From NCBI GenBank assembly GCA_964478715.1, contig CAYZIY010000005.1, forward strand, positions 19,832 to 83,831: a stretch of 64,000 bases of DNA, in the 5' to 3' direction. The notes beneath the pieces were generated by a model. The model was not told the DNA's origin and did not search any database. It was given only the letters and a program-made list of their open reading frames with translations. Both the position numbers and the translations under genes were made by a program. The stretch comes from an uncultured Planctomycetales bacterium. GTDB lineage: Bacteria > Omnitrophota > Gorgyraeia > Zapsychrales > JBDRMG01. The first letter of the stretch is position 1. Every line of letters begins with the position of its first letter. Below are positions 1 through 64,000 of this stretch, piece by piece.

Positions 1-500
1 TTTTAAACTATCAAAAGCTTGACTCAGGGCAATTGGATTTTGATTTCAAACGGATTGATCTCAATGAGATGATCAGAAAGACTGCCGAAGAAATGAAACT
101 GGTTTTTGAAAAAGAAGGCCTGACTCTTAAGCAGGATCTTTGCGGACAGCTTCCGGCTATCCAGTCTGATTATGATAAGATCAAGCAAGTTTTGATCAAT
201 TTGATCAATAATGCGAAAAAATTCACTGAAAAGGGAGGGGCCACGGTTAAATCTGAAATTGACCAAGACAATGTGGTGATTTCTGTTAGTGATACCGGCT
301 GCGGTATTCCCCAGGATAAAATCAAAACCCTTTTTCAACCCTTTTGCCAGGCGGAGAATAAGGAGGCAAAAGAAAAAGGAACTGGTTTAGGGCTCGCGAT
401 CAGCGAGAAAATCATTATCCAGCATGGGGGACGTATTGGGGCATCCAGCCAAGTCGGCGAAGGATCAACCTTTTCTTTTCAACTTCCTCTTAAAAGATAA
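1..500 (+). CDS. sensor histidine kinase, C-terminal fragment (HATPase_c); 5' end upstream of window
   Basis: Frame is open to the window edge; no stop upstream of the TTG at 33. N-box-like NLINNAKKF, G-boxes DTGCGIP and GTGLGLAISEKII, and a C-terminal GSTFSFQLP typical of the HK ATPase lid. Confidence 0.8.
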   Translation, partial: LNYQKLDSGQLDFDFKRIDLNEMIRKTAEEMKLVFEKEGLTLKQDLCGQLPAIQSDYDKIKQVLINLINNAKKFTEKGGATVKSEIDQDNVVISVSDTGCGIPQDKIKTLFQPFCQAENKEAKEKGTGLGLAISEKIIIQHGGRIGASSQVGEGSTFSFQLPLKR

Positions 501-503
501 TCC

Positions 504-2153
504 ATGGCGTATCAAATTTTATTAATCGATGATGATCGTGATTTTCGGAAGGAATTCCGGGATTATTTCTATGATCTTAAGGTCCTTGAAGCGGCCAACA
601 GCCGCGAAGCGATCAAGATTCTTCAAAAACCCCATCAGATCGATTTGATTATTCTTGATGAGATGCTGTCCTGCGAAAGAGGCACTCAGATTCTTCCGGA
701 GATTCGGTCTGCTGCTCCTCGCGTGGGGGTCATGATCCTGACCGGTTACGGCTCAACTGATGTGGCTGCCGAGGCCTTGAGAGGTCAGGCTGTTGATTTT
801 CTGGAAAAGCCTTTGAATAAAAGAAAACTACAATTAATCCGGTCGCGAATTAACTCGAGTTTTCTTTCGAAAGAGCCGCAGGCGCCTGATGAGGTCGAGA
901 GAAAGATTGAGAAGGCCAGGCTTTTTGCTCTAAGAAATTATGACAAAAAGCTTACTCTTAATGATGTTGCCGCGATTGTGCATTTGAGTCCGAAATACTT
1001 TAGCCGTTTATTCAAAAAGCGGACGGGATTTAGCTTCAGCGAATATCGCTTGAGTGTGCGGGTCGAAAAATCCAAGGAGCTTTTAAAGAAATCCGGGCAG
1101 AGCATTGATCAAATTTCATACTCTTTGGGATATAAGAATACGGAATCCTTTATCAGGATATTCAAGATGTTTTGCGGTCAAACGCCTCACTCGTTCCGTC
1201 AGAAGAGCAAGAAGAAAAAGAAGAACATCAGGATCCTGCCCGATAAAGGCGTTTTGAGTTCTATCTATACCCATTTGCAAGAAGAAAAAAAGCGTCTTAT
1301 TAAAGATAAAAAAACCTTGGGTCAGAAAAAACAGATCCTGCAAAAGGTAAACAGGAAATTAAAAGAAGAAAAAGAATATATTGAGGTTCAAAAGTCAGAA
1401 AGAGATCATTTGATCCGCAAAAAAACCAAGGAATTAAAGGCTACCAAACAGCAGCTGCGCAAAGAGAAACATCTTTCCGAGATCGGTAAACTGGCCTCGG
1501 TTATCGCTCATGAATTACGCAATCCCCTGGGAACCATTCAGACAGCTTTGTATAATATCAGACAAAAGACACGCAATAAAAAGCTATACGGTCATCTTAA
1601 CAGAATAGAAAAAAAGATCGATGAAAGCGAACAAATTATCAAGGGCCTGCTTCATTATGCCCGTATTTTGGCTCCTGCCCATCAAGAAATATCACTTTAT
1701 CCCCTTATCGTAGAATGCATCAAAACCCGTCGTCAAAGATTCAAGAAAAAAAGGGTGCGCATCAGTCAGGATCTTAATATTCTCAAAAAGAAAAAAATTC
1801 AGGCTGATGCTCTTCAGATGAGGCAGGTTTTCAATAATATTCTCAATAATGCTTTCCAGGCTATCTCTTCCTCCGGGGGGCATATTAAAATAACAGCAAG
1901 AAGACATCGAAAAAGTGCCCTGAAGATCGACATTCAAGATAACGGTAAAGGGATTGATCCGCTTGAAAAAGACAGAGTCTTTGAGTTGTTTTATTCGAGA
2001 CGCCCTCAGGGAACAGGATTGGGTCTGGCCGTGTGCAAACAGCTTGTCGAACTTCATAAAGGTCAAATCAGCATAAGAAGCCAAAAAGGTAAAGGCGCTG
2101 CCGTTACGATTTTTCTGCCATTGCGCAAGCGAAGAAAACTCTCTCGCTTTTAG
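504..2153 (+). CDS. hybrid signalling protein: REC receiver - AraC-type HTH - Lys-rich coiled coil - HisKA - HATPase_c
   Basis: N-terminal ILLIDDDRDF...DLIILDEML receiver. AraC HTH signature LTLNDVAAIVHLSPKYFSRLFKKRTGFSFSEYR...GYKNTESFIRIFK. ~120-aa K/E-rich helix. H-box IAHELRNPLGTI, N-box NNILNNAFQA and G-box GTGLGLAVCKQLVELH. Starts 4 nt after the upstream HK stop. Confidence 0.8.
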   Translation: MAYQILLIDDDRDFRKEFRDYFYDLKVLEAANSREAIKILQKPHQIDLIILDEMLSCERGTQILPEIRSAAPRVGVMILTGYGSTDVAAEALRGQAVDFLEKPLNKRKLQLIRSRINSSFLSKEPQAPDEVERKIEKARLFALRNYDKKLTLNDVAAIVHLSPKYFSRLFKKRTGFSFSEYRLSVRVEKSKELLKKSGQSIDQISYSLGYKNTESFIRIFKMFCGQTPHSFRQKSKKKKKNIRILPDKGVLSSIYTHLQEEKKRLIKDKKTLGQKKQILQKVNRKLKEEKEYIEVQKSERDHLIRKKTKELKATKQQLRKEKHLSEIGKLASVIAHELRNPLGTIQTALYNIRQKTRNKKLYGHLNRIEKKIDESEQIIKGLLHYARILAPAHQEISLYPLIVECIKTRRQRFKKKRVRISQDLNILKKKKIQADALQMRQVFNNILNNAFQAISSSGGHIKITARRHRKSALKIDIQDNGKGIDPLEKDRVFELFYSRRPQGTGLGLAVCKQLVELHKGQISIRSQKGKGAAVTIFLPLRKRRKLSRF

Positions 2154-2256
2154 ATTCAACAGCCAATTTCGGTCCATTAAAGTAGAACAAAGTCAATTAT
2201 TTCAGGAAACAGTCTATTCCCTCAGGGGGTCAATAGATTTATCATAGTAGTGTCTT

Positions 2257-2646
2257 ATGAAAAAAAGGAAAAATAAAAAGAAGATTGTCGCCATTGATGA
2301 CCAGAAAGATTTCTTGAAGGAGCTAAAGGAAACGCTCCAGATTACCGGTTATCAACCTTATGTCTTCAGCCGGGCCTCTCAGGCGCTTAGAGAGATCAAG
2401 AAGATTAAACCTGATGTTATCCTTCTGGATTTGAGACTGGGGAAAGAAAATGGTGTGGAGACAGCTCTCCAATTAAAAAATGAAAAAGAAACAAAATCTA
2501 TTCCCGTGATCATTATGACTGCTTTTTATGACCAGGATGATTACCGTTTGTTAAAACAAACATGTCAAATCGAAATGTGGCTCAAGAAACCTCTCAAACC
2601 TCTGGATATCATCGCAGCTATCGAGAAGAAAACTAAAGAAGTTTAA
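2257..2646 (+). CDS. single-domain response regulator (CheY-like receiver)
   Basis: KIVAIDDQKDF...PDVILLDLRLGKENG...IPVIIMTAF receiver motifs with a phospho-acceptor Asp. No output domain. Confidence 0.75.
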   Translation: MKKRKNKKKIVAIDDQKDFLKELKETLQITGYQPYVFSRASQALREIKKIKPDVILLDLRLGKENGVETALQLKNEKETKSIPVIIMTAFYDQDDYRLLKQTCQIEMWLKKPLKPLDIIAAIEKKTKEV

Positions 2647-2679
2647 GATATCAATAATACCGAATCAAAAAAGGAGGGT

Positions 2680-2985
2680 ATGGCCATGACGGAAGATCAT
2701 AAAAAAGCCTATCAACAGAAAGCCGAAGCTCAGATTAAGGCTTGGGAGCAAAAAATGAATGAGTTTAAATCCAAGATTGATCTGATGAGCGCGGATGCCA
2801 GAGTGAATTTGATAGAAAAATTAGGGGAGCTCAAAAGGAAGACAGAGCAGGCCAAGATGGGGCTGGATGAGGTCAAGAATTCGACTCAGCAAAACTGGGA
2901 AACTACGAGAGATAAAATCGAGGGGATGTTGGAGGCTACGAAAAATGCCGTTGACGATATTGCTTCGAAAATCAAAGGCGAGTAA
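2680..2985 (+). CDS. hypothetical small coiled-coil protein
   Basis: Strong SD AAAGGAGGG 6 nt upstream. 101 aa, K/E-rich heptad-like sequence. No recognisable domain. Confidence 0.4.
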   Translation: MAMTEDHKKAYQQKAEAQIKAWEQKMNEFKSKIDLMSADARVNLIEKLGELKRKTEQAKMGLDEVKNSTQQNWETTRDKIEGMLEATKNAVDDIASKIKGE

Positions 2986-3007
2986 CGGGTAAAAGCGCTC
3001 AGAGATT

Positions 3008-4429
3008 ATGAGAAAGAAAAAAGTGAAGGTTGCTGTCATTGGCGCCGGCACAGCCGGGCTTTCGGCTCTTCGCGAGGTTTTCAAAAAGACCAAAGATGCG
3101 GTGCTGATTAACGGCGGGTCTTACGGAACAACCTGCGCGCGGGTCGGATGTATGCCTTCTAAGGTGTTGATTCAGGCAGCTGATGATTTTGACCGCAGAA
3201 GATTATTTGCCCAGAAAGGAATCAGGGGAACAAAGGATCTTCGTCTAAATACCAGGAAACTGATGGATCATGTGCGCTGTAGGCGAGACTATTTTACCTC
3301 AGGTGTTTTAAAGACCATCCGGAAAATTGGTCAACGAAATCTTAAAGGATATGCTCGTTTTATTCATCCTCGCCTGCTTGATGTGGATGGACAGCGAGTC
3401 AAAGCTGATGCGATGATTATCGCAACCGGCTCCTCTCCTGTGATCCCGTCACGCTGGAAGTCACTAGAGAAGCATCTGATCACAACGGATAATTTCTTTG
3501 AACTCAAAAGTCTATCGGATCACATGTCTTTGATCGGTGCTGGAGCCATCGGTCTGGAAATCGGACAGGCCCTTTCCGGTCTAGGAATTAAGGTGGATCT
3601 TATTGAGGCTTCCGGATCGATCGGAGGCTTAAGTGATCCTGAAGTCAATCGAATGGCGTGTAAATATTTTGAGAGTAAGATGAATTTGCATCTTAACACT
3701 CAAGCGGATTTATCCTTAGAACAAGAAAAGGTTGTTATTCGTCTCAATAGCAAAACACTTAAAAGAGACAATGTTTTCTTAACGATGGGTCGGATGCCCA
3801 ATATCGATAAGCTGGAACTTGAGAATCTTCATGTGAGGCTCAACGAGAAAGGTCTGCCTCATGTTAATCCCCACACCTTGCAGGTGGGTTCTTTGCCTGT
3901 TTTTATGGCCGGAGATGTCAATGGAGACCGTCCGGTTCTTCATGAGGCCGCTGATGAAGGCGTTATAGCCGGATACAATGCCTTGCGCAGAAAGCCGTAT
4001 TGCTTCAAAAGACGGGTGCCGCTTGCGATTGCGTTTACAGATCCTCAGATCGTGGTTGTCGGAAAAGGATATCACCAAGTGAAGAAAGAACCTCATAAAA
4101 TTGGTGAAGCCAGATTCGATTCTCAGGGCCGCTCTTTAATTTTGGACCGCAATACAGGCTTGCTTCGGCTCTATGTCCGACCTTCTGATGGACGGCTTTT
4201 AGGCGCCGAAATGCTTGCGCCCCACGCGGAATATATAGGGCATCTATTAGCCTGGAGTTTGCAAAACTGTCTGAGTGTTTTTGATATACTCAAACTTCCT
4301 TTTTATCATCCGACCGTTTTAGAAGGCTTAAGGAGCGCTTTAAGAGAGGTGGCCGGCAAAGTCAAGAATAGGAAACCTAGCCTGGAGCTGGCCCCCTGCG
4401 AAGAGTTGCCTGTTTCCTGTTTTAATTGA
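3008..4429 (+). CDS. class I pyridine nucleotide-disulfide oxidoreductase (dihydrolipoamide dehydrogenase family)
   Basis: FAD-binding VAVIGAGTAGLSA, redox disulfide GTTCARVGCMPSK, second Rossmann LIGAGAIGLEIGQ, and dimerisation-domain FYHPTVLEGL. An unusual C-terminal Cys pair, CEELPVSC. Confidence 0.7.
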   Translation: MRKKKVKVAVIGAGTAGLSALREVFKKTKDAVLINGGSYGTTCARVGCMPSKVLIQAADDFDRRRLFAQKGIRGTKDLRLNTRKLMDHVRCRRDYFTSGVLKTIRKIGQRNLKGYARFIHPRLLDVDGQRVKADAMIIATGSSPVIPSRWKSLEKHLITTDNFFELKSLSDHMSLIGAGAIGLEIGQALSGLGIKVDLIEASGSIGGLSDPEVNRMACKYFESKMNLHLNTQADLSLEQEKVVIRLNSKTLKRDNVFLTMGRMPNIDKLELENLHVRLNEKGLPHVNPHTLQVGSLPVFMAGDVNGDRPVLHEAADEGVIAGYNALRRKPYCFKRRVPLAIAFTDPQIVVVGKGYHQVKKEPHKIGEARFDSQGRSLILDRNTGLLRLYVRPSDGRLLGAEMLAPHAEYIGHLLAWSLQNCLSVFDILKLPFYHPTVLEGLRSALREVAGKVKNRKPSLELAPCEELPVSCFN

Positions 4430-4491
4430 TTGGGTCGATAAAGCTTGATCTGTAACCCACATGACAGAGCTTTTGATAGGAGAATGAAACA

Positions 4492-5100
4492 ATGAATAAG
4501 GATCTTTTAAGAAAAATGAAAAATTATTTCTGGACCGGCATTGCCTCATTGTTTCCTATTCTGATCACCGGATATGTTATTTATTTGATGTTTTCGATCG
4601 TTGAGAAATTCATCGGGAAACCGATCAATCATTTCTTTGTAGATCAATTCGGCTATTATCTACCGGGAATCGGTTTTGTCGTTTCTTTATTTTTGATTGT
4701 CGGAGTTGGATTTATATCGAGTTTATATGTTGGCCGTTGGTTTCAATCTTTACTGGAAAGCATATTACGGCGGATTCCAGTGATCGGAAATATTTATCCC
4801 TCGGCTAAAAAGGTATCCGAATTTCTTTTCAGCAGTGAACAGAAAAAGCAATTCAAAAAGGTAGTTCTGGTGGAATATCCCGGTAAAGGTAACTGGTCCA
4901 TAGGTTTTATTACTAATGAAAAGATCAGCGAAGAAATCATGAAAGCCCAAAAGGACGAAGTTTGCGTTTTTATCCCTCTGGCTCCGGCGCCTTTTTCGGG
5001 CTTTATTGTGATAGTGACTAGGGATCGCGTTAAAGAAATTGATCTCAGCATTGAGGAGGCCATCAAATTTGTTTTTTCCGCTGGTGTCGTAACGTCCTAA
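4492..5100 (+). CDS. DUF502-like membrane protein
   Basis: Two N-terminal TM helices followed by a soluble domain. Size and topology are typical of COG2928/DUF502. No catalytic motifs. Confidence 0.4.
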   Translation: MNKDLLRKMKNYFWTGIASLFPILITGYVIYLMFSIVEKFIGKPINHFFVDQFGYYLPGIGFVVSLFLIVGVGFISSLYVGRWFQSLLESILRRIPVIGNIYPSAKKVSEFLFSSEQKKQFKKVVLVEYPGKGNWSIGFITNEKISEEIMKAQKDEVCVFIPLAPAPFSGFIVIVTRDRVKEIDLSIEEAIKFVFSAGVVTS

Positions 5101-5125
5101 AAACACATCTCATTAAGGAAATTTT

Positions 5126-7411
5126 ATGATTAGCCGTATCAGAAATTCTTTAATCAATTATATGATTAAGAAAACGGCTCGCAATTACGGGTTTTTGGAT
5201 CCCATGAAATTATTGGGACAACTCAACCGTTTCGCCCAGCCTTCCAGCGTGTTGGTGCCTACGGAGTTATTGCGATCCGGCGCCCTGTTGCAGGCCCGGG
5301 GATTGATCAATTCTCAGGCCATTCAACATAATCTGGATTGGCTTTGGCCTTTCTGGGTTCGGCGTCAATTTGATCCCATAGATATTTCTTTTATTCCCCG
5401 AGCTTTTTCTCTAACACATATTAATTTAACGCATCGAAATTGGACCGCCATTGGTCTGCCCGGCTGTTCGCAAACGCCGATCGTTGATCCACGCGGATTA
5501 TTAACGCCCTTCTGGGATGGCTGGTCATTGGATTGCTGGATCGTTCATAAAGATAGAGAGGATTTAATTCCTTCTCAAATGAATTCGGTGGATCAAAAGA
5601 TTCACATCAATGATCAGCTGGCAGTCTCTACGTGTTTTGATCAAAAAGGTTCCCGGCTTTTAACCTGGTGTTTCGTCGAGCGCCAAGAAGGCGAATATAT
5701 CTGCCGGATGGATGTCACGGCTCAAAGTTTTCAACCGGCCTGGCTCGCTGTTTCTTTAAGGCCCTATAATCCCGAGGGGGTCAGTTTTATTCACACCATT
5801 GAGCGTCTTAAGGATATTCCGGGATGGTGCGTGAATCAAACGGATCAAATAGAGTTTTCTTGCAAGCCTCAACAATATTCTTTCTCTGATTACCGTCAAG
5901 GAGATGTTTATCATCGTCTTTTGGCTCAGCCCGATAGAAAGAAAATCAAATGCGATGTCGGCATGGCAACGGCAGCGGCTTTATTTGATTTATCCAGTGA
6001 AAAAGAAAAATCGCTGGCGATTCAGGTCCCTTTGAAATATGAAAAAACAGGAAAGGTTTCATTTCAGAAACAGAAACCCGTTATCCAAACATGGGGCGAA
6101 GCGCTAAAAGAAAGATGCGCTTTAGAGATTCCCGATCAACAAAGCAGCCGGCTCTATGAGATCGCGTTGCGGACAATGGTTTTGCATGCCTCCGATAAGC
6201 TCTATGCTGGACCGTATACATATAAACGTTTCTGGTTTCGGGATGCTGTGTTTATTTGCTATGCCTTTTTGTGCGCCGGTCTTAAGGAGAAAGCTTGGGA
6301 GATGATGAACCAGTTTGAAAGACGGCAAAAAGCAAACGGATATTTTGAATCCCAGGAAGGCGAGTGGGACAGTAACGGGCAGGTCTTGTGGCTTTTGGAA
6401 AAATATTGCCAGCTGACCGGAGAAAATCTTCCGGATTTCTGGAAAGCCATTATTAAGAAAGCGGCCAGATGGATTATCAGAAAGAGACTTGTCGATGATA
6501 TCAATGCTTTACATGCCGGTCTGATGCCTGCGGGTTTTAGCGCGGAGCACTTAGGGCCCAATGATTACTATTATTGGGATAACTTTTGGTCTGTTGCCGG
6601 ACTCCGTTATGCAGCTTCGCTGATGGAGCGTTTTCAAGAATGGGATGAGGCCAAAGGTTACCGGCAGGAAGCCGAGGCATTAATGAGTAAAATAGAAAAG
6701 AGTTTGCAGGCAGTTGCTCAACGGTTGTCGTCAAATGTTATCCCGGCTTCTATTTATCGACGGATGGACAGCGGAGCGGTGGGCTCTCTTGTTGCCGGTT
6801 ATCCGCTTCAATTATTTGGTGAAAAAGATCAGCGTTTAACCGAAACCGTTGAGTATCTTTACCGGAACTGTCTGGTGGATAAGGGATTTTTTCACGATAT
6901 GAGTCATTCGGGGATCAATCCTTATCTGACATTACACATCGCGCAGGTTATGTTGCGTGGCGGTGATATCCGGTTTTTTGATTTAATGCAGGCTATTCGC
7001 GATTTGGCTTCCGAAACGGGCCAGTGGCCGGAAGCTATTCATCCCATAACCAAAGGCGGTTGTATGGGTGATGGGCAGCATGTCTGGGCTGCCGCCGAAT
7101 GGACCTTGATGATGCGCAACTGTTTTGTCCGAGAGGATGGATGCGATCGATCATTGATTTTATGCCAAGGAATCATGCCCCAGTGGTATGCCAATCAAAG
7201 AGAAATTTCTTTTGGCTGGACTCCGACTTCTTTGGGAAACCTGAAAGTTAAACTCCAAACTTATTCGGATAAAATCATCATTAGCTGGGATGGCCGATGG
7301 CATGACAGGGAACCTTTAATCGACATCCGACTTCCCGGATTTCAGCCGGTTTTGGTGCCTTCCGGGAGCCATCAGAAAGTTATTTTCTCTCCGCAAGGAA
7401 TCGAATCATGA
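5126..7411 (+). CDS. six-hairpin (alpha/alpha)6 glycoside hydrolase-like protein (GH15/GDE_C-like)
   Basis: 761 aa, W-rich central region (WFRDAVFICYAF, GQVLWLLEKY) resembling glucoamylase/debranching-enzyme barrels. Overlaps the downstream GT4 start by 4 nt. Confidence 0.35.
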   Translation: MISRIRNSLINYMIKKTARNYGFLDPMKLLGQLNRFAQPSSVLVPTELLRSGALLQARGLINSQAIQHNLDWLWPFWVRRQFDPIDISFIPRAFSLTHINLTHRNWTAIGLPGCSQTPIVDPRGLLTPFWDGWSLDCWIVHKDREDLIPSQMNSVDQKIHINDQLAVSTCFDQKGSRLLTWCFVERQEGEYICRMDVTAQSFQPAWLAVSLRPYNPEGVSFIHTIERLKDIPGWCVNQTDQIEFSCKPQQYSFSDYRQGDVYHRLLAQPDRKKIKCDVGMATAAALFDLSSEKEKSLAIQVPLKYEKTGKVSFQKQKPVIQTWGEALKERCALEIPDQQSSRLYEIALRTMVLHASDKLYAGPYTYKRFWFRDAVFICYAFLCAGLKEKAWEMMNQFERRQKANGYFESQEGEWDSNGQVLWLLEKYCQLTGENLPDFWKAIIKKAARWIIRKRLVDDINALHAGLMPAGFSAEHLGPNDYYYWDNFWSVAGLRYAASLMERFQEWDEAKGYRQEAEALMSKIEKSLQAVAQRLSSNVIPASIYRRMDSGAVGSLVAGYPLQLFGEKDQRLTETVEYLYRNCLVDKGFFHDMSHSGINPYLTLHIAQVMLRGGDIRFFDLMQAIRDLASETGQWPEAIHPITKGGCMGDGQHVWAAAEWTLMMRNCFVREDGCDRSLILCQGIMPQWYANQREISFGWTPTSLGNLKVKLQTYSDKIIISWDGRWHDREPLIDIRLPGFQPVLVPSGSHQKVIFSPQGIES

Positions 7412-8700
7412 ATATTGTGATGATGACTAATACGTATAAACCGATCATCGGGGGTTTAGAAAGATCCGTAGAAGCATTTACCGAGTATTATCGAAAAAAA
7501 GATCATCAGGTACTTATTGTTACTCCCGAGCATCAGGAGGCCCTCGGGCACGAGGAGGGCGTGATCCGTGTTCCCGCTATCCAGCATTTCAATGGGACCG
7601 ATTTTTCTGTCGAGCTTCCGATTCATTTCACGCTTCTTAAAGAATTAGATCAGTGGAAACCGGATATTATTCATTCGCATCATCCGTTTTTGATCGGCGA
7701 TACAGCTTTACGTGCTTCGGAAAGATATCAAATTCCCATTGTTTTTACGCACCATACTCTCTTTGAACAATACACCCATTATGTGCCCGTTAAAGCCAGG
7801 GCCTTGAAAGATTTTGTTGTGGGACTAGCTGTAGGCTATGCTAATCTTTGCGATCATGTTTTCGCTCCCAGTGAAAGTATCCGGGATCTGATCAAAGAAC
7901 GCGGCATCATCAAACCTGTCAGTGTGGTCCCGACGGGAATTGAGACAGAGAAGTTTCTTAAGGGTGACGGGGAAGGTTTTCGAGAAAAATACGGAATCAG
8001 GAATGATTGTTTTCTTTGTGGTACGGTCGGTCGAGTTGCAAAAGAGAAAAATACTGATTTTTTGATGCACGCGATCGCGCGGTTTCTTAAAGACAATGAC
8101 CGGGCTGAGTTTGTTGTCGTCGGCCAGGGAGATGCTCTTAAGGGAATGAGCAACTATTTTGATAGGGAAGGTTTAAGCGAACGGTTTCATACAACTGGTT
8201 CGCTTCAAGATCAAGAGTTGGTCGATGCTTATCATGCGATGGATGTCTTCGTTTTCGCCTCTCACAGCGAAACACAGGGATTGGTTTTGATTGAAGCGAT
8301 GGCCTGCGGCGTTCCGGTTGTGGCTGTCGATGCCCCCGGTGTACGGGAAGTTTGCGAAGAGCGAGTCAACGGCCGGTTGATCAGCCGGGACAATGAGAAA
8401 GATTTCTGTGAGGCCTTGAACTGGATGGCGAATCTGGATAAGGACATTTACCTTAAGATGAAATCTTTGACCCGTCAAAAGGCCGAGGAATTTACTCAAA
8501 AGAAGGTCGCTGAGAAAGCCTTAGCTATTTATGAAGAGCTGATCTTAAGGAAATACAAAGAAAAACCTCTGGATGATAATCCCTGGAGCCGGGCTGTTGG
8601 TATGATTAAGGCAGAGCTCAAGTTGCTCCAAACCTACTCCCAGGTTTCGCAGGAGGCTATAAAAAAGAACGGTCAAAAAGAAAATCATTTCCAAGGATGA
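7408..8700 (+). CDS. glycosyltransferase family 4 (GT-B)
   Basis: Glyco_trans_4 N-terminal domain, then the GT4 C-terminal motif EAMACGVPVVAVDAPGVREV. Confidence 0.75.
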   Translation: MNIVMMTNTYKPIIGGLERSVEAFTEYYRKKDHQVLIVTPEHQEALGHEEGVIRVPAIQHFNGTDFSVELPIHFTLLKELDQWKPDIIHSHHPFLIGDTALRASERYQIPIVFTHHTLFEQYTHYVPVKARALKDFVVGLAVGYANLCDHVFAPSESIRDLIKERGIIKPVSVVPTGIETEKFLKGDGEGFREKYGIRNDCFLCGTVGRVAKEKNTDFLMHAIARFLKDNDRAEFVVVGQGDALKGMSNYFDREGLSERFHTTGSLQDQELVDAYHAMDVFVFASHSETQGLVLIEAMACGVPVVAVDAPGVREVCEERVNGRLISRDNEKDFCEALNWMANLDKDIYLKMKSLTRQKAEEFTQKKVAEKALAIYEELILRKYKEKPLDDNPWSRAVGMIKAELKLLQTYSQVSQEAIKKNGQKENHFQG

Positions 8701-8737
8701 TTGCACACAATGTTGAAGATACAAAAAGGAGGATGAA

Positions 8738-9172
8738 ATGACTCAGGCAAAAAACGGTGACAAAGTGAAAGTTCGATATGTCGGTAAATTCACAAATGGC
8801 GAAATTTTTGATAATTCTAAAGAGAAAAATCCTTTAGAATTCACTCTGGGAGACGACAATATTATGGCCGCTTTTCAGCAGGCCGTGATCGGCATGGAAC
8901 CGGGTCAGTCGAAAACAACAACTATTCCTTCGCAAGAAGCCTACGGCGCTCGGGATAAAGATAAGGCTGTAAAAGTTAAGCGAGACGACTTGCCGAAAGG
9001 GTTGAATCCTGAAGTCGGCCAACAACTCAAGGCTCAGGAGGAAGGCGGGCGGACGATTCCCGTTCTCGTGACGGCCATTGATGAGGAAAGTGTTACGCTG
9101 GACATCAACCATCCTTTGGCCGGAAAAGATCTACTGTTTGATATTCATCTGGCAGAGATCGTTAGCGGCTGA
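8738..9172 (+). CDS. FKBP-type peptidyl-prolyl cis-trans isomerase (SlyD/FkpB-like with IF insert)
   Basis: VKVRYVGKFTNGEIFDNS...LEFTLG...AVIGMEPG...HPLAGKDLLFDIHLAEI. SD AAAGGAGG upstream. Confidence 0.75.
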   Translation: MTQAKNGDKVKVRYVGKFTNGEIFDNSKEKNPLEFTLGDDNIMAAFQQAVIGMEPGQSKTTTIPSQEAYGARDKDKAVKVKRDDLPKGLNPEVGQQLKAQEEGGRTIPVLVTAIDEESVTLDINHPLAGKDLLFDIHLAEIVSG

Positions 9173-9219
9173 TCGGCGTCTCTGGAAATAGAAAATAAAA
9201 ATTTTCATAATCAAAAGGC

Positions 9220-10275
9220 TTGAATATGGAATGGAACAAACAAGTATTATTTTTTGACAGCAAACCGTACGATAAGCAGTATTTTAATCGGGCCAATGAA
9301 GGTTTTGGTTTTGACCTTCAGTATTTTGAGGGGCATCTGAGTGCTCAGACGAAGGATTTAGTCAAAGATCATCGGGCTATTTGCGTTTTTGTGAATGATC
9401 AGATTGACAAGAAAATGGTCGATTTCTTAAAGGAAAAAGGAGTCGGATTGGTTGCCTTGCGCAGCGCGGGCTATAATAATGTTGATCTCAAAGCCGCCTA
9501 TGAAAAGATTCATGTTGTCCGCGTGCCCGGTTATTCTCCCCATGCGGTGGCCGAACACGCCACGGGACTGATGCTTAGCTTGAATCGCAAGATTCATAAA
9601 GCATATTATCGAACGCGAGACAATAATTTCTCCATTAATGGACTGCTTGGATTTGATATGCACGGCAAGACTTTAGGCGTTGTGGGGACTGGCAAGATTG
9701 GCAAATGCCTCATTGCCATTGCCCAGGGTTTTGGGATGAACATTTTAGCTTATGATAAGAAAGAAAATGAAGAGTTTGCGGCAAAGCAAAATATCTCTTA
9801 CGTGGATTTGCCAGACCTGTTAAAGCAATCTGATATTGTTTCTTTGCATTGTCCCTTAAACCAAGAAACCTATCACCTGATCGATGAAGAGAAAATCTCT
9901 CAGATGAAAAAGGGAGTCATTCTGATCAACACAGGACGGGGCAAATTAATCAAGACCGAAGCTTTGATCCAGGGCTTGAAAAGCGGTCAGATCGGTTCGG
10001 CTGGGTTGGACGTTTATGAAGAAGAAAGTGAATATTTCTTTGAAGATTTTTCTAACAGCATGATTAGAGATGATCTATTGGCCCGTCTATTGACTTTTCC
10101 CAATGTGCTTGTTACCAGTCATCAGGGATTTTTTACCCGGGAAGCGCTTCAAAATATTGCCTATACGACACTTGGGAATATCAAAGAATATTTCCAGGGA
10201 GGTTATTTAAGAAACGAGATATGCTATCGGTGCGATAAGCCCTGCAAAAAGAAGAACAAAGAGCGTTGTTTTTAA
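9220..10275 (+). CDS. D-isomer-specific 2-hydroxyacid dehydrogenase (D-lactate dehydrogenase-like)
   Basis: NAD-binding LGVVGTGKIGKCLIAIAQGFGMNILAYD, with catalytic Arg/Glu/His positions conserved. Cys-rich C-terminal tail CYRCDKPCKKK. Confidence 0.75.
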   Translation: MNMEWNKQVLFFDSKPYDKQYFNRANEGFGFDLQYFEGHLSAQTKDLVKDHRAICVFVNDQIDKKMVDFLKEKGVGLVALRSAGYNNVDLKAAYEKIHVVRVPGYSPHAVAEHATGLMLSLNRKIHKAYYRTRDNNFSINGLLGFDMHGKTLGVVGTGKIGKCLIAIAQGFGMNILAYDKKENEEFAAKQNISYVDLPDLLKQSDIVSLHCPLNQETYHLIDEEKISQMKKGVILINTGRGKLIKTEALIQGLKSGQIGSAGLDVYEEESEYFFEDFSNSMIRDDLLARLLTFPNVLVTSHQGFFTREALQNIAYTTLGNIKEYFQGGYLRNEICYRCDKPCKKKNKERCF

Positions 10276-10337
10276 AAAGGCTTTTATTGTTTTTTTATAT
10301 GTGTTACAATTCTTACTCGTCGTGAAAGGAGATTTGG

Positions 10338-10514
10338 TTGACGGAATCTCGCAAAAAGATTTCCCAAAAGAAGTTAAAGGAATTCGTGAAAGAGGAATTT
10401 CTGCTTGAAGAATTTCTCCACAAGGCCCGGAAACGTTATCAAGAAATGGGAAAGCCAAAGAAAGATCCCGCGGGTCAATGGGTTCAATCCCAAGAACAAA
10501 TGAAGAAAAAATAA
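10338..10514 (+). CDS. small hypothetical Lys-rich protein (TTG start)
   Basis: SD AAGGAG 7 nt upstream of TTG. The 58-codon frame is not in the supplied ORF track. No homology recognised. Confidence 0.25.
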   Translation: MTESRKKISQKKLKEFVKEEFLLEEFLHKARKRYQEMGKPKKDPAGQWVQSQEQMKKK

Positions 10515-10582
10515 AGAAGCGGGTTGATGGCTCGCTTAAGAGGAAACATAAAAGAAAAAGATGAGATGGGAAAGGATGATTT

Positions 10583-10798
10583 TTGATGATTGAAGTTGGG
10601 GTGATTTCGGCGAAAATTTTATCATTACTTGAAAAAAGTAAGAAACCCAAGAGCATTGGGGATCTTCGCGCGGCCTCCAAAGAATCAAAAGAAAACACCT
10701 GCATGGCGATCGGCTGGCTGGTGCGGGGCGGCCTGGCGAAAGTGAGTTATGAAAAGGAGAAATACGTAGTGACATTGATTCTAAAAGGAAGCATTTGA
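10583..10798 (+). CDS. hypothetical small protein (possible winged-helix)
   Basis: 71 aa; the SIGDLRAASKESKENTCMAIGWLVRGGL pattern resembles small winged-helix DNA-binding proteins. Confidence 0.3.
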   Translation: MMIEVGVISAKILSLLEKSKKPKSIGDLRAASKESKENTCMAIGWLVRGGLAKVSYEKEKYVVTLILKGSI

Positions 10799-10805
10799 GG
10801 GGGTT

Positions 10806-11927
10806 TTGATGTACAAGATTTTACTGATGACTTTTGAATATCCGACGGGAAGAAAATATTGCGGGGGTGTGGGGCAAATCGTTAAACAGTGTCGTGATGC
10901 CCTGGCGGGATTAAACAATGACGTGTATGTTTTGATAAGTCCTGCATTTCGCAAGAAACGTCCCCTGAGAGTCTTGATGCCGGATAATACGATCAAGAAG
11001 TATGAGTCTTTTTATTCCTTTCAGAAAGAGCATTCTCTGGCGGATTTTGATATGATTATTCAGCATTTTGTTAATTGGACCCAGGCGTTGATGAAACTCA
11101 AAAAGCGCAGAGGGAAACGGCCAAAAATTATCTACCATTTCCATAGTATTTTACGAAGGGAGAGAGATGCTGGATTTAAGACATTCAACAGATTCTTGCT
11201 TAATCAAGAAAAAATGATCGAGATGGCCGATCAAATTATCTGTCCGTCTAATTATGAATATGAAAATTTTAACCGGTATTTTCCTTATTTCTCGGAGAAA
11301 GTACAGGTGATCGAGAACACAATTGAAACCTTCCCTCCCCAGGCAAAGATCATTGAGGAGCTCAGGAAAAAATACAGGATAAAGAAAAACGATATTGTTT
11401 CTATTTACGTGGGACGGCTGGAGCGGATCAAGGGGGCGCACATTCTTATCAATGAACTTCCCCAGATTCTTAAGAAGCGAAAAAATAAAAAGATTTTCAT
11501 CGTGGGGAAGTCTGCCGAGAAGGGACTTCATAGAAAATTGCGTAAGCTGTTGAAGGAATATCCCAAGCGTATTTTCTATATAAAATATTTGAAAAAAAAC
11601 ATTCTTTATCAGCTTTATTATTTGAGTGATATTTATATCAATACATCATTGAGCGAATCCTTTTCTCTAAGTACGCATGAGAGCGCTTATTGCGGCAATG
11701 TCCTTTTATTAAACCGTATTCCTGTTTTTGATAAATTTGAGAATGAGGCTCTCTTTTTCTCGGGTCATGAGAGCAATGGAGAGAGCTTTGCGCATCAGTA
11801 TGAGGGCCTGATGCAAAGCAAGCATTTAAGAAACAGGCTTTCCAGAAAATCGCGTAATGTCGCCAGGAAGTTTGTGGCCAAGGACCGTCTGAAGAGGGAA
11901 TTTCGTAAACTGCTTAAAGCAGGATAG
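10806..11927 (+). CDS. glycosyltransferase (GT-B, GT4-like)
   Basis: C-terminal sugar-donor domain with YVGRLERIKG...IFIVGKS and EX7E-like STHESAYCGNVLL. N-terminal acceptor domain. Confidence 0.55.
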   Translation: MMYKILLMTFEYPTGRKYCGGVGQIVKQCRDALAGLNNDVYVLISPAFRKKRPLRVLMPDNTIKKYESFYSFQKEHSLADFDMIIQHFVNWTQALMKLKKRRGKRPKIIYHFHSILRRERDAGFKTFNRFLLNQEKMIEMADQIICPSNYEYENFNRYFPYFSEKVQVIENTIETFPPQAKIIEELRKKYRIKKNDIVSIYVGRLERIKGAHILINELPQILKKRKNKKIFIVGKSAEKGLHRKLRKLLKEYPKRIFYIKYLKKNILYQLYYLSDIYINTSLSESFSLSTHESAYCGNVLLLNRIPVFDKFENEALFFSGHESNGESFAHQYEGLMQSKHLRNRLSRKSRNVARKFVAKDRLKREFRKLLKAG

Positions 11928-11937
11928 CCGAAGGTGA

Positions 11938-12273
11938 TTGATGGCCAATGCTCAGAAAAAAGACAAACAGGTGACGATCACCCAATATAAATGGGCCGGT
12001 CGCAGAGGTCCTTTTAAGATCAAATCCCAGTGCGATGAATGTAATTTGGTGACCCACACGCTTAAGGTGATGATGGATCAGGAATTTAAAGAGAAGAATG
12101 TGAAGCTTGAAATTCTTCCCTGGCTGGATAATGCTTTTTATTGTCTGGCCAGAGGTGCCTGGCACCCGCCGATTATTATGATCAACGGAAAAAAGTTCTT
12201 TCAGTTCAGCAAAAGAAAACCGATGTTTGATCGCGCCAAACTTGTTTCCGAAGTCGAAAAAGTCCTATCGTAA
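11938..12273 (+). CDS. hypothetical CxxC protein (possible thioredoxin-fold)
   Basis: 111 aa with CDEC motif after a beta-strand-like segment. No further support. Confidence 0.3.
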   Translation: MMANAQKKDKQVTITQYKWAGRRGPFKIKSQCDECNLVTHTLKVMMDQEFKEKNVKLEILPWLDNAFYCLARGAWHPPIIMINGKKFFQFSKRKPMFDRAKLVSEVEKVLS

Positions 12274-12363
12274 TTCTTCTATTTTCCAATTGTTATAAAA
12301 GAATAATAAATTTGTCATTAGTTTATTATCCATGTATACTTATGACAAAAAAAGGAGCAGTGA

Positions 12364-13284
12364 GTGATGAGAAAAATACTGTTTTTGGTTTGCGTCTTAT
12401 TGATTTTTGTTTCACCGAAGGCTTTTAGTCAGGAAATCTATCTCGAGGAGAAAGTTATTTCTGCGACAGAAGAAATTATCGCAGATACCGGACGCCCGAC
12501 AAGCGGAGGCGGTCCCATTCCCATGGGAACACTGTTGAATTACAATCAATGGCTAGCTGCCCAGTTTACAACGGAACAGGATTATACGATTACAACGATA
12601 CAAGGTTTTATTGCCAAGAGTCAGGGCGAAACCCTGCATGTTGTGATTTATGGTGACGGGGGAAATATTCCAAATGTGAATCAGGAGATCCACTCTCAGC
12701 AGATTGTTCTCCAAGGGCAAGGGGAGCTAAGGGATTGGTACGGGACTTCTGATCTAGACTGGAATCTTGCTGCCGGGACATATTGGGTGGCTTATGAAAT
12801 CAGAGAAGGCGACACTTATTACGGAGGTATGTATTATGATGCTCCCAATCCACTACCTAAAGAGGCTAGCGTACATTGGGAATATAGCGACGGTTATAGC
12901 GGAGACGGCAGTTCGGGCGGACATGGCTGGAGAATTAAAGGTGTTCCTGTGGCCGACAATGAGCCGCCCGTTGCTCATGCGGGTATAGATATTATCTGTT
13001 CGGCTAATGCCTTGGTCAAGCTTGATGGCAGTCAATCTTGTGATCCCGATGGAGAGATTGTTATTTATCAATGGACGCGTTTGCCCGATCAAAAGCTTAT
13101 CTGTCGCAGTGAACATCCGCGATGTTCTGTTAGAGCTTTGGGAAGGGCTGAGGAAGTGATTCAGTTGAGAGTCATCGACAATGGCGGAAACGCGGATACC
13201 GATAAAATGACGATTATTAACCGGCGAGTCAGGCAGGCCAATTCAATTGAGCCGCTTATCGAGCAAGTCGGATCCGTAAGATAA
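12364..13284 (+). CDS. secreted protein with C-terminal PKD-like domain
   Basis: Signal peptide MMRKILFLVCVLLIFVSPKAFSQ. G/Y/W-rich beta region. C-terminal AHAGIDIICSANALVKLDGSQSCDPDGEIVIYQWTRL is PKD-like. Confidence 0.5.
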   Translation: MMRKILFLVCVLLIFVSPKAFSQEIYLEEKVISATEEIIADTGRPTSGGGPIPMGTLLNYNQWLAAQFTTEQDYTITTIQGFIAKSQGETLHVVIYGDGGNIPNVNQEIHSQQIVLQGQGELRDWYGTSDLDWNLAAGTYWVAYEIREGDTYYGGMYYDAPNPLPKEASVHWEYSDGYSGDGSSGGHGWRIKGVPVADNEPPVAHAGIDIICSANALVKLDGSQSCDPDGEIVIYQWTRLPDQKLICRSEHPRCSVRALGRAEEVIQLRVIDNGGNADTDKMTIINRRVRQANSIEPLIEQVGSVR

Positions 13285-13361
13285 AGGAGATTGCCACTTG
13301 GTTATTTTTAGATAGAGATCAAGTTTCGTTGTTGTCTAAAAACGCTTCATAAATATAAATA

Positions 13362-13391
13362 TTGACAAACCTAGGAAAATAGGACATACTT
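13362..13391 (+). promoter_or_regulatory. candidate sigma70-type promoter for cspA (TTGACA -35, weak -10)
   Basis: TTGACA at 13362-13367; A/T-rich CATACT/TACTTA 17-19 nt downstream. Position fits a ~110-nt csp leader. Confidence 0.3.
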
Positions 13392-13428
13392 AAAATAGTT
13401 TAAGGACGCAAGGTTTAGAAGACGACTG

Positions 13429-13467
13429 AAACCGCAAGGTTAAAGCAGATCGGCCTTGCGGTTTTTG
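13429..13467 (+). promoter_or_regulatory. stem-loop in cspA 5' leader (possible attenuator/thermosensor element)
   Basis: AAACCGCAAGG...CCTTGCGGTTT is an 11-bp perfect stem with a 14-nt loop, followed by TTTTTG. It lies between the candidate promoter and the GTG start. Confidence 0.4.
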
Positions 13468-13496
13468 TATAACCACTCAATCAAGGAGGACAAAAA

Positions 13497-13697
13497 GTGG
13501 TTAAAGGTACAGTAAAATGGTTTAGCAACCAAAAAGGCTATGGTTTTATCGCCGCCGAAACAGGAAAAGATGTTTTTGTGCATCATTCTGAAATTCAGGG
13601 CGATGGCTATAAGACCTTAGACGAAGGGCAGTCCGTTGAGTTTGAGATTACGGATGGTCCTAAAGGGGAGCAGGCCAAAAACGTCGTAAAAATGTAA
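13497..13697 (+). CDS. cspA: cold-shock protein (CspA family, S1-like OB fold)
   Basis: [34 protein letters not shown] carries the RNP1/RNP2 motifs. GTG start with SD AAGGAGG. Confidence 0.95.
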
Positions 13698-13713
13698 TTT
13701 GGTTTTTACGTGA

Positions 13714-13757
13714 GGGGCATTTTTTGAGAAATCAAAAAATGCCCCGATTGTTTTCTG
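13714..13757 (+). terminator. rho-independent terminator 1 downstream of cspA
   Basis: GGGGCATTTTTT...AAAAAATGCCCC 12-bp stem followed by a T-rich tail. Confidence 0.6.
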
Positions 13758-13792
13758 GGGGCCAATGCTTTTGCATTGGCCCCCTTGTTTAT
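13757..13792 (+). terminator. rho-independent terminator 2 (tandem)
   Basis: GGGGGCCAATGC-TTTT-GCATTGGCCCCC perfect 12-bp stem followed by TTGTTTAT. Confidence 0.6.
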
Positions 13793-13960
13793 AAACCCGA
13801 AGGGTACAACACTACGGCTTTAGCCGTGGGTATTTATTAAGAAAACGCTTTCCCAATTTAGGCAGAAACATCATTTCCCGCCTTGTTGACATCTTTAATC
13901 GTGGCATACTTTTAATAACTAGTAATAAGAAGCCGATCAATTGAGATAGGCGGGAATATC

Positions 13961-14332
13961 ATGCGCAAGCTTCTTTTCAAAAATACAAAATCTTTGAATA
14001 AAAAACGCTCTGAGCTTTTTTTTGCCGAACATGTTCAGCGTGGCACAATCACTCAGGATATCGAGAAGAGAACGGTATATCGGATTAAAGAAATTCTGGA
14101 ATTTACCGATTCCCTAGATCTGGCTCTCTTTTTGGATGCCAAAAAGGATGATACGAAACCACAAACTTTTATTATTAATTCCCTCAATACAAAGAAGCTA
14201 GTTAAAACATATACTTATAAAGTAATTGGCGAACAGTTGGTTGTAATAAACGACAAAGTAATTATTCTCAAAGTGACCTATTGTTATAAGCGGACAATTA
14301 TTGACCGTAGTTCTCATTTCTCCTACCATTAA
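13961..14332 (+). CDS. hypothetical protein in AT-rich spacer
   Basis: 123-aa ORF with no recognisable domain. The region is AT-rich and sits between the cspA terminators and gspF. Coding status is uncertain. Confidence 0.25.
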   Translation: MRKLLFKNTKSLNKKRSELFFAEHVQRGTITQDIEKRTVYRIKEILEFTDSLDLALFLDAKKDDTKPQTFIINSLNTKKLVKTYTYKVIGEQLVVINDKVIILKVTYCYKRTIIDRSSHFSYH

Positions 14333-14444
14333 TTATCTTTAATAATATTTTTTAAAAAATGTTCTATCTTATTATCAAATAAGACTTTATCCAAAATGCT
14401 TTCAACTTGCATCTACCTGTGGCCTATGTTAGAATCAATCACTG

Positions 14445-15674
14445 ATGACGAAATTTTTCTACAGGGCTAAACAGGGCCCCAATGATGTTGCAGAAGGAAC
14501 GATCGAGGCCGATAATCTTGATAATGCAGTCCAAAGCGTGATCGAGCTGGGCTTAACACCGATCGATGTTTATGTCGCAACCAAAAGAGAAGAGCTCCTG
14601 GTAAAAAAATCCAGGATTTTTTCTTTTTCTTTTCCTAGACGAATTAATCCCGCAGATCGGACTATTTTCACAAGGCAGTTAAGTGATTTGATTGAAGCTG
14701 GAGTTCCTTTACTGCAGGCACTCAATATTGCCGTTAAGCAGATGCCCCACGCTCTGTTGAGGCAGATTATCGAAAAGGTTAGGGATGCCGTGCGTGACGG
14801 CAGCACGCTTTCCGATGCATTGGCATTTTATCCCGCGCTCTTTCCCAGGCTTTATACCAGCATGATCCATTCCGGGGAGATTAGTGGAAACCTGGGTCTG
14901 ATTTTAAGCCGTTTAGCCGAATTTTCTGAACGGGACGAAGAGGTCCGCTCAAAAGTTAAATCGAGCCTGATTTATCCAAGTTTAATTTTAATTGTGGGGG
15001 CTGTCACTATCTTTGTTCTTTTATCTTTTGTGATTCCACGCTTGACGGTGATGTTCGATGATTTATCTCAAGATCTGCCTCTGATTACGGTTATTCTTGT
15101 TGCTGCTAGCCGTTTCTTGGAGAGATTTTGGTGGCTTATTATTCTCTTTTTGGTTGGTGGTTTGCTTTATCTAAAAAAAGTGTTCTCGACCTCCGAAGGA
15201 AAGTTTTGGTTGGATTCCAGGAAACTCCGCCTTCCTGTTTTGGGGCGGTTCATTGCAGATGTTGAGCTGGGGCGTTTTGCCCGTACGCTGGGAACGCTTC
15301 TAGATAGTGGTGTCGTAATCGTCACGGCTCTGGAAACCGTTTGCGGACTTTTAGATAATGAAGTATTCAGAAATGAAATCAGAAAAGTCCATGAGGAAGT
15401 GGGGCAGGGCACTTCGCTGAGCCGGGCTTTAGAAAATTGTCCCCATTTTCCGGAAGATGCGCTGCATATGATTGTCGTGGGAGAAGAATCGGGCCGCTTG
15501 GAGCAGTCTTTGTATAAGTTGGCCGATACCTACGAGAGACGCTCGGATAGATCTGTCAAGGCGGTGACCAGTCTTTTGGAACCGCTATTGATTGTATTCG
15601 TGGGATCTGTTGTGGGCTTTATTGTTATCGCCATGTTGCTGCCGATCTTTAAGATGAATTTGATAATCCAATAA
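14445..15674 (+). CDS. gspF: type II secretion/type IV pilus platform protein GspF/PilC family
   Basis: Duplicated T2SSF domains. N-terminal FFYRAKQGPNDVAEGTIEA. Three TM segments. C-terminal LLEPLLIVFVGSVVGFIVIAMLLPIFKM. Confidence 0.9.
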   Translation: MTKFFYRAKQGPNDVAEGTIEADNLDNAVQSVIELGLTPIDVYVATKREELLVKKSRIFSFSFPRRINPADRTIFTRQLSDLIEAGVPLLQALNIAVKQMPHALLRQIIEKVRDAVRDGSTLSDALAFYPALFPRLYTSMIHSGEISGNLGLILSRLAEFSERDEEVRSKVKSSLIYPSLILIVGAVTIFVLLSFVIPRLTVMFDDLSQDLPLITVILVAASRFLERFWWLIILFLVGGLLYLKKVFSTSEGKFWLDSRKLRLPVLGRFIADVELGRFARTLGTLLDSGVVIVTALETVCGLLDNEVFRNEIRKVHEEVGQGTSLSRALENCPHFPEDALHMIVVGEESGRLEQSLYKLADTYERRSDRSVKAVTSLLEPLLIVFVGSVVGFIVIAMLLPIFKMNLIIQ

Positions 15675-15693
15675 CAAGCAATACGGAGGAGTT

Positions 15694-16143
15694 ATGATGA
15701 TAAAAGAAAAAAGTGGTTTTACTTTGGTAGAAATTATGCTGGTTGTCATAATTATCGGAATTTTAGCCACGATGGCTGTCACGAATCTGGCCGGCAGAGG
15801 TGAGCAGGCCCGGGAGGCAGCCGCAAGGGCCGATATTGAAGTCACTCTGGCTACAGCTCTGGATCTTTATGAGTTGGATAACGGCCGGTATCCCACAACC
15901 GAACAAGGATTAAGGGCTCTGATCGTTGAGCCGTCCTCAACACCTGTTCCCCGCAACTGGAGTGGTCCCTATTTGAAAAAACAACGAATTCCCAAAGATC
16001 CTTGGGGCAATGAGTATGTTTATGTCAGTCCCGGTATCCATAACGCAGAGGAGTATGATTTGTCGTCCTATGGTTCGGATCAGGTCGAAGGCGGGGATGA
16101 CGATATTGTTAATTGGGCCCAGGAAGAATTCGATTTAAATTGA
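15694..16143 (+). CDS. gspG: major pseudopilin GspG
   Basis: Prepilin leader and cleavage motif KSGFTLVEIMLVVIIIGILA. GspG signature ARADIEVTLATALDLYELDNGRYPTTEQGLRAL...PKDPWGNEY. Confidence 0.9.
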   Translation: MMIKEKSGFTLVEIMLVVIIIGILATMAVTNLAGRGEQAREAAARADIEVTLATALDLYELDNGRYPTTEQGLRALIVEPSSTPVPRNWSGPYLKKQRIPKDPWGNEYVYVSPGIHNAEEYDLSSYGSDQVEGGDDDIVNWAQEEFDLN

Positions 16144-16664
16144 AGTCCTTTTTCTCTTTCTTTACCCCCTATTCATGTCTTTTTAAACAAAAGCGATCCT
16201 TCACGCTAGTGGAGCTTCTCCTTGTGGTTATTATTCTGGGGATCATAGCCGGTATTGCTGTTCCCAGCTTCGGTCCCGCGATGGCTCATTTGGAACTGAA
16301 GGAAACGACCAATAATATAGCTTATTTGATGCGTTATGCGCAATCCAAGGCCGTTGTTCAAAACACGGTTTATTCGATCATCATCGATCGGGGTCAGAAA
16401 AAATATTGGCTGGCGCGTGCTGATGATGACGCCGATGAGAATGATACGCAATCTTTTAAAAAGATCACAGGTCGTCTCGGGCGGATATTCGGTATTCCCG
16501 ATCATATAGAGATTGAAATGCCCAAGGAGTTTGTTCTTTTTTATCCGGAGGGTCGCATAGAGAAATTAAAAATATTTTTAACCAATCGAGGGAATCAGAC
16601 ATATACCATTGCTACAGATCAACAGATCAATCGGATTCTGGTTTTCGATCTGCGTCTTGACTAA
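16113..16664 (+). CDS. gspH: minor pseudopilin, GspH-like (start codon uncertain)
   Basis: Prepilin-like KRSFTLVELLLVVIILGIIAGIAV. The in-frame ATG at 16113 gives an implausibly long leader and overlaps gspG. No canonical start lies close to the FTLVEL motif. Confidence 0.6.
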   Translation: MGPGRIRFKLKSFFSFFTPYSCLFKQKRSFTLVELLLVVIILGIIAGIAVPSFGPAMAHLELKETTNNIAYLMRYAQSKAVVQNTVYSIIIDRGQKKYWLARADDDADENDTQSFKKITGRLGRIFGIPDHIEIEMPKEFVLFYPEGRIEKLKIFLTNRGNQTYTIATDQQINRILVFDLRLD

Positions 16665-16678
16665 AGGAGATTGCGCTT

Positions 16679-17092
16679 TTGAAAAACCGACAAGCGATTT
16701 CAAAAATGAGGGCTTCGATTCTGATCGAGGTTTTGCTTACGATTACGATTTTGGCTGTCGGTCTGACTATGGTCATCCGCTCGTATGTCGCTGCTCTTAG
16801 AGCGCGCAGCTATTCAACTGATTATGAACAAGCTGTGATCTTAGCTGAAAATAAACTACAGGAATATATTCACAAAGGCTTAATTGAATCGGGGTTAGAT
16901 GAGAGGGGATTTTTCCCCTCGCCCAATAGCCAATTTGAATATCGCCTTGAAAGTCGGGAAGTCGCCTCAAAAGAAGAACCCTTGGGATCTTTAGCCCTTG
17001 TGACCTGTGAAATATTATGGAGAAAAGGAAGACGTGATAATAATATTTCAGTATCGACCTATCTATTTCGCGCCCAGAAAGATGAAGAATAG
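16679..17092 (+). CDS. gspI: minor pseudopilin, GspI-like with degenerate prepilin motif
   Basis: The hydrophobic N-terminal helix SILIEVLLTITILAVGL resembles a class III signal, but there is no Gly-Phe cleavage dipeptide. Size and position match gspI. Confidence 0.5.
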   Translation: MKNRQAISKMRASILIEVLLTITILAVGLTMVIRSYVAALRARSYSTDYEQAVILAENKLQEYIHKGLIESGLDERGFFPSPNSQFEYRLESREVASKEEPLGSLALVTCEILWRKGRRDNNISVSTYLFRAQKDEE

Positions 17093-17819
17093 AAGGAGTC
17101 AAGTCGCCTTTACATTAGTTGAGCTTCTCTTGGCTTTAACGATTTTTTCTTTGATCTCTCTGAGCCTTTATGCGACTTTTTCTTCGGGGCTTCGCTTGTC
17201 AAAACGAGCTCAGGAAGATCATCATGTTTATCAGGACATCCATTGGTCTGTGGATATTCTCAGTCGCGATTTGCAAAATGCCGTTTTTTTTGATGTCTCG
17301 AATCTTGAAGGCGTAGAGCTGTCGTTTGAAGGAGGGCCGGATACAGTCGCTTTTCTGACCCAGACAGAAGACGGACTTAAATATGTTCGATATTATTTAA
17401 AGCCTCTGGAGACAACCCATATTCACGAGGTGGTCGTGGGAGAACATCACAAGAAACTTGATGAGATTGTCACTTTTTACGAAGAGGAGATGAACCAGCT
17501 ATGTTTTGTTCGCGAGCAAAAATCTCTTACGGATTGGATGACCTCCGGCTCTGAAGAGCAAGTTGAGGATATTATAAGCTTTGCCATGTCGGAAAACGGA
17601 CTTCGTTTTTCCTTTCCTTTTGCCGAGTTAGACCAGAGTCTGGAAACGCAAGAGACAAAAGTGATCTGGAAGGATTCTTGGGCACTCAATTATCTTCCCA
17701 GCGCCATTGAAGTAAGCCTAAGTTTTTTATATCCCGACAAAGAGCAAGAGCCCGTCAGGATTAAACGAAAGATCATTATTCCCACCGGGTATGTGGGAAT
17801 TGAGGAAGCAGTGAAATGA
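17082..17819 (+). CDS. gspJ: minor pseudopilin, GspJ-like
   Basis: MKNRRSQVAFTLVELLLALTIFSLISL prepilin leader. The ATG at 17082 overlaps the gspI stop. The supplied ORF start at 17007 is probably too far 5'. Confidence 0.65.
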   Translation: MKNRRSQVAFTLVELLLALTIFSLISLSLYATFSSGLRLSKRAQEDHHVYQDIHWSVDILSRDLQNAVFFDVSNLEGVELSFEGGPDTVAFLTQTEDGLKYVRYYLKPLETTHIHEVVVGEHHKKLDEIVTFYEEEMNQLCFVREQKSLTDWMTSGSEEQVEDIISFAMSENGLRFSFPFAELDQSLETQETKVIWKDSWALNYLPSAIEVSLSFLYPDKEQEPVRIKRKIIIPTGYVGIEEAVK

Positions 17820-18937
17820 AGGATTTTCATTTCAACGAGAATTGTCAACAACGAAGAAATCATCTCTTGCGTCTTTTTCCCATGAACAATTCTGGTATAA
17901 TACTGATAGTTGTCTTATGGTTTTTGATTATTCTAACTGTCATGGCCGTCGGCCTGGGCAGGCGCACGAGCATTGATCTGGCTATGACGAAGCATTCGAT
18001 TGGAAAACTCAAAGCCTATTATGCGGCTTTTGGTGGATTGATTTATGCGGTGGATTTTATCAAACGGGATGCCGAAGATCAGGAAACCAGGAATTTTGAT
18101 ACACTCTATCTCATGGGGCTTAAGCTCGAAGAGGGGGATAAAAAAGAAGAACTTTTTCAGGATATTGAGCTTGGGGAAGGAGTTTTCAGTATTTATTTTG
18201 AAGAAAACCAGAATGGGGAGACCATCCGCCATTACGGTTTTCATGACGAAGAAAGTAAAATCAATCTTAATGGGATCAAAAAGCAAAATATCGGGGCTTT
18301 GGTCGAGCTGATTAAACTTTTTGATGTCGAGGAAGAAAGGGCTCTGGCAATCGCTTATTCGGTTATTGACTGGCAAGATAAGGACGAGCAACTTTCCGAT
18401 GAAATCTATGGCGCTGAAGGGGATTATTATTCAGGCAGCATTCCTACTTATTCATGCAAGAATAAGCCATTTGATACCGTGGATGAGCTGAAACTCGTTC
18501 GCGGAGTTACAGAAGATTTGTTTGAAAATATAAAGGAGTATTTAACAGTTTATCCGAAAAACGCCACCAATTTGAAAGTCAATTATGATTCCGCTTCAGA
18601 GACCGTCTTGAAGGCATTGATGCGTTCGATGGCGGGCCAGAGGTCTAATACCGAGATCGCTGATGCCGATAGTCTTGTTGAGAAAATGCTGACTTACCGC
18701 AGAGGGGATGATGGCATTCAGGCCACAGAGGATGACGAGCGAATTGAGATTGGTCAGATGCAGCTTAATGCCAAAGAGCGAACTGTTTTCTTAACGTCCC
18801 AAAGTTATGTGACTAAGAAGTCTCGATTTCTGCATTTACTAGTCTCGGGAATTGATCACTCAAGCGGTGCGGAAAGTATTCTGGAGGCTGTTGTCGATAG
18901 AGAAAATTATGCTTTTGTAGAATTTTACCGGCATTAA
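17816..18937 (+). CDS. gspK: GspK-like minor pseudopilin (true start possibly ATG at 17882)
   Basis: N-terminal hydrophobic helix GIILIVVLWFLIILTVMAV. C-terminal helix-hairpin-helix FDTVDELKLVRGVTEDLFENIKEYLTVY is characteristic of GspK. Confidence 0.65.
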   Translation: MKDFHFNENCQQRRNHLLRLFPMNNSGIILIVVLWFLIILTVMAVGLGRRTSIDLAMTKHSIGKLKAYYAAFGGLIYAVDFIKRDAEDQETRNFDTLYLMGLKLEEGDKKEELFQDIELGEGVFSIYFEENQNGETIRHYGFHDEESKINLNGIKKQNIGALVELIKLFDVEEERALAIAYSVIDWQDKDEQLSDEIYGAEGDYYSGSIPTYSCKNKPFDTVDELKLVRGVTEDLFENIKEYLTVYPKNATNLKVNYDSASETVLKALMRSMAGQRSNTEIADADSLVEKMLTYRRGDDGIQATEDDERIEIGQMQLNAKERTVFLTSQSYVTKKSRFLHLLVSGIDHSSGAESILEAVVDRENYAFVEFYRH

Positions 18938-18939
18938 AG

Positions 18940-20379
18940 ATGGCAAATAATAATATGACGGCTATTGAAATTACCGATACTCACATCAAGATTTTTCACG
19001 GAATCTTTAAGGGGCGCTTTCCTGTCGTGGATTTGTGCGAAGTCAGATCGATTCCGCAGAAAGACGATGCGCAGATAATCCATACGCTGCGGCAAATTAT
19101 TCGCGCTCACAAAAAGACCAAGCTGACTCGCGTGATTGCCGCTATTCCTCGACGATTCGCTATTCTTCGCACGATATCCTTGCCGTCGCACTCGGATCGA
19201 GAAATCGAAAAAATGATCAGGCTCAAGATTGCTCAGCAAATTCCTTATCCTAAAGAAGATGTAGTCTTGGATTATCAAGTCATTCGAAAAGAATTATCCG
19301 GGTATAGTAAAATATTAGTTACGGTTGTTCATAAAGATGTCCTCACCCGCTATCTAAAAATATTTAGAGACAGCCAACTGCACGTTGAATATTTAACCTT
19401 AAGCTCTGTTGGAGTGGCGAACTGGTTTTTCTTCCAAGAAGCAAAGATTGGCAAAAGAGAGAAAGAAACGACGGCCGTGATTAATGTTGACTCGATCGAT
19501 ACGGAGATTTGTTTCTGCCAGGAAGATCATTTACTTTTTGCCCGTGGCATTCCTTTTGGGGCCAAAGATTTGCATGTGGATCATATCGAGAATTTTGCCG
19601 AGCAGATCGGTTTAACCATTATGACCTATATCAAAGAGAAATTGGGCGAGGAAATCAAAAAAGTGATCCTGGTCTCTAATGCCGAGGAAATAATACTTTT
19701 AAGAGAGAAGCTGGAAAACGAATATCATATCAGTGTCGACATTATGAATCCATTTGAAAATGTTGCCCGGAAAGGAAATTTAAATTTCCCTTTGATCTTG
19801 AATCAGGAAAATGTTTCTGCGGTCGTGGGCTTAGGGCTGCTGATGGGAGCCAAAAAGGGATTGATCAATCTGGTTCCACCGGATATTGCCGATAGCAGAA
19901 AAAACAAAAAACACCGATTAGAAATCATGAAATTCTCTTTGCTTCTTTTTGTGACAGTATTGCTTTCTATCGGAGCCCTGCGGGTCAATCTCTACGAACG
20001 TTCCTCTTATCTGTTGTTGATTGATCGGGAGATTGAGGATCTTAAGCCGAAGGTTCGCCGCTTGCAGGATAAGTATAATCGGATGGAATTTATCAGGCAG
20101 CGGCTCAATCCGGGATTAACTATCGTTGATGTGATTTATGAACTCTATGGGTTGACCCCGACGGAAGTTTCGTATAATTTATTGCAATTAAGCGACCAGG
20201 GGCAAATGATTCTACAGGGAACGAGCCAGCAAAGCTCAAGCATAAATGCCTTGCAGAGCAATCTTATTAATTCTCCCTTGTTTGAGGAAGTAACAGTACA
20301 GTCGGTTACCAAGCGCAAAGTTTTTCGGGGCGAGTTGACAGATTTTAAAATCACTTGCGAAATTTTGCGCAAGGAGTGA
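18940..20379 (+). CDS. gspL: GspL/PilM-PilN-like assembly protein (cytoplasmic actin-like domain + TM + periplasmic domain)
   Basis: ~300-aa PilM-like actin-fold N-terminal region. Single TM FSLLLFVTVLLSIGAL. Periplasmic PilN/GspL-like C-terminal region. Confidence 0.65.
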   Translation: MANNNMTAIEITDTHIKIFHGIFKGRFPVVDLCEVRSIPQKDDAQIIHTLRQIIRAHKKTKLTRVIAAIPRRFAILRTISLPSHSDREIEKMIRLKIAQQIPYPKEDVVLDYQVIRKELSGYSKILVTVVHKDVLTRYLKIFRDSQLHVEYLTLSSVGVANWFFFQEAKIGKREKETTAVINVDSIDTEICFCQEDHLLFARGIPFGAKDLHVDHIENFAEQIGLTIMTYIKEKLGEEIKKVILVSNAEEIILLREKLENEYHISVDIMNPFENVARKGNLNFPLILNQENVSAVVGLGLLMGAKKGLINLVPPDIADSRKNKKHRLEIMKFSLLLFVTVLLSIGALRVNLYERSSYLLLIDREIEDLKPKVRRLQDKYNRMEFIRQRLNPGLTIVDVIYELYGLTPTEVSYNLLQLSDQGQMILQGTSQQSSSINALQSNLINSPLFEEVTVQSVTKRKVFRGELTDFKITCEILRKE

Positions 20380-20382
20380 AAA

Positions 20383-20919
20383 ATGGCCTTAAAACGGATG
20401 ACAAAAAGAGAACTAATAATTTTTATTATCTGCCTGATTGTGATATTTATTTTTATTGGTGTGAATTTTATCGTCAAACCATTGCTGGAGCAATATGAAA
20501 AGTTTTCCAATGAAATAACACGAAGAAAGGAGCTGTTAGCCGAATATCATCAGAAACTTAGACAGGGCAAATCCATCGGTGATATATATAAAAAGTTTTC
20601 TCAGCCTTTATTACAAAAATTATCCGACGAGGCCGAGATGGCCGCTATCCTTTCGGAGATCGAATCTGTAGCTAATGAGATTGATTTGCGCGTTTCAGAT
20701 ATGAAACCTAAAAGAGTTAAGCGTACGGAATTTTTTAATACATTTCTCGTCAGTCTTTCACTTGAAGGGGATTTGGCTTCGATTACCCGATTTTTATATG
20801 TTCTTCAAAATAATCCGCATTTGTTTGAAGTCGATGAAGTTCAGCTGCAAAAAAGATCGTTGAGAACGTCTCGGATCAAATGCCAGCTAGTCTTAAGTCG
20901 TTCTCTCATTTTCCAATAA
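20383..20919 (+). CDS. gspM: GspM/PilO-like bitopic inner-membrane protein
   Basis: N-terminal TM LIIFIICLIVIFIFIGVNFIV, then a ~140-aa periplasmic domain. Sits immediately after gspL. Confidence 0.55.
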   Translation: MALKRMTKRELIIFIICLIVIFIFIGVNFIVKPLLEQYEKFSNEITRRKELLAEYHQKLRQGKSIGDIYKKFSQPLLQKLSDEAEMAAILSEIESVANEIDLRVSDMKPKRVKRTEFFNTFLVSLSLEGDLASITRFLYVLQNNPHLFEVDEVQLQKRSLRTSRIKCQLVLSRSLIFQ

Positions 20920-20927
20920 TCAAAAGA

Positions 20928-20990
20928 TTGACAATTTTTCCAAATAACCGGATTTGGTATTGACTTGCGTGCGTGTGTATATAAAAATGA
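20928..20990 (+). promoter_or_regulatory. candidate promoter region upstream of the merR-like/exeA-like genes
   Basis: TTGACA at 20928 and TTGACT at 20960, with downstream TATATA/AAAAAT. Includes an 18-nt alternating purine-pyrimidine tract GCGTGCGTGTGTATATAT. Confidence 0.3.
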
Positions 20991-21023
20991 AAATAGACTC
21001 TCTACTCAGAGAGTTGTTTATAT

Positions 21024-21278
21024 GTGAATGTATTTCAAAGAGATAGACTCATGCGGCCGATTTATCTGATCAAAGATCTTTCTCGGACAACAGGATTTTC
21101 TGTGCATACTTTAAAATATTATGCCCGTATCGGTCTATTAAAAGAAATCGGGCGCAGCCCGGAGACCAATTTCCGTTATTATGATCAGTCGTCGGTCGAG
21201 CGCTTGTCACTGATTTCATATTTACGAAAACAGGGATTAGCGCTTAAGGATATTAAAGAAAGAATGAGTCCGTCGTGA
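21024..21278 (+). CDS. MerR-family HTH protein (DNA-binding domain only)
   Basis: IYLIKDLSRTTGFSVHTLKYYARIGLL...FRYYDQSSVERLSLISYLRKQGLALKDIKE is a MerR N-terminal HTH plus the start of the dimerisation helix. The stop overlaps the next gene by 4 nt. Confidence 0.7.
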   Translation: MNVFQRDRLMRPIYLIKDLSRTTGFSVHTLKYYARIGLLKEIGRSPETNFRYYDQSSVERLSLISYLRKQGLALKDIKERMSPS

Positions 21279-22099
21279 GTTTTTATTCATTGTTAAATTT
21301 AGAAAAAGAACCGTTTTCGACCAGTCCGGATCCAGGCTTTTTTTATCAATCTTTTGCCCATCGGACGGCTTTGCAGCGATTGGAAATTACGATTCGCTTA
21401 AGAAGGGGCTTGAGCATTATCCTGGGTGATGTAGGCACTGGTAAGACCACTCTTCTCAGGGCTCTTTTAAGGCAATTTCATGAAGACCATGATTTTATTT
21501 TCCATATGATCCTGGATCCTGACTTTAAAACCGAGTATCAATTTCTTTCAACATTAACCCGCATGTTTGGGATTAGCCCTTTTTTCCGTTCCACCATTGA
21601 CCATAAAGAAGCAATTGAGCGTTATTTGTATCAGAAAGGAGTCGAAGAAAACAAAACCGTTGTTTTGCTGATCGATGAAGGCCAAAAATTGTCTCAGCCT
21701 CTTTTAGAAATCTTAAGGATTTTTTTAAATTATGAAACTAATGAACAGAAGCTGCTTCAGCTGGTTATTCTTTCCCAGATGGAGCTTCTTCCACGCATTA
21801 AACGAATTCCGAATTTTATCGATCGGATTAATTTTAAATATATCATTAACCCCCTGAACGAAGAAGAAACTCGCGAACTTATTTACTATCGTCTGATGCA
21901 GGCCGGTTTTCATGGCCGTTATGCCTTGTTTACTTATGAGGCCGTCAAAAAGATATATGAAATTACCGGTGGGTATCCAAGAAAAATTTCGCATGTTTGT
22001 CATAACGCTTTGGAACATTTGGTCATGGAAAATCGTGAAGCCGTTACCGGTGATTTAATCGACGAGCTTTACGCGCAAGAAAGCGCATGGAGATCTTGA
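21275..22099 (+). CDS. ExeA/GspA-like AAA ATPase (AAA_22)
   Basis: Walker A GDVGTGKTTLLRAL and Walker B VVLLIDEGQKL. Length and position next to the secretin match the ExeA secretin-assembly ATPase family. Confidence 0.7.
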   Translation: MSFYSLLNLEKEPFSTSPDPGFFYQSFAHRTALQRLEITIRLRRGLSIILGDVGTGKTTLLRALLRQFHEDHDFIFHMILDPDFKTEYQFLSTLTRMFGISPFFRSTIDHKEAIERYLYQKGVEENKTVVLLIDEGQKLSQPLLEILRIFLNYETNEQKLLQLVILSQMELLPRIKRIPNFIDRINFKYIINPLNEEETRELIYYRLMQAGFHGRYALFTYEAVKKIYEITGGYPRKISHVCHNALEHLVMENREAVTGDLIDELYAQESAWRS

Positions 22100-22707
22100 T
22101 GAACAAGATTGACTCTCCGGAAGAACGTCTTTTGAAACATCTCAGGCAAGCTAAGTTGCAAAATCCTGGAGATAGAAATCTGGTGTCTGGATCAAAAAAT
22201 TCCGTCACGGTTGCTTTTGCTTCATCCAGAGCGAATGAAAGAAGCGTGTTTCCTCTTCTTGACTCTTTCTTAGTATTAATTTCTCTGTGTCTGGCGGGAT
22301 ATATCGGTTATATTTATTTGGCATCGCAAAAAAAGGTCGTTGATTTCCCTCAAAAATCGGATGCGGTTACAGCTTTCGCAAATGAACAAATAATTGTCAA
22401 GCAGCCGCGGCCTTTTTCGGTTTATGAGCAAAAACTTTCTCAAAGAGATATCTTTGAATCTCCGCTTCAGAGCATCAGGGATAGGAATAATCCGTCTTTG
22501 CCAGAGCCCCAGACATTTGGTCGCACACTGAAGTTGGTCGGAATTATCCTGGATGAAGAAAAAGAAGCGGTCATTGAGGATTTGCAGGATCGTCAGACCT
22601 ATTTTCTCAAAACAGGAGATGAAATTCACAGCGCAGTCGTTCAAGATATTAGAGAAGGAAAAGTGACACTTCAATATGATGAAGAGATTATCGAGTTGGT
22701 GCAATAG
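22087..22707 (+). CDS. bitopic inner-membrane protein with GspC-HR/PilP-like periplasmic domain
   Basis: TM FPLLDSFLVLISLCLAGYIGYIYL. C-terminal LKLVGIILDEEKEAVIEDLQDRQTYFLKTGDEI...VTLQYDEEIIEL fits the secretin-N0-binding beta-sandwich pattern. Confidence 0.5.
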   Translation: MEILMNKIDSPEERLLKHLRQAKLQNPGDRNLVSGSKNSVTVAFASSRANERSVFPLLDSFLVLISLCLAGYIGYIYLASQKKVVDFPQKSDAVTAFANEQIIVKQPRPFSVYEQKLSQRDIFESPLQSIRDRNNPSLPEPQTFGRTLKLVGIILDEEKEAVIEDLQDRQTYFLKTGDEIHSAVVQDIREGKVTLQYDEEIIELVQ

Positions 22708-22720
22708 AAAAGAGGCTACA

Positions 22721-24337
22721 ATGAAACCCTTGGGGATGATCGTTGGGATTTTGATATTTTGTTTTCTTTCGGTTGATTTAGGACTAGCCCAAGAATCCCA
22801 AAAGAAATCCATTTCACAGGCACTTGATATTATTGAACACTATTTTGAGAATCAAGATCAGCGACTTAATCCGGTTACGGAGGAACGCTATCAGAGTGTA
22901 CAAAATGAAAATCAAAAAGAAATGAAAGAGAGCGATCAGAAGAAGCAGGCAAAGATTATGATCGATGTCCTTGAGCTCAAAGATATGGATATCGGAGATG
23001 TCTTGAAATTAATCTCAAAAAAGAGCGGACTCAATATTGTTAAAGGAAGAAATGTCAAAGGACAAGTGACGATCTATCTAAAAGACGTTGATGTGCGTGA
23101 TGCGCTTCGCATCATTATGGAATCAAATGATCTGGCCTATGCGGAAGAGGATGGTATTATTTCTGTGATGACGGCCAAGGATTATGAATTAGCCTTTGGT
23201 CACCGATTTGGAGAGAAAACCCAGATTAAAATTTATCAACTCAAACATGCCAGCGCGGCCGATGCGGTGGCTTTGTTAAGCCAGATCAAAAGTATAATCG
23301 GGAAGGTGATCGCGGATGAAAAATCAAATACTGTAGTTTTAATTGACACGCCGGAGCGCCTGGAGGCTATGGATCGACTGGTACAGGAGATTGATGTCGC
23401 GGTCGGTACCCAAGTATTTAAATTGAGTTATGCGAAGGCCGAAGACGTTTCCAAGCAAATCGAAGAAATTATTACAAAAAATATCGGTTTAGTCAAATAT
23501 GATGAGCGTTCTAATAAAGTTATCGTGACCGATACGACTCAGAAACTTAAACGCATTGAGAATCTTATTGATGCCTTCGATGAAAAGCATAAAGAAGTTT
23601 CGATTTCAGCAAAGATTATTCAACTGACTTTGACGGATCAATATAAAATGGGTGTCGATTGGGAGGCCATCGTTTCCGATTATCACAGCCTGACCTTAAA
23701 AAGCGATTTCGATATTCTCAGCGCAACGGACAAAAAAGGCAAAGTGAGCATCGGAACACTTTCGACTGATGATTATACCGCCTTTGTTGAAGCCCTCGAC
23801 ACAATAGGAACGACAGATATTCTTTCTTCGCCGAGCATTACAGTTATTAACAACGAAGAAGCGAAGATTCTAGTTGGCTCAACACAGCCCTACGTCACAA
23901 CGACAACCACAACCCCGTCATCCGGAGCGACCACGACGGCCGAAAGTGTCAACTTCATCGATGTGGGCGTTCAGCTTTATGTAACGCCCACCATTCATGA
24001 TGACGGCTACATCACTATGAATATTAAGCCCGAAGTTAGCTCCGTGACAAGCTTTCTTACAACAGGAAATAATAATCAAATTCCGGTTGTCGAAACCAGC
24101 GAGGCCGAAACTACCGTGATGGTCAAAGATAGAACAACAATTGTGATCGGCGGGCTGATTAAAGATGAGAAACTGGAAACAGTGAAAAAGGTTCCGCTGC
24201 TTGGAGATGTTCCCGTTCTCGGCAATATTTTCCGCAATAAAGATAGTTATGTTAGAAAAACAGAGATCGTCATTTTTCTGACACCTGAGATTATTTCTGG
24301 GGACAGTTCTGTTAGAAAATTCCAAGATGATTTTTAA
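22721..24337 (+). CDS. gspD: secretin (GspD/PilQ family)
   Basis: Signal peptide MKPLGMIVGILIFCFLSVDLGLAQ and N0/N1-like repeats. Conserved C-terminal secretin motif VMVKDRTTIVIGGLIKDEKLETVKKVPLLGDVPVLGNIFR. Thr-run linker PYVTTTTTTPSSGATTT. Confidence 0.9.
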   Translation: MKPLGMIVGILIFCFLSVDLGLAQESQKKSISQALDIIEHYFENQDQRLNPVTEERYQSVQNENQKEMKESDQKKQAKIMIDVLELKDMDIGDVLKLISKKSGLNIVKGRNVKGQVTIYLKDVDVRDALRIIMESNDLAYAEEDGIISVMTAKDYELAFGHRFGEKTQIKIYQLKHASAADAVALLSQIKSIIGKVIADEKSNTVVLIDTPERLEAMDRLVQEIDVAVGTQVFKLSYAKAEDVSKQIEEIITKNIGLVKYDERSNKVIVTDTTQKLKRIENLIDAFDEKHKEVSISAKIIQLTLTDQYKMGVDWEAIVSDYHSLTLKSDFDILSATDKKGKVSIGTLSTDDYTAFVEALDTIGTTDILSSPSITVINNEEAKILVGSTQPYVTTTTTTPSSGATTTAESVNFIDVGVQLYVTPTIHDDGYITMNIKPEVSSVTSFLTTGNNNQIPVVETSEAETTVMVKDRTTIVIGGLIKDEKLETVKKVPLLGDVPVLGNIFRNKDSYVRKTEIVIFLTPEIISGDSSVRKFQDDF

Positions 24338-25373
24338 CTCTTCGATTGCTTTTAAAAAAATTTACCGGCTTTTTATCTTCTCGATTTTTCTACCAGTTTT
24401 CTTCTATGGCTGCGCTTCGGTTCCATCAGGTGGTTATACATATTCGGCAAAAGAGATTGATATTAAGGATATCTGCCACCGTTTTAATGTTCACTGGGAT
24501 TTAGACAGTATTAATCAGGTTGTGGTTTTAACCAAAAACGGTAAAGAAGCGCGTCTTCTGCTTGGAAGCCGAACCGCTGTTGTTAATGGACAGAGAGTGA
24601 CGCTCAATGAAGCGATTAAAAGAAAAAGAGGATCCATTGTTGTTCCGTCTGATTTTAAATCCAAGATTATCGATCGCCTCAGAGAGGAAGCGCAGACAGC
24701 GCTGATCCGGTATCTGCATATTGTCATTGATCCGGGGCACGGTGGGAAAGATCCGGGGGCGGTCAGTCAAAGAGGGCTCTATGAAAAAACCATCAATTTG
24801 GATATTTCTAAAAGGCTGGAGAAAATTCTTAAGAAAGAAGGAATGCAGGTGACCTTAACGAGGATAGACGATGTATTCATTACTCTAGAGGAAAGGGCGG
24901 CCATTGCTCACAAGGCCAAAGCCGATTTGTTTATTAGCATTCATGCCAATGCTAACCCCTCAAAAAGGATAAAAGGTTTTGAGACCTATTATTTGCGACG
25001 TCTGGATGGACAAACGCTGAAAGAAGTTTTCCAGTCACAACCAGTGGAGGAGTTATTAAAATCAAAAAATATCAAGCGGCATTCCATTGTCGATGAAATT
25101 GTTTTTGACATGCTTTATCAGCACAAGCAAAAAGAATCGGCTCGCCTGGCTCAGTATATTACCGATCAAACGACCAGAAAATTGGATGTTGAAAATAGAG
25201 GGTGCAAAATGGCTGGTTATTCTGTTTTGCGTCATACGCTGATCCCTGCGGTTTTGATCGAAGTGGGATATTTGTCCAATAGAAGCGAAGAGAAGCTTTT
25301 GAGTCAGGAACATTATCGTCAACAACTGGCCGAGCAGATCGCGGCCAGTATTACGAGCTATGGCTGGTTATAA
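24327..25373 (+). CDS. amiC: N-acetylmuramoyl-L-alanine amidase, AmiC-like (AMIN + Amidase_3)
   Basis: N-terminal AMIN-like domain after a signal/lipobox-like FFYGC. Amidase_3 core IVIDPGHGGKDPGAVS...LFISIHANA. Confidence 0.85.
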   Translation: MIFNSSIAFKKIYRLFIFSIFLPVFFYGCASVPSGGYTYSAKEIDIKDICHRFNVHWDLDSINQVVVLTKNGKEARLLLGSRTAVVNGQRVTLNEAIKRKRGSIVVPSDFKSKIIDRLREEAQTALIRYLHIVIDPGHGGKDPGAVSQRGLYEKTINLDISKRLEKILKKEGMQVTLTRIDDVFITLEERAAIAHKAKADLFISIHANANPSKRIKGFETYYLRRLDGQTLKEVFQSQPVEELLKSKNIKRHSIVDEIVFDMLYQHKQKESARLAQYITDQTTRKLDVENRGCKMAGYSVLRHTLIPAVLIEVGYLSNRSEEKLLSQEHYRQQLAEQIAASITSYGWL

Positions 25374-26175
25374 TAAAAATAAATGCGCCATTGGGGTTTT
25401 TGATTCGGGTTTGGGAGGCCTGACTGTCGTTAAAGAACTAATTAAAAAACTCCCCCATGAAGATATTATTTATTTTGGCGATACTGCTCGCGTTCCTTAC
25501 GGAACCAAGTCTAAGGAATCGATTATTCGATTTTCGAAAGAAAATGCCCGACTTTTGATGAAGCATCATGTCAAACTTATTATCATTGCCTGTAATTCCT
25601 CCTCCAGTGTTTCATTGCATGTCCTGCGCCGGAAATTCCCCGTTGACATTATCGATGTCATTCATCCCGGTGCTCGAAGAGCCATTGAAGCGTCGAAAAA
25701 TAAACGAATAGGGATTATCGCGACCCAGGCGACAATTCATAGCGGAGCTTATGCCAAGGCCGTTCGATCTTATAAAAAAGAAGTAGAGGTTTTTAGTCAA
25801 TCCTGCCCTCTTTTTGTTCCTTTGGCCGAAGAGGGATGGTTTAAGCATTCAGTGAGCACTCAAATCGCTGCATACTATTTAAGCGGATTAAAACGCGCGA
25901 GAATCGATACGTTGATTCTGGGCTGTACTCATTATCCGCTTTTAAAATCGACTATTCAAAAAGTTATAGGCGTAAATGTAACTTTAATCGATTCGGCGCA
26001 AACGGTTGCCAAAGAGGTAAAAGATCTGATAAAAAAGAAGAAGATGGAAAACAAAAATAAGACAAAAGGTAAATATCTTTTTCTTGTCAGCGACGAACCA
26101 AAACATTTTCAGACACTAGCCAAGAGGTTCTTGGGTCGGGCCATCACTGATGTCAGAAAGGTACAGCATGTTTGA
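25360..26175 (+). CDS. murI: glutamate racemase
   Basis: IGVFDSGLGGLTVVKEL, with the catalytic-Cys regions IIACNSSSS and ILGCTHYPLL. Confidence 0.9.
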   Translation: MAGYNKNKCAIGVFDSGLGGLTVVKELIKKLPHEDIIYFGDTARVPYGTKSKESIIRFSKENARLLMKHHVKLIIIACNSSSSVSLHVLRRKFPVDIIDVIHPGARRAIEASKNKRIGIIATQATIHSGAYAKAVRSYKKEVEVFSQSCPLFVPLAEEGWFKHSVSTQIAAYYLSGLKRARIDTLILGCTHYPLLKSTIQKVIGVNVTLIDSAQTVAKEVKDLIKKKKMENKNKTKGKYLFLVSDEPKHFQTLAKRFLGRAITDVRKVQHV

Positions 26176-26533
26176 ATTAATTATCAAAAACGAAATTGCC
26201 GCGTCTCATTATGTGCGTGATTATCCCGGTAAATGCAGAAAGTTGCACGGGCATACCTGGAAAATCGAAGCGCATATTATCAGCTCGAAGGTCAATAAAA
26301 TGGGAATGGTGGTTGATTTTAAGATGATAAAGAAGAAATTCGAAGTATTTCTTGACCAACTGGACCATATCTGCCTGAATGATTTACCTTATTTTCAAGA
26401 AAACAATCCGACGGCCGAAATGATTGCCCAATTTATCTATCGGGAGTTCGGCAAACAATGCCGTCCTTTTCGACTCAAGAGCGTAACCGTGTGGGAATCG
26501 GAGCGTTCCGGCGTCACGTATTCAAGAAAATAG
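26150..26533 (+). CDS. queD: 6-carboxy-5,6,7,8-tetrahydropterin synthase
   Basis: CRKLHGHTWKIE (Cx2HGH zinc motif). ~120 aa PTPS fold. Confidence 0.85.
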   Translation: MSERYSMFELIIKNEIAASHYVRDYPGKCRKLHGHTWKIEAHIISSKVNKMGMVVDFKMIKKKFEVFLDQLDHICLNDLPYFQENNPTAEMIAQFIYREFGKQCRPFRLKSVTVWESERSGVTYSRK

Positions 26534-26534
26534 C

Positions 26535-27206
26535 ATGAATAATAATAAAGCGGTTGTTCTTCTTTCGGGCGGGCTCGATAGCGCGACTACTCTTTATGCT
26601 GCTAAACATAAAGGCTGTCGTGTTTTTGTTTTGATTTTCGACTATCATCAGAGACATCGCAAGGAGATTGAATGTGCCAAAAAGATTGCTCTTCAAGCCC
26701 GATGCCCTTATCAAATTATAAAAATAAATTTTCCCTGGAAAGGATCCAGCTTGTTGGATACTCGAAAGGTTTTGCCTCAAGGAAGGGAGGGTCAGTTTTT
26801 AAAAAAAAGGATCCCGTCGACCTATGTTCCTGCTAGAAATATCATTTTTTTAAGTTACGCTCTTTCATATGCTGAGACTATAGGGGCTAAAAAAATATTT
26901 ATCGGAGCTAATGCCATTGATTATTCCGGCTATCCGGATTGTCGACCAGAATTCCTGAGTGCGTTTCAGAAAGTTATCGACACGGGAACAAAATCTTGCG
27001 TTGAAGGTCGTCATATCAGCATTGAAGCTCCCTTGATTCAGAAAACAAAATCCCAAATTATCAAGCTGGGGCTTCAGCTTAAGGTTCCCTATGATTTAAC
27101 TTGGTCCTGTTATGCGGGCCTCCGGAACCCCTGCGGTGTTTGTGATAGTTGTTTGTTAAGAAAAAAAGGCTTTGATCAACTCAAGAAGGATGATCCCGCG
27201 TTATGA
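26535..27206 (+). CDS. queC: 7-cyano-7-deazaguanine synthase
   Basis: PP-loop AVVLLSGGLDSATTL. C-terminal zinc cluster WSCYAG...CGVCDSCLLRKKGF. Confidence 0.9.
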   Translation: MNNNKAVVLLSGGLDSATTLYAAKHKGCRVFVLIFDYHQRHRKEIECAKKIALQARCPYQIIKINFPWKGSSLLDTRKVLPQGREGQFLKKRIPSTYVPARNIIFLSYALSYAETIGAKKIFIGANAIDYSGYPDCRPEFLSAFQKVIDTGTKSCVEGRHISIEAPLIQKTKSQIIKLGLQLKVPYDLTWSCYAGLRNPCGVCDSCLLRKKGFDQLKKDDPAL

Positions 27207-27892
27207 TGCATGCTAAGATTACAGAAATTTTTAGATCTTTTCAGGGCGAAGGTATTTATCTTGGTTGCCCTCAGGTTTTTATCAGATTCTTTGGTTGTTC
27301 CTTAAACTGTTCGTTTTGCGACACTCCTCAATCGAAAGAGGGAAAAGAAGCAACCTTCAGAGAATACACTCCTCGGGAATTAATTCAACACGTTTTAGAT
27401 ATGTCTCAACCTTGTCATTCGATCAGCTTAACCGGCGGAGAGCCTCTGGAGCATGTTGGTTTTCTGAAGCAAATTTGTCCCGAGCTAAAAAAACACAAAA
27501 AAATTTATCTGGAAACAAACGGTGTTTATTTTCAGCAACTCAAAGATATCGTAGATGAAGTCGATATCATTTCTATGGATATTAAACTTCCCAGTTCGAT
27601 GGGGGGTAAATCCTATTACGAGAAGCATCAGGAATTTTTGAAGATTGCCCTGAGAAAGGAAGTTTTCATCAAGATTGTTGTTACCCGTCAAGCTCAAAAA
27701 GGCGAGATAATCGAGACTTCTCAACGAGTATCTGCGATCAGCAAGGATGTTCCAGTCGTGATCCAGCCTAATACCTTCGATCTGGAAAGCGAACTGGTAA
27801 CAAAAAGCTTGACCTTTTGCGATGATTGTTTAAAGTACTTAACAAACGTGCGACTCATTCCCCAAATTCATAAATGGTTAAAGGTGCAGTAG
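27203..27892 (+). CDS. queE: 7-carboxy-7-deazaguanine synthase (radical SAM)
   Basis: [20 protein letters not shown] (Cx3Cx2C with the preceding QueE-specific motif). Confidence 0.85.
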
Positions 27893-28329
27893 ACATGAAA
27901 AGAACAAAATCATACAAAGGTCTGCAGGAAAATGTCCGGCGATTAAAAACGCCTGCCATTGAGGTTTTTGATAATAAATATCCTGATCGTGAATATACAA
28001 TCCATATCGAAACACCGGAATTTACCTGTGTGTGCCCCAAAACCGGTTTGCCGGATTTTGCTACCATTAAAATATACTACCAGCCGGACCAAAAATGCAT
28101 CGAGCTTAAATCATTAAAAATGTATTTCTTGTTTTACCGTAATCTCGGTATTTTTCACGAGCATTTGACAAACAGGATTTTAGAAGATTGCGTTAAGTCA
28201 ACTTCCTGCCGGTGGATGAAGGTGGAGGCAATCATGAATCCGCGCGGTGGAATTACAACGACAGTCTCGACTTGTTATTCAAAAGGAAAAAAAAGACAAC
28301 CAAAGGATCACAATGATGATACGCCCTAG
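27874..28329 (+). CDS. queF: NADPH-dependent 7-cyano-7-deazaguanine reductase (unimodular type)
   Basis: [21 protein letters not shown] (catalytic Cys) and QueF motif [14 protein letters not shown]. Confidence 0.85.
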
Positions 28330-29032
28330 CGGTCGCGCCAAAGACAAGCTGAGAAAAATTAAGATCACCAAGCCGTATTCCAAATATGCCGAGGGTTCTT
28401 GTCTGATCGAGTTTGGAGATACTCGTGTGATTTGTACGGCGACATGCGAAGAGAATGTACCGCCATTTCTAAGAAATACACAAACAGGATGGGTAACAGC
28501 TGAATACGGGATGCTTCCGCGGTCCTGTGAGAGCCGGATTTTGCGCGATAAAGTATCGGGTCGCCGTTTTGAGATTCAAAGATTAATCGGGCGTTCTCTG
28601 CGTAGTGTCGTTAATATGGATATCATGGGAGAGCGGACCATAAAATTGGATTGTGATGTCATTCAGGCGGACGGGGGAACCCGTACTGCTTCAATAACCG
28701 GCGCATTTATTGCTTTGGCCGATGCCTTTCTGAAAATAAAAAATCAAAACTTGATTCAGCATATGCCTTTGACGGATTATGTGGCCGCTGTCAGCGTTGG
28801 AAGCATTGAGGGTCAGTTGCTTTTAGATCTTGATTACGCCGAGGACAGCCGGGCTGATACGGATATGAACGTAGTAATGCTTAGAAGCGGAAAATATATC
28901 GAGGTTCAAGGGACTTCCGAAGGGAAACCTTTTTCCAAAAATGATATGGACGGCATGATGGAATTGGCCTCTAAAGGAATCGGCGAATTGATTCAACTGC
29001 AGAAAAAAGCATTAAAGGATTTGAGTTTGTAA
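28313..29032 (+). CDS. rph: ribonuclease PH
   Basis: [43 protein letters not shown]...[13 protein letters not shown] is the classic RNase PH N-terminus. Start at ATG 28313 overlaps queF by 17 nt. The ORF-track start at 28247 is probably too far 5'. Confidence 0.85.
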
Positions 29033-29641
29033 ATGAAGGAATTGATTGTTGCCACTCGCAATAAAAAGAAACTTAAAGAAATCAAAGAGCTGCTTACGGA
29101 TTGTGATTGTAAAGTGACTTCAATCATGGATTATCCCCTAATGCCGACTATCGAAGAAAACGGAAATACATTTGTGGAAAATGCCATCAAAAAAGCGGCG
29201 ACCATTTCTCTTTATACCGGCAAATTGGTAATGGGGGAAGACTCGGGGCTGGAAGTCAAAGCTCTCCATAACGGGCCCGGAATTTATTCTGCTAGGTTTA
29301 GCGGTCCTCAAGCTACGGATAAGAAAAACAATGCCAAATTGCTGCGTCAACTTAGAAGTGTTCCCGTAAACCGGCGGCAGGCCCGTTATCGTTGCGCTGT
29401 TGCATTAACAGATAGAAAAGGAATTATCGATGTAGTTGAAGGCAGTTGCAGTGGACTTATTGCCCTTCGGCCCAAGGGGACCAATGGATTCGGTTACGAC
29501 CCCCTTTTCTATGTAAAACGTTATCAAAAAACTTTTGGCGAGATGGATCCGGCTATCAAAGCTAAAATCAGCCATCGCGCTCGTGCCCTCAAAAAATTCA
29601 AAAAGACTATTCAAAAATACCTTGCAAGGTATCCAGAATAA
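29033..29641 (+). CDS. rdgB: dITP/XTP pyrophosphatase (RdgB/Ham1 family)
   Basis: ELIVATRNKKKLKEIKELL, EDSGLEV, and FGYDPLFYVKRYQKTFGEM...KISHRARAL. Confidence 0.9.
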   Translation: MKELIVATRNKKKLKEIKELLTDCDCKVTSIMDYPLMPTIEENGNTFVENAIKKAATISLYTGKLVMGEDSGLEVKALHNGPGIYSARFSGPQATDKKNNAKLLRQLRSVPVNRRQARYRCAVALTDRKGIIDVVEGSCSGLIALRPKGTNGFGYDPLFYVKRYQKTFGEMDPAIKAKISHRARALKKFKKTIQKYLARYPE

Positions 29642-32447
29642 AATCTCCCGTCTTTCTTAATACATTTACGGAATCCGGAACAACAAGATAGTGGGGGTCA
29701 TCCAGGCTTCCTGTTAATCGGATGGTCAGGTATTCATCGGTTTTGGTCAGGATTGTTGTGCTGAGTTTCTGCAAAGATTCAGAATTACGGATCACATTCT
29801 TATCAAAGAGAGAAAACAGATAGAAATTGAGTTTCTTATTGAAACCCAGCCACCCTCGGCAAATCATCGTCAGTGGTTTGCTTTTCAGCTCAAAGTCGTC
29901 CGTAAGAATCCGTTGATCCTTGATCACAAAATGACCTTCGGCCTCCTGAAAAACAATTCGACCATACTCAGGAATTAATAAAAATTTTCCAAAATCTTTG
30001 AGGAGATCTAATTCCCACAAATGACCGTTTGTAATCCGCAGAAATCCTTTTCCATTGGCTTGCTTTAGTTTCGTTAAAGGCCCGTTGAGAGAAAGATTTC
30101 CAGAAATCAGACCCCGTATGTTTTCATTACTCCAAATTGTATCTTTCTTCAATTTTTGTAAATCGATCTTTTCAAAATAGGCGGAAACGCTGGAATTTAA
30201 ATCAGAATCATCGAGTGCGGTCATCAGAGTGGTTTCAAAATTTCCTGCATAGAGTTGTCCTTTCAGGGTTGCTTCGTGGATAGTTTGATCAGATTGTGTA
30301 TATTGACCCTCAAGGTTACTGAAATGATAACCTGAGAGAGAAAAATCTTTGCTGGATATCTTTAAAGAGGCTGTCCAGTTTTTCAAGTTAGGATAGGAGC
30401 CTCTTAATGATCCATCAAGCAGAAATCGACCCTTTATTTCCTGTCTTTTCAACTGATTCTCTAAGTTGGGAAAAAGCAAAATAAGATCGGGAGAATTGAC
30501 GTCAAGACGCCCTTTAAGATCAAATTGAGGTTTCTTTTCTACCGGCAGTAGAAGATGTCCGCTGATAGAGAAATTAGAATCATAAAGATGTCCTTCGCAT
30601 TTTGTTATTTTAAAAGCCTGCTTGCGGAATTTAACCTCTGTTTGGAGCTGGCCGATTTCTGAGGTGAGGGTTGTCTGAAGGAAGGGCCAGTCAAAGTTTT
30701 TTAATGTTCCATTGGCTGTGAATTCATTTTCCGCAAAGGAACCCTGAAGATTGATCCAGGCCAGGGAGTCATTTCCATAAACAATCTGTCCGTTTATTTT
30801 TGTAATAGGTTTCGGCCAGTGGTTCATATTAAAGGACGCATCTTGCAAAAGAGCGCTGATCTTAAAATCAGACTTTCGTATTTCTCCGATATGGCTCAAC
30901 AATCCTTGATATGCAAAAACGGTATCGCCTTTTCCCGCAACGGACATCGGATACGTTTTAAAAATCTCAGGAAAAAGAACAGGAATTTTGGCCAAGTCAA
31001 TCAGACTTTTACCGCTGAAGATCAATGTCGGTTCAGTGGCGTCTTTGAGCTTTGCAATCCGTCCGTTGGTATCCAGAGCGATATCCTCATAGCGGAAGCT
31101 TACATCTTCCCAGGAGATTTCACCGTCTTCATAATAGATGGCACCGGTGATACTTTCAAGAGGGGCGGGTATTCGATCGGTTGTTAAGCGGGTTTGCGAA
31201 AGAGTTGTTCTTAGTTTTAAGGCGGAAGGATCGATCTTTCGTAATCGCCCCTGGTAATCGAGATTCATCTTGGCCGGACCTTCCATTTCAATAGCATATT
31301 CCTCAAACCATTCGGGAAAGAGACGGGTCAGCTGAGACAGATCAAATGAGGAAACAATGGAGGCATCAACCCTGGGATCGGCAAATTTTGTTAGCGTACC
31401 TGACAATTCCAGGCGGATATTATCGTGATATCCCGAAAGCCCCGACGTGCTTAAGAGGGGATCCTTAAAATCCAGGCGTCCCCGGATATCGCGAATTTCC
31501 TTTAGGCGCGCAAGACCGCTTAAGGAATCTTTTTGAAAGTCAATCGCCCCGCTTAATTTGATCGGATCATCTTTCCCGGGATGATAAGTCGCATCCAAGC
31601 TGATCAGGGGATTCCCTTGATATACATAATGGGCATCCAGAATGAACCGGCAGCGTCTTAAGTTGGAGCGGCTGGTTAAATTCCAGACACCTTTTTTGTG
31701 TGTTAAAATGCCGCTTGATTTTTCAACGATACCTTCGGGCATTTGAGCGGTTCTGAGATGGCCGTAAAGAGTCAGATATTTGGCCAGATCAAGAGCTTTG
31801 AGATTAAAATCCGTATAAAGTGATTGCGAAGAATAATTATAGGTTCCTTTTGCGATGATGGAAGGGAAGCCAATGCTTTGCGGATAAGCCTCAATCGAAA
31901 ATTTAATATTGTTTTTAAGAAACAACGAAGCATTGAATTTCACGTTTTGCAAAAGTTCGGAAAAGGCGGGCTGTAAGGATTCGTCAGTGATTTGGATGCT
32001 CGATTCTTCAATGGAAAGAGAACCAATGATGATTGAAGATTCAATAAGTTTCTGATTATCCGAAGTTAACAGATCGTCGAAATTCCACTTTTCATTTTTA
32101 TCTTTATGGAGATAAAGGTAAAGCTTTTTTATCTTAAGAGAAGGAATAATAAATTTCCTTTCTTTCAAGATTTTTAAATACAGGATATTAAAGGATAATT
32201 CATCGATATAACAATTTGAGTGCTGGGGATCGCTTTGATCGCTGATAGTTATTTGCTTAACAGTGAATCCTGTTAAAGGATTGAACTCAATGTGACCGAT
32301 AGCTACCTTTCTATTGAGGATTTCCTGGGTTTTGTCTGTGGCGAATTCTCTTAGTTTTTGGGGTACAATTGTCTGGTTGGCCATAAAGAGAAATATGGCC
32401 AGAGCGACAATGAGAGGGACAAAAGATTTACGAAGAAGTCGTTTCAT
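29607..32447 (-). CDS. AsmA-family large envelope protein (N-terminal TM anchor, long beta-rich periplasmic region)
   Basis: 946 aa. N-terminal TM LIVALAIFLFMANQ. Repetitive beta-strand-rich G/S/N/T composition typical of AsmA/TamB-like proteins. 3' end converges on rdgB with a 35-nt overlap. Confidence 0.5.
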   Translation of the reverse strand: MKRLLRKSFVPLIVALAIFLFMANQTIVPQKLREFATDKTQEILNRKVAIGHIEFNPLTGFTVKQITISDQSDPQHSNCYIDELSFNILYLKILKERKFIIPSLKIKKLYLYLHKDKNEKWNFDDLLTSDNQKLIESSIIIGSLSIEESSIQITDESLQPAFSELLQNVKFNASLFLKNNIKFSIEAYPQSIGFPSIIAKGTYNYSSQSLYTDFNLKALDLAKYLTLYGHLRTAQMPEGIVEKSSGILTHKKGVWNLTSRSNLRRCRFILDAHYVYQGNPLISLDATYHPGKDDPIKLSGAIDFQKDSLSGLARLKEIRDIRGRLDFKDPLLSTSGLSGYHDNIRLELSGTLTKFADPRVDASIVSSFDLSQLTRLFPEWFEEYAIEMEGPAKMNLDYQGRLRKIDPSALKLRTTLSQTRLTTDRIPAPLESITGAIYYEDGEISWEDVSFRYEDIALDTNGRIAKLKDATEPTLIFSGKSLIDLAKIPVLFPEIFKTYPMSVAGKGDTVFAYQGLLSHIGEIRKSDFKISALLQDASFNMNHWPKPITKINGQIVYGNDSLAWINLQGSFAENEFTANGTLKNFDWPFLQTTLTSEIGQLQTEVKFRKQAFKITKCEGHLYDSNFSISGHLLLPVEKKPQFDLKGRLDVNSPDLILLFPNLENQLKRQEIKGRFLLDGSLRGSYPNLKNWTASLKISSKDFSLSGYHFSNLEGQYTQSDQTIHEATLKGQLYAGNFETTLMTALDDSDLNSSVSAYFEKIDLQKLKKDTIWSNENIRGLISGNLSLNGPLTKLKQANGKGFLRITNGHLWELDLLKDFGKFLLIPEYGRIVFQEAEGHFVIKDQRILTDDFELKSKPLTMICRGWLGFNKKLNFYLFSLFDKNVIRNSESLQKLSTTILTKTDEYLTIRLTGSLDDPHYLVVPDSVNVLRKTGDFILDTLQGIFE

Positions 32448-32541
32448 AAAACAATATTATATAACAGTTTCGAAAGCAAAAGACAAGGTCATCTTTCAAT
32501 TTGCACAGGATAGATGCGCGTGATATACTAATCGATTAATT

Positions 32542-32555
32542 CGGGGCGTAGCGCA
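32542..32555 (+). repeat. 14-nt exact duplicate of the tRNA-Pro 5' end (CGGGGCGTAGCGCA), 178 bp upstream of the gene
   Basis: Direct comparison with 32720-32733. A 10-bp inverted repeat TATCCCGAGC (32558-32567) / GCTCGGGATA (32647-32656) lies between them. Confidence 0.5.
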
Positions 32556-32719
32556 TTTATCCCGAGCCACACCGGAGGTGGGGCGAGGGAGATTGGCCCT
32601 ATTCTTTGAAGCTTTGTTCCCTTGCGACTAGAATCAATAAATTGTCGCTCGGGATAAATTCCGTCCGCAAACTTATTTTCACTCGCTTTTGCTCGCTCCA
32701 TAAGTTTGGGCGTTATTCA

Positions 32720-32793
32720 CGGGGCGTAGCGCAGCTTGGCTAGCGCGTCTGCTTTGGGAGCAGAAGGTCCTGGGTTCAAATCCCAGCGCCCCG
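32720..32793 (+). tRNA. tRNA-Pro (anticodon TGG)
   Basis: 74 nt. 7-bp acceptor CGGGGCG/CGCCCCG. D-arm GCGC...GCGC. Anticodon stem TCTGC/GCAGA with loop TTTGGGA (TGG, G37). T-arm CTGGG-TTCAAAT-CCCAG. Discriminator A. No encoded CCA; followed by T7. Confidence 0.9.
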
Positions 32794-32846
32794 ATTTTTT
32801 TGTTATTTTGACGCTGCTTTATTTCCCTAATATTTCTTTTCGAATT

Positions 32847-33416
32847 CTAACGAGTTAACTGAAATGTGTTAACAATCTCAGCAATTTTTCTTATCCATTT
32901 TTTGTCCCAGTTACTGAACCACTGATAAGTGATGATGTGATAATCTTTGACATGAGGCAGGATAATCGAGTTGGAATGCCTTGTGACGTCACCTTTTTGT
33001 GCTTTGACAACAAGACGAGTGGCGCGGTAATTTGCAAATATAGCTCCTTTTGTTTCAAAGTTAAATTGACGATAACCCTCTTTTTCAAATTCTCTTTTTA
33101 GATCCCGCACTTTTTTGGAAATTATGCTTCTTAGCTGAAAACCTTCTGGGACAATATCATTCATAAAGGCGTACATTTCAATTTCAACTAGGAGTTGGCG
33201 GCTTTGAGGGTGATGAAAGGTGTAGACGGTTTTCTCTATTTTCATTGACGAGCGATCGACTTCGCTGGTGATTTTCCAGTTTGAGGGATACTCAATCTCA
33301 AAGGTGGCTTCCTGAAGGGTTTCGCGTTCTTTGGAAATCGTCAGATTCGCAGGCTCTTTGGAGCACCCGGTGATCAGCAGGAATAATATAATGCAACAGG
33401 AGAATTTCATTTCCAT
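32847..33416 (-). CDS. hypothetical lipoprotein
   Basis: Probable start MEMKFSCCIILFLLITGCSKE (lipobox LITGC). The rest has no recognisable domain. The ORF-track start at 33479 is probably too far 5'. Confidence 0.45.
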   Translation of the reverse strand: MEMKFSCCIILFLLITGCSKEPANLTISKERETLQEATFEIEYPSNWKITSEVDRSSMKIEKTVYTFHHPQSRQLLVEIEMYAFMNDIVPEGFQLRSIISKKVRDLKREFEKEGYRQFNFETKGAIFANYRATRLVVKAQKGDVTRHSNSIILPHVKDYHIITYQWFSNWDKKWIRKIAEIVNTFQLTR

Positions 33417-33513
33417 TATTCTTATTTTATGACCGCAGGAAGACGATTTCAATGAAGAACTCTGATATTTGCTTGTCATCTTAAAGATCAGAGGTTAAAA
33501 TAAGGCTGCCCTT

Positions 33514-33945
33514 GTGATGAATATGAAAAAAAAGCGCAAAGTTCTCATTATCGATGATGATCCGGAGATAATCGAAAAAATCCAAAAATGGCTTTTTTCG
33601 TCTCATTACGATGTTATGAGCGCTCTTAATGCTTCCGTCGGCATAGAACGAGCCAAGAAAAACAAGCCCGATTTAATCCTCTGCGATTTAATGCTTCCTG
33701 ATCAAGGCGGTGTGGATGTGGCTAAACTTTTGAGAGCCGATGTCGAAACACAAAATATCCCCGTTGTTTTTGTTACTGTCACAATGGGTGTTGAACTGGA
33801 CAAAGGAGATGAGACAATAGAGATTGACGGCTGGCTGTATCGAATTTTCGCCAAACCTCTCCATTCCCGAAAATTGCTTAGTGAAATTCGCAAATCTATC
33901 AATAGAAAAATTCATAAGAATATTTCACGGATTCAGGGAAGTTAA
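33514..33945 (+). CDS. single-domain response regulator (receiver only)
   Basis: KVLIIDDDPEIIEK...PDLILCDLMLPDQGG...IPVVFVT. Confidence 0.7.
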   Translation: MMNMKKKRKVLIIDDDPEIIEKIQKWLFSSHYDVMSALNASVGIERAKKNKPDLILCDLMLPDQGGVDVAKLLRADVETQNIPVVFVTVTMGVELDKGDETIEIDGWLYRIFAKPLHSRKLLSEIRKSINRKIHKNISRIQGS

Positions 33946-33967
33946 TCAAAACAATGAAGGGGTAATT

Positions 33968-34846
33968 ATGGGAAAGAAGATTTTAGTCGTTGATGACGAG
34001 CAGGATCTTTTAATGATGGTGGAGACGCGGCTTTCGGCCAACGGCTATGAGGTTGTTACTGCCGAAAACGGTCTTCAGGGGCTTGAGAAAGTATCACAAG
34101 CAAAGCCCGATCTGATCATTTCCGATGTTTTGATGCCGGAAATGGACGGCTTCGCTTTTTATAAAGAATTGAAAAACAAAGAAGAAACCAAGAGCATTCC
34201 GGTTTTGATTTTAACGGCCCGCGGAAAGATGCGCGATACGTTTATGACTATCGGGGTCGATGATTTTTTGGCTAAACCTTTTCAGCCGGAAGAATTGCTG
34301 GGCAAAGTCAGCGCTCTTCTTAGTCTCAGTGCTGCTGAGGTAACTCAGGCCCAGGAGTCTGCCTCGGTTTCTAAGGATAATCAATCCGAGAAACCTGCCG
34401 AAAAAAGAGAAGAAAAACCGGTGGCTCCGTCGGCTTCCGAAATTTTTAAAATTCTTATTGTAGCCAGCACTCCGGAGATTGCCCAGAGAGTGACAAAGCA
34501 GCTTAGCGAGAAGAACTGTGAGATTCAGTCCGTGACCAAGGGGGGGGAGGCCTCTGCCAAGGCACAAGAAATCAGTCCGAATCTTATTCTGATGGAAGTC
34601 CATCTGGATGATCAGCCCGCCAAGAACGCTATTGCCAAAATCCGGCGGGTGATGGCCTTAAAGAAGACACCCATTGCGCTTTTCAGCTATTTAGATAAAA
34701 CGCAAAACAATGGAGAATCTATTCATCAAAAGCAAATCCAAATCGACGGTGAAAGAAAGACTGCTTTGGATGCCGGGGGTACAGAATTTTTGGGATGTCT
34801 TAATGAGGTCTCTTTTGCAAAAGGTCTAAGAAAATATCTCCCTTAG
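33968..34846 (+). CDS. tandem-receiver response regulator (REC + degenerate REC, no output domain)
   Basis: MGKKILVVDDEQDLLMMV...PDLIISDVLMPEMDGF...IPVLILTA after the SD GAAGGGG. Second REC-like region ILIVASTPEIAQRV...PNLILMEVHLDD. The ORF-track start at 33824 is probably too far 5'. Confidence 0.7.
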   Translation: MGKKILVVDDEQDLLMMVETRLSANGYEVVTAENGLQGLEKVSQAKPDLIISDVLMPEMDGFAFYKELKNKEETKSIPVLILTARGKMRDTFMTIGVDDFLAKPFQPEELLGKVSALLSLSAAEVTQAQESASVSKDNQSEKPAEKREEKPVAPSASEIFKILIVASTPEIAQRVTKQLSEKNCEIQSVTKGGEASAKAQEISPNLILMEVHLDDQPAKNAIAKIRRVMALKKTPIALFSYLDKTQNNGESIHQKQIQIDGERKTALDAGGTEFLGCLNEVSFAKGLRKYLP

Positions 34847-34892
34847 GTTTTATGTAAGACGCTTTGTCCTGCCTTAAAAAAATCCATTGAAA

Positions 34893-34910
34893 ACCACACA
34901 TATGTGTGGT
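34893..34910 (+). promoter_or_regulatory. 18-bp perfect palindrome ACCACACATATGTGTGGT (candidate operator) abutting a TATTAT -10-like hexamer
   Basis: Exact reverse-complement symmetry read directly from the sequence. Lies ~55 nt upstream of the small ORF that precedes dinB. Confidence 0.5.
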
Positions 34911-34962
34911 ATTATTCCTCTACCCCTGAAGAGTCTTTTTTAACATAGGAGGAGAGGATCGT

Positions 34963-35250
34963 ATGTTTTCCCGCAATGCCCGCTGGGATCGGCATCTTCC
35001 CCATGAAAGCCATCACGAAAAATCCATTGAAGTCGGCGTCATTTTCAAAAACGGGAAACTCTATCCGCGCTGGTTTATCTGGCAAAGTCGCAAGTACATC
35101 ATCAAGGAAGTGACCTATGAATGGAAAGACAAAAAGGGTGATGAGATATTGCATTGCTTTTCTGTCAGCGATGGAGCCAACCTCTATCATATTCATTTCA
35201 ATCATAAATGGGTTCACTGGAGGCTTAAGAAGATATGTCCGATCGAGTGA
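34963..35250 (+). CDS. hypothetical His/Trp-rich small protein, translationally coupled to dinB
   Basis: 95 aa, with SD GGAGGAGAGG upstream. Motifs HLPHESHHEK and HIHFNHKWVHW. Its 3' end overlaps dinB by 16 nt. Confidence 0.45.
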   Translation: MFSRNARWDRHLPHESHHEKSIEVGVIFKNGKLYPRWFIWQSRKYIIKEVTYEWKDKKGDEILHCFSVSDGANLYHIHFNHKWVHWRLKKICPIE

Positions 35251-36407
35251 TGCATATCGATATGGATGCGTTTTTTGCCTCTATTGAACAGCAGGTTAAT
35301 CCGGCCTTGCGCGGCAAACCGGTGGTGGTGGGAGGCCGCAACAATAAATATCGTTCCATTATTTGCGCAGCCTCTTATGAGGCCAAGGCGCTGGGGATCA
35401 ATTCAACGATGCCATCCTGGAAGGCATTTCGAATTTGTCCTGAGGTTGTCTTTGTTCCTGCGGATACCGCCAAATATCTTTATACGTCTGAGGAAATTTT
35501 CTATCTTTTGGAAGAATTCAGCCCGAGAGTGGAAGCCTATTCGGTGGATGAGTTTTTTGTCGACATCATGCACTGTGAACGATTTTTTAAATCAGAGAAA
35601 GAGATGGGCCAAAAGATCAAAGAGCGTATTAAAGAACGCTTTGGCATTACCTGCTCGGTCGGCATTGCTCCGACGAGAATAACCGCCAAATTGGCCGCCA
35701 AGCTGGGAAAGCCGGATGGGCTTGTCTCGCTTGATTATGCAAAAGCCAAAGAGGTTTTGAAATCTCTTTCTGTTGAAAAAATATGCGGTATCGGACCGCG
35801 GTTAAAACGGCGATTTTCTTCACTTGGCATTGAAACATGCGGGCAGCTTGCAGAATATCCGGATGCGGTCCTTAAAGAGCATTTTGGGGTAGTTGGGCTT
35901 TGGCTGAAATCATCCTGCCTGATAGAAGATACGGTAAGTTGCTCGTATTTCCAAAAAGCGCCTGATACCCCCAAGTCGGTGGGGCATTCACAAACTTTAA
36001 AAAGAGCTTGTGCCGATCAGGAATATATCAAAAACTGGATGTATCTTCTCTCTGAAATGATTGCCGGGCGTCTGAGGCATTTGCAAAGGCAGGGGCGCAC
36101 CATATTTTTTTATTTCAGTTCAGATTTCCATCAGGGGTGCGCCCGTCAAAAAACATTTCAGGAACCCACCTATGATGGCTATGAGATTTATCAAAGAGTC
36201 CTCAAAGTTCTTCAAGAAATGAATGTTAATGAGCTGATCGTGCGCGTTTTGGGAATCAATGTCTCGAATCTGTGTGAGGCCAACAATCGCTATCTTTTTC
36301 AAAGGCAGAAAAAAAGGGAAAGGCTGCTTCAGGAGATCGATCACATTAATGATCGCTTCGGATCTTGGACCATCTGCCCGGCTGCACTCAAAAATGCGGA
36401 GCATTAA
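35235..36407 (+). CDS. dinB: DNA polymerase IV (Y-family)
   Basis: HIDMDAFFASIEQQVNPALRGKPVVVGG, SIICAASYEAKALGI, and the little-finger domain. Confidence 0.9.
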   Translation: MSDRVMHIDMDAFFASIEQQVNPALRGKPVVVGGRNNKYRSIICAASYEAKALGINSTMPSWKAFRICPEVVFVPADTAKYLYTSEEIFYLLEEFSPRVEAYSVDEFFVDIMHCERFFKSEKEMGQKIKERIKERFGITCSVGIAPTRITAKLAAKLGKPDGLVSLDYAKAKEVLKSLSVEKICGIGPRLKRRFSSLGIETCGQLAEYPDAVLKEHFGVVGLWLKSSCLIEDTVSCSYFQKAPDTPKSVGHSQTLKRACADQEYIKNWMYLLSEMIAGRLRHLQRQGRTIFFYFSSDFHQGCARQKTFQEPTYDGYEIYQRVLKVLQEMNVNELIVRVLGINVSNLCEANNRYLFQRQKKRERLLQEIDHINDRFGSWTICPAALKNAEH

Positions 36408-36463
36408 TTTTGCAAGCCATATTCCTTCTTGCCCAAAAGGACAACACGCATTATGATAAGGCC

Positions 36464-37123
36464 ATGTGTGGACGGATCACATTCACAGAAACAGACGGAG
36501 GGCAGCTTAAGGAGCGGTTCCAACTCAAAAAACTGCCTGAAAATCTTCAACCTCGGTATAATATTGCTCCGTCTCAAAATATTCCTGCGATTCTAAACAC
36601 ATTTCCTAACGAGTTAAAAATGGTTCGTTGGGGTCTTATTCCCAGTTGGGCTGAGGATGAAAAGCTAAGTTTTAAAATGATCAATGCCCGCGCCGAGACC
36701 ATTTTTGACAAGCCTGCTTATCGGAGTGCGATTCGCAGGCGCCGCTGTCTGATTCTTGCCGATTCATTTTTCGAATGGCAAAAGACAAATGGAAAAAAAC
36801 AGCCTTACCGCATTATCCTTAAAGATCAAAATCTTTTTGCCCTGGCCGGCATTTGGGATGTCTGGAAAAAAAACGGTCAGGACATTCCCACCTGTTCTAT
36901 TATTACCACCTCTCCCAATACTTTTATGCGCGAATTTCACGATCGTATGCCGGTGATTCTTGAGAAAGACAAAGAGCGGGAATGGTTAAGCGACATGGCC
37001 CCCAATGGTATTGCGGAATTCCTTAAGCCCTACCGATTTGATAACTTGCAAGCTTATCAAGTTGGCCTGGCAGTCAATTCTCCGGCCATAGATACGCCGG
37101 ATGTGATCCGCCTCCTTGAATGA
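36464..37123 (+). CDS. SOS-response-associated peptidase (SRAP/YedK family; abasic-site sensor)
   Basis: Starts MCGRITF (Cys2 nucleophile). Internal RYNIAPSQNIPAI, WGLIPSW and the H-containing motif FHDRMPVIL. The ORF-track start at 36365 is probably too far 5'. Confidence 0.8.
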   Translation: MCGRITFTETDGGQLKERFQLKKLPENLQPRYNIAPSQNIPAILNTFPNELKMVRWGLIPSWAEDEKLSFKMINARAETIFDKPAYRSAIRRRRCLILADSFFEWQKTNGKKQPYRIILKDQNLFALAGIWDVWKKNGQDIPTCSIITTSPNTFMREFHDRMPVILEKDKEREWLSDMAPNGIAEFLKPYRFDNLQAYQVGLAVNSPAIDTPDVIRLLE

Positions 37124-37213
37124 ATTTTGTGTAACCCCAAAATGAATTTTGTTTGACATATTAGGGATTGTCCTGTAAAAGGGATATACATTAAGTTTTG
37201 CAGGGAGAAAGAT

Positions 37214-37714
37214 ATGGCAGAAGAAACGCGTTTTGAGCTGGATGACCTATTGTTTATCGCAATGAAGATCGAGAAAAACGGTCAGAAGTATTACCAGACT
37301 CTTTTCCGCAAAACCTCTCATCCGAAGGCAAAGAAATTCTTCCAGCAGCTGGCCCAGGACGAGACCCGCCACGAAAAGGATTTCCTTAAAATATATGATG
37401 AACTGAAGAAAACCCTTCACGATTTCTCCTGTCATTTTCTTGAGAAGATTCCCGTCCTTGTAAAAGTCGCTGATCAAACAGTCTACACGGATAGAAAAAT
37501 GAATGAGATTTTGCGCGGGGCTTTAGACAATCAAGCTCTGGTTGATCTGGCTCTCGAAGCTGAAGATGACAGCGTGCGCTTCTATGAAGAAATGAAAAAT
37601 CTCGTTGACCAGGCTTACAAAGACGTCCTGGATCAGATTATTAATGAAGAGCTGGGACACAAAGAAAAGCTTCTTGAGTTAAGAGAAGAAGCGAATCTCA
37701 ATCTAACCCATTGA
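37214..37714 (+). CDS. ferritin-like/rubrerythrin-family diiron protein
   Basis: Two ExxH motifs (DETRHEKDF, EELGHKEKL) in a four-helix-bundle-like sequence. Confidence 0.5.
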   Translation: MAEETRFELDDLLFIAMKIEKNGQKYYQTLFRKTSHPKAKKFFQQLAQDETRHEKDFLKIYDELKKTLHDFSCHFLEKIPVLVKVADQTVYTDRKMNEILRGALDNQALVDLALEAEDDSVRFYEEMKNLVDQAYKDVLDQIINEELGHKEKLLELREEANLNLTH

Positions 37715-37732
37715 CCCAAAGGAGGTCACGCA

Positions 37733-38077
37733 ATGAAGAAAGCCGTTGTGTTTTTAAGCATTATCTGTTTAGCCGTCGGCATGGGCTTAATGGGCTGTAC
37801 GCAAAAAGCGGCCAGTTCATCAGAAGCCATCAAGCAGGCTGAAACAAAGCAGACGGTTGACGAAAAGGTTGACTATCTTGTTGGTCAAGCCAATGCCTTT
37901 ATCAACAGCCAGGAATTCAATGAGGCAATCAAAACTGCCCAGTATATCCTGAGCAATTTGGATAAAGATTCCGAGAAAGCCAAGAGCATTATCGAAAAGG
38001 CCAAGATGGAGCTTGAGGCAACAGCCAAAAAAGCGGCTGGCGATATGGCGAATAAGCTTGGCTTGGGAAATAACTAA
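37733..38077 (+). CDS. small hypothetical lipoprotein
   Basis: Signal/lipobox LAVGMGLMGCTQ with SD AAAGGAGG. Helical, K/E/A-rich mature part. Confidence 0.45.
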   Translation: MKKAVVFLSIICLAVGMGLMGCTQKAASSSEAIKQAETKQTVDEKVDYLVGQANAFINSQEFNEAIKTAQYILSNLDKDSEKAKSIIEKAKMELEATAKKAAGDMANKLGLGNN

Positions 38078-38126
38078 CTTAACATCACGAATCAAAATCA
38101 GAAATAATCAGAAATAAGGGGATAAG

Positions 38127-39467
38127 ATGGCAAAAAAAGAGTCCTCATTGTTTGCTCGTTTGGTTCAATTTATCAGCGTTGATATCTGGCGGATCAGGAC
38201 AAACAGGCTTCCCAGAACAAAGTCATTGCTCATCAAGCAGCTTCGTATTTTGCTTTTGTCCATCAGGGGTTTTGATGAAGACAAATGCCAGTTGAGGGCT
38301 TCCGCGCTGACATTTTATTCCCTTCTTTCGATTGTTCCGGTAGTAGCCATGGCCTTTGGCATTGCCAAGGGTTTTGGCTTTGAAAATGTTTTAGAGAACC
38401 AGCTTCTTCAGAAATTTCCCGGCCAGCAGGATGTCATCACTCAGATTATCAATTTTGCCCGCTCTATGCTCGAAAATACCAAAGGCGGGGTGGTCGCTGG
38501 CATTGGTGTGGCCATTCTCTTTTGGACGGTTATCAAAGTTTTGGGTAATATCGAAAATTCTTTTAATGATATTTGGGGAATCAAAAAAGGGCGTAGTATC
38601 GGCCGCAAATTCAGCGATTACCTTTCCATCATGTTAATCTGCCCGATTCTCTTTATCATGTCCAGCAGTGTTACCGTGATGATCACAAGTCAGGTGAAAG
38701 TCATCGTTGAAAAAATTGCCTTACTAGGAGCCTTAAGTCCGCTGATCATGGCCCTTCTTAAACTGCTGCCTTATGCCGTGATCTGGATTATGTTCACTTT
38801 TATCTATGTGTTTATGCCCAATACAAAAGTGAACTTCAAAGCCGGACTCTTTGGCGGGATTATTGCCGGGACCATTTATCAAATTGTTCAATGGGCTTAT
38901 ATTACTTTTCAAATTGGGGCATCCCGATTTGGGGCGATTTACGGGAGTTTTGCCGCTCTGCCGCTTTTCCTGATTTGGCTGCAGATGAGTTGGATTATTG
39001 TTTTGTTTGGGGCCGAGATTTCTTTTGCCCAGCAAAATGTGGATACTTATGAATTTGAACCGGATTGCCTGAAAGCCAGTCATTCTTTTAAGAAATTGCT
39101 GGCTCTTCGTATTGTCCAGCTTTGCGTGCGTCATTTTTCCGATGGAGAAAAACCGCCTAATGCCGATGAAATTTCCCAAAAACTGGATATTCCTATTCGC
39201 CTGGTTCATCAGTTGATTTTTGAGTTGACTGAATCGGGGATTTTGGTCGAAGTCAAGATGAACGATCATAAAGATGCGGCTTATCATCCAGCCCGCAATG
39301 TGGAGAGTCTCACGATTAAAGAAGTTGTCCATGCGCTAGAGAGCAGGGGGATAGACGATATTCCCGTGGAAGAGTCCCAAGAGATGGAGAAAATCCAAAA
39401 GGCGCTTAAGGCTTTTGGGGATCTGGTCGAGTCATCCGATCAGAACGTGGTATTAAATCAAATTTAA
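38127..39467 (+). CDS. YihY/BrkB-family membrane protein with C-terminal winged-helix-like extension
   Basis: ASALTFYSLLSIVPVVAMAFGIAKGFG and six TM segments. ~130-aa soluble C-terminal tail. Confidence 0.65.
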   Translation: MAKKESSLFARLVQFISVDIWRIRTNRLPRTKSLLIKQLRILLLSIRGFDEDKCQLRASALTFYSLLSIVPVVAMAFGIAKGFGFENVLENQLLQKFPGQQDVITQIINFARSMLENTKGGVVAGIGVAILFWTVIKVLGNIENSFNDIWGIKKGRSIGRKFSDYLSIMLICPILFIMSSSVTVMITSQVKVIVEKIALLGALSPLIMALLKLLPYAVIWIMFTFIYVFMPNTKVNFKAGLFGGIIAGTIYQIVQWAYITFQIGASRFGAIYGSFAALPLFLIWLQMSWIIVLFGAEISFAQQNVDTYEFEPDCLKASHSFKKLLALRIVQLCVRHFSDGEKPPNADEISQKLDIPIRLVHQLIFELTESGILVEVKMNDHKDAAYHPARNVESLTIKEVVHALESRGIDDIPVEESQEMEKIQKALKAFGDLVESSDQNVVLNQI

Positions 39468-39478
39468 GAAAAAGACCC

Positions 39479-39979
39479 GTGGAACTTTTTGCCCTTGTCA
39501 TTTTATCGATTTCTTTTCTGGTTGGCTTTGCCGCCATTTTTTTTACGACCTTTGGTACGCTCATTATTCTTTTCGGTGCCCTCACCTTTGCTTTATTGAC
39601 CCATTTTTCTATTTTAACCATTGAAAATATGATTATTGTTCTGATTCTTTATGTTCTTGGCGAGGCAATGGAGTATTTTTGCGTCATTGCCGGGGCTAAG
39701 CGCTATGGTGCTTCCAATGCGGCTGTTGTCGGGGCTTTAATCGGCGCTGTCTTGGGAGCAGCAGTCGGCGCTTCTTTTTTGGGCATGGGGTTAGTTATCG
39801 GGGCTTTTACAGGAATCTTTTTGGGTGCTTTTGCAGTGGAATTGATTCTTAAAAAAGACTTGGCCTTGTCTTTAAAGGTGGGAGTGGGAGGTGTTTTTGG
39901 CCGCGTGGGATCTGTAGTTGCAAAGGTCTTTATTGCCTTGGCGATGACGGGATACTGTGTTTATTTTATCCTTCATTAA
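39479..39979 (+). CDS. DUF456-family membrane protein
   Basis: Gly/Ala-zipper TM helices: EAMEYFCVIAGAKRYGASNAAVVGALIGAVLGAAVG...GAFTGIFLGAFAVE. Confidence 0.5.
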   Translation: MELFALVILSISFLVGFAAIFFTTFGTLIILFGALTFALLTHFSILTIENMIIVLILYVLGEAMEYFCVIAGAKRYGASNAAVVGALIGAVLGAAVGASFLGMGLVIGAFTGIFLGAFAVELILKKDLALSLKVGVGGVFGRVGSVVAKVFIALAMTGYCVYFILH

Positions 39980-40331
39980 GGAGAGGAAAATGAAAGAGAA
40001 TCTGATATTAATGATTTCAATGGCTATCCTGAGTTTGGGTTTGACAATAAACGGCTGGGCTCAAACAAAGTATCAAGACGGTATTTATCAGGCCAAAGAC
40101 CTCATGGTCAATGTTGAAGTGACGATAGAAAACGGTCGGATTGCAGAGATCAATATTCTAAAGCATCGCGGCGGCGGAGAAAAATATGAAGAAATGATAA
40201 GACCCCTGATTGAAAAGATGATCGAGAAACAATCAACAGATGTGGATGCGGTCACCGGGGCTACAGTCAGCAGCAAAGCTCTCAAAAATACTGTGACCGA
40301 GGCGCTTCAGAAAGCGCAAACAATACCATGA
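39957..40331 (+). CDS. secreted FMN-binding domain protein
   Basis: Signal peptide. DGIYQAKDLMVNVEVTIENGRIAEINI...VDAVTGATVSSKAL (FMN_bind; the Thr in TGAT is the usual flavinylation site). Confidence 0.65.
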   Translation: MFILSFIKERKMKENLILMISMAILSLGLTINGWAQTKYQDGIYQAKDLMVNVEVTIENGRIAEINILKHRGGGEKYEEMIRPLIEKMIEKQSTDVDAVTGATVSSKALKNTVTEALQKAQTIP

Positions 40332-40819
40332 AAACCCTTATTGTTTACTATTCCTTTGAAGGAAATACGGAATTTATTGCCAAAGCCATGGCTGAGGCCA
40401 TCGGCGCCGACCTTCTCAAATTACAACCCAAAAAAGAAATTCCAACCAAAGGCTTCATGAAATATTTTTGGGGTGGGCGTCAGGCCATGATGAAGATGAA
40501 GCCGGAGCTTCTCCCGCTTGAGAAAAATCCTGCTGATTATGATTTTATTATTTTAGGGACACCCGTTTGGGCTTTTACTTATTCTCCGCCTTTGGCGACA
40601 TATTTTTCGCAGAGGCCTTTTAAAAATAAGCGTATAGCCTTATTTTGTTGTCACGGAGGAGGAAAGGCCGGGACTTTGAGAAATATGAAAGAGGCTCTCA
40701 AGGGAAATACTTTTGTGGGTGAAATCGATTTTATAGAGCCGCTAAGAGGCAAAACACAGAAGAAGAAAGAAATGGCGGTTGACTGGGTGAATCATTTATC
40801 GAGAGAGATGACCGCATGA
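40328..40819 (+). CDS. flavodoxin-family protein
   Basis: MKTLIVYYSFEGNTEFIAKAMAEAIGADL...DFIILGTPVWAF. Confidence 0.7.
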   Translation: MKTLIVYYSFEGNTEFIAKAMAEAIGADLLKLQPKKEIPTKGFMKYFWGGRQAMMKMKPELLPLEKNPADYDFIILGTPVWAFTYSPPLATYFSQRPFKNKRIALFCCHGGGKAGTLRNMKEALKGNTFVGEIDFIEPLRGKTQKKKEMAVDWVNHLSREMTA

Positions 40820-42303
40820 ATCAAAAGAAAAAGAAAAATGTGGCGGTTGTTGGCGCCGGAGTTGGAGGCCTGGCAACGGTTGCTCGCCTTGCCTCGCGAG
40901 GCTATCAGGTAGATGTCTATGAAAAACTGCCCGAATGCGGTGGGCGGGCCCATATGATCGAGGATCAGGGGTTTAAATTTGACACCGGCCCGTCATTTGT
41001 TTTAATGCCGGATTTCTTTAGAGAAGTTTTTACCTATTGCTATGAGAATATTGAAGATTATCTGACACTTAAGAAATTGGATTGTCATTACAAAATATTT
41101 TATCCCGACCGAGAAACATTATCGGTTTACAGCGATACGGAAAGGACAAAGCAGGAGATAGAACAGATTGAGCCGGGAGGGAGTCAGGCTTTTGAAGGCT
41201 TTCTTAAAGAATCAAAGCGGTACTACAGAGTTGTTGAGCCGCTATTATATCGCTATTTAAAGCCGAGCGATATTGTTTCACCGGATATTTTAAGCCTCAT
41301 TATTAAACTCAAAGTTTGGCAATCTTATTGGCAGCTGGCCAAAAAATATTTCAAAAATGAGCGCATCTGCTATGCCTTGACTTTTGAAGCGATGTTTATC
41401 GGTGTGTCTCCTTTTAAGACACCGAGTTTTTACAGCATCATCACTTATGCGGATCATATTCAGAAAATCTTTCACCCTATGGGGGGAATGTATGAAATTC
41501 CTCTGGCTTTAGAGAAATTGGGTAAGAAATTTGGAGCACGCTATCATTACGGAAAGGAAATTAAGAAGATCACAACTCATAACGGCTCTGTGAAGCTTCA
41601 CCCACAGGAGGGTAATGATATCCCTACGGATCGTGTTGTGATTAATGCAGATTACTCTTATTCCCAGGAAACTCTGCTTAAGAGAAAGCTGCCAAATTTC
41701 ACTTATTCCTGCTCGGTTTTTCTGTTATATCTGGGGCTAAAAACCAAGGTGCAAGGAATTGAGCATCATAATCTTTTTTTCTCGTCTGATTTGCGAAAGA
41801 ATTTGGAGCAAATTTTCGATACGAAAATTTCACCGGAAGATCCATCTTTTTATGTTCATGTCCCGACGGTGACCGATCCAGGTTTAGCGCCTGAAGGGAA
41901 AGATTTGTTTTATATTCTGATTCCGGTCGCCAATCTTCAGAATCAAAAAGAGATTTTTGATAAGTATCGGGATCAGTTGAGATCCTTGATCTTTTTCAAG
42001 ATCAGAGAACAGACCGGGATTAACCTGGAAGATTTAATCGAAGTGGAACATCATTTTATTCCGCAGGATTTTATTGGTCGATATAATATTCAATATGGAG
42101 CCACCTTTGGCTTGGCCCACTCGTTTGCTCAAAGCGCTTTCTTTCGACCCGGCAATCAAGATCGTCGATATTCTAATATCTACTATGCCGGAGCCAGTTC
42201 GCAGCCCGGCGGTGGTATTCCGCCAGTGATAGCGAGTTCACGCATTGTTGCCGATTTAATTTCTAAAGAAGACCGACCTATTTTAGTTTCCGAAGGTACT
42301 TAA
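40816..42303 (+). CDS. phytoene desaturase-family FAD-dependent oxidoreductase (CrtI/CrtN/HpnE-like)
   Basis: VAVVGAGVGGLATVARLASRGYQVDVYEKLPECGGRA. C-terminal YYAGASSQPGGGIPPVIASSRIVADLI. Confidence 0.8.
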   Translation: MNQKKKKNVAVVGAGVGGLATVARLASRGYQVDVYEKLPECGGRAHMIEDQGFKFDTGPSFVLMPDFFREVFTYCYENIEDYLTLKKLDCHYKIFYPDRETLSVYSDTERTKQEIEQIEPGGSQAFEGFLKESKRYYRVVEPLLYRYLKPSDIVSPDILSLIIKLKVWQSYWQLAKKYFKNERICYALTFEAMFIGVSPFKTPSFYSIITYADHIQKIFHPMGGMYEIPLALEKLGKKFGARYHYGKEIKKITTHNGSVKLHPQEGNDIPTDRVVINADYSYSQETLLKRKLPNFTYSCSVFLLYLGLKTKVQGIEHHNLFFSSDLRKNLEQIFDTKISPEDPSFYVHVPTVTDPGLAPEGKDLFYILIPVANLQNQKEIFDKYRDQLRSLIFFKIREQTGINLEDLIEVEHHFIPQDFIGRYNIQYGATFGLAHSFAQSAFFRPGNQDRRYSNIYYAGASSQPGGGIPPVIASSRIVADLISKEDRPILVSEGT

Positions 42304-43117
42304 CGATATTTTGTGTTGTCTCATCGGGCGTAGAAGCTCCTGCCGTTACACCGATGGTATCCAATTTTTTAAACCATTGTCGATCGATATCTTTCACTGA
42401 TTGGATCCAGTAGCTTCTGGCATTCAACACTTTTGAAATTTGGTAGAGTCTTTTTGTATTGGCGCTATGTTTAGAGCCGATAATGATCATCACATCATTC
42501 TCAAGAGGCAAAGTTTTGATTTCGGCCTGTTTGGTTTGTGTTGGCCGGCAGACGGTGTTAAAAAACTTTAAGTTTTTAATCAGAATCCGCAGTTTGGCGA
42601 CTATTTGGCTGACTTTTTCGATATTTTGAGTGGATTGCACAACAACGGCCGCTTTTTTCAGGCGTCTAACTTTTTGCACGGGGATATCTTCTGGCCGGTC
42701 AATAACGATAGCTTTTGTCTTTAATTGGCCCAGAATCCCAAGAACCTCGTCATGTTTATGATCTCCGATGATGATAATCCGGTAACCCCGATGCTCTTGT
42801 TCTCGGACGATTTTATGGATTTCCTTGACCATGGGGCATGTGGCATCAACCAGAGAATAGCCAAGGACTTTCGCTTGGCGGTAAATCTTTTTTGGAGCTC
42901 CATGAGCACGGATCAAAAGGGTTTTACCTGTTCCTTTTTTCAATGATTTGATATTTTTAATACCAGCGGCCTTGATTTGCTTAACCACATCTTCATTATG
43001 GACAATATGACCAAGCATCTCCACATTTTGCCTGGATTGAATTGTCTTTAAAGCCAGGTTGATGGCCCGGGTCACTCCGAAACAGAAACCGGCGGATTTC
43101 GCCAGACGAATTTTCAT
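42278..43117 (-). CDS. ispH: 4-hydroxy-3-methylbut-2-enyl diphosphate reductase
   Basis: MKIRLAKSAGFCFGVTRAINLA, with conserved Cys in ATCPMV and the NTVCRP region. Confidence 0.85.
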   Translation of the reverse strand: MKIRLAKSAGFCFGVTRAINLALKTIQSRQNVEMLGHIVHNEDVVKQIKAAGIKNIKSLKKGTGKTLLIRAHGAPKKIYRQAKVLGYSLVDATCPMVKEIHKIVREQEHRGYRIIIIGDHKHDEVLGILGQLKTKAIVIDRPEDIPVQKVRRLKKAAVVVQSTQNIEKVSQIVAKLRILIKNLKFFNTVCRPTQTKQAEIKTLPLENDVMIIIGSKHSANTKRLYQISKVLNARSYWIQSVKDIDRQWFKKLDTIGVTAGASTPDETTQNIVKYLRKLK

Positions 43118-43998
43118 CGGTATTCTCCTTTACGAAAGACATTAAAGGTCAAAAAAAGCTTTTCACAGAAGCTGGTATGAGCCCTTTGTGAAAAGATGTC
43201 GTATTTATTTCTTTCTATGGCTGATAGGATTCCGGCATAAATATCTTTCATCAGACAGACCACAAAACGGCAGCGGGAGTTGCTGATAAAAGGGGTTCCT
43301 TTAAGAGCACTGGCATAATAGAGTCGGGCCCGTTCGATCTGGAATTTCATAAAATCTTCCCAAGCTTTGGTCACTTCGCCGTTTCTAATAATATTCTTAT
43401 CTATGTGGAATTCCTGAAGATCATCCCGGGGAAGATAAAGTCGTTTCATGTCCCAGTCTTCCTTAATATCTCTTAAAATATTGGTTAGCTGCATGGCGAT
43501 TCCCAAGTCAATAGCCGCCTCTTTTGCTCGGGGATCAGCCGAGCCGAAAATCTTCAGCATAATCAGACCCACCACACCGGCCACATGGTAACAATATTTA
43601 TATAAATCATGAAAATCCGCAAAAGAGGTGTTCTCTAAATCCATTTTCATTCCCAGAAGAAGATCATCAAAGTAGCGATAAGGGATTTTGTAATCACGGA
43701 CTGTTTTTCGAAAAGCCGCACACAAAGGTTGGGTTAAAGGTTTTTTTTCATAAGCGTCTCTGATACGGGTTTCTATTTCTTTTAGCTTTTTTTGAGCGGA
43801 TAGATGTGTTTGCTGATTATCGACGGAAGAATCAGAGATTCGGCAAACGGCATAAACGGCATAAGAGGCCCTTTTTCTTTGAGGATCAAGCCAGTGGGAA
43901 GCAAAATAAAAGCTTTTGGCGTGTTGTTTGGTGATGTGGACAGCTTGTTGATAGCCTTTTTGAATAAGTCTTTCAGGATTTTCGGCCATGGGGCTCAT
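43114..43998 (-). CDS. squalene/phytoene synthase family (CrtB/HpnD-like)
   Basis: YAVCRISDSSVD-like first Asp-rich region, YCYHVAGVVGLIML and ILRDIKEDWD (second DxxxD-type motif). Confidence 0.8.
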   Translation of the reverse strand: MSPMAENPERLIQKGYQQAVHITKQHAKSFYFASHWLDPQRKRASYAVYAVCRISDSSVDNQQTHLSAQKKLKEIETRIRDAYEKKPLTQPLCAAFRKTVRDYKIPYRYFDDLLLGMKMDLENTSFADFHDLYKYCYHVAGVVGLIMLKIFGSADPRAKEAAIDLGIAMQLTNILRDIKEDWDMKRLYLPRDDLQEFHIDKNIIRNGEVTKAWEDFMKFQIERARLYYASALKGTPFISNSRCRFVVCLMKDIYAGILSAIERNKYDIFSQRAHTSFCEKLFLTFNVFRKGEYR

Positions 43999-44084
43999 TG
44001 TATCTCACAACAGAGACAAACGCAATTTTTTTCAAAATGATGCTTTTTCTGTTAAAATACTCTACCAATCGAGGGGGTAATGAG

Positions 44085-44783
44085 ATGTTTACCTATTTGC
44101 TTATCAATCTGGCTACCGTGTTCATTCCCTTAGCACTTTCTTTTGAAAGCCGGATTCGGTATTTCAAGAAATGGAAATATGTGGCGGCATCAACAGCCAT
44201 TGTCGGATTTTTCTTTATTGTCTGGGACAGTTTTTTTACCCAATGGGGCGTTTGGGGATTTTCTCCTGCCTATTTGATCGGCATCACTTTTTTCCATCTG
44301 CCTTTAGAAGAGATCCTTTTTTTCTTTTGCGTTCCGTTTTCCTGTATTTTTATCTATGAGCTTGTCTGCCATTTTGATCGCGACGTTATCTTAAAATCTC
44401 TGGCACGTCCGTTAACTATAGGATTGGCAGTCGTTCTATTGATCTTGGGTTTTGTTTTTCTCCATAAAGTTTATACCTCGATCACTTTTCTTTTGCTCGC
44501 TTGGTTGCTTGTCATTCATTTTTTTCTCTTAAAGAAGGAGTATATAGCTCATTTTTATTTAGCCTATGCTATCAGCGTTATTCCTTTTTTACTTGTTAAC
44601 GGAGTTCTCACAAACGGTATAGGTTTTATTAGCAAGAATCCGGTTGTCTGGTATAACAACGCGCAGAATTTGGGACTGCGCTTGATGGGAATTCCTCTCG
44701 AAGATTTTTTCTATTCCTTGCTTCTTCTTTTAAGCAATATTACGATTTACGAATATTTTAAGGGAAGGGAATACAAAGCATGA
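44085..44783 (+). CDS. lycopene cyclase domain protein (two tandem CrtYcd-type domains)
   Basis: MFTYLLINLATVFIPLALSFESR start after the SD GAGGGGG. ~7 TM helices with a PLEE motif. Length fits a fused heterodimeric-type cyclase. The ORF-track start at 43998 is rejected. Confidence 0.6.
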   Translation: MFTYLLINLATVFIPLALSFESRIRYFKKWKYVAASTAIVGFFFIVWDSFFTQWGVWGFSPAYLIGITFFHLPLEEILFFFCVPFSCIFIYELVCHFDRDVILKSLARPLTIGLAVVLLILGFVFLHKVYTSITFLLLAWLLVIHFFLLKKEYIAHFYLAYAISVIPFLLVNGVLTNGIGFISKNPVVWYNNAQNLGLRLMGIPLEDFFYSLLLLLSNITIYEYFKGREYKA

Positions 44784-45652
44784 GAGGGATGTGGATCGTT
44801 GTATGGCTTTTGGGGATAGCTTCCCCGTGCCTGGGGCTGGAATGGATCCAGCTGCATAATAAGGCAAATGATCAAAATAGAGCCTTTTCTCAAATCACAG
44901 CAAATTCACCCACGATAGAGCAACGGTATATTCTAGCCTTAAGCTATCTCAATCGCTATCAGATCGAAAAGGCAAAGGCGGAATTTGAGAAAATGCTCGA
45001 TGAGAAGCCGGATCTAATGGAGGCTCGCTGGGGAATAGCGGAGATCTTAAGAAGGGAACACAAATATAGACAAAGCAGAGAATTGTTAAAGGACCTGTTA
45101 AAAGAGGATTCCACATTTGCCCCTGCCTGGATGACCCTGGCCTATATCCATTATATTCAAATGGACTTTAAAGAAACCGCACGCCTAACCGGCAAGGTTA
45201 TTAATTTTGGTCAGGACAATGTCGATGAAATGAATTTTATTAGGGCCCACGGACTTTATGCAGCCGCCAAGGGGATGATCGCCCATTACGGTGGTCCCTT
45301 TTTAAAAGCAATTAATGGGGCAGCTGTTTTGAAGCATCTAGCTATCATTCGAAGAATCGATCCTGATTCTCCTATCGCGACTTTTGGTTACGGGAGTTAT
45401 TATATGTTGATTCCGGAAATTTTTGGCAGAGATTTAGAAAAATCAAAGATATATCTTGAGGAAACAATCAAAAATGATCCATTTTTTCCTGATCCCTATG
45501 TTCGATTAGCCCAGATTTATAAGTTTGAGGGGAACCAAAAAAAGTATGAGGAGTTGATCCAAAAGGCTTTGAGTCTGGATCCCAGAAACGAGTTGGCTTT
45601 GGATATCCAGAGCCGTAGCTGTAAATATATTTGCCTGAAGAAGGAAAAATGA
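44780..45652 (+). CDS. secreted TPR-repeat protein
   Basis: Signal peptide WIVVWLLGIASPCLG, then TPR-like helical repeats. Confidence 0.5.
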   Translation: MRGMWIVVWLLGIASPCLGLEWIQLHNKANDQNRAFSQITANSPTIEQRYILALSYLNRYQIEKAKAEFEKMLDEKPDLMEARWGIAEILRREHKYRQSRELLKDLLKEDSTFAPAWMTLAYIHYIQMDFKETARLTGKVINFGQDNVDEMNFIRAHGLYAAAKGMIAHYGGPFLKAINGAAVLKHLAIIRRIDPDSPIATFGYGSYYMLIPEIFGRDLEKSKIYLEETIKNDPFFPDPYVRLAQIYKFEGNQKKYEELIQKALSLDPRNELALDIQSRSCKYICLKKEK

Positions 45653-46764
45653 AAAGAATCATTATTATCGGCGGGGGATTTGCTGGATTAAGTGCTTTAC
45701 GCACAATCGGTAGGTTTCATAAGGATTTTGAAATCACATTAATCGATCAGAAAGAAACCTTTGATTTTCTTCCACTTTTGCCAGATATAATAGGCCGGAG
45801 GATCTCTCCTCGGTATTTAACTTATTCTCTTAGGGATATTACCAAGACCTGCGGGGCAAAATTCCTGAAGGGAAAGGTCGCATCTATTGATTTTGCTAAA
45901 AAAGAAGTGGCCGTCGAAAATCAAACAGTCGATTACGATTATCTGATCATTGCCGCCGGGGGCAACACAACTTTTTACGGACAGAAGGAGCTGCGTCAGA
46001 ATACTTATATTTTGAACTCGGTGGAAGATGCAAAGAAACTAGATGCAGAAATACGAAATCGGAATTATAAAAAATATTGTGTGATCGGAGGAGGTTATAC
46101 CGGAATCGAGATTGCCTCGAATATCAAAAGATATTTAAGATTACAGAAAATTGAAAAAGAAGTGATGATTATCGAGAAAGCTACGTCGATTTTGGGTCCA
46201 CTGGCTCCATGGATGAAGGACTATACTGAAAAACATGTTCGCAAGATGGGGATCGAGATTCGATGTGACAGCGGACTTAAAGAATATAACGGCCATACAG
46301 CCAAGCTGGCAACCGGAGAAGAATTATCCGATGCTTTTGTGGTTTGGAGCGCGGGGGTAACAGCCTCGGATTTTATTGCCGATCTTGATATAGACAAAGG
46401 ATCGCAGGGCAGAATCAAAGTTGATGAGTATTTACGATTCTCGGATGATTGCTATGCCGCAGGGGATGCGTCACTGGTAACTATCGATAAAAAACCTTTG
46501 CGGATGGCTGTTCAATTTTCCATTGTTCAGGGAAAAACCGCTGCCTGCAATATTATCGCTCAAGATCAAAATCGTCCCTTAAAGAAATACAAACCAGTGG
46601 ATCTTGGGTATGTCGTTCCTATCGCCAATAATAAATCATGCGGAAAAATGCTGAATATCAATGCCCGAGCGCCGATTACAACCTGGCTGCATTATCTGAT
46701 GTGTCTTTACCGCAGTTATGGAATGCGAAATAAGTGGGGTATTTTACGAGATCTTTTTAGATAA
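45649..46764 (+). CDS. NDH-2-like FAD-dependent pyridine nucleotide-disulfide oxidoreductase
   Basis: KRIIIIGGGFAGLSALRTI and a second GxGxxG in KKYCVIGGGYTGIEIASNI. An alternative start exists at 45631. Confidence 0.65.
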   Translation: MKRIIIIGGGFAGLSALRTIGRFHKDFEITLIDQKETFDFLPLLPDIIGRRISPRYLTYSLRDITKTCGAKFLKGKVASIDFAKKEVAVENQTVDYDYLIIAAGGNTTFYGQKELRQNTYILNSVEDAKKLDAEIRNRNYKKYCVIGGGYTGIEIASNIKRYLRLQKIEKEVMIIEKATSILGPLAPWMKDYTEKHVRKMGIEIRCDSGLKEYNGHTAKLATGEELSDAFVVWSAGVTASDFIADLDIDKGSQGRIKVDEYLRFSDDCYAAGDASLVTIDKKPLRMAVQFSIVQGKTAACNIIAQDQNRPLKKYKPVDLGYVVPIANNKSCGKMLNINARAPITTWLHYLMCLYRSYGMRNKWGILRDLFR

Positions 46765-46809
46765 TTTTCTTCATTCAAAATTATTAGCTGAACTTTAAAA
46801 GATTCTACG

Positions 46810-47379
46810 ATGCTTTATTGGTTGGCAAAACTTACTTCTTTTTGTTTTTTTAAGCTATTTTTTAATATTGAGCTAAAAGGGCAAGGAAAAATACCATCCA
46901 AAGGCCCGTTCATTTTAGCGGCCAATCATCTCAGTTATTTTGATCCCCCTCTTGTGGCAACATTTATCAGATGCAGGATATGTTTTCTGGCGAAAGAAGA
47001 ACTTTTTCGCAACTGGATTGGCCGGATATGTTTTTCACAACTCGGAGCGATTCCCTTAAAACGTCAGACGAATGATTTTAGGGCCATGCGTTTGGCTTTG
47101 GCATTATTGAACAAAAAGCCGCTTTTAATCTTTCCCCAGGGAGTGATCAAAGCCGCTTGGGATGATTTTCATGCGGGGGTCGGATTCTTAGCCCGACAAT
47201 CCTCGGTGCCCGTTATGGCGGCCCGCATTTATGGGGCACAACATATTCTTCCCCTTAGAGAGTGTTTCAGGCAAAAAAAGAAGATCAAAATTGTTTTTGA
47301 TTGGGTTGATAATATTCAGCCCGAAGATAACAATCAGATTATAGCCAACAAGGTCATGGAAAAAATCAAAAGCCTTTGA
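46810..47379 (+). CDS. plsC: 1-acyl-sn-glycerol-3-phosphate (lysophospholipid) acyltransferase
   Basis: HX4D motif AANHLSYFDPP and LLIFPQG. Its stop overlaps the start of the downstream megaprotein. Confidence 0.75.
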   Translation: MLYWLAKLTSFCFFKLFFNIELKGQGKIPSKGPFILAANHLSYFDPPLVATFIRCRICFLAKEELFRNWIGRICFSQLGAIPLKRQTNDFRAMRLALALLNKKPLLIFPQGVIKAAWDDFHAGVGFLARQSSVPVMAARIYGAQHILPLRECFRQKKKIKIVFDWVDNIQPEDNNQIIANKVMEKIKSL

Positions 47380-50300
47380 TGAAAATAACATTTGTTTATC
47401 CCCGTTTTGAGAAATTTCTCAGCAATAATCCTGAATTCGACCAGGGTGTGGTCGATTATTTTCTGGGGAATTTTACGACGCCGCCGTCTTTAGGCATTCC
47501 GATTATGGCATCCTGGACCCCGCCTGATATAGAAACCGAATTAGTGGATGACAATAGCGGAGACACCCTTGATTACAGCGCACCAACAGATTTGGTGGCT
47601 ATCAATTGTTTTACGCCTCAAGCCACGCGTGCTCTGGAGATTGCCGATGGCTATCGGGCTCATGGGAAAAAAGTAATTATGGGTGGATTTTTCCCTTCGT
47701 TTATGGTCGACGAATGTTTTCAATATGCGGATGCGGTTTGCGTCGGAGAGGTCGAACCAATTTGGGAATCTGTGATTGAAGATATGCGTTGTGGAGAGCT
47801 GAAGAAGAAATATGTTGGCGGATGCCGTTTCGATCTTTCCAAAATGCGTATCCCTAAGCGCGATATTTTTTATAATAAACATAATTATGACTGGGATGAA
47901 GACCTTGTCCAGATTACGCGCGGCTGTTCGTATAGCTGTGCGATGTGCGCGATCCCTGCTCATATGGGGCCGCGGATTCGCCTGCGTCCCATCGATCATG
48001 TTATCCAAGAGATCAAAACACTGAAATATGACAATGTATATCTGGCCGACGATGTGTTGTTTTTCCCGCAGAGAAGAATATATGATTATGTCACCCAACT
48101 CTTAGAAGCCCTTATCCCTTTAAATAAAAAATATTTTGTCAGCTCGACGATGGCGTTAAGAACTGATCCCAAGTTCCTGGATTTGGTCGCTAAAGCGGGC
48201 GTGCGCAATTTCTACTGCACCATGAACGTTGATCCCGTATCGATTAAGGCTATTCAAGGAGGAAAAAAGGAACAACAGATGCTCTGTGATCTGGTCAAAA
48301 ATATTGAAGAGCGCGGCATTCGTTTTTTTGGGTCTTTTGCGATCGGCCGCGATTGGGATGACACAAGCATTGCTGATCGTATTATTGATTTAAGCAACAA
48401 AGCTAATATCCGCACATCCGAATTCTTTTTGTTTACGCCGTATCCGGGTACCGTTCATTGGGAAAGGCTTGAGCGTCAGGGAAGAATTTTTGATCGCAAT
48501 TGGAGCCACTATAACGGTGCTCATGTAGTGGCCCATCATCCAACGCTTAGCGATGAACAGCTCTATGGTCAATTCGTGAAAATTTGGAAAGAGTTCTTTA
48601 AGAAAAATAAAGATCAGCATGCCGTGCATATGGCTCCCATTGAATATGAGGGAGGCAAAGTTGTCGCCGGTAAGCAGCTTCGAAAAAAGGGCATTAGAGG
48701 CCAAGCGGTGATCACCGGAGTCGGTTTTCTCAGTCCGATTGGCAGTGACAAAGAAACACTTCTGGATTCTTTGAAAAATGGTCGCCACGGCATTGCGCCA
48801 ATAACCAAATTTAACGCATCTCATTTTTCCACTAATCTTGGTGCGGAGATTAAAAATTTTGATCCCCAAGAATATTTGAGTGATTCTGAGCGTCGAGAAT
48901 ACGATGATGCCTATATCCAGTACGGAATTGTCGCTGCCCGTAAAGCCCTTCAGGACGCCGGTTTTCCGTTAGGAGAAGCCCCAAACAATCGCGACACAGC
49001 GATGGTTCTGGGAACTTGCAATGGCGGTCTCTTATCCGGAGAAAAAGAATACAGATGGATCCACGGCCAATCGGATGTTCCCTTTGATGAAAAGATGAAT
49101 TTGCTGGTTAAGTATTACGGATTCGGAAAGGCTATGGCGCATGCCCTAGGTATTGGCGGAGAATTATGGATGGTCACAACGGCGTGTTCTTCGACCACAG
49201 CAGCGATAGGGTTGGCTCACATGCTGATCCGCCGAGGATATTATAAAAAGGTTCTGGTCGGCGGATCGGATAGCTTAAGTTTGGCCAGCATGTCAGGATT
49301 TCATGGCCTGAAAGCACTCTCTTGTGGTCAGACTGCTCCGTTTTCTTTACCGGTTGGTTTAAACATCGGAGAAGCCGCTTGTTTTTGGGTTGTGGAAGAG
49401 ATGGAACATGCTTTGCTGCGGCATGCGCGTTGCTATGCAAAAATTGCCGGCCATGCCACTACCTCTGATGCCTATCATCCAACGGCTCCCGATCCTAGAG
49501 GGGATGGTGTATTTCGTACATTGTCCCGCGCTCTTAATCATGCCGGGATTGACTTAAACCATATCGGCTATATCAATGCGCACGGGACTGGAACGGAAGC
49601 CAATGACAGAGCGGAAAGCAAAGGAATTACTAAGTTTATAAACAATCACTCTATTCCTGCTGTTTCGCTGAAGTCATATTTTGCCCATTGCATGGGGGCA
49701 ACCGGCATTCTGGAGGCGACCTGCAGCCTTCTGGCTATGGAAGAAAACTTCATTCCGCCGACGATTAATTTTACACAAGGACGTCCGGGATGCACGCTTG
49801 ATTATGTTCCAAATAATTTTCGAAACAAAGAACACAAAGCCTTTATATCCGCCAATTATGCCTTTGGGGGTAATAATGCGGCGGCAGTTATAACCCAATG
49901 GAATTTTCCGACACCTCCTGTTACAAACAGCACCCAGCGGGTTGTGATTACCGGTGTGGGGGCCATTTCTTCTCTTGGCACGACCATGGAAGAAAATCTA
50001 ACAGCGTTACGCGAGGGTAAGCGTGGAATTGGCTCTATCAAACGATTGAACCTGAAGAATATGAAGTCCGAACTCGCCGGTTTGGTTCCAGAGTTCAACT
50101 CCCAAGACATCGATCGGCGTCTTGATTTTTCTCATATGAATCCGATCAGCAAATTTGCCACAGCAGCGGCCAAGCGGGCGCTTGATAATTCAGGTATCCG
50201 TGTGAGCAGAAGCAATGCCGATAAAATCGGTATTGCCATGGGCGTTTGCAGTGGGCCTTCAGAAGAGAGTCACATGAATAAACTGTTTACCAGCGGAAAA

Positions 50301-51155
50301 TATGAAGCAGATATCAGCTGTTTTTCTAACATCACGGCTAACTCTACGGCCGGCTGGGTGTCCAATGCTTTGTATTTAAAAGGCGTAAATATTTCTTTGG
50401 CGCCGGGTCATCATGCCGGTCTGCAGGCCTTGGCCTATGCTTTTGATGCGTTGGCAGAAGGTCAGGCCGATCAAATGGTGGTTGGTGCTGCTGAAGAGGT
50501 TTATCCTAATAATTATTGGAAATATGATCTGATCAATTATTTGTATACGGGCGAGCAGGAACATGACTACCGCCTGAGGTTAGACAATGCCAAACAAAAA
50601 GTGATCGGAGAAGGCGCTGGCATGATGGTTATGGAGCCGCTTCATATGGCCCAAAGCCGAGGGGCTCCCATCCTCGGAGAGGTGCTCGGCTATGGAATGT
50701 CTATGGATGGGGGGTCATTTCTTAAACAGAATCTGGATACGCACGGCTTACGCCATGCGTGTGAATTGGCAATACAAAGATCGAATAGTAAAGAGGACGA
50801 TATTGATCTGGTCGTCTGGGCTCCGCAAGGAAACGTTCAGGATAAGAAGGTGATGGATGTTTGCAAAGATATTTTCAAAGAGTGTTATGAACATGTGCCT
50901 TTGGTGACAACCACATTTCATACCGGATATATCGAAAGTGTTTCGATTATCCTTACGCTGGCGTGTGTTCTTTCGGCTATAAAGGAGGATTCTGATCTCT
51001 GGCCGCAAATAACCGGTATTAAGGAGATCGATCAAAAACCATTGAATAAAAAACCTCAGAATATTCTGGTTTTAGGCAGCAGTGATGTAGGATATAACTT
51101 TGCTGTTGTGATTAAACCCGATCCGTTCGATAAACTCCCATCGATTTCTGCATAA
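47376..51155 (+). CDS. tri-domain protein: B12-binding radical SAM domain + beta-ketoacyl synthase (KS) + KS-like chain-length-factor domain
   Basis: By manual count: aa 1-~430 is a B12-binding-like Rossmann region plus a radical SAM core, with C184x3C188x2C191 (GCSYSCAMC at nt 47925-47948). aa ~443-845 (nt ~48702-49910) is a KS with Cys604 (TTACSST), His736 (NAHGTGT) and His771 (FAHCMGATG). aa ~856-1259 (nt ~49941-51152) is a KS-like domain with GVCSGPS but lacking the HGTGT histidine, i.e. CLF-like. Confidence 0.75.
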   Translation: MMKITFVYPRFEKFLSNNPEFDQGVVDYFLGNFTTPPSLGIPIMASWTPPDIETELVDDNSGDTLDYSAPTDLVAINCFTPQATRALEIADGYRAHGKKVIMGGFFPSFMVDECFQYADAVCVGEVEPIWESVIEDMRCGELKKKYVGGCRFDLSKMRIPKRDIFYNKHNYDWDEDLVQITRGCSYSCAMCAIPAHMGPRIRLRPIDHVIQEIKTLKYDNVYLADDVLFFPQRRIYDYVTQLLEALIPLNKKYFVSSTMALRTDPKFLDLVAKAGVRNFYCTMNVDPVSIKAIQGGKKEQQMLCDLVKNIEERGIRFFGSFAIGRDWDDTSIADRIIDLSNKANIRTSEFFLFTPYPGTVHWERLERQGRIFDRNWSHYNGAHVVAHHPTLSDEQLYGQFVKIWKEFFKKNKDQHAVHMAPIEYEGGKVVAGKQLRKKGIRGQAVITGVGFLSPIGSDKETLLDSLKNGRHGIAPITKFNASHFSTNLGAEIKNFDPQEYLSDSERREYDDAYIQYGIVAARKALQDAGFPLGEAPNNRDTAMVLGTCNGGLLSGEKEYRWIHGQSDVPFDEKMNLLVKYYGFGKAMAHALGIGGELWMVTTACSSTTAAIGLAHMLIRRGYYKKVLVGGSDSLSLASMSGFHGLKALSCGQTAPFSLPVGLNIGEAACFWVVEEMEHALLRHARCYAKIAGHATTSDAYHPTAPDPRGDGVFRTLSRALNHAGIDLNHIGYINAHGTGTEANDRAESKGITKFINNHSIPAVSLKSYFAHCMGATGILEATCSLLAMEENFIPPTINFTQGRPGCTLDYVPNNFRNKEHKAFISANYAFGGNNAAAVITQWNFPTPPVTNSTQRVVITGVGAISSLGTTMEENLTALREGKRGIGSIKRLNLKNMKSELAGLVPEFNSQDIDRRLDFSHMNPISKFATAAAKRALDNSGIRVSRSNADKIGIAMGVCSGPSEESHMNKLFTSGKYEADISCFSNITANSTAGWVSNALYLKGVNISLAPGHHAGLQALAYAFDALAEGQADQMVVGAAEEVYPNNYWKYDLINYLYTGEQEHDYRLRLDNAKQKVIGEGAGMMVMEPLHMAQSRGAPILGEVLGYGMSMDGGSFLKQNLDTHGLRHACELAIQRSNSKEDDIDLVVWAPQGNVQDKKVMDVCKDIFKECYEHVPLVTTTFHTGYIESVSIILTLACVLSAIKEDSDLWPQITGIKEIDQKPLNKKPQNILVLGSSDVGYNFAVVIKPDPFDKLPSISA

Positions 51156-51214
51156 TTCTGTGCCATTCACCATTTTCTTGTTGAACCTGTAAACTATTGT
51201 TTTTTTGCATGTTT

Positions 51215-51226
51215 CGTGTATAATTT
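51215..51226 (+). promoter_or_regulatory. extended -10-like element (GTGTATAATT) upstream of the ACP gene
   Basis: TATAAT at 51219-51224 preceded by TG. Suggests an internal promoter separating the megaprotein from the ACP-fabG-fabD unit. Confidence 0.35.
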
Positions 51227-51245
51227 ATAAATTTGAAAGGAGAAA

Positions 51246-51569
51246 TTGACGGTTATGGACAGCGCGATGCAAAATGCTATAGAAAAACGGGCCCGCGTGA
51301 TCAATGCGATGAAAGAAGAGCTGATCAAGCGACTCAATTTGCCCTACACTCCAGAAGACATGCACGAAGATATTTCGCTTTTTGGGGCAGGACTTGGCCT
51401 TGATTCGCTGGATGCGCTTGAGGTCGTTTTATGCGTTGAGCATTGTTTTGGTATTAAAATTCCCGACCATAATGTGGCGATTTTACGTTCAATTAATACC
51501 CTGGCCGATTATGTCATAGAACAAAAAGAAAAGACGGAGATAGCCCATGAGAACGCTCCCGCTTCGTGA
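51246..51569 (+). CDS. acyl carrier protein
   Basis: GLGLDSLDALEVVLCVEHCFGIKIPD (phosphopantetheine Ser in DSL). ~80-100 aa. Confidence 0.8.
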   Translation: MTVMDSAMQNAIEKRARVINAMKEELIKRLNLPYTPEDMHEDISLFGAGLGLDSLDALEVVLCVEHCFGIKIPDHNVAILRSINTLADYVIEQKEKTEIAHENAPAS

Positions 51570-52653
51570 TCTTTTGGCCGCTCAAGGGGCCTCTTTTAAA
51601 GAACGTTATGGGATCGAAGTTCCAACTGTCATTAGTGATCCCAAAAAGGAATATCATTTGATCCGCGATACGGTAGGCATTACGGATTTTTCTTTTATGC
51701 AGAAATACCGCATCTCCGGAGATACGGGCGTTGACCTGCTCGATCAATTGTTTGCAGGCAATGTGGCCAAAATCCGTTTTTGTCGAGTTTTACATACATT
51801 TCTTGCAAATAAACAAGGACAGCTAGTTGTTGATGCCTACATCGCCAATAATGATGAAGAGTTTATTGTCTTATGTGAAAGCATTATCGATGATGCCGCT
51901 TGCAAGGATCTTTGCAGGCTTAATGGTGATTCTGGCGGTCTCGAGGATTTAACCGACAGTCACGTAGTTTTCAGCATTGACGGGTATGATGCCTGGAAGG
52001 TTGTCAAAGATCTTTTTGGCGCCGACGTGCTTGGCTTGCCGTATCTTTCCGTAGAAACATACCCATTTGAAGATAGCTCTGTTTTCTTATTTCGCGCCGG
52101 AAAGACTTCTGAATTTGGCTATCTGGCCATGGCCCCCAAAGCAATCGGTCCACAATTAATGAACGCTTTGACTACCGCAGCCAAGCAGCATGGCGGCGGG
52201 CTTTGCGGAAGCAATATCCATCACGACCTACGCCTAGAAGGCCGTTTTTTTAATATTTATGCTGAAGGAAAAAGAGTCAGAGATCCGCTACCCCTTGGCT
52301 TGCAATGGATGATTGATTTTGACAAGGAATCTTTTCTGGGTCATCAAGTGATTCGCGAAAAACGCAAACAAGGTTTGAAGAATAAAATCATCGGTGTAAA
52401 GATCGCCGCTTCCAGCGGGGCTCTTAAGGTCGCAGATCCCGTTTTTGACCAAGAACAACAAGTAGCTTCCGTTGAAGCAGCATGCTTTTCCTATGTCCTT
52501 AATGCCCATGTCGGTTTGGCCTTGTTTCCTTTTTCTATGGCTTATGCCGGTTTAGCATTCCATCTCGGAAAGCCCGGTGGCCCCCGTCTTGATACCATTT
52601 CTATGCCTCCGATTATGCCCAAAAGTTTAAGCGTTAAGCTTGATGAAATGTAA
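51547..52653 (+). CDS. GcvT-family (aminomethyltransferase/YgfZ-like) folate-binding protein
   Basis: The collinear pattern TLPLRDLLAAQGASF...DFSFMQKYRISG...GYLAMAP...GLCGSNIHHDLRLEGRFF...PLPLGLQWMIDFDKESFLGHQVI...KIIGVKI matches the GcvT fold. Overlaps the ACP stop by 23 nt. Confidence 0.6.
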   Translation: MRTLPLRDLLAAQGASFKERYGIEVPTVISDPKKEYHLIRDTVGITDFSFMQKYRISGDTGVDLLDQLFAGNVAKIRFCRVLHTFLANKQGQLVVDAYIANNDEEFIVLCESIIDDAACKDLCRLNGDSGGLEDLTDSHVVFSIDGYDAWKVVKDLFGADVLGLPYLSVETYPFEDSSVFLFRAGKTSEFGYLAMAPKAIGPQLMNALTTAAKQHGGGLCGSNIHHDLRLEGRFFNIYAEGKRVRDPLPLGLQWMIDFDKESFLGHQVIREKRKQGLKNKIIGVKIAASSGALKVADPVFDQEQQVASVEAACFSYVLNAHVGLALFPFSMAYAGLAFHLGKPGGPRLDTISMPPIMPKSLSVKLDEM

Positions 52654-53123
52654 TGAGTGTTCAGGATCTAAACAGTTCAGAAGGCCGATTAATCAAACGC
52701 AAAATGAGAATCACGCCAAAACTGTATGAACTTGATATGCAGGGGGTGGTGTATAATGGTCACTATTTTAAATGGTTTGATCAAGCGCGCTTTGAAATCA
52801 TTTTGGAAATGATCTCTATTGATGAGATTCTTCAAACTGGTCTAACATTTATGATTTCGGAAAATCATTGTGAATATAAAAATTATGTGAGCTACGGTGA
52901 ACCTTTAGTGCTGCATACGTCGCATCGTATTCAGCCTGTGTATCAGGGCCGGTTGACTTTTCAACATTCGATTATGCATGAAAAAAAGAAGACCGAAATT
53001 GCCAGCGGCTATTCCAATCTGATTGTTGTGAATCAGAAAACAAAACAGCTGATTAAGGAAATGCCTGATTTTATCTGGCAAAGATATATCCATCTGCAAT
53101 CCAGCGGTGAACATGTCATTTGA
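52653..53123 (+). CDS. hotdog-fold acyl-CoA/ACP thioesterase (YbgC/4HBT-like)
   Basis: MQGVVYNGHYFKWFDQARFEIILEM matches the 4HBT pattern. ~150 aa. Confidence 0.6.
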   Translation: MSVQDLNSSEGRLIKRKMRITPKLYELDMQGVVYNGHYFKWFDQARFEIILEMISIDEILQTGLTFMISENHCEYKNYVSYGEPLVLHTSHRIQPVYQGRLTFQHSIMHEKKKTEIASGYSNLIVVNQKTKQLIKEMPDFIWQRYIHLQSSGEHVI

Positions 53124-53850
53124 TCATAAAGTTGTTGTTGTAACCGGCGGATCCAGAGGGATCGGTAAGGCTATCGTCGAGGCCTTCTGCGCACATAAGG
53201 CAAAGGTTTATTTCACATATCACAAAGATGAACAAGCGGCACAGGATCTAACAAATTCTTGCAAAGCTGTTGCCATCAAGTGCTCCCAAACGGATCTTGA
53301 GAGCATTGAAAAGACCGTAGAGTCCATCATTAAAGAGAATCAGTCGATCGATATTTTGATTAATAATGCCGGTATTACGTCAGATCAATTTCTGATGATG
53401 ATGACCTTTGATCAATGGGAAAAGGTCATTAATACCAATCTGCACGGGGCTTATCGTTGGGCCAAGATTGTGGGCCGGTCGATGTTGGCTGAGAGAAAAG
53501 GGGTTATGATCAATATCGCCAGTGTAGCCGGTTTGGTAGGCATTGCAGGGCAATCCAATTACGCAGCCAGCAAAGGAGGACTATTGGCCTTTACACGATC
53601 TATGGCTGCTGAGTTTGGACCCAGGGGTATTCGCGTGAATGCCGTTGTTCCCGGTTTTATCGAAACAGATATGACAGCCAAAATGTTCCGTCAGATTAAG
53701 CGACAAAACATCGAGAAAATTCTCCTGAAACGTTTCGGCAAACCCGAAGAAGTGGCCCAGGCGGTTCTGTTCTTATCCTCAGAAGGGGCCTCGTATATCA
53801 TTGGCCAATCTATCATTGTCGACGGTGGATTATCGGCCGTAGCAATCTAA
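53107..53850 (+). CDS. fabG: 3-oxoacyl-[ACP] reductase (SDR)
   Basis: VVVVTGGSRGIGKAI, NNAGIT, and the catalytic YAASKGG. Confidence 0.85.
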   Translation: MNMSFDHKVVVVTGGSRGIGKAIVEAFCAHKAKVYFTYHKDEQAAQDLTNSCKAVAIKCSQTDLESIEKTVESIIKENQSIDILINNAGITSDQFLMMMTFDQWEKVINTNLHGAYRWAKIVGRSMLAERKGVMINIASVAGLVGIAGQSNYAASKGGLLAFTRSMAAEFGPRGIRVNAVVPGFIETDMTAKMFRQIKRQNIEKILLKRFGKPEEVAQAVLFLSSEGASYIIGQSIIVDGGLSAVAI

Positions 53851-53852
53851 TT

Positions 53853-54806
53853 ATGAACAAAATAGTTTTTTTATTTCCCGGACAGGGATCCCAAGAGGTT
53901 GGTATGGGGCGGGATCTGTTTAAACAGGATGATGATTTCCGTGCGCTTATCAATGAAGCCAGCCAGCAAGCCGGGGAAGACCTTGAGCTTATCTGCTTAA
54001 GAGGACCGGCAAAAAAATTAGTGAGGCCGTCTTTGCTCCAGCCTTTACTTGTGGCGGTTAGCCTCGGGTATTTACGTCATGTCATAAGGAAAAATATTAT
54101 TCCTGATTTTGTGCTGGGGCATTCTTTGGGTGAAATCACGGCATTAGTTGCGGCCGGTATCATTGATGACCGCTTGGCTATTTCCATAGCCACCAAACGT
54201 GGCCAGTTGATGGATGAGGCAGCTACCGTCTGTGAAGGCGGCATGATGGCGATATTAGCAGTCGCCCCTGATAAAATTCAAGGCATCATAGATGACCTTG
54301 GTCTTGACAATCAAATAGTGATTGCGAATTATAATACGCTGGATCAGACGGTGCTGAGCGGTAAGCGATCTGCTTTTGATCAGTTGGTTGCGGAAATTCA
54401 TAAAGCCGGAGGAAAATGTAAGAAACTCAATGTCGCCGGGCCATGGCACAGCCCCTACATGCAAAACGCGTACGAACAGTTTCGCATATGGGTTGAGCCT
54501 TTGACATTCCAGTCACCCCAAATGCCCGTTATTCTTGATGGCACAGGCCAAGCAGAATCAGACCCCATTGTTATCAAACAGGCCATCACATCGAGCCTTA
54601 TTAATCCTGTTCAGTTTAGAAAATGCATGGAATATTGTCATGCGCAGTCCGTTAAGACCTTCCTTGAGATTGGACCGGGGCGGGTTTTGTCCGGACTGGT
54701 ACGCGCCAATGGATTTGAGGACACAACCCGCATCTACAAGGTCAATAATTACCGCGGTGTAGAATTGGTGGCCTCTGAATTATCTTCACAACCGCAATCC
54801 GCTTAG
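53853..54806 (+). CDS. fabD: malonyl-CoA:ACP transacylase
   Basis: FLFPGQGSQEVGMG and GHSLGEITALVAAG (active-site Ser). Confidence 0.85.
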   Translation: MNKIVFLFPGQGSQEVGMGRDLFKQDDDFRALINEASQQAGEDLELICLRGPAKKLVRPSLLQPLLVAVSLGYLRHVIRKNIIPDFVLGHSLGEITALVAAGIIDDRLAISIATKRGQLMDEAATVCEGGMMAILAVAPDKIQGIIDDLGLDNQIVIANYNTLDQTVLSGKRSAFDQLVAEIHKAGGKCKKLNVAGPWHSPYMQNAYEQFRIWVEPLTFQSPQMPVILDGTGQAESDPIVIKQAITSSLINPVQFRKCMEYCHAQSVKTFLEIGPGRVLSGLVRANGFEDTTRIYKVNNYRGVELVASELSSQPQSA

Positions 54807-54808
54807 AA

Positions 54809-55894
54809 TTAATCACAAGGTAGAGGGAAGTATTTATCGAGTCGGGAGAAAAGCATTTTGTCTCCTTGAATAACGAGCTTCTGATCCTTAAGCGCATTGC
54901 GCGCGTCGAGCTCTCGTAGGAAAATCTGTGACCACACATCACTCGTGGTGGTTATGCGCAGATGATAATCCTCCGATAGGCATTCTTTGACCGTACATTT
55001 TCCTTTATTGATTGTAATCGTAAAATGGATATTTCTATCAGTAAAATCAAATTGAACAGATGCTTTGATACGGGCTGTGGCTTGGGAATCAATGTGCCGG
55101 ACCATTTCGCTGATCAGAATGTAAGGATTTTTAAGAACATGGTTGTTGACGGAATTTGGATCCATAGCCTGCTTGCCTAGCGCTTGTGCTTCCTGCCAAT
55201 AAATGTTGGAATCCTCTAGAAAATGGGAAACATTTTCAGAAAGAGGCACACTGACATTGTTTATTATTGATTGTGAGATCTTACCCTGTGTCGCAAGCTC
55301 GGTGCCCGCGGTTCTAAAAGAAGACATTACAGTTCGAATCGTCTTGGGCTTTAAATAGGTAAATGGCAGCAGATAGGATTCACCGCGGATCAAGCCGCCA
55401 GCTAAAGGTAGGTTTAATCCTTCGGAAAAGAGTTCAAGCGTTTTACGGGCTCCTTCAAACGTATCTAAACCACGGAATGCCCCCACCAGGATATAGGCCA
55501 TTTTTTGTGGCCATTTTTTAGGATTGCGGATGGCGTTACGAATCTTATCTTGACCAGCGGGCAGATGCACATTTTTCATATAGGGCAATAAACGATCAAA
55601 GAATACTTTCAATGTGCCGCTGATACTGTAGATATATAAGGGTGTGGAGAAAACAACAATGTCGGCTTGTGTGAATGTTCCCATAGCAGAGGTCATATCA
55701 TCCTTATAAACGCATTGCCCGGGAGTTATCAGCCAACAATGATAACAACCCTTACAGGGATTGATTCTTTTGGTCGTTAAATCAATCTCTTGAACGTTGG
55801 CATTGCCTTGTTTCAGGCCTTCGATAAACAGATCGGTTAGCTGTTGGGTGTGGCCGTTTTTTCTGGGATTAGCGCGGATGATCAGGGCGTTCAT
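54809..55894 (-). CDS. flavodoxin-like NAD(P)H-dependent FMN reductase fused to SCP2-like lipid-binding domain
   Basis: N-terminal MNALIIRANPRKNGHTQQLTD...CKGCYHCW...VVFSTPLYIYSISGTLKVFFDR (iron-sulfur flavoprotein-like). C-terminal ~100 aa with SCP2-like NALKDQKLVIQGDKMLF. Confidence 0.55.
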   Translation of the reverse strand: MNALIIRANPRKNGHTQQLTDLFIEGLKQGNANVQEIDLTTKRINPCKGCYHCWLITPGQCVYKDDMTSAMGTFTQADIVVFSTPLYIYSISGTLKVFFDRLLPYMKNVHLPAGQDKIRNAIRNPKKWPQKMAYILVGAFRGLDTFEGARKTLELFSEGLNLPLAGGLIRGESYLLPFTYLKPKTIRTVMSSFRTAGTELATQGKISQSIINNVSVPLSENVSHFLEDSNIYWQEAQALGKQAMDPNSVNNHVLKNPYILISEMVRHIDSQATARIKASVQFDFTDRNIHFTITINKGKCTVKECLSEDYHLRITTTSDVWSQIFLRELDARNALKDQKLVIQGDKMLFSRLDKYFPLPCD

Positions 55895-56361
55895 AGCGTT
55901 CCTTCTACAGCTGCAAGAGTCAGGATACCTTTAGCAACGATTTTACGGCCAACGGTGGCTTCAACAGTGTAACTATAAAGCTGTTCAAATTGTTCACGAG
56001 TTTCCGAAATCAATTCAAGTGTTTCTCCCGGAAAAGCAGGGGAGGTGAATTTGACATTAGATGAGGCCAAGTAGAATATCTTGGGGGGTTCTTGCTGATT
56101 GCTGGGGATGGCTTTTTTACTGAAGCCTAAGAGCAACCCACTTGTTTGGGCTAAGGCATCCAGCACTAAGGCTCCGGGCATAATCGCTTTTTGCGGAAAA
56201 TGACCCTTAAACCATGGCTCATCTTCACGGATGAATCTTTCAGCAATGATAAGGTGATCCGGTTTGAATTTAATGACTCGATCAACAAAAAGAAAAGGAG
56301 GGCGATGGGGGATAATATCGAGGATCTCTTCTAATCTGAATAATGTATTTTTTTTCATCAT
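55891..56361 (-). CDS. fabZ: 3-hydroxyacyl-[ACP] dehydratase
   Basis: IIPHRPPFLFVDRVIKFKP...EPWFKGHFPQKAIMPGALVLDALAQ (catalytic His/Glu context). Confidence 0.85.
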   Translation of the reverse strand: MMKKNTLFRLEEILDIIPHRPPFLFVDRVIKFKPDHLIIAERFIREDEPWFKGHFPQKAIMPGALVLDALAQTSGLLLGFSKKAIPSNQQEPPKIFYLASSNVKFTSPAFPGETLELISETREQFEQLYSYTVEATVGRKIVAKGILTLAAVEGTL

Positions 56362-56415
56362 GAAGTATTTTCGATAAAGACTTCTAAAAAAAATATAGCC
56401 GATACATTGAGGAAG

Positions 56416-57243
56416 TTAATGGGAGCCAGCAGCATTCTTAACTGGATCAGAAGAAAAGGATGAAGTAAAATTCTCGACGGTAGTCAAGATATGGGCTGAT
56501 CCCCGACCAGACTCCAGTCCTTCATATTTCAACCAGACACGAGGCTTATCTTTACTATACCACAACAAAGTCGGCGGCACAAATTGGTCAACAATGGCAT
56601 TGAGAAAACCCATATCGGTATTTATTTTGATTTGCACAGTTTCTATTTTTTGTGATTCAACCATGATAGAGTCTTCTTTAAGTAATTCGGCTTTTAACTT
56701 ATAGAGACCTGGTTCGCTGCTGACAAAATGAAAACGTATCGTTTCTCCAGCTATCAAATCATCAAGAAAAGGTTTTAAAAAATAAATAAGGGTGGCATAA
56801 TCTGTTGTGCGCTCCTTTAGAGGCAAAGATTGTTGTTCGATTATGTTCATATTCTCGTCCAAGCGTCTGATATGGATAATCTTATCTTGATAATCGTAAT
56901 CATTTTTAAGAGTGGAGATAATCCGATTTTCTCTATTTCTAATTGTAAAGAGAGTATAAAGTGGACAAAGAAGATCTTCTCTGCTTTCTGTTTGGGATTC
57001 AAGCTTCCAGCTTATATCGTTGAATGATCCGTAATTTCCCAGACCAGCTTCCTTAAGGACAAAGCGATCATTACTTAGATGCTTAAAATTTCCATCAAGG
57101 CGAGAGCGCATGACCTTGGTCTTTTTGTCGATTGATATTTGTTGATACGTTTCGACTTCAGGCCAAAGGAATTGGCCTAAGCATGGGCTGCAGCAGGAAA
57201 GGATTCCTAAGACAATGGCTGATTGGCGAATAAGCCTTTTCAT
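56416..57243 (-). CDS. secreted hypothetical protein (paralog A of 62274-63107)
   Basis: Signal peptide. Shares the blocks YDYQDKII and L/IDDVLDQFVKPT..WY..........WLKYEG with the paralog. Confidence 0.5.
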   Translation of the reverse strand: MKRLIRQSAIVLGILSCCSPCLGQFLWPEVETYQQISIDKKTKVMRSRLDGNFKHLSNDRFVLKEAGLGNYGSFNDISWKLESQTESREDLLCPLYTLFTIRNRENRIISTLKNDYDYQDKIIHIRRLDENMNIIEQQSLPLKERTTDYATLIYFLKPFLDDLIAGETIRFHFVSSEPGLYKLKAELLKEDSIMVESQKIETVQIKINTDMGFLNAIVDQFVPPTLLWYSKDKPRVWLKYEGLESGRGSAHILTTVENFTSSFSSDPVKNAAGSH

Positions 57244-57818
57244 TAACGGTTTTCAGAAGAAAGAAATTGTTGATAAAAATCGTCAATTTTTCCTGGCAAT
57301 ACGTCGTCTTTTAAATCACTGTGATAAAGGCCAAGAGTCGGGATATCTTCACGTGGTTTCTGAAAAATAAGCTCGACTGTTTGAGCGATAGCGTTTTCGA
57401 TTCCGGTTAAATGCGCGGTGCCAAAGACGCCAACGTGCTTGTCAGAGATATCATTGGCATCGATATAAGTGCGCACCGCCGGAGTGACATTGCTCCACCA
57501 GCCGGGGGTGCCGATAAGAATAATATCATAATCCTGCGGATCGCATTGAAGCGATTTCAGTTCAGTTAAGTTACCGGCCACTGCATCTTTACCGGCCCGC
57601 ATAAAGGCGATCGGGCCGGTTCTCTTTGTTTGATCAATCAATTCTTCTAAATCTGCATTAAACTTTTCGGATAAACGTTGGGCCACTTTCTTCGTGTGTC
57701 CGTCACGGGAATAAAAAACAACCAACGTTTTGGATATTTCCTGTGCCGGGCATGTTATTGGGAGATTCATTAAAAATGCAGCCACAATGAAAAGAGTAAT
57801 TACGAGTCTTTTAAACAT
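57243..57818 (-). CDS. flavodoxin-family protein with N-terminal signal peptide/anchor
   Basis: MFKRLVITLFIVAAFLMNLPITCPAQE, then TLVVFYSRDGHTKKVAQRL...DIILIGTPGWW. Paralogous to the protein at 40328-40819. Confidence 0.6.
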   Translation of the reverse strand: MFKRLVITLFIVAAFLMNLPITCPAQEISKTLVVFYSRDGHTKKVAQRLSEKFNADLEELIDQTKRTGPIAFMRAGKDAVAGNLTELKSLQCDPQDYDIILIGTPGWWSNVTPAVRTYIDANDISDKHVGVFGTAHLTGIENAIAQTVELIFQKPREDIPTLGLYHSDLKDDVLPGKIDDFYQQFLSSENR

Positions 57819-57835
57819 AGCTTTTGCGCTCCTTT

Positions 57836-58570
57836 TTATGCCAATTGACCTTGATAAAGAGTGGCAATGCCACCTGTTAAAGATTGTGCCCGAATATTTG
57901 TAAGTCCATAGTGATCCATGATCGCTAAAATCCTTTTTGGCGGCGGAAATTCACAAATGGTTCTGGCTAGATAATCAAAGGCCCTGCGGTCTTTCAAGAA
58001 GAGACGGCTAACCGCAGGCATAATCTTTATCAGATAGAACAAATAGATCTTTTTAAGAATTTTATTGTTTGGAAGAGAAAATTCAAGGATTTTCATTTGC
58101 CCGCCTCTTTTCAAAACACGAACCATTTCACAAACAGCTTTCTCAATGGAGTGTTCATTCCTTAAACCGAAGGTATTAACTACCACATCGAATGATTGAT
58201 CTTGAAACGGCATCGAGAGTCCGTTGGCCCGAAATATCTTAATTCGATCAGAGAGACCATGAGATTTAATCCGGCGATAAGATTTTTGAAGCATACCATC
58301 AGAGATATCCACGGCGACCAGTCGGCTTTGCGGATGCTCTTTAGCAAAGGCGATGGTGGTTTCGGATGTGCCCGCGCAAACGTCACAAACCAGGGGAGCG
58401 TTTGGCATAGTATAAGATTGAACCAGAAATCTGATCCAGTTCCGATGAATGGAGGCTGAAAAAAGTGAGTTTAAAAAATCATAACGAAAGGCAATCGAAT
58501 CAAAAAGTTTTTCCGTTTTATTGTGATTCACTGTCATTGTATTATCTTTTGTATTTCTTAAGATGGACAT
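57836..58570 (-). CDS. class I SAM-dependent methyltransferase (UbiE/MenG family)
   Basis: FDSIAFRYDFLNSLFSASIHRNWI (UbiE N-terminal motif) and the SAM-binding VCDVCAGTSETT. Confidence 0.7.
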   Translation of the reverse strand: MSILRNTKDNTMTVNHNKTEKLFDSIAFRYDFLNSLFSASIHRNWIRFLVQSYTMPNAPLVCDVCAGTSETTIAFAKEHPQSRLVAVDISDGMLQKSYRRIKSHGLSDRIKIFRANGLSMPFQDQSFDVVVNTFGLRNEHSIEKAVCEMVRVLKRGGQMKILEFSLPNNKILKKIYLFYLIKIMPAVSRLFLKDRRAFDYLARTICEFPPPKRILAIMDHYGLTNIRAQSLTGGIATLYQGQLA

Positions 58571-58578
58571 GATCTAAT

Positions 58579-59781
58579 TTATCCATGAACTTGCTTGTAT
58601 TTTGAGACGGATGACAAAGTATCCATCCGGTGAAATTTATCGATGATTTTTTTACGCACTTTTTGATGCCACCCAAAAGGCAAGCGAATAGAAAATATTC
58701 TAATACACACCCTTAAAAGAAACTTGCAAATAGGGCCCGGATGAAAGCCTCTGATGAGAGTAATTTGTTTGAGAATGGGCTTTAAAGATCGACGATATCT
58801 TTCTGCCAAATTGGGAGCATCTTCAAGCAGACATTGAGCGGCTATTTGACCTGTTTTCATGGCATAATAAATCCCTTCACCGGTTAGCTGCCTGACCGCC
58901 CCGAGGGCGTCTCCACATAAAAGAATATCCTCATGGCCAAACTGTCTAGCAACAGCCACCGGACAGCAGGCTCCGCTCAATCTCTTTTTCTCAAATTCAG
59001 CAGGGATTAGATTTTGAGTGAGGGCATATTGAAGAAACTCATCCAGCATTTGATGAAGAGGTTGGCGTGTTTCTCCGATCAAGCCCATTCCCAGGGCATA
59101 GCCATCAGGATTGGGGAAAATCCAGCTGAAACCAAGTTCGTTTTGCCAATTTAAGAAAACAGAGGTTGAGCCCTGTCCCACATGAGCACATTTCAGATCA
59201 TATTGGATACAGCGGCCGTAATCAGTGCGGCGAGCAGGTCGGTTCCCCAAAAAGCGGCTCACGACACTCCCAAAACCGTCGGCTCCGATGATCTTGCGCG
59301 CATAATAGGTTTTTTCTCTGCCTCTTAGGCGGTAGATGCTTTCTTTGTCTTTGATAAGTCTATCAATTTCTCTGATCCGACATGTCTCAAAGCGAACTTG
59401 AGGAGACTGTAATGCAATTTTGACAAGCGCATGATCGAAATCGAAGCGGTCAACGACATCAAAAATATGGATATCGGGCGTATGATAAAAATAGGCTTCA
59501 TTGCAATAAAAATGAAAGTCATAACAGGAAAAAGCCGGCAGTTCATTTTGAATGAGGCGGAAATTTTCAAATTCAAGCGGCCAATCCTCGACGAAAAATA
59601 ATCCGCCGGCACAACATTTTTGACGCGGAAAATCATGGGCATCAACAATAAGGATATTTTTGCGGGGGTCTTTACCTAAATAATACGCGGCTATAGATCC
59701 TCCTGGACCTGCGCCGACAATCATCACATCGTAGATTTGAGAATCGGTAATCCGCGGATCCAAGAAGTTTTTAGTGTCCAT
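58579..59781 (-). CDS. geranylgeranyl reductase-family FAD-dependent oxidoreductase
   Basis: YDVMIVGAGPGGSIAAYYLGKD and FPRQKCCAGGL (GGR RxKxCGGG-type motif). Confidence 0.65.
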   Translation of the reverse strand: MDTKNFLDPRITDSQIYDVMIVGAGPGGSIAAYYLGKDPRKNILIVDAHDFPRQKCCAGGLFFVEDWPLEFENFRLIQNELPAFSCYDFHFYCNEAYFYHTPDIHIFDVVDRFDFDHALVKIALQSPQVRFETCRIREIDRLIKDKESIYRLRGREKTYYARKIIGADGFGSVVSRFLGNRPARRTDYGRCIQYDLKCAHVGQGSTSVFLNWQNELGFSWIFPNPDGYALGMGLIGETRQPLHQMLDEFLQYALTQNLIPAEFEKKRLSGACCPVAVARQFGHEDILLCGDALGAVRQLTGEGIYYAMKTGQIAAQCLLEDAPNLAERYRRSLKPILKQITLIRGFHPGPICKFLLRVCIRIFSIRLPFGWHQKVRKKIIDKFHRMDTLSSVSKYKQVHG

Positions 59782-59877
59782 GTTGTTTACTTCCTGCGCA
59801 GGGGATAAAGTTGCCGTTATTCTACTGAGAATCGTTCATTGTGACAAGAACTATCTGAAGGTGTATACTATCTCTAT

Positions 59878-60915
59878 ATGAGTGTAGTTTTAAAAAGACT
59901 ATTGAAGAAGGCTTTGGTTTTATTTGTGATGAATCTCCTTTTCTTGGGAGCGGTGGCCGGAAGTGCGCGTGGCGGGCAAAGCAAACAATGGCAGCTGAGT
60001 ACGGATGCAATAGATCATATAGGTAAGAGCAGTGAAAATAATATTGATCTGACAGATATGCTCATTGAATTGAGCGTAAAGGCCGAGGCCGATCTGATGG
60101 ATTCGGACTTATCTTTTAAAAAAGAAAAACAAAAATTTGATTCTTTTTTATCGAACATCGAAAGTCAGATTGATCGGAAACAAACGATTAAAGAAATAAT
60201 AAACCAAATTAATGGTATCCTTTTTCAAAAAAATAATTTTCGCGTGAATCGTCAGAGGATTTTTGAAAGTTCTCTGGAAGATATTCTATTAACGCGTTTA
60301 AGAAGGCGAAAAAAAGGCAATTGTCTGAGTTTATCGCTATTGATGCTGATTATTGCGGAAGATTTTCAAATGCCTCTTAAAGGTGCGATCGTTCCGGGGC
60401 ATTTTTTTATTCGCTATCAACAAAAAGGTTCCTATAGGAATATCGAGATGACTTCTCAAGGCAGAGAGTTGCCGGATGAATATTATCGGAAGAATTTTAC
60501 TCAAGGCCAACCCGAGGATTTTTCCATTCGAATATTGAAGAAAAAAGAAATTCTTGCTGTTTTTATAAGCAGTCTGGCCACCCATTATAAATTAAAAGGA
60601 TATCATGAGCATGCGATTTGCTTATATCAGGCGGTTTTGAAAATAATAAATGATTTTCCTGATATCTATATTAATTTAGGGAATGCCTTTGAGCGTGACG
60701 GCCAGATCAAACGGGCTGTCTTTGAATATCAAAAGGCCTTGTCCTTAAATCCCTATCTGTGCGAAATTCATCACAATCTCGGGTTGATTCATTTTGTTTA
60801 TACTGGCAATATAAAGGAAGCGCTTCGTCATGGCAAAATCGCAAGGATTTTGGGTTGCCAGCTTTATCCTCAATATAATAATTTTGTTGAGCATTTTGAA
60901 AATTTATTCAGATAA
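59878..60915 (+). CDS. transglutaminase-like cysteine protease domain + TPR repeats (secreted)
   Basis: Signal peptide. GNCLSLSLLMLIIAEDFQMPLKGAIVPGHFFIRY (Cys/His of the transglutaminase-like core). C-terminal TPR-like repeats. Confidence 0.6.
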   Translation: MSVVLKRLLKKALVLFVMNLLFLGAVAGSARGGQSKQWQLSTDAIDHIGKSSENNIDLTDMLIELSVKAEADLMDSDLSFKKEKQKFDSFLSNIESQIDRKQTIKEIINQINGILFQKNNFRVNRQRIFESSLEDILLTRLRRRKKGNCLSLSLLMLIIAEDFQMPLKGAIVPGHFFIRYQQKGSYRNIEMTSQGRELPDEYYRKNFTQGQPEDFSIRILKKKEILAVFISSLATHYKLKGYHEHAICLYQAVLKIINDFPDIYINLGNAFERDGQIKRAVFEYQKALSLNPYLCEIHHNLGLIHFVYTGNIKEALRHGKIARILGCQLYPQYNNFVEHFENLFR

Positions 60916-60918
60916 GAA

Positions 60919-62277
60919 ATGAAATCGATCGATCAAAGAAGAACACGTCTAGTTAAAAAGGGGGATAAGCAGCCTGGACCGGTAGTTTATTGGATGAGCA
61001 GGGATCAGCGAAGGGATGATAATTGGGCCCTGATCTTTGCTCAACAGACGGCCTTAAAAGAGAAGAGACCATTGATGGTTGTGTTTTGTCTGGTTCCTGA
61101 GTTTCTAAGCGCTACGATCAGGCAGTACGGATTTATGCTTAAAGGGCTAGAGCAGCTCGAGCAGGAGTTGACAAAAAAGAATATATCGTTTATTTGTCTG
61201 TGTGGTGAGCCTGAAAAAGAAATTCCGCATTATGTGAACAAAAACAAGAGCAGTGTCTTGGTGACAGATTTTGATCCTTTACAGATTAAAAGAAAATGGA
61301 AAGATGCTCTCAAAAAGAAGATCACAATTCCTTTTTATGAGGTCGATGCCCATAATCTTGTTCCCTGCTGGCTGGCCAGCGACAAACAGGAATTTGGCGC
61401 TTATACCATTCGCCCAAAAATTCACCGAGTGCTTAATGAATATCTTCAGGATTTTCCGAAGGTACAAAAACATCCGCATTCCGCAAGCCCGGCGACAACA
61501 AAGACTAAATGGAAAAGCTTGGGTAAAAAGTTGTGCATAAATAGAGCGGTTAAAGAAGTCAGTTGGATCAACCCAGGTGAGAAAAAAGCCCTAAAAATGC
61601 TGAAAGAATTTATTCACAAGAAGCTCAACCATTATGATGATCAGCGAAACGATCCCAATCAAGACGGCCAATCCGATCTCTCGCCGTATTTACATTTTGG
61701 ACAACTGAGCGCTCAGAGAGTGGCCTTAAGTGTCATGGCAGCTAAAGTGAATGAGCAAAGCAAGCAGGCTTTTTTGGAAGAGTTGATTGTCCGACGGGAA
61801 TTGTCTGATAATTTTTGCTATTATAATAAGGATTATGATTCGACCGATGGCTTTCCGCAATGGGCGAAGAAAACGATCAAAACGCATGCAAAAGATAAGC
61901 GCGCTTTCCTCTATTCTTTAAATCAGATGGAAAGCGCGCAAACACACGACGATCTATGGAATGCCGCGCAGATGGAGATGGTCAAGACAGGAAAGATGCA
62001 CGGATACATGCGTATGTATTGGGCCAAGAAGATTCTGGAATGGACTTCCTCGGTGAAGCAGGCCATGAAAGCCGCCATTTTTCTAAATGATAAATATGAA
62101 CTCGACGGTCGGGATCCCAATGGGTATGCAGGCATCGCCTGGTCGATCGGCGGTGTTCATGATCGCGCTTGGGGTGAGCGCGCTGTTTTTGGAAAGATAC
62201 GATACATGAGCTATCATGGCTGTCAATCAAAATTTGATATTAAGAAATATATCAAAAGAAATCAGCCTAGCCACTAG
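60919..62277 (+). CDS. phr: class II deoxyribodipyrimidine (CPD) photolyase
   Basis: GPVVYWMSRDQRRDDNWAL N-terminal signature. FAD-binding C-terminal region DLWNAAQMEMVKTGKMHGYMRMYWAKKILEW...NDKYELDGRDPNGYAGIAWSIGGVHDRAW. Confidence 0.85.
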   Translation: MKSIDQRRTRLVKKGDKQPGPVVYWMSRDQRRDDNWALIFAQQTALKEKRPLMVVFCLVPEFLSATIRQYGFMLKGLEQLEQELTKKNISFICLCGEPEKEIPHYVNKNKSSVLVTDFDPLQIKRKWKDALKKKITIPFYEVDAHNLVPCWLASDKQEFGAYTIRPKIHRVLNEYLQDFPKVQKHPHSASPATTKTKWKSLGKKLCINRAVKEVSWINPGEKKALKMLKEFIHKKLNHYDDQRNDPNQDGQSDLSPYLHFGQLSAQRVALSVMAAKVNEQSKQAFLEELIVRRELSDNFCYYNKDYDSTDGFPQWAKKTIKTHAKDKRAFLYSLNQMESAQTHDDLWNAAQMEMVKTGKMHGYMRMYWAKKILEWTSSVKQAMKAAIFLNDKYELDGRDPNGYAGIAWSIGGVHDRAWGERAVFGKIRYMSYHGCQSKFDIKKYIKRNQPSH

Positions 62278-63107
62278 TCGGGATTTTCTATAACCAATGT
62301 GGAAATTATATACGGAGAGTGAGCCCCTTTTTCAAATCCTTGATATTGTAGCCATCGATAGGGATGCTGGGCTTCATACCAGATGTAAGTGGGTTTAACA
62401 AACTGATCGAGGACATCATCGAGGATTCCAAGATCAGCGGTGAGTTTGATTTTGAGAGCTTCCCATATCTTTCTCGAAAGCTGGATTTTTTCTTTTTTCA
62501 AAAAACGTAAATTAACCTTATACATTTTTGGCTCATCAGTTAAAAGGTAAAATGCTTGCTGATTGCGATGATGCTCATGGGGAATAAAGGAATGCACAAA
62601 AAAGATGAGCGTTGTATTGTCACACGTTTGCCCTTTTAGAGGAAATGCTTTACGGGTAGTCTTGCCCGATGGAAACTCTTCTACACTCCATATGATTATT
62701 TTGTCTTGATAATCGTATTTCTTTTGATATTTTTTTAAGGGTTGACCTGATTCATCGAAGATCTCCGTTTCGCTGGTGTGAGTCTGAAGAAAACCCTCGC
62801 TTAACCGGCACCATGATCGAGTGGTCCATGAAGCTGAAGAGAATTCATCGATGGCACCGGTGCCCTTTTGGGTGATCACATATTGGCCGTCTTGCTTAGG
62901 ATCATTTTCGATTACTACTGAAAGCTGACAATGAGGGTTTCGCGGTTCAAACTTGTGGTAATCAACCTGAAAGGAATGGCCGATGAACTGAGAGAAGAGA
63001 GGCTGATCAAAAGCCAAGACCTGAAGATTTAAGGCCATTATCGAAACTATCAGGATAAGCAATAACGAGATCTTTTTCATCCACTTCAATTTACCACATT
63101 TCATCAT
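62274..63107 (-). CDS. secreted hypothetical protein (paralog B of 56416-57243)
   Basis: Signal peptide ISLLLILIVSIMALNLQVLA. Conserved blocks shared with paralog A. Confidence 0.5.
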   Translation of the reverse strand: MMKCGKLKWMKKISLLLILIVSIMALNLQVLAFDQPLFSQFIGHSFQVDYHKFEPRNPHCQLSVVIENDPKQDGQYVITQKGTGAIDEFSSASWTTRSWCRLSEGFLQTHTSETEIFDESGQPLKKYQKKYDYQDKIIIWSVEEFPSGKTTRKAFPLKGQTCDNTTLIFFVHSFIPHEHHRNQQAFYLLTDEPKMYKVNLRFLKKEKIQLSRKIWEALKIKLTADLGILDDVLDQFVKPTYIWYEAQHPYRWLQYQGFEKGAHSPYIISTLVIENPD

Positions 63108-63126
63108 TTTTGGCTATAATACAAGA

Positions 63127-63798
63127 ATGCAGAAAATTTCTATTATCATCCCTGTTTATCAGGATGACGAATTATTGCGAAAATGTATTGAACATCTTCA
63201 TTGCTTTGGCGGAAATCATGAAATCATAGTTGTGGATGGGGCCGCAACTTCTCAAGCCAAGGTGATATGTAAAGACAATAATGTCTGCTATCTGCAAAGC
63301 CAAAAGGGGAGAGGCTTGCAATGCAATGCGGGCGCTTTCAAGGCGTCGGGAGATTTGTTCTTCTTTCTTCATGCGGATAGCATTCTTTGCGCTGAGGCTT
63401 TTAAGCAAATCGAAGAAGCCTTTCGAGACGACAAAGTGCAGGTGGCCAGATTTCGTTTATGCTTCGATCATCCCCATTGGCTTCTGAAAGTCTATGGGGC
63501 TTTCACGCGCTTAAACAGCATTTGGACACGATTTGGTGATCAGGGTATAATCGTTCGGAAAGATTTCTTTGAGGTGCTGGGCAGTTTTCCCGATTGGCCG
63601 ATTTTTGAAGATGTTCATTTTTTCAAGTTAGCCAGAAAAAAAACAAGGATTTACTTGTTGCCCGGACCAATCACAACATCTTCCCGGAAATTTATTAAAA
63701 ACGGGATCATCCGCCAGCAGTGGAAAAATTTCTGGCTCATTATTAAATATTTACGCGGCGTTTCGCCGGAGATTCTAGCTCGTCAATATTATTCTTGA
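63127..63798 (+). CDS. glycosyltransferase family 2
   Basis: ISIIIPVYQDDELL, VVDG and ED-containing GT-A motifs. Confidence 0.65.
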   Translation: MQKISIIIPVYQDDELLRKCIEHLHCFGGNHEIIVVDGAATSQAKVICKDNNVCYLQSQKGRGLQCNAGAFKASGDLFFFLHADSILCAEAFKQIEEAFRDDKVQVARFRLCFDHPHWLLKVYGAFTRLNSIWTRFGDQGIIVRKDFFEVLGSFPDWPIFEDVHFFKLARKKTRIYLLPGPITTSSRKFIKNGIIRQQWKNFWLIIKYLRGVSPEILARQYYS

Positions 63799-63808
63799 GG
63801 GATTTGTT

Positions 63809-64000
63809 ATGCAGAAAGACGTTATAGTCGGAATCATAGCTTTTATTTTGATCTTTTTACTGGAGAGCCTTCTGCCGGCCCGAAGAGAACAGCGTAAAAC
63901 CTGGAGTCACACAACAGTGAATCTCTTGATGGCCGGACTGAGCTTTGTTATTACTATCTTATTTATCGTTTTAACGGTCAAAGCGATGAACTGGGCTGCG
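63809..64000 (+). CDS. membrane protein, N-terminal fragment (possibly fatty-acid hydroxylase/sterol desaturase superfamily); continues beyond window
   Basis: TM helix, then LLESLLPARREQRKTW, then a second TM helix. Frame is open to the window end. Confidence 0.25.
   Translation, partial: MQKDVIVGIIAFILIFLLESLLPARREQRKTWSHTTVNLLMAGLSFVITILFIVLTVKAMNWAA

What the first reader, a model, noticed from the sequence alone, without database searches (positions are those of the whole stretch)
51547..52653. GcvT-family folate-binding protein translationally coupled to the cluster ACP
The ORF overlaps the ACP stop codon by 23 nt and aligns by eye along its whole length with aminomethyltransferase/YgfZ-fold proteins (tetrahydrofolate binders). 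A one-carbon folate protein inside a fatty-acyl cluster is odd. The neighbouring B12-rSAM domain adds to this. Together they suggest methyl-group supply, for example THF-dependent reloading of a corrinoid, or formyl/methylene chemistry on the acyl chain.
Basis: partly seen in the sequence, partly recalled or inferred. Interest (0 to 1): 0.6.

Follow-up and report, generated by a model that had tools for sequence, protein, structure and literature searches.

The report
T-protein-like partner of a dedicated ACP
The gene is real and has the fold of the glycine-cleavage T-protein, but it belongs to a large uncharacterised branch that has lost the usual folate-binding residues and is always paired with (sometimes fused to) an acyl carrier protein in ketosynthase lipid/polyketide clusters, so it looks like an unrecognised subunit of these synthases, not a one-carbon supplier for the neighbouring B12 radical-SAM domain.

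Summary
ORF 51547-52653 (368 aa) is a full-length T-protein-fold protein (Pfam GCV_T 6.7e-32; AF2 model TM 0.83 to T. maritima T-protein). Its ATG overlaps the ACP stop by 23 nt.

- It is not a canonical GcvT. NCBIfam scores lie far below cut-off.
- Of the canonical THF ligands, Asp96 is kept and invariant and Met51 is kept but variable. Tyr is replaced by invariant Lys186, the pterin-anchoring Glu by Leu193, and Arg by His225.
- It is not YgfZ-like: the signature Cys is absent.

Its constant partner is the ACP, not the rSAM.
- 76/76 related loci have the ACP motif directly upstream, mostly with overlapping stop/start.
- Natural ACP-GcvT-like fusion proteins exist.
- 8/8 distant non-canonical relatives sit beside KS-CLF fusion genes without any rSAM.
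- Only 36/51 close homologues adjoin an rSAM-KS-CLF.

Best reading: a carrier-protein/T-protein pair rewired from H-protein to ACP, acting on the phosphopantetheine-bound chain in an aryl-polyene-like type II synthase, probably without folate. The exact chemistry is unresolved. I found no literature on it.

The parts
51547..52653 (+). GcvT-like (T-protein-fold) protein, 368 aa. Non-canonical 'K-type': motif FRAGKTSEFGYL. Asp96, Lys186, Glu189, His225 and Ser360 are conserved. It has a conserved C-terminal extension TISMPPIMPKSLSVKLDEM.
51255..51569 (+). Dedicated acyl carrier protein (104 aa, Ser in GLGLDSLDA). Its stop overlaps the GcvT-like start by 23 nt. It belongs to the same specialised ACP family that is fused to GcvT-like domains in other organisms.
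51536..51569 (+). Coupling junction: GGAG ribosome-binding site (51536-51539), GcvT-like ATG (51547) and ACP stop TGA (51567-51569).
   Evidence: The junction is conserved as an overlap in 51 of 58 related loci.
47376..51155 (+). Tri-domain megaprotein: B12-binding/radical SAM (about aa 1-430), active ketosynthase (about 443-843) and inactive chain-length-factor-like domain (about 851-1259). The likely start is ATG 47379.
   Evidence: An adjacent homologue is present in 36/51 loci.
52653..53123 (+). 4HBT-fold (YbgC/FadM-like) thioesterase. Its ATG overlaps the GcvT-like stop by 1 nt.
   Evidence: Found in 49/82 loci, and it is the only other cluster gene kept in the Myxococcota loci.
53107..53850 (+). 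FabG-like ketoreductase (an alternative start at 53113 was used by an independent gene call).
   Evidence: Found in 68/82 loci.
53853..54806 (+). FabD-like malonyl-CoA:ACP transacylase.
   Evidence: Found in 57/82 loci.
54809..55894 (-). FMN-reductase/flavodoxin-like domain fused to an SCP2 lipid-binding domain. Conserved convergent neighbour.
   Evidence: Found in 31 loci, and also next to the distant relative P0123.
55891..56361 (-). FabZ/FabA-like (weakly ApeI-like) 3-hydroxyacyl-ACP dehydratase.
   Evidence: Found in 33 loci.
56416..57243 (-). 275-aa protein with no family hit and a signal/lipoprotein-like N-terminus (LGILSCCSPCLG). Possible lipid export or carrier component. A 276-aa ORF family sits at the same relative position in 31 loci, but the window protein was not clustered with it, so homology is untested.
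57243..57818 (-). Flavodoxin, a plausible reductant for the radical-SAM domain (inference).
46810..47379 (+). PlsC-type acyltransferase directly upstream of the megaprotein. It probably attaches the product to a lipid (inference).
   Evidence: Also present in Ca. Aceula locus L006.

Best explanation
The ORF encodes a T-protein-fold enzyme whose carrier-protein partner is the cluster's dedicated ACP instead of the lipoyl H-protein.

Shown:
- The ACP and the GcvT-like gene form an invariant, translationally coupled (in some lineages fused) two-gene module.
- The module is embedded in KS-CLF type II synthase clusters related to aryl-polyene/FAS-like lipid clusters, across many phyla.
- The canonical pterin site is rebuilt: Tyr to Lys186, Glu to Leu193, Arg to His225. 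The central Asp96 is kept.

Inferred:
- The ACP docks on the protein as H-protein docks on T-protein.
- The ACP inserts its phosphopantetheine-tethered acyl intermediate through the former lipoyl-arm tunnel into the remodelled cleft.
- There a folate-independent acid/base step (Asp96, Lys186, Glu111/Glu189, His225) generates or edits the starter or intermediate that the KS-CLF elongates and that the adjacent 4HBT thioesterase or acyltransferases then release.
- Candidate chemistries are decarboxylative priming (the CLF lacks the priming Gln), isomerisation/cyclisation, or chain sequestration.

The B12-rSAM domain is an add-on of one subfamily of these clusters, not the reason the GcvT-like protein is there.

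My probabilities: ACP-partnered subunit of the KS-CLF pathway about 0.85; folate-independent about 0.65; any single named chemistry 0.2 or less.
For: Fold and family:
- Pfam GCV_T 6.7e-32.
- AF2 model pLDDT 86.8. Foldseek TM 0.82-0.84 to T-proteins, against 0.61 for YgfZ and 0.53 for Iba57.

ACP pairing:
- 76/76 related loci with upstream sequence have the ACP Ser motif within 450 nt upstream on the same strand.
- The stop/start overlap is 4 nt in 40/58 loci and 20-32 nt in 9/58.
- The pair persists in Myxococcota loci where the KS, KR and MAT genes are absent.

Fusion evidence:
- P0194, P0223, P0245 and P0264 are single proteins with PP-binding + GCV_T + GCV_T_C.
- The N-terminal ACP parts of these four and of P0224 belong to the same family as the window ACP.

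Broader clade:
- Of 132 full-length top sequences (130 library representatives plus two solved T-proteins added as references), 118 are non-canonical.
- All 8 sampled contexts (L086-L093) contain KS-CLF fusions. Seven of the 8 have the ACP directly upstream. None has an rSAM.
- A canonical control sits next to GCV_H.

Remodelled folate site:
- The alignment in the R-x-G-x-T-G-E-x-G-[YF]-x motif has no gaps. It shows Tyr to Lys186 (invariant), Glu to Leu193, and Arg to His225.
- PMC9551070 reports that Met56, Asp101, Tyr197 and Glu204 are invariant in THF-using members, and that charge-swapping replacements of this kind accompany loss of folate use in Iba57.

Other:
- The CLF has His, not Gln, at the active-site position.
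- No KSIII or AMP-ligase was found among the annotated flanking genes at about 40-59 kb.
Against: - No biochemical data exist, and model coordinates could not be inspected, so the docking geometry and pocket shape are inferred by homology only.
- Asp96, the residue essential for folate-dependent catalysis in GcvT, is invariant in the close family. It is D/E in most K-type relatives. Most of the hairpin that forms the pterin pocket is also kept. A non-canonical folate site therefore cannot be excluded.
- Active-site-equivalent residues differ between sub-clades. In the 'other' class, position 96 is often hydrophobic (Leu/Ile) and position 186 is variable. This could mean diversified chemistry or a non-catalytic role.
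- The Myxococcota ACP-GcvT-like-thioesterase triplets in housekeeping contexts do not fit a simple 'primer for KS-CLF' role, unless the synthase is encoded elsewhere.
Confidence: 0.6

Rival explanations
1. Folate-dependent C1 transferase acting on the ACP-bound chain. The protein binds 5,10-methylene-, 5-methyl- or formyl-THF in a modified pocket. It adds or removes a one-carbon unit on the phosphopantetheine-tethered intermediate, for example alpha-hydroxymethyl/methyl branching or a C1 starter.
For: - Full T-protein architecture.
- Asp96 is invariant, and much of the RxGxTGExG[YF] hairpin is retained.
- T-proteins naturally act on a group carried by a swinging arm of a carrier protein, and the ACP pairing or fusion mirrors this.
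Against: - The pterin-anchoring Glu and the stacking Tyr, reported invariant in GcvT, DMGO and TrmE (PMC9551070), are replaced by Leu and Lys. Arg233 is replaced by His.
- Scores against all NCBIfam folate-enzyme models are far below cut-off.
- No folate-related genes or THF riboswitch lie in the window.
Confidence: 0.2
2. Non-catalytic ACP-binding subunit. Like the CLF relative to the KS, it would be a degenerate enzyme fold used as a scaffold or chaperone. It would shield a reactive ACP-bound intermediate or present the ACP to the KS-CLF.
For: - Across the wider clade the active-site-equivalent positions are not universally conserved: residue 96 is D/E or hydrophobic (Leu/Ile and others), and residue 186 is K/L/Y/F/R.
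- The GcvT-fold relative Iba57 works without folate chemistry in a protein complex.
- The conserved C-terminal extension could be a docking helix.
Against: Within the close family many polar cavity-equivalent residues are invariant at 45-74% identity across phyla (Asp96, Lys186, Glu189, His225, Arg229, Glu231, Arg233, Asn236, Gln253, Asp257, Lys260). Ser360 is 100% conserved in the K class. This is more typical of catalysis or very specific ligand binding.
Confidence: 0.12
3. Methyl supply for the B12 radical-SAM domain. The protein would transfer a methyl group from methyl-THF to the corrinoid of the neighbouring rSAM domain.
For: It lies in the same operon as a B12-binding/rSAM domain in the window and in 36/51 close loci. 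GcvT-fold enzymes (DmdA, LigM) can handle methyl-THF (established knowledge).
Against: - The ACP/GcvT-like pair occurs without an adjacent rSAM in 15/51 close loci. These include KS-CLF versions lacking the rSAM domain (L053, L072, L076). All 8 distant relatives also lack it.
- The pairing or fusion is with the ACP, not with the rSAM.
- The canonical folate ligands are lost.
- Class B rSAM methylases normally reload cobalamin from SAM (established knowledge).
Confidence: 0.03
4. YgfZ/Iba57-like Fe-S cluster maintenance factor serving the radical-SAM domain.
For: YgfZ affects the rSAM enzyme MiaB in E. coli (discussed in PMC9551070). Like Iba57, this protein keeps the Asp but loses other THF ligands.
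Against: - The YgfZ/Iba57 signature Cys (KGC[YF]xGQE) is absent. The equivalent position is a variable Ser262.
- Structural similarity to YgfZ/Iba57 is much lower than to T-proteins: TM 0.61/0.53 against 0.83.
- The family occurs in clusters without rSAM.
Confidence: 0.03
5. Ordinary glycine-cleavage T-protein that happens to lie next to a lipid cluster.
For: The best sequence and fold matches are GcvT proteins.
Against: - NCBIfam GcvT models score 119 against a cut-off of 300, and 105 against 235.85.
- No gcvH or gcvP is nearby, whereas a canonical control has GCV_H adjacent.
- Synteny with the ACP is conserved across at least seven phylum-level groups.
- THF and H-protein contact residues are not conserved.
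Confidence: 0.01

Closest known systems
Glycine cleavage system T-protein (GcvT/AMT, EC 2.1.2.10) with its lipoyl H-protein
   Same: Same three-domain fold over the whole length (TM 0.82-0.84). The central Asp is conserved. The gene sits next to the gene of a small carrier protein that bears a thiol-ended swinging arm, so the logic of a carrier-protein/T-protein pair is the same.
   Different: - The carrier is a phosphopantetheinyl ACP, not a lipoyl H-protein.
- The pterin-binding Tyr and Glu and the GcvT-specific Arg are replaced (Lys186, Leu193, His225).
- Scores are far below the equivalog cut-offs.
- It has a conserved extra C-terminal segment with an invariant Ser360.
- The genomic context is KS-CLF/KR/DH/MAT, not gcvH/gcvP.
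Iba57 / YgfZ (COG0354) GcvT-fold proteins
   Same: Precedent for a T-protein fold that keeps the Asp but has lost the canonical THF ligands through swaps between charged and hydrophobic residues, and that works in a protein complex without folate chemistry (PMC9551070).
   Different: It lacks their essential surface Cys motif and is structurally much closer to true T-proteins. Its partner is an ACP in a synthase cluster, not Fe-S assembly proteins.
DmdA, LigM, and the DMGO/DMGDH/TMAO-demethylase THF domains
   Same: They are GcvT-fold homologues recruited to reactions other than glycine cleavage. They are detectable sequence and fold relatives.
   Different: DMGO keeps the canonical pterin ligands, and DmdA relatives are reported with a conserved folate-binding Glu and Tyr (PMC7487153). 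That the others also use folate is established knowledge. None is paired with a carrier protein. NCBIfam DmdA scores 54.5 against a cut-off of 410.
Aryl-polyene (APE) type II synthase clusters (ApeO/ApeC KS-CLF, ApeE/F ACPs, ApeI/P dehydratases, ApeK 4HBT thioesterase, LolA/MMPL export, acyltransferases)
   Same: Same kinds of components around the gene: KS-CLF, small ACP (weak PRK09184 hit), KR, FabA/ApeI-like DH, 4HBT thioesterase, and lipid acyltransferase. Relatives also have MMPL, LolA, Lip_A_acyltrans and GT2.
   Different: Classical APE clusters, as I recall them, have no GcvT-like gene and no rSAM, and they use an AMP-ligase-loaded aromatic starter (from memory). Here KS and CLF are fused, and one subfamily carries an N-terminal B12-rSAM domain.
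Anammox 'ladderane' Cluster I (amxACP, amxFabZ, FabF2/FabFmut heterodimer, radical SAM enzymes)
   Same: Both combine a KS/CLF-like pair, a dedicated ACP, a dehydratase and radical-SAM enzymes in a lipid cluster of uncultivated or fastidious anaerobes (bioRxiv 10.64898/2026.05.19.726425).
   Different: That preprint's description of Cluster I names no GcvT-like protein. The rSAM here scores only 41 bits on TIGR04072, against a cut-off of 360, and it is fused to the KS.

Membership tests
Glycine cleavage T-protein (GcvT, equivalog) | GCV_T + GCV_T_C three-domain fold | tested here: met
   Pfam GCV_T 6.7e-32, GCV_T_C 0.0041. Foldseek TM 0.82-0.84 over the full length to 1wos/1woo.
Glycine cleavage T-protein (GcvT, equivalog) | Score above the curated NCBIfam cut-offs | tested here: not met
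   NF001567 scores 118.9 against 300. TIGR00528 scores 105 against 235.85. NF010093 scores 84 against 459.
Glycine cleavage T-protein (GcvT, equivalog) | Canonical THF ligands Met56, Asp101, Tyr197, Glu204 (+Arg233), human numbering | tested here: not met
   Met51 is variable and Asp96 is invariant. Tyr is replaced by Lys186, Glu by Leu193 and Arg by His225. The ligand definition comes from PMC9551070.
Glycine cleavage T-protein (GcvT, equivalog) | Genomic association with gcvH/gcvP | tested here: not met
   No GCS genes were found among the annotated ORFs at about 29.6-63.8 kb of the window; 1-29.6 kb was not annotated. An ACP lies upstream in 76/76 loci. The canonical control P0210 has GCV_H adjacent.
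Glycine cleavage T-protein (GcvT, equivalog) | Aminomethyl transfer from H-protein to THF (activity) | not testable with these tools
   Needs an enzyme assay.
YgfZ / Iba57 (COG0354) | Invariant Cys in the KGC[YF]xGQE motif | tested here: not met
   The equivalent segment is K260-E-S-F-L-G265, with a variable residue at the Cys position. The motif position follows PMC9551070.
YgfZ / Iba57 (COG0354) | Closest structural neighbours are YgfZ/Iba57 | tested here: not met
   TM 0.61 (1vly/1nrk) and 0.53-0.56 (Iba57), against 0.82-0.84 for T-proteins.
DmdA / LigM THF-dependent demethylases | Family-level sequence score or closest fold match | tested here: not met
   NF009133 DmdA scores 54.5 against 410. 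DmdA gives TM 0.78 and LigM 0.66, both below the T-proteins.
Non-canonical ACP-associated GcvT-like clade (undescribed; defined here) | Motif R-x-G-K-T-[GS]-E-[FY]-G-Y-x without the pterin Glu, plus a C-terminal extension ...S-x-P-x(4-5)-S-[LMF] | tested here: met
   Window sequence: FRAGKTSEFGYL and TISMPPIMPKSLSV. The motif is shared by 54 K-type representatives.
Non-canonical ACP-associated GcvT-like clade (undescribed; defined here) | Specialised ACP gene directly upstream (or fused) and KS-CLF genes in the neighbourhood | tested here: met
   In the window the ACP is at 51255-51569 and the KS-CLF at 47376-51155. The ACP motif is upstream in 76/76 loci. Fusion proteins exist. All 8 distant contexts show the same neighbourhood.
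Accessory of class B (B12) radical-SAM methylases | Consistent co-occurrence with the rSAM domain or gene | tested here: not met
   36/51 close loci have an adjacent rSAM-KS-CLF. Three have KS-CLF without rSAM, and 11 have neither within 10 kb. None of the 8 distant relatives has one.
Aryl-polyene-like type II synthase cluster (context, not the protein itself) | KS-CLF pair, ACP, KR, FabA/ApeI-like DH, 4HBT thioesterase, lipid acyltransferase/export genes | tested here: met
   The window has all of these except MMPL/LolA. Relatives L004 and L086 add MMPL, Lip_A_acyltrans, LolA and GT2. The product chemistry was not tested.

The most novel reading that the evidence does not exclude
T-protein-fold proteins with a rebuilt cofactor pocket would be an unrecognised, widespread core subunit of a class of fused KS-CLF synthases. 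This would be an H-protein/T-protein-style carrier-enzyme pair rewired to the phosphopantetheine arm of a dedicated ACP. It would catalyse a new reaction on ACP-bound chains. That reaction would be either folate-independent (starter generation, cyclisation or isomerisation) or a new folate-dependent C-C bond formation. In the rSAM-bearing subfamily (Omnitrophota, Fibrobacterota, Verrucomicrobiota and others, all uncultivated), the module would help make a novel membrane lipid.
Probability: 0.35. Interest if true: 0.8.

Novelty: new variant of a known kind. Interest (0 to 1): 0.62.

Why it matters
- It would add a new protein family to the known parts of type II polyketide/fatty-acid-like synthases.
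- It would be a second clear case, after Iba57/YgfZ, of the folate-dependent T-protein fold being repurposed. Here the fold keeps the 'carrier protein with swinging arm' logic but swaps lipoyl-H-protein for ACP.
- The family is large: at least about 118 clusters at 50% identity among the top hits alone.
- It spans Omnitrophota, Fibrobacterota, Verrucomicrobiota, Lentisphaerota, Kiritimatiellia, Myxococcota and Gammaproteobacteria, and MAGs labelled Saccharibacteria, Rokubacteria and others. No paper in the searched library mentions it.
- One cultured carrier (Bermanella marisrubri) makes it experimentally tractable.
- For annotation, such genes should not be called 'glycine cleavage system T protein', and they should not be counted as one-carbon metabolism in metabolic reconstructions of these MAGs.

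Tried and rejected
1. Literature searches found nothing. I combined GcvT, aminomethyltransferase or 'glycine cleavage T' with radical SAM, ketosynthase, chain length factor, aryl polyene, type II polyketide and ACP. The one apparent hit (PMC3908369) only lists unrelated aminomethyltransferase ORFs on a sponge fosmid.
2. A THF or cobalamin riboswitch as support for the folate/B12 idea: none found, only a tRNA.
3. Corrinoid-reloading and YgfZ-type Fe-S repair roles were rejected on co-occurrence and motif grounds (see rivals).
4. Inspecting the predicted pocket directly was not possible, because the tools return no coordinates. Residue-level conclusions rest on gap-free motif alignment to solved T-proteins.
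5. My greedy ORF calling in high-GC loci produced many antisense shadow ORFs (clusters 6, 7, 9 and others). I ignored these. ACP adjacency was re-tested with a motif scan.
6. Myxococcota contexts (L081, L084) gave only housekeeping neighbours, so they did not clarify the function.
7. I could not obtain a residue-level DmdA alignment. I rely on PMC9551070, and on the statement in PMC7487153 that a folate-binding Glu/Tyr is conserved in DmdA relatives.
8. No phylogenetic tree was built. Clade statements rest on the score gradient and shared motifs.
Full report
**1. Observation**

The ORF at 51547-52653 (+) exists and encodes 368 aa. Its ATG (51547-51549) lies inside the upstream ACP gene, whose TGA is at 51567-51569, so the overlap is 23 nt. 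A GGAG sits 7 nt upstream of the ATG. All homologues start MR(x)(S/L)PL, and an independent gene call on identical metagenomic contigs uses the same start. The same call places the ACP start at ATG 51255 (104 aa).

Tight spacing continues downstream:
- The GcvT-like stop overlaps the thioesterase ATG by 1 nt (TAATG).
- The thioesterase overlaps the ketoreductase.
- The ketoreductase is followed by the malonyl transacylase after a 2-nt gap.

**2. What the protein is**

- Pfam GCV_T matches over the full model (6.7e-32), and GCV_T_C matches weakly.
- Sequence search against solved structures finds T-proteins first (1yx2 3e-23, 1woo 3e-17), then DMGDH and DmdA. A family profile raises these to 1e-38 and 2e-35.
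- An AlphaFold model built on 33 homologues has pLDDT 86.8 and pTM 0.86.
- Foldseek aligns the model over about 365 columns to T. maritima T-protein with TM 0.82-0.84. LigM (0.66), YgfZ (0.61) and Iba57 (0.53) are clearly more distant.

So it has the complete three-domain T-protein architecture. It is not, however, a GcvT equivalog. All NCBIfam GcvT, DmdA, TMAO-demethylase and SoxA models score far below their cut-offs, for example 119 against 300.

**3. The folate site**

PMC9551070 lists Met56, Asp101, Tyr197 and Glu204 of human GcvT as the canonical THF ligands. It reports them as invariant in GcvT, DMGO and TrmE. Arg233 is specific to GcvT proteins. The Glu makes the double hydrogen bond to the pterin, and the Asp acts on N10.

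The segment that carries Tyr and Glu aligns without gaps, because it is anchored on both sides. Canonical R-T-G-Y-T-G-E-D-G-[FY]-E aligns with F-R-A-G-K-T-S-E-F-G-Y-L.

| Canonical ligand (human) | In this family | Conservation |
|---|---|---|
| Met56 | Met51 | variable |
| Asp101 | Asp96 | invariant |
| Tyr197 | Lys186 | invariant |
| Glu204 | Leu193 | variable, hydrophobic |
| Arg233 | His225 | invariant |

. The same paper describes swaps between charged and hydrophobic residues of this kind, with the Asp retained, for the folate-independent Iba57.

The YgfZ/Iba57 signature Cys is absent. I therefore regard canonical folate binding as not supported. A non-canonical mode is not excluded.

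**4. Who has it and what lies next to it**

Close homologues (45-74% identity) occur in MAGs of Omnitrophota, Fibrobacterota (Chitinivibrionales, Fibrobacter), Verrucomicrobiota, Kiritimatiellia, Lentisphaerae, Rokubacteria and Myxococcota. No cultured genome is among them. The window itself is closest to Ca. Aceula meridiana (70%).

In 82 loci the conserved neighbours are:
- the ACP, in 73 loci by clustering;
- the KR, in 68;
- the MAT, in 57;
- the KS-CLF proteins, in 52;
- the 4HBT thioesterase, in 49.

A convergent set is also conserved: an FMN-reductase-SCP2 fusion and a FabZ-like dehydratase. A 276-aa ORF family occupies the position of the window's 275-aa putative lipoprotein, but the window protein was not clustered with it.

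A motif scan shows the ACP Ser motif within 450 nt upstream on the same strand in 76 of 76 loci with enough upstream sequence. The stop/start junction overlaps by 4 nt in 40 of 58 loci and by 20-32 nt in 9.

The rSAM-KS-CLF megaprotein is adjacent in only 36 of 51 loci with at least 6.5 kb of upstream sequence:
- three loci (L053, L072, L076) have a KS-CLF without the rSAM domain;
- one (L043) has the gene split into two ORFs although rSAM-like sequence is present;
- eleven have neither a megaprotein nor an adjacent co-oriented KS-CLF.

In Myxococcota only ACP, the GcvT-like gene and the thioesterase remain, among housekeeping genes.

**5. The wider clade**

A profile search of 1.84 billion representatives gives 8,407 hits, with a smooth score gradient from this family down to canonical GcvT. 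I aligned 132 full-length sequences: 130 top representatives plus two solved T-proteins as references. Their motif classes are:
- 54 share the Lys-type motif (R-G-K-T-G-E-[FY]-G-Y-x);
- 64 have other non-canonical variants;
- 14 are canonical (Y...E...R), including the two PDB references.

The non-canonical proteins share a C-terminal extension (T-[VI]-S-x-P-[FP]-x3-x-S-L). Its Ser, Ser360 here, is 100% conserved in the Lys class.

I sampled eight distant non-canonical members. They include one from the cultured Bermanella marisrubri and one from a MAG labelled Saccharibacteria.
- All eight lie beside about 800-aa KS-CLF fusion genes.
- Seven have an ACP gene directly upstream.
- None has a radical-SAM gene in the stretch retrieved.
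- Accompanying genes are KR, FabA/ApeI-like DH, MAT, PPTase, and in one case LolA, MMPL, Lip_A_acyltrans and GT2, that is, an aryl-polyene-like cluster.

A canonical control is followed by the H-protein gene.

Five representatives begin with the same specialised ACP sequence as the window ACP. For four of them (P0194, P0223, P0245, P0264), Pfam confirms PP-binding + GCV_T + GCV_T_C in a single protein. The fifth (P0224) was not scanned.

**6. Interpretation**

The constant functional partner is the ACP, and the constant pathway context is a KS-CLF synthase. The rSAM is neither. The simplest model is that the T-protein/H-protein relationship has been transferred to an ACP: the ACP docks, and its phosphopantetheine-tethered intermediate enters the central cleft. 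There the pterin pocket has been rebuilt (Lys186, Leu193, His225, Cys110/Glu111) around the retained Asp96.

What happens there is inferred, not shown. The CLF domain has His, not Gln, at the active-site position. No KSIII or AMP-ligase was found among the annotated flanking genes. Starter generation, for example malonyl-ACP decarboxylation, is therefore one candidate. Isomerisation or cyclisation, or protective sequestration of the chain, are others. The adjacent 4HBT thioesterase, or the PlsC-type, LpxL-type or FeeM-aminotransferase enzymes present in different lineages, would then release the product or transfer it to a lipid. The putative lipoprotein, MMPL and LolA genes suggest export to the envelope.

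A folate-dependent C1 transfer through a non-canonical site remains a real rival (about 0.2). Corrinoid reloading, YgfZ-like Fe-S repair and genuine glycine cleavage are each unlikely (0.03 or less).

**7. Novelty**

Seven full-text searches found no paper that connects aminomethyltransferase or GcvT-like proteins with type II PKS, APE, KS-CLF or ACP systems. The library is incomplete, so this is absence of evidence. The sources annotate these proteins only as 'aminomethyltransferase', 'glycine cleavage T ... domain-containing' or 'hypothetical'.

I classify it as a new variant of a known kind: the T-protein fold with a new partner, a rebuilt pocket and a new pathway. It deserves experimental follow-up.

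Noticed in passing
window 47376-51155 (+): A single 1259-aa protein fuses a B12-binding/radical-SAM domain to an active KS and an inactive CLF (His at the Cys position). The same architecture recurs in Fibrobacterota, Verrucomicrobiota, Lentisphaerae and Rokubacteria. There it is often followed by a second 770-aa KS-CLF, which the window and other Omnitrophota lack.
   Followed up: partly
P0194, P0223, P0224, P0245, P0264 (representative library): Natural single-chain ACP-GcvT-like fusion proteins (434-474 aa). Their ACP part is homologous to the window ACP. Pfam confirmed the domain set for four of them; P0224 was not scanned.
   Followed up: yes
window 54809-55894 (-) and L086 9111-10133: An FMN-reductase/flavodoxin-like domain fused to an SCP2 lipid-binding domain is a conserved convergent neighbour (31 loci). 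It also accompanies a distant GcvT-like relative. Its role is unknown (enoyl reduction? cobalamin or flavin reduction?).
   Followed up: no
window 56416-57243 (-): A 275-aa protein with no Pfam or NCBIfam hit and a lipoprotein-like signal peptide. A 276-aa ORF family sits at the same relative position in 31 related loci, but the window protein did not cluster with it, so homology is untested.
   Followed up: no
L004 13446-15266 and 13 other loci: A fusion of about 600 aa, combining a FeeM-like N-acyl amino acid synthase with a class I/II aminotransferase (alpha-oxoamine-synthase-like), follows the MAT gene in Verrucomicrobiota-type clusters. This suggests an aminolipid or sphingoid-like end product there. 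It is absent from the window.
   Followed up: partly
window 40816-44783: An isoprenoid/carotenoid gene set lies immediately upstream of the cluster: amine-oxidase/phytoene-desaturase-like (40816-42303), IspH/LytB (42278-43117, -), squalene/phytoene synthase (43114-43998, -) and a lycopene-cyclase-domain protein (43998-44783). Further on are a geranylgeranyl-reductase-like gene (58579-59781, -) and a UbiE-type methyltransferase (57836-58570, -).
   Followed up: no
L077-L084 (Myxococcota/Deltaproteobacteria MAGs): Only the ACP, the GcvT-like gene and the 4HBT thioesterase are kept, in housekeeping surroundings (citrate synthase, isocitrate dehydrogenase, MnmA). No synthase gene lies within 10 kb.
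   Followed up: partly
P0217 (685 aa, representative library): A high-scoring GCV_T/GCV_T_C protein (312 and 88 bits on the Pfam models) fused to an N-terminal lysyl-phosphatidylglycerol-synthase transmembrane domain. This is another unexpected link between lipids and a GcvT domain. Its motif class was not checked.
   Followed up: no
window 60919-62277 (+), 63127-63798 (+), 35235-37123 (+): A class 2 photolyase, a TIGR04283-type ('arsenosugar biosynthesis') glycosyltransferase, and a Y-family polymerase followed by an SRAP peptidase. All are ordinary, and they are unrelated to the finding.
   Followed up: no
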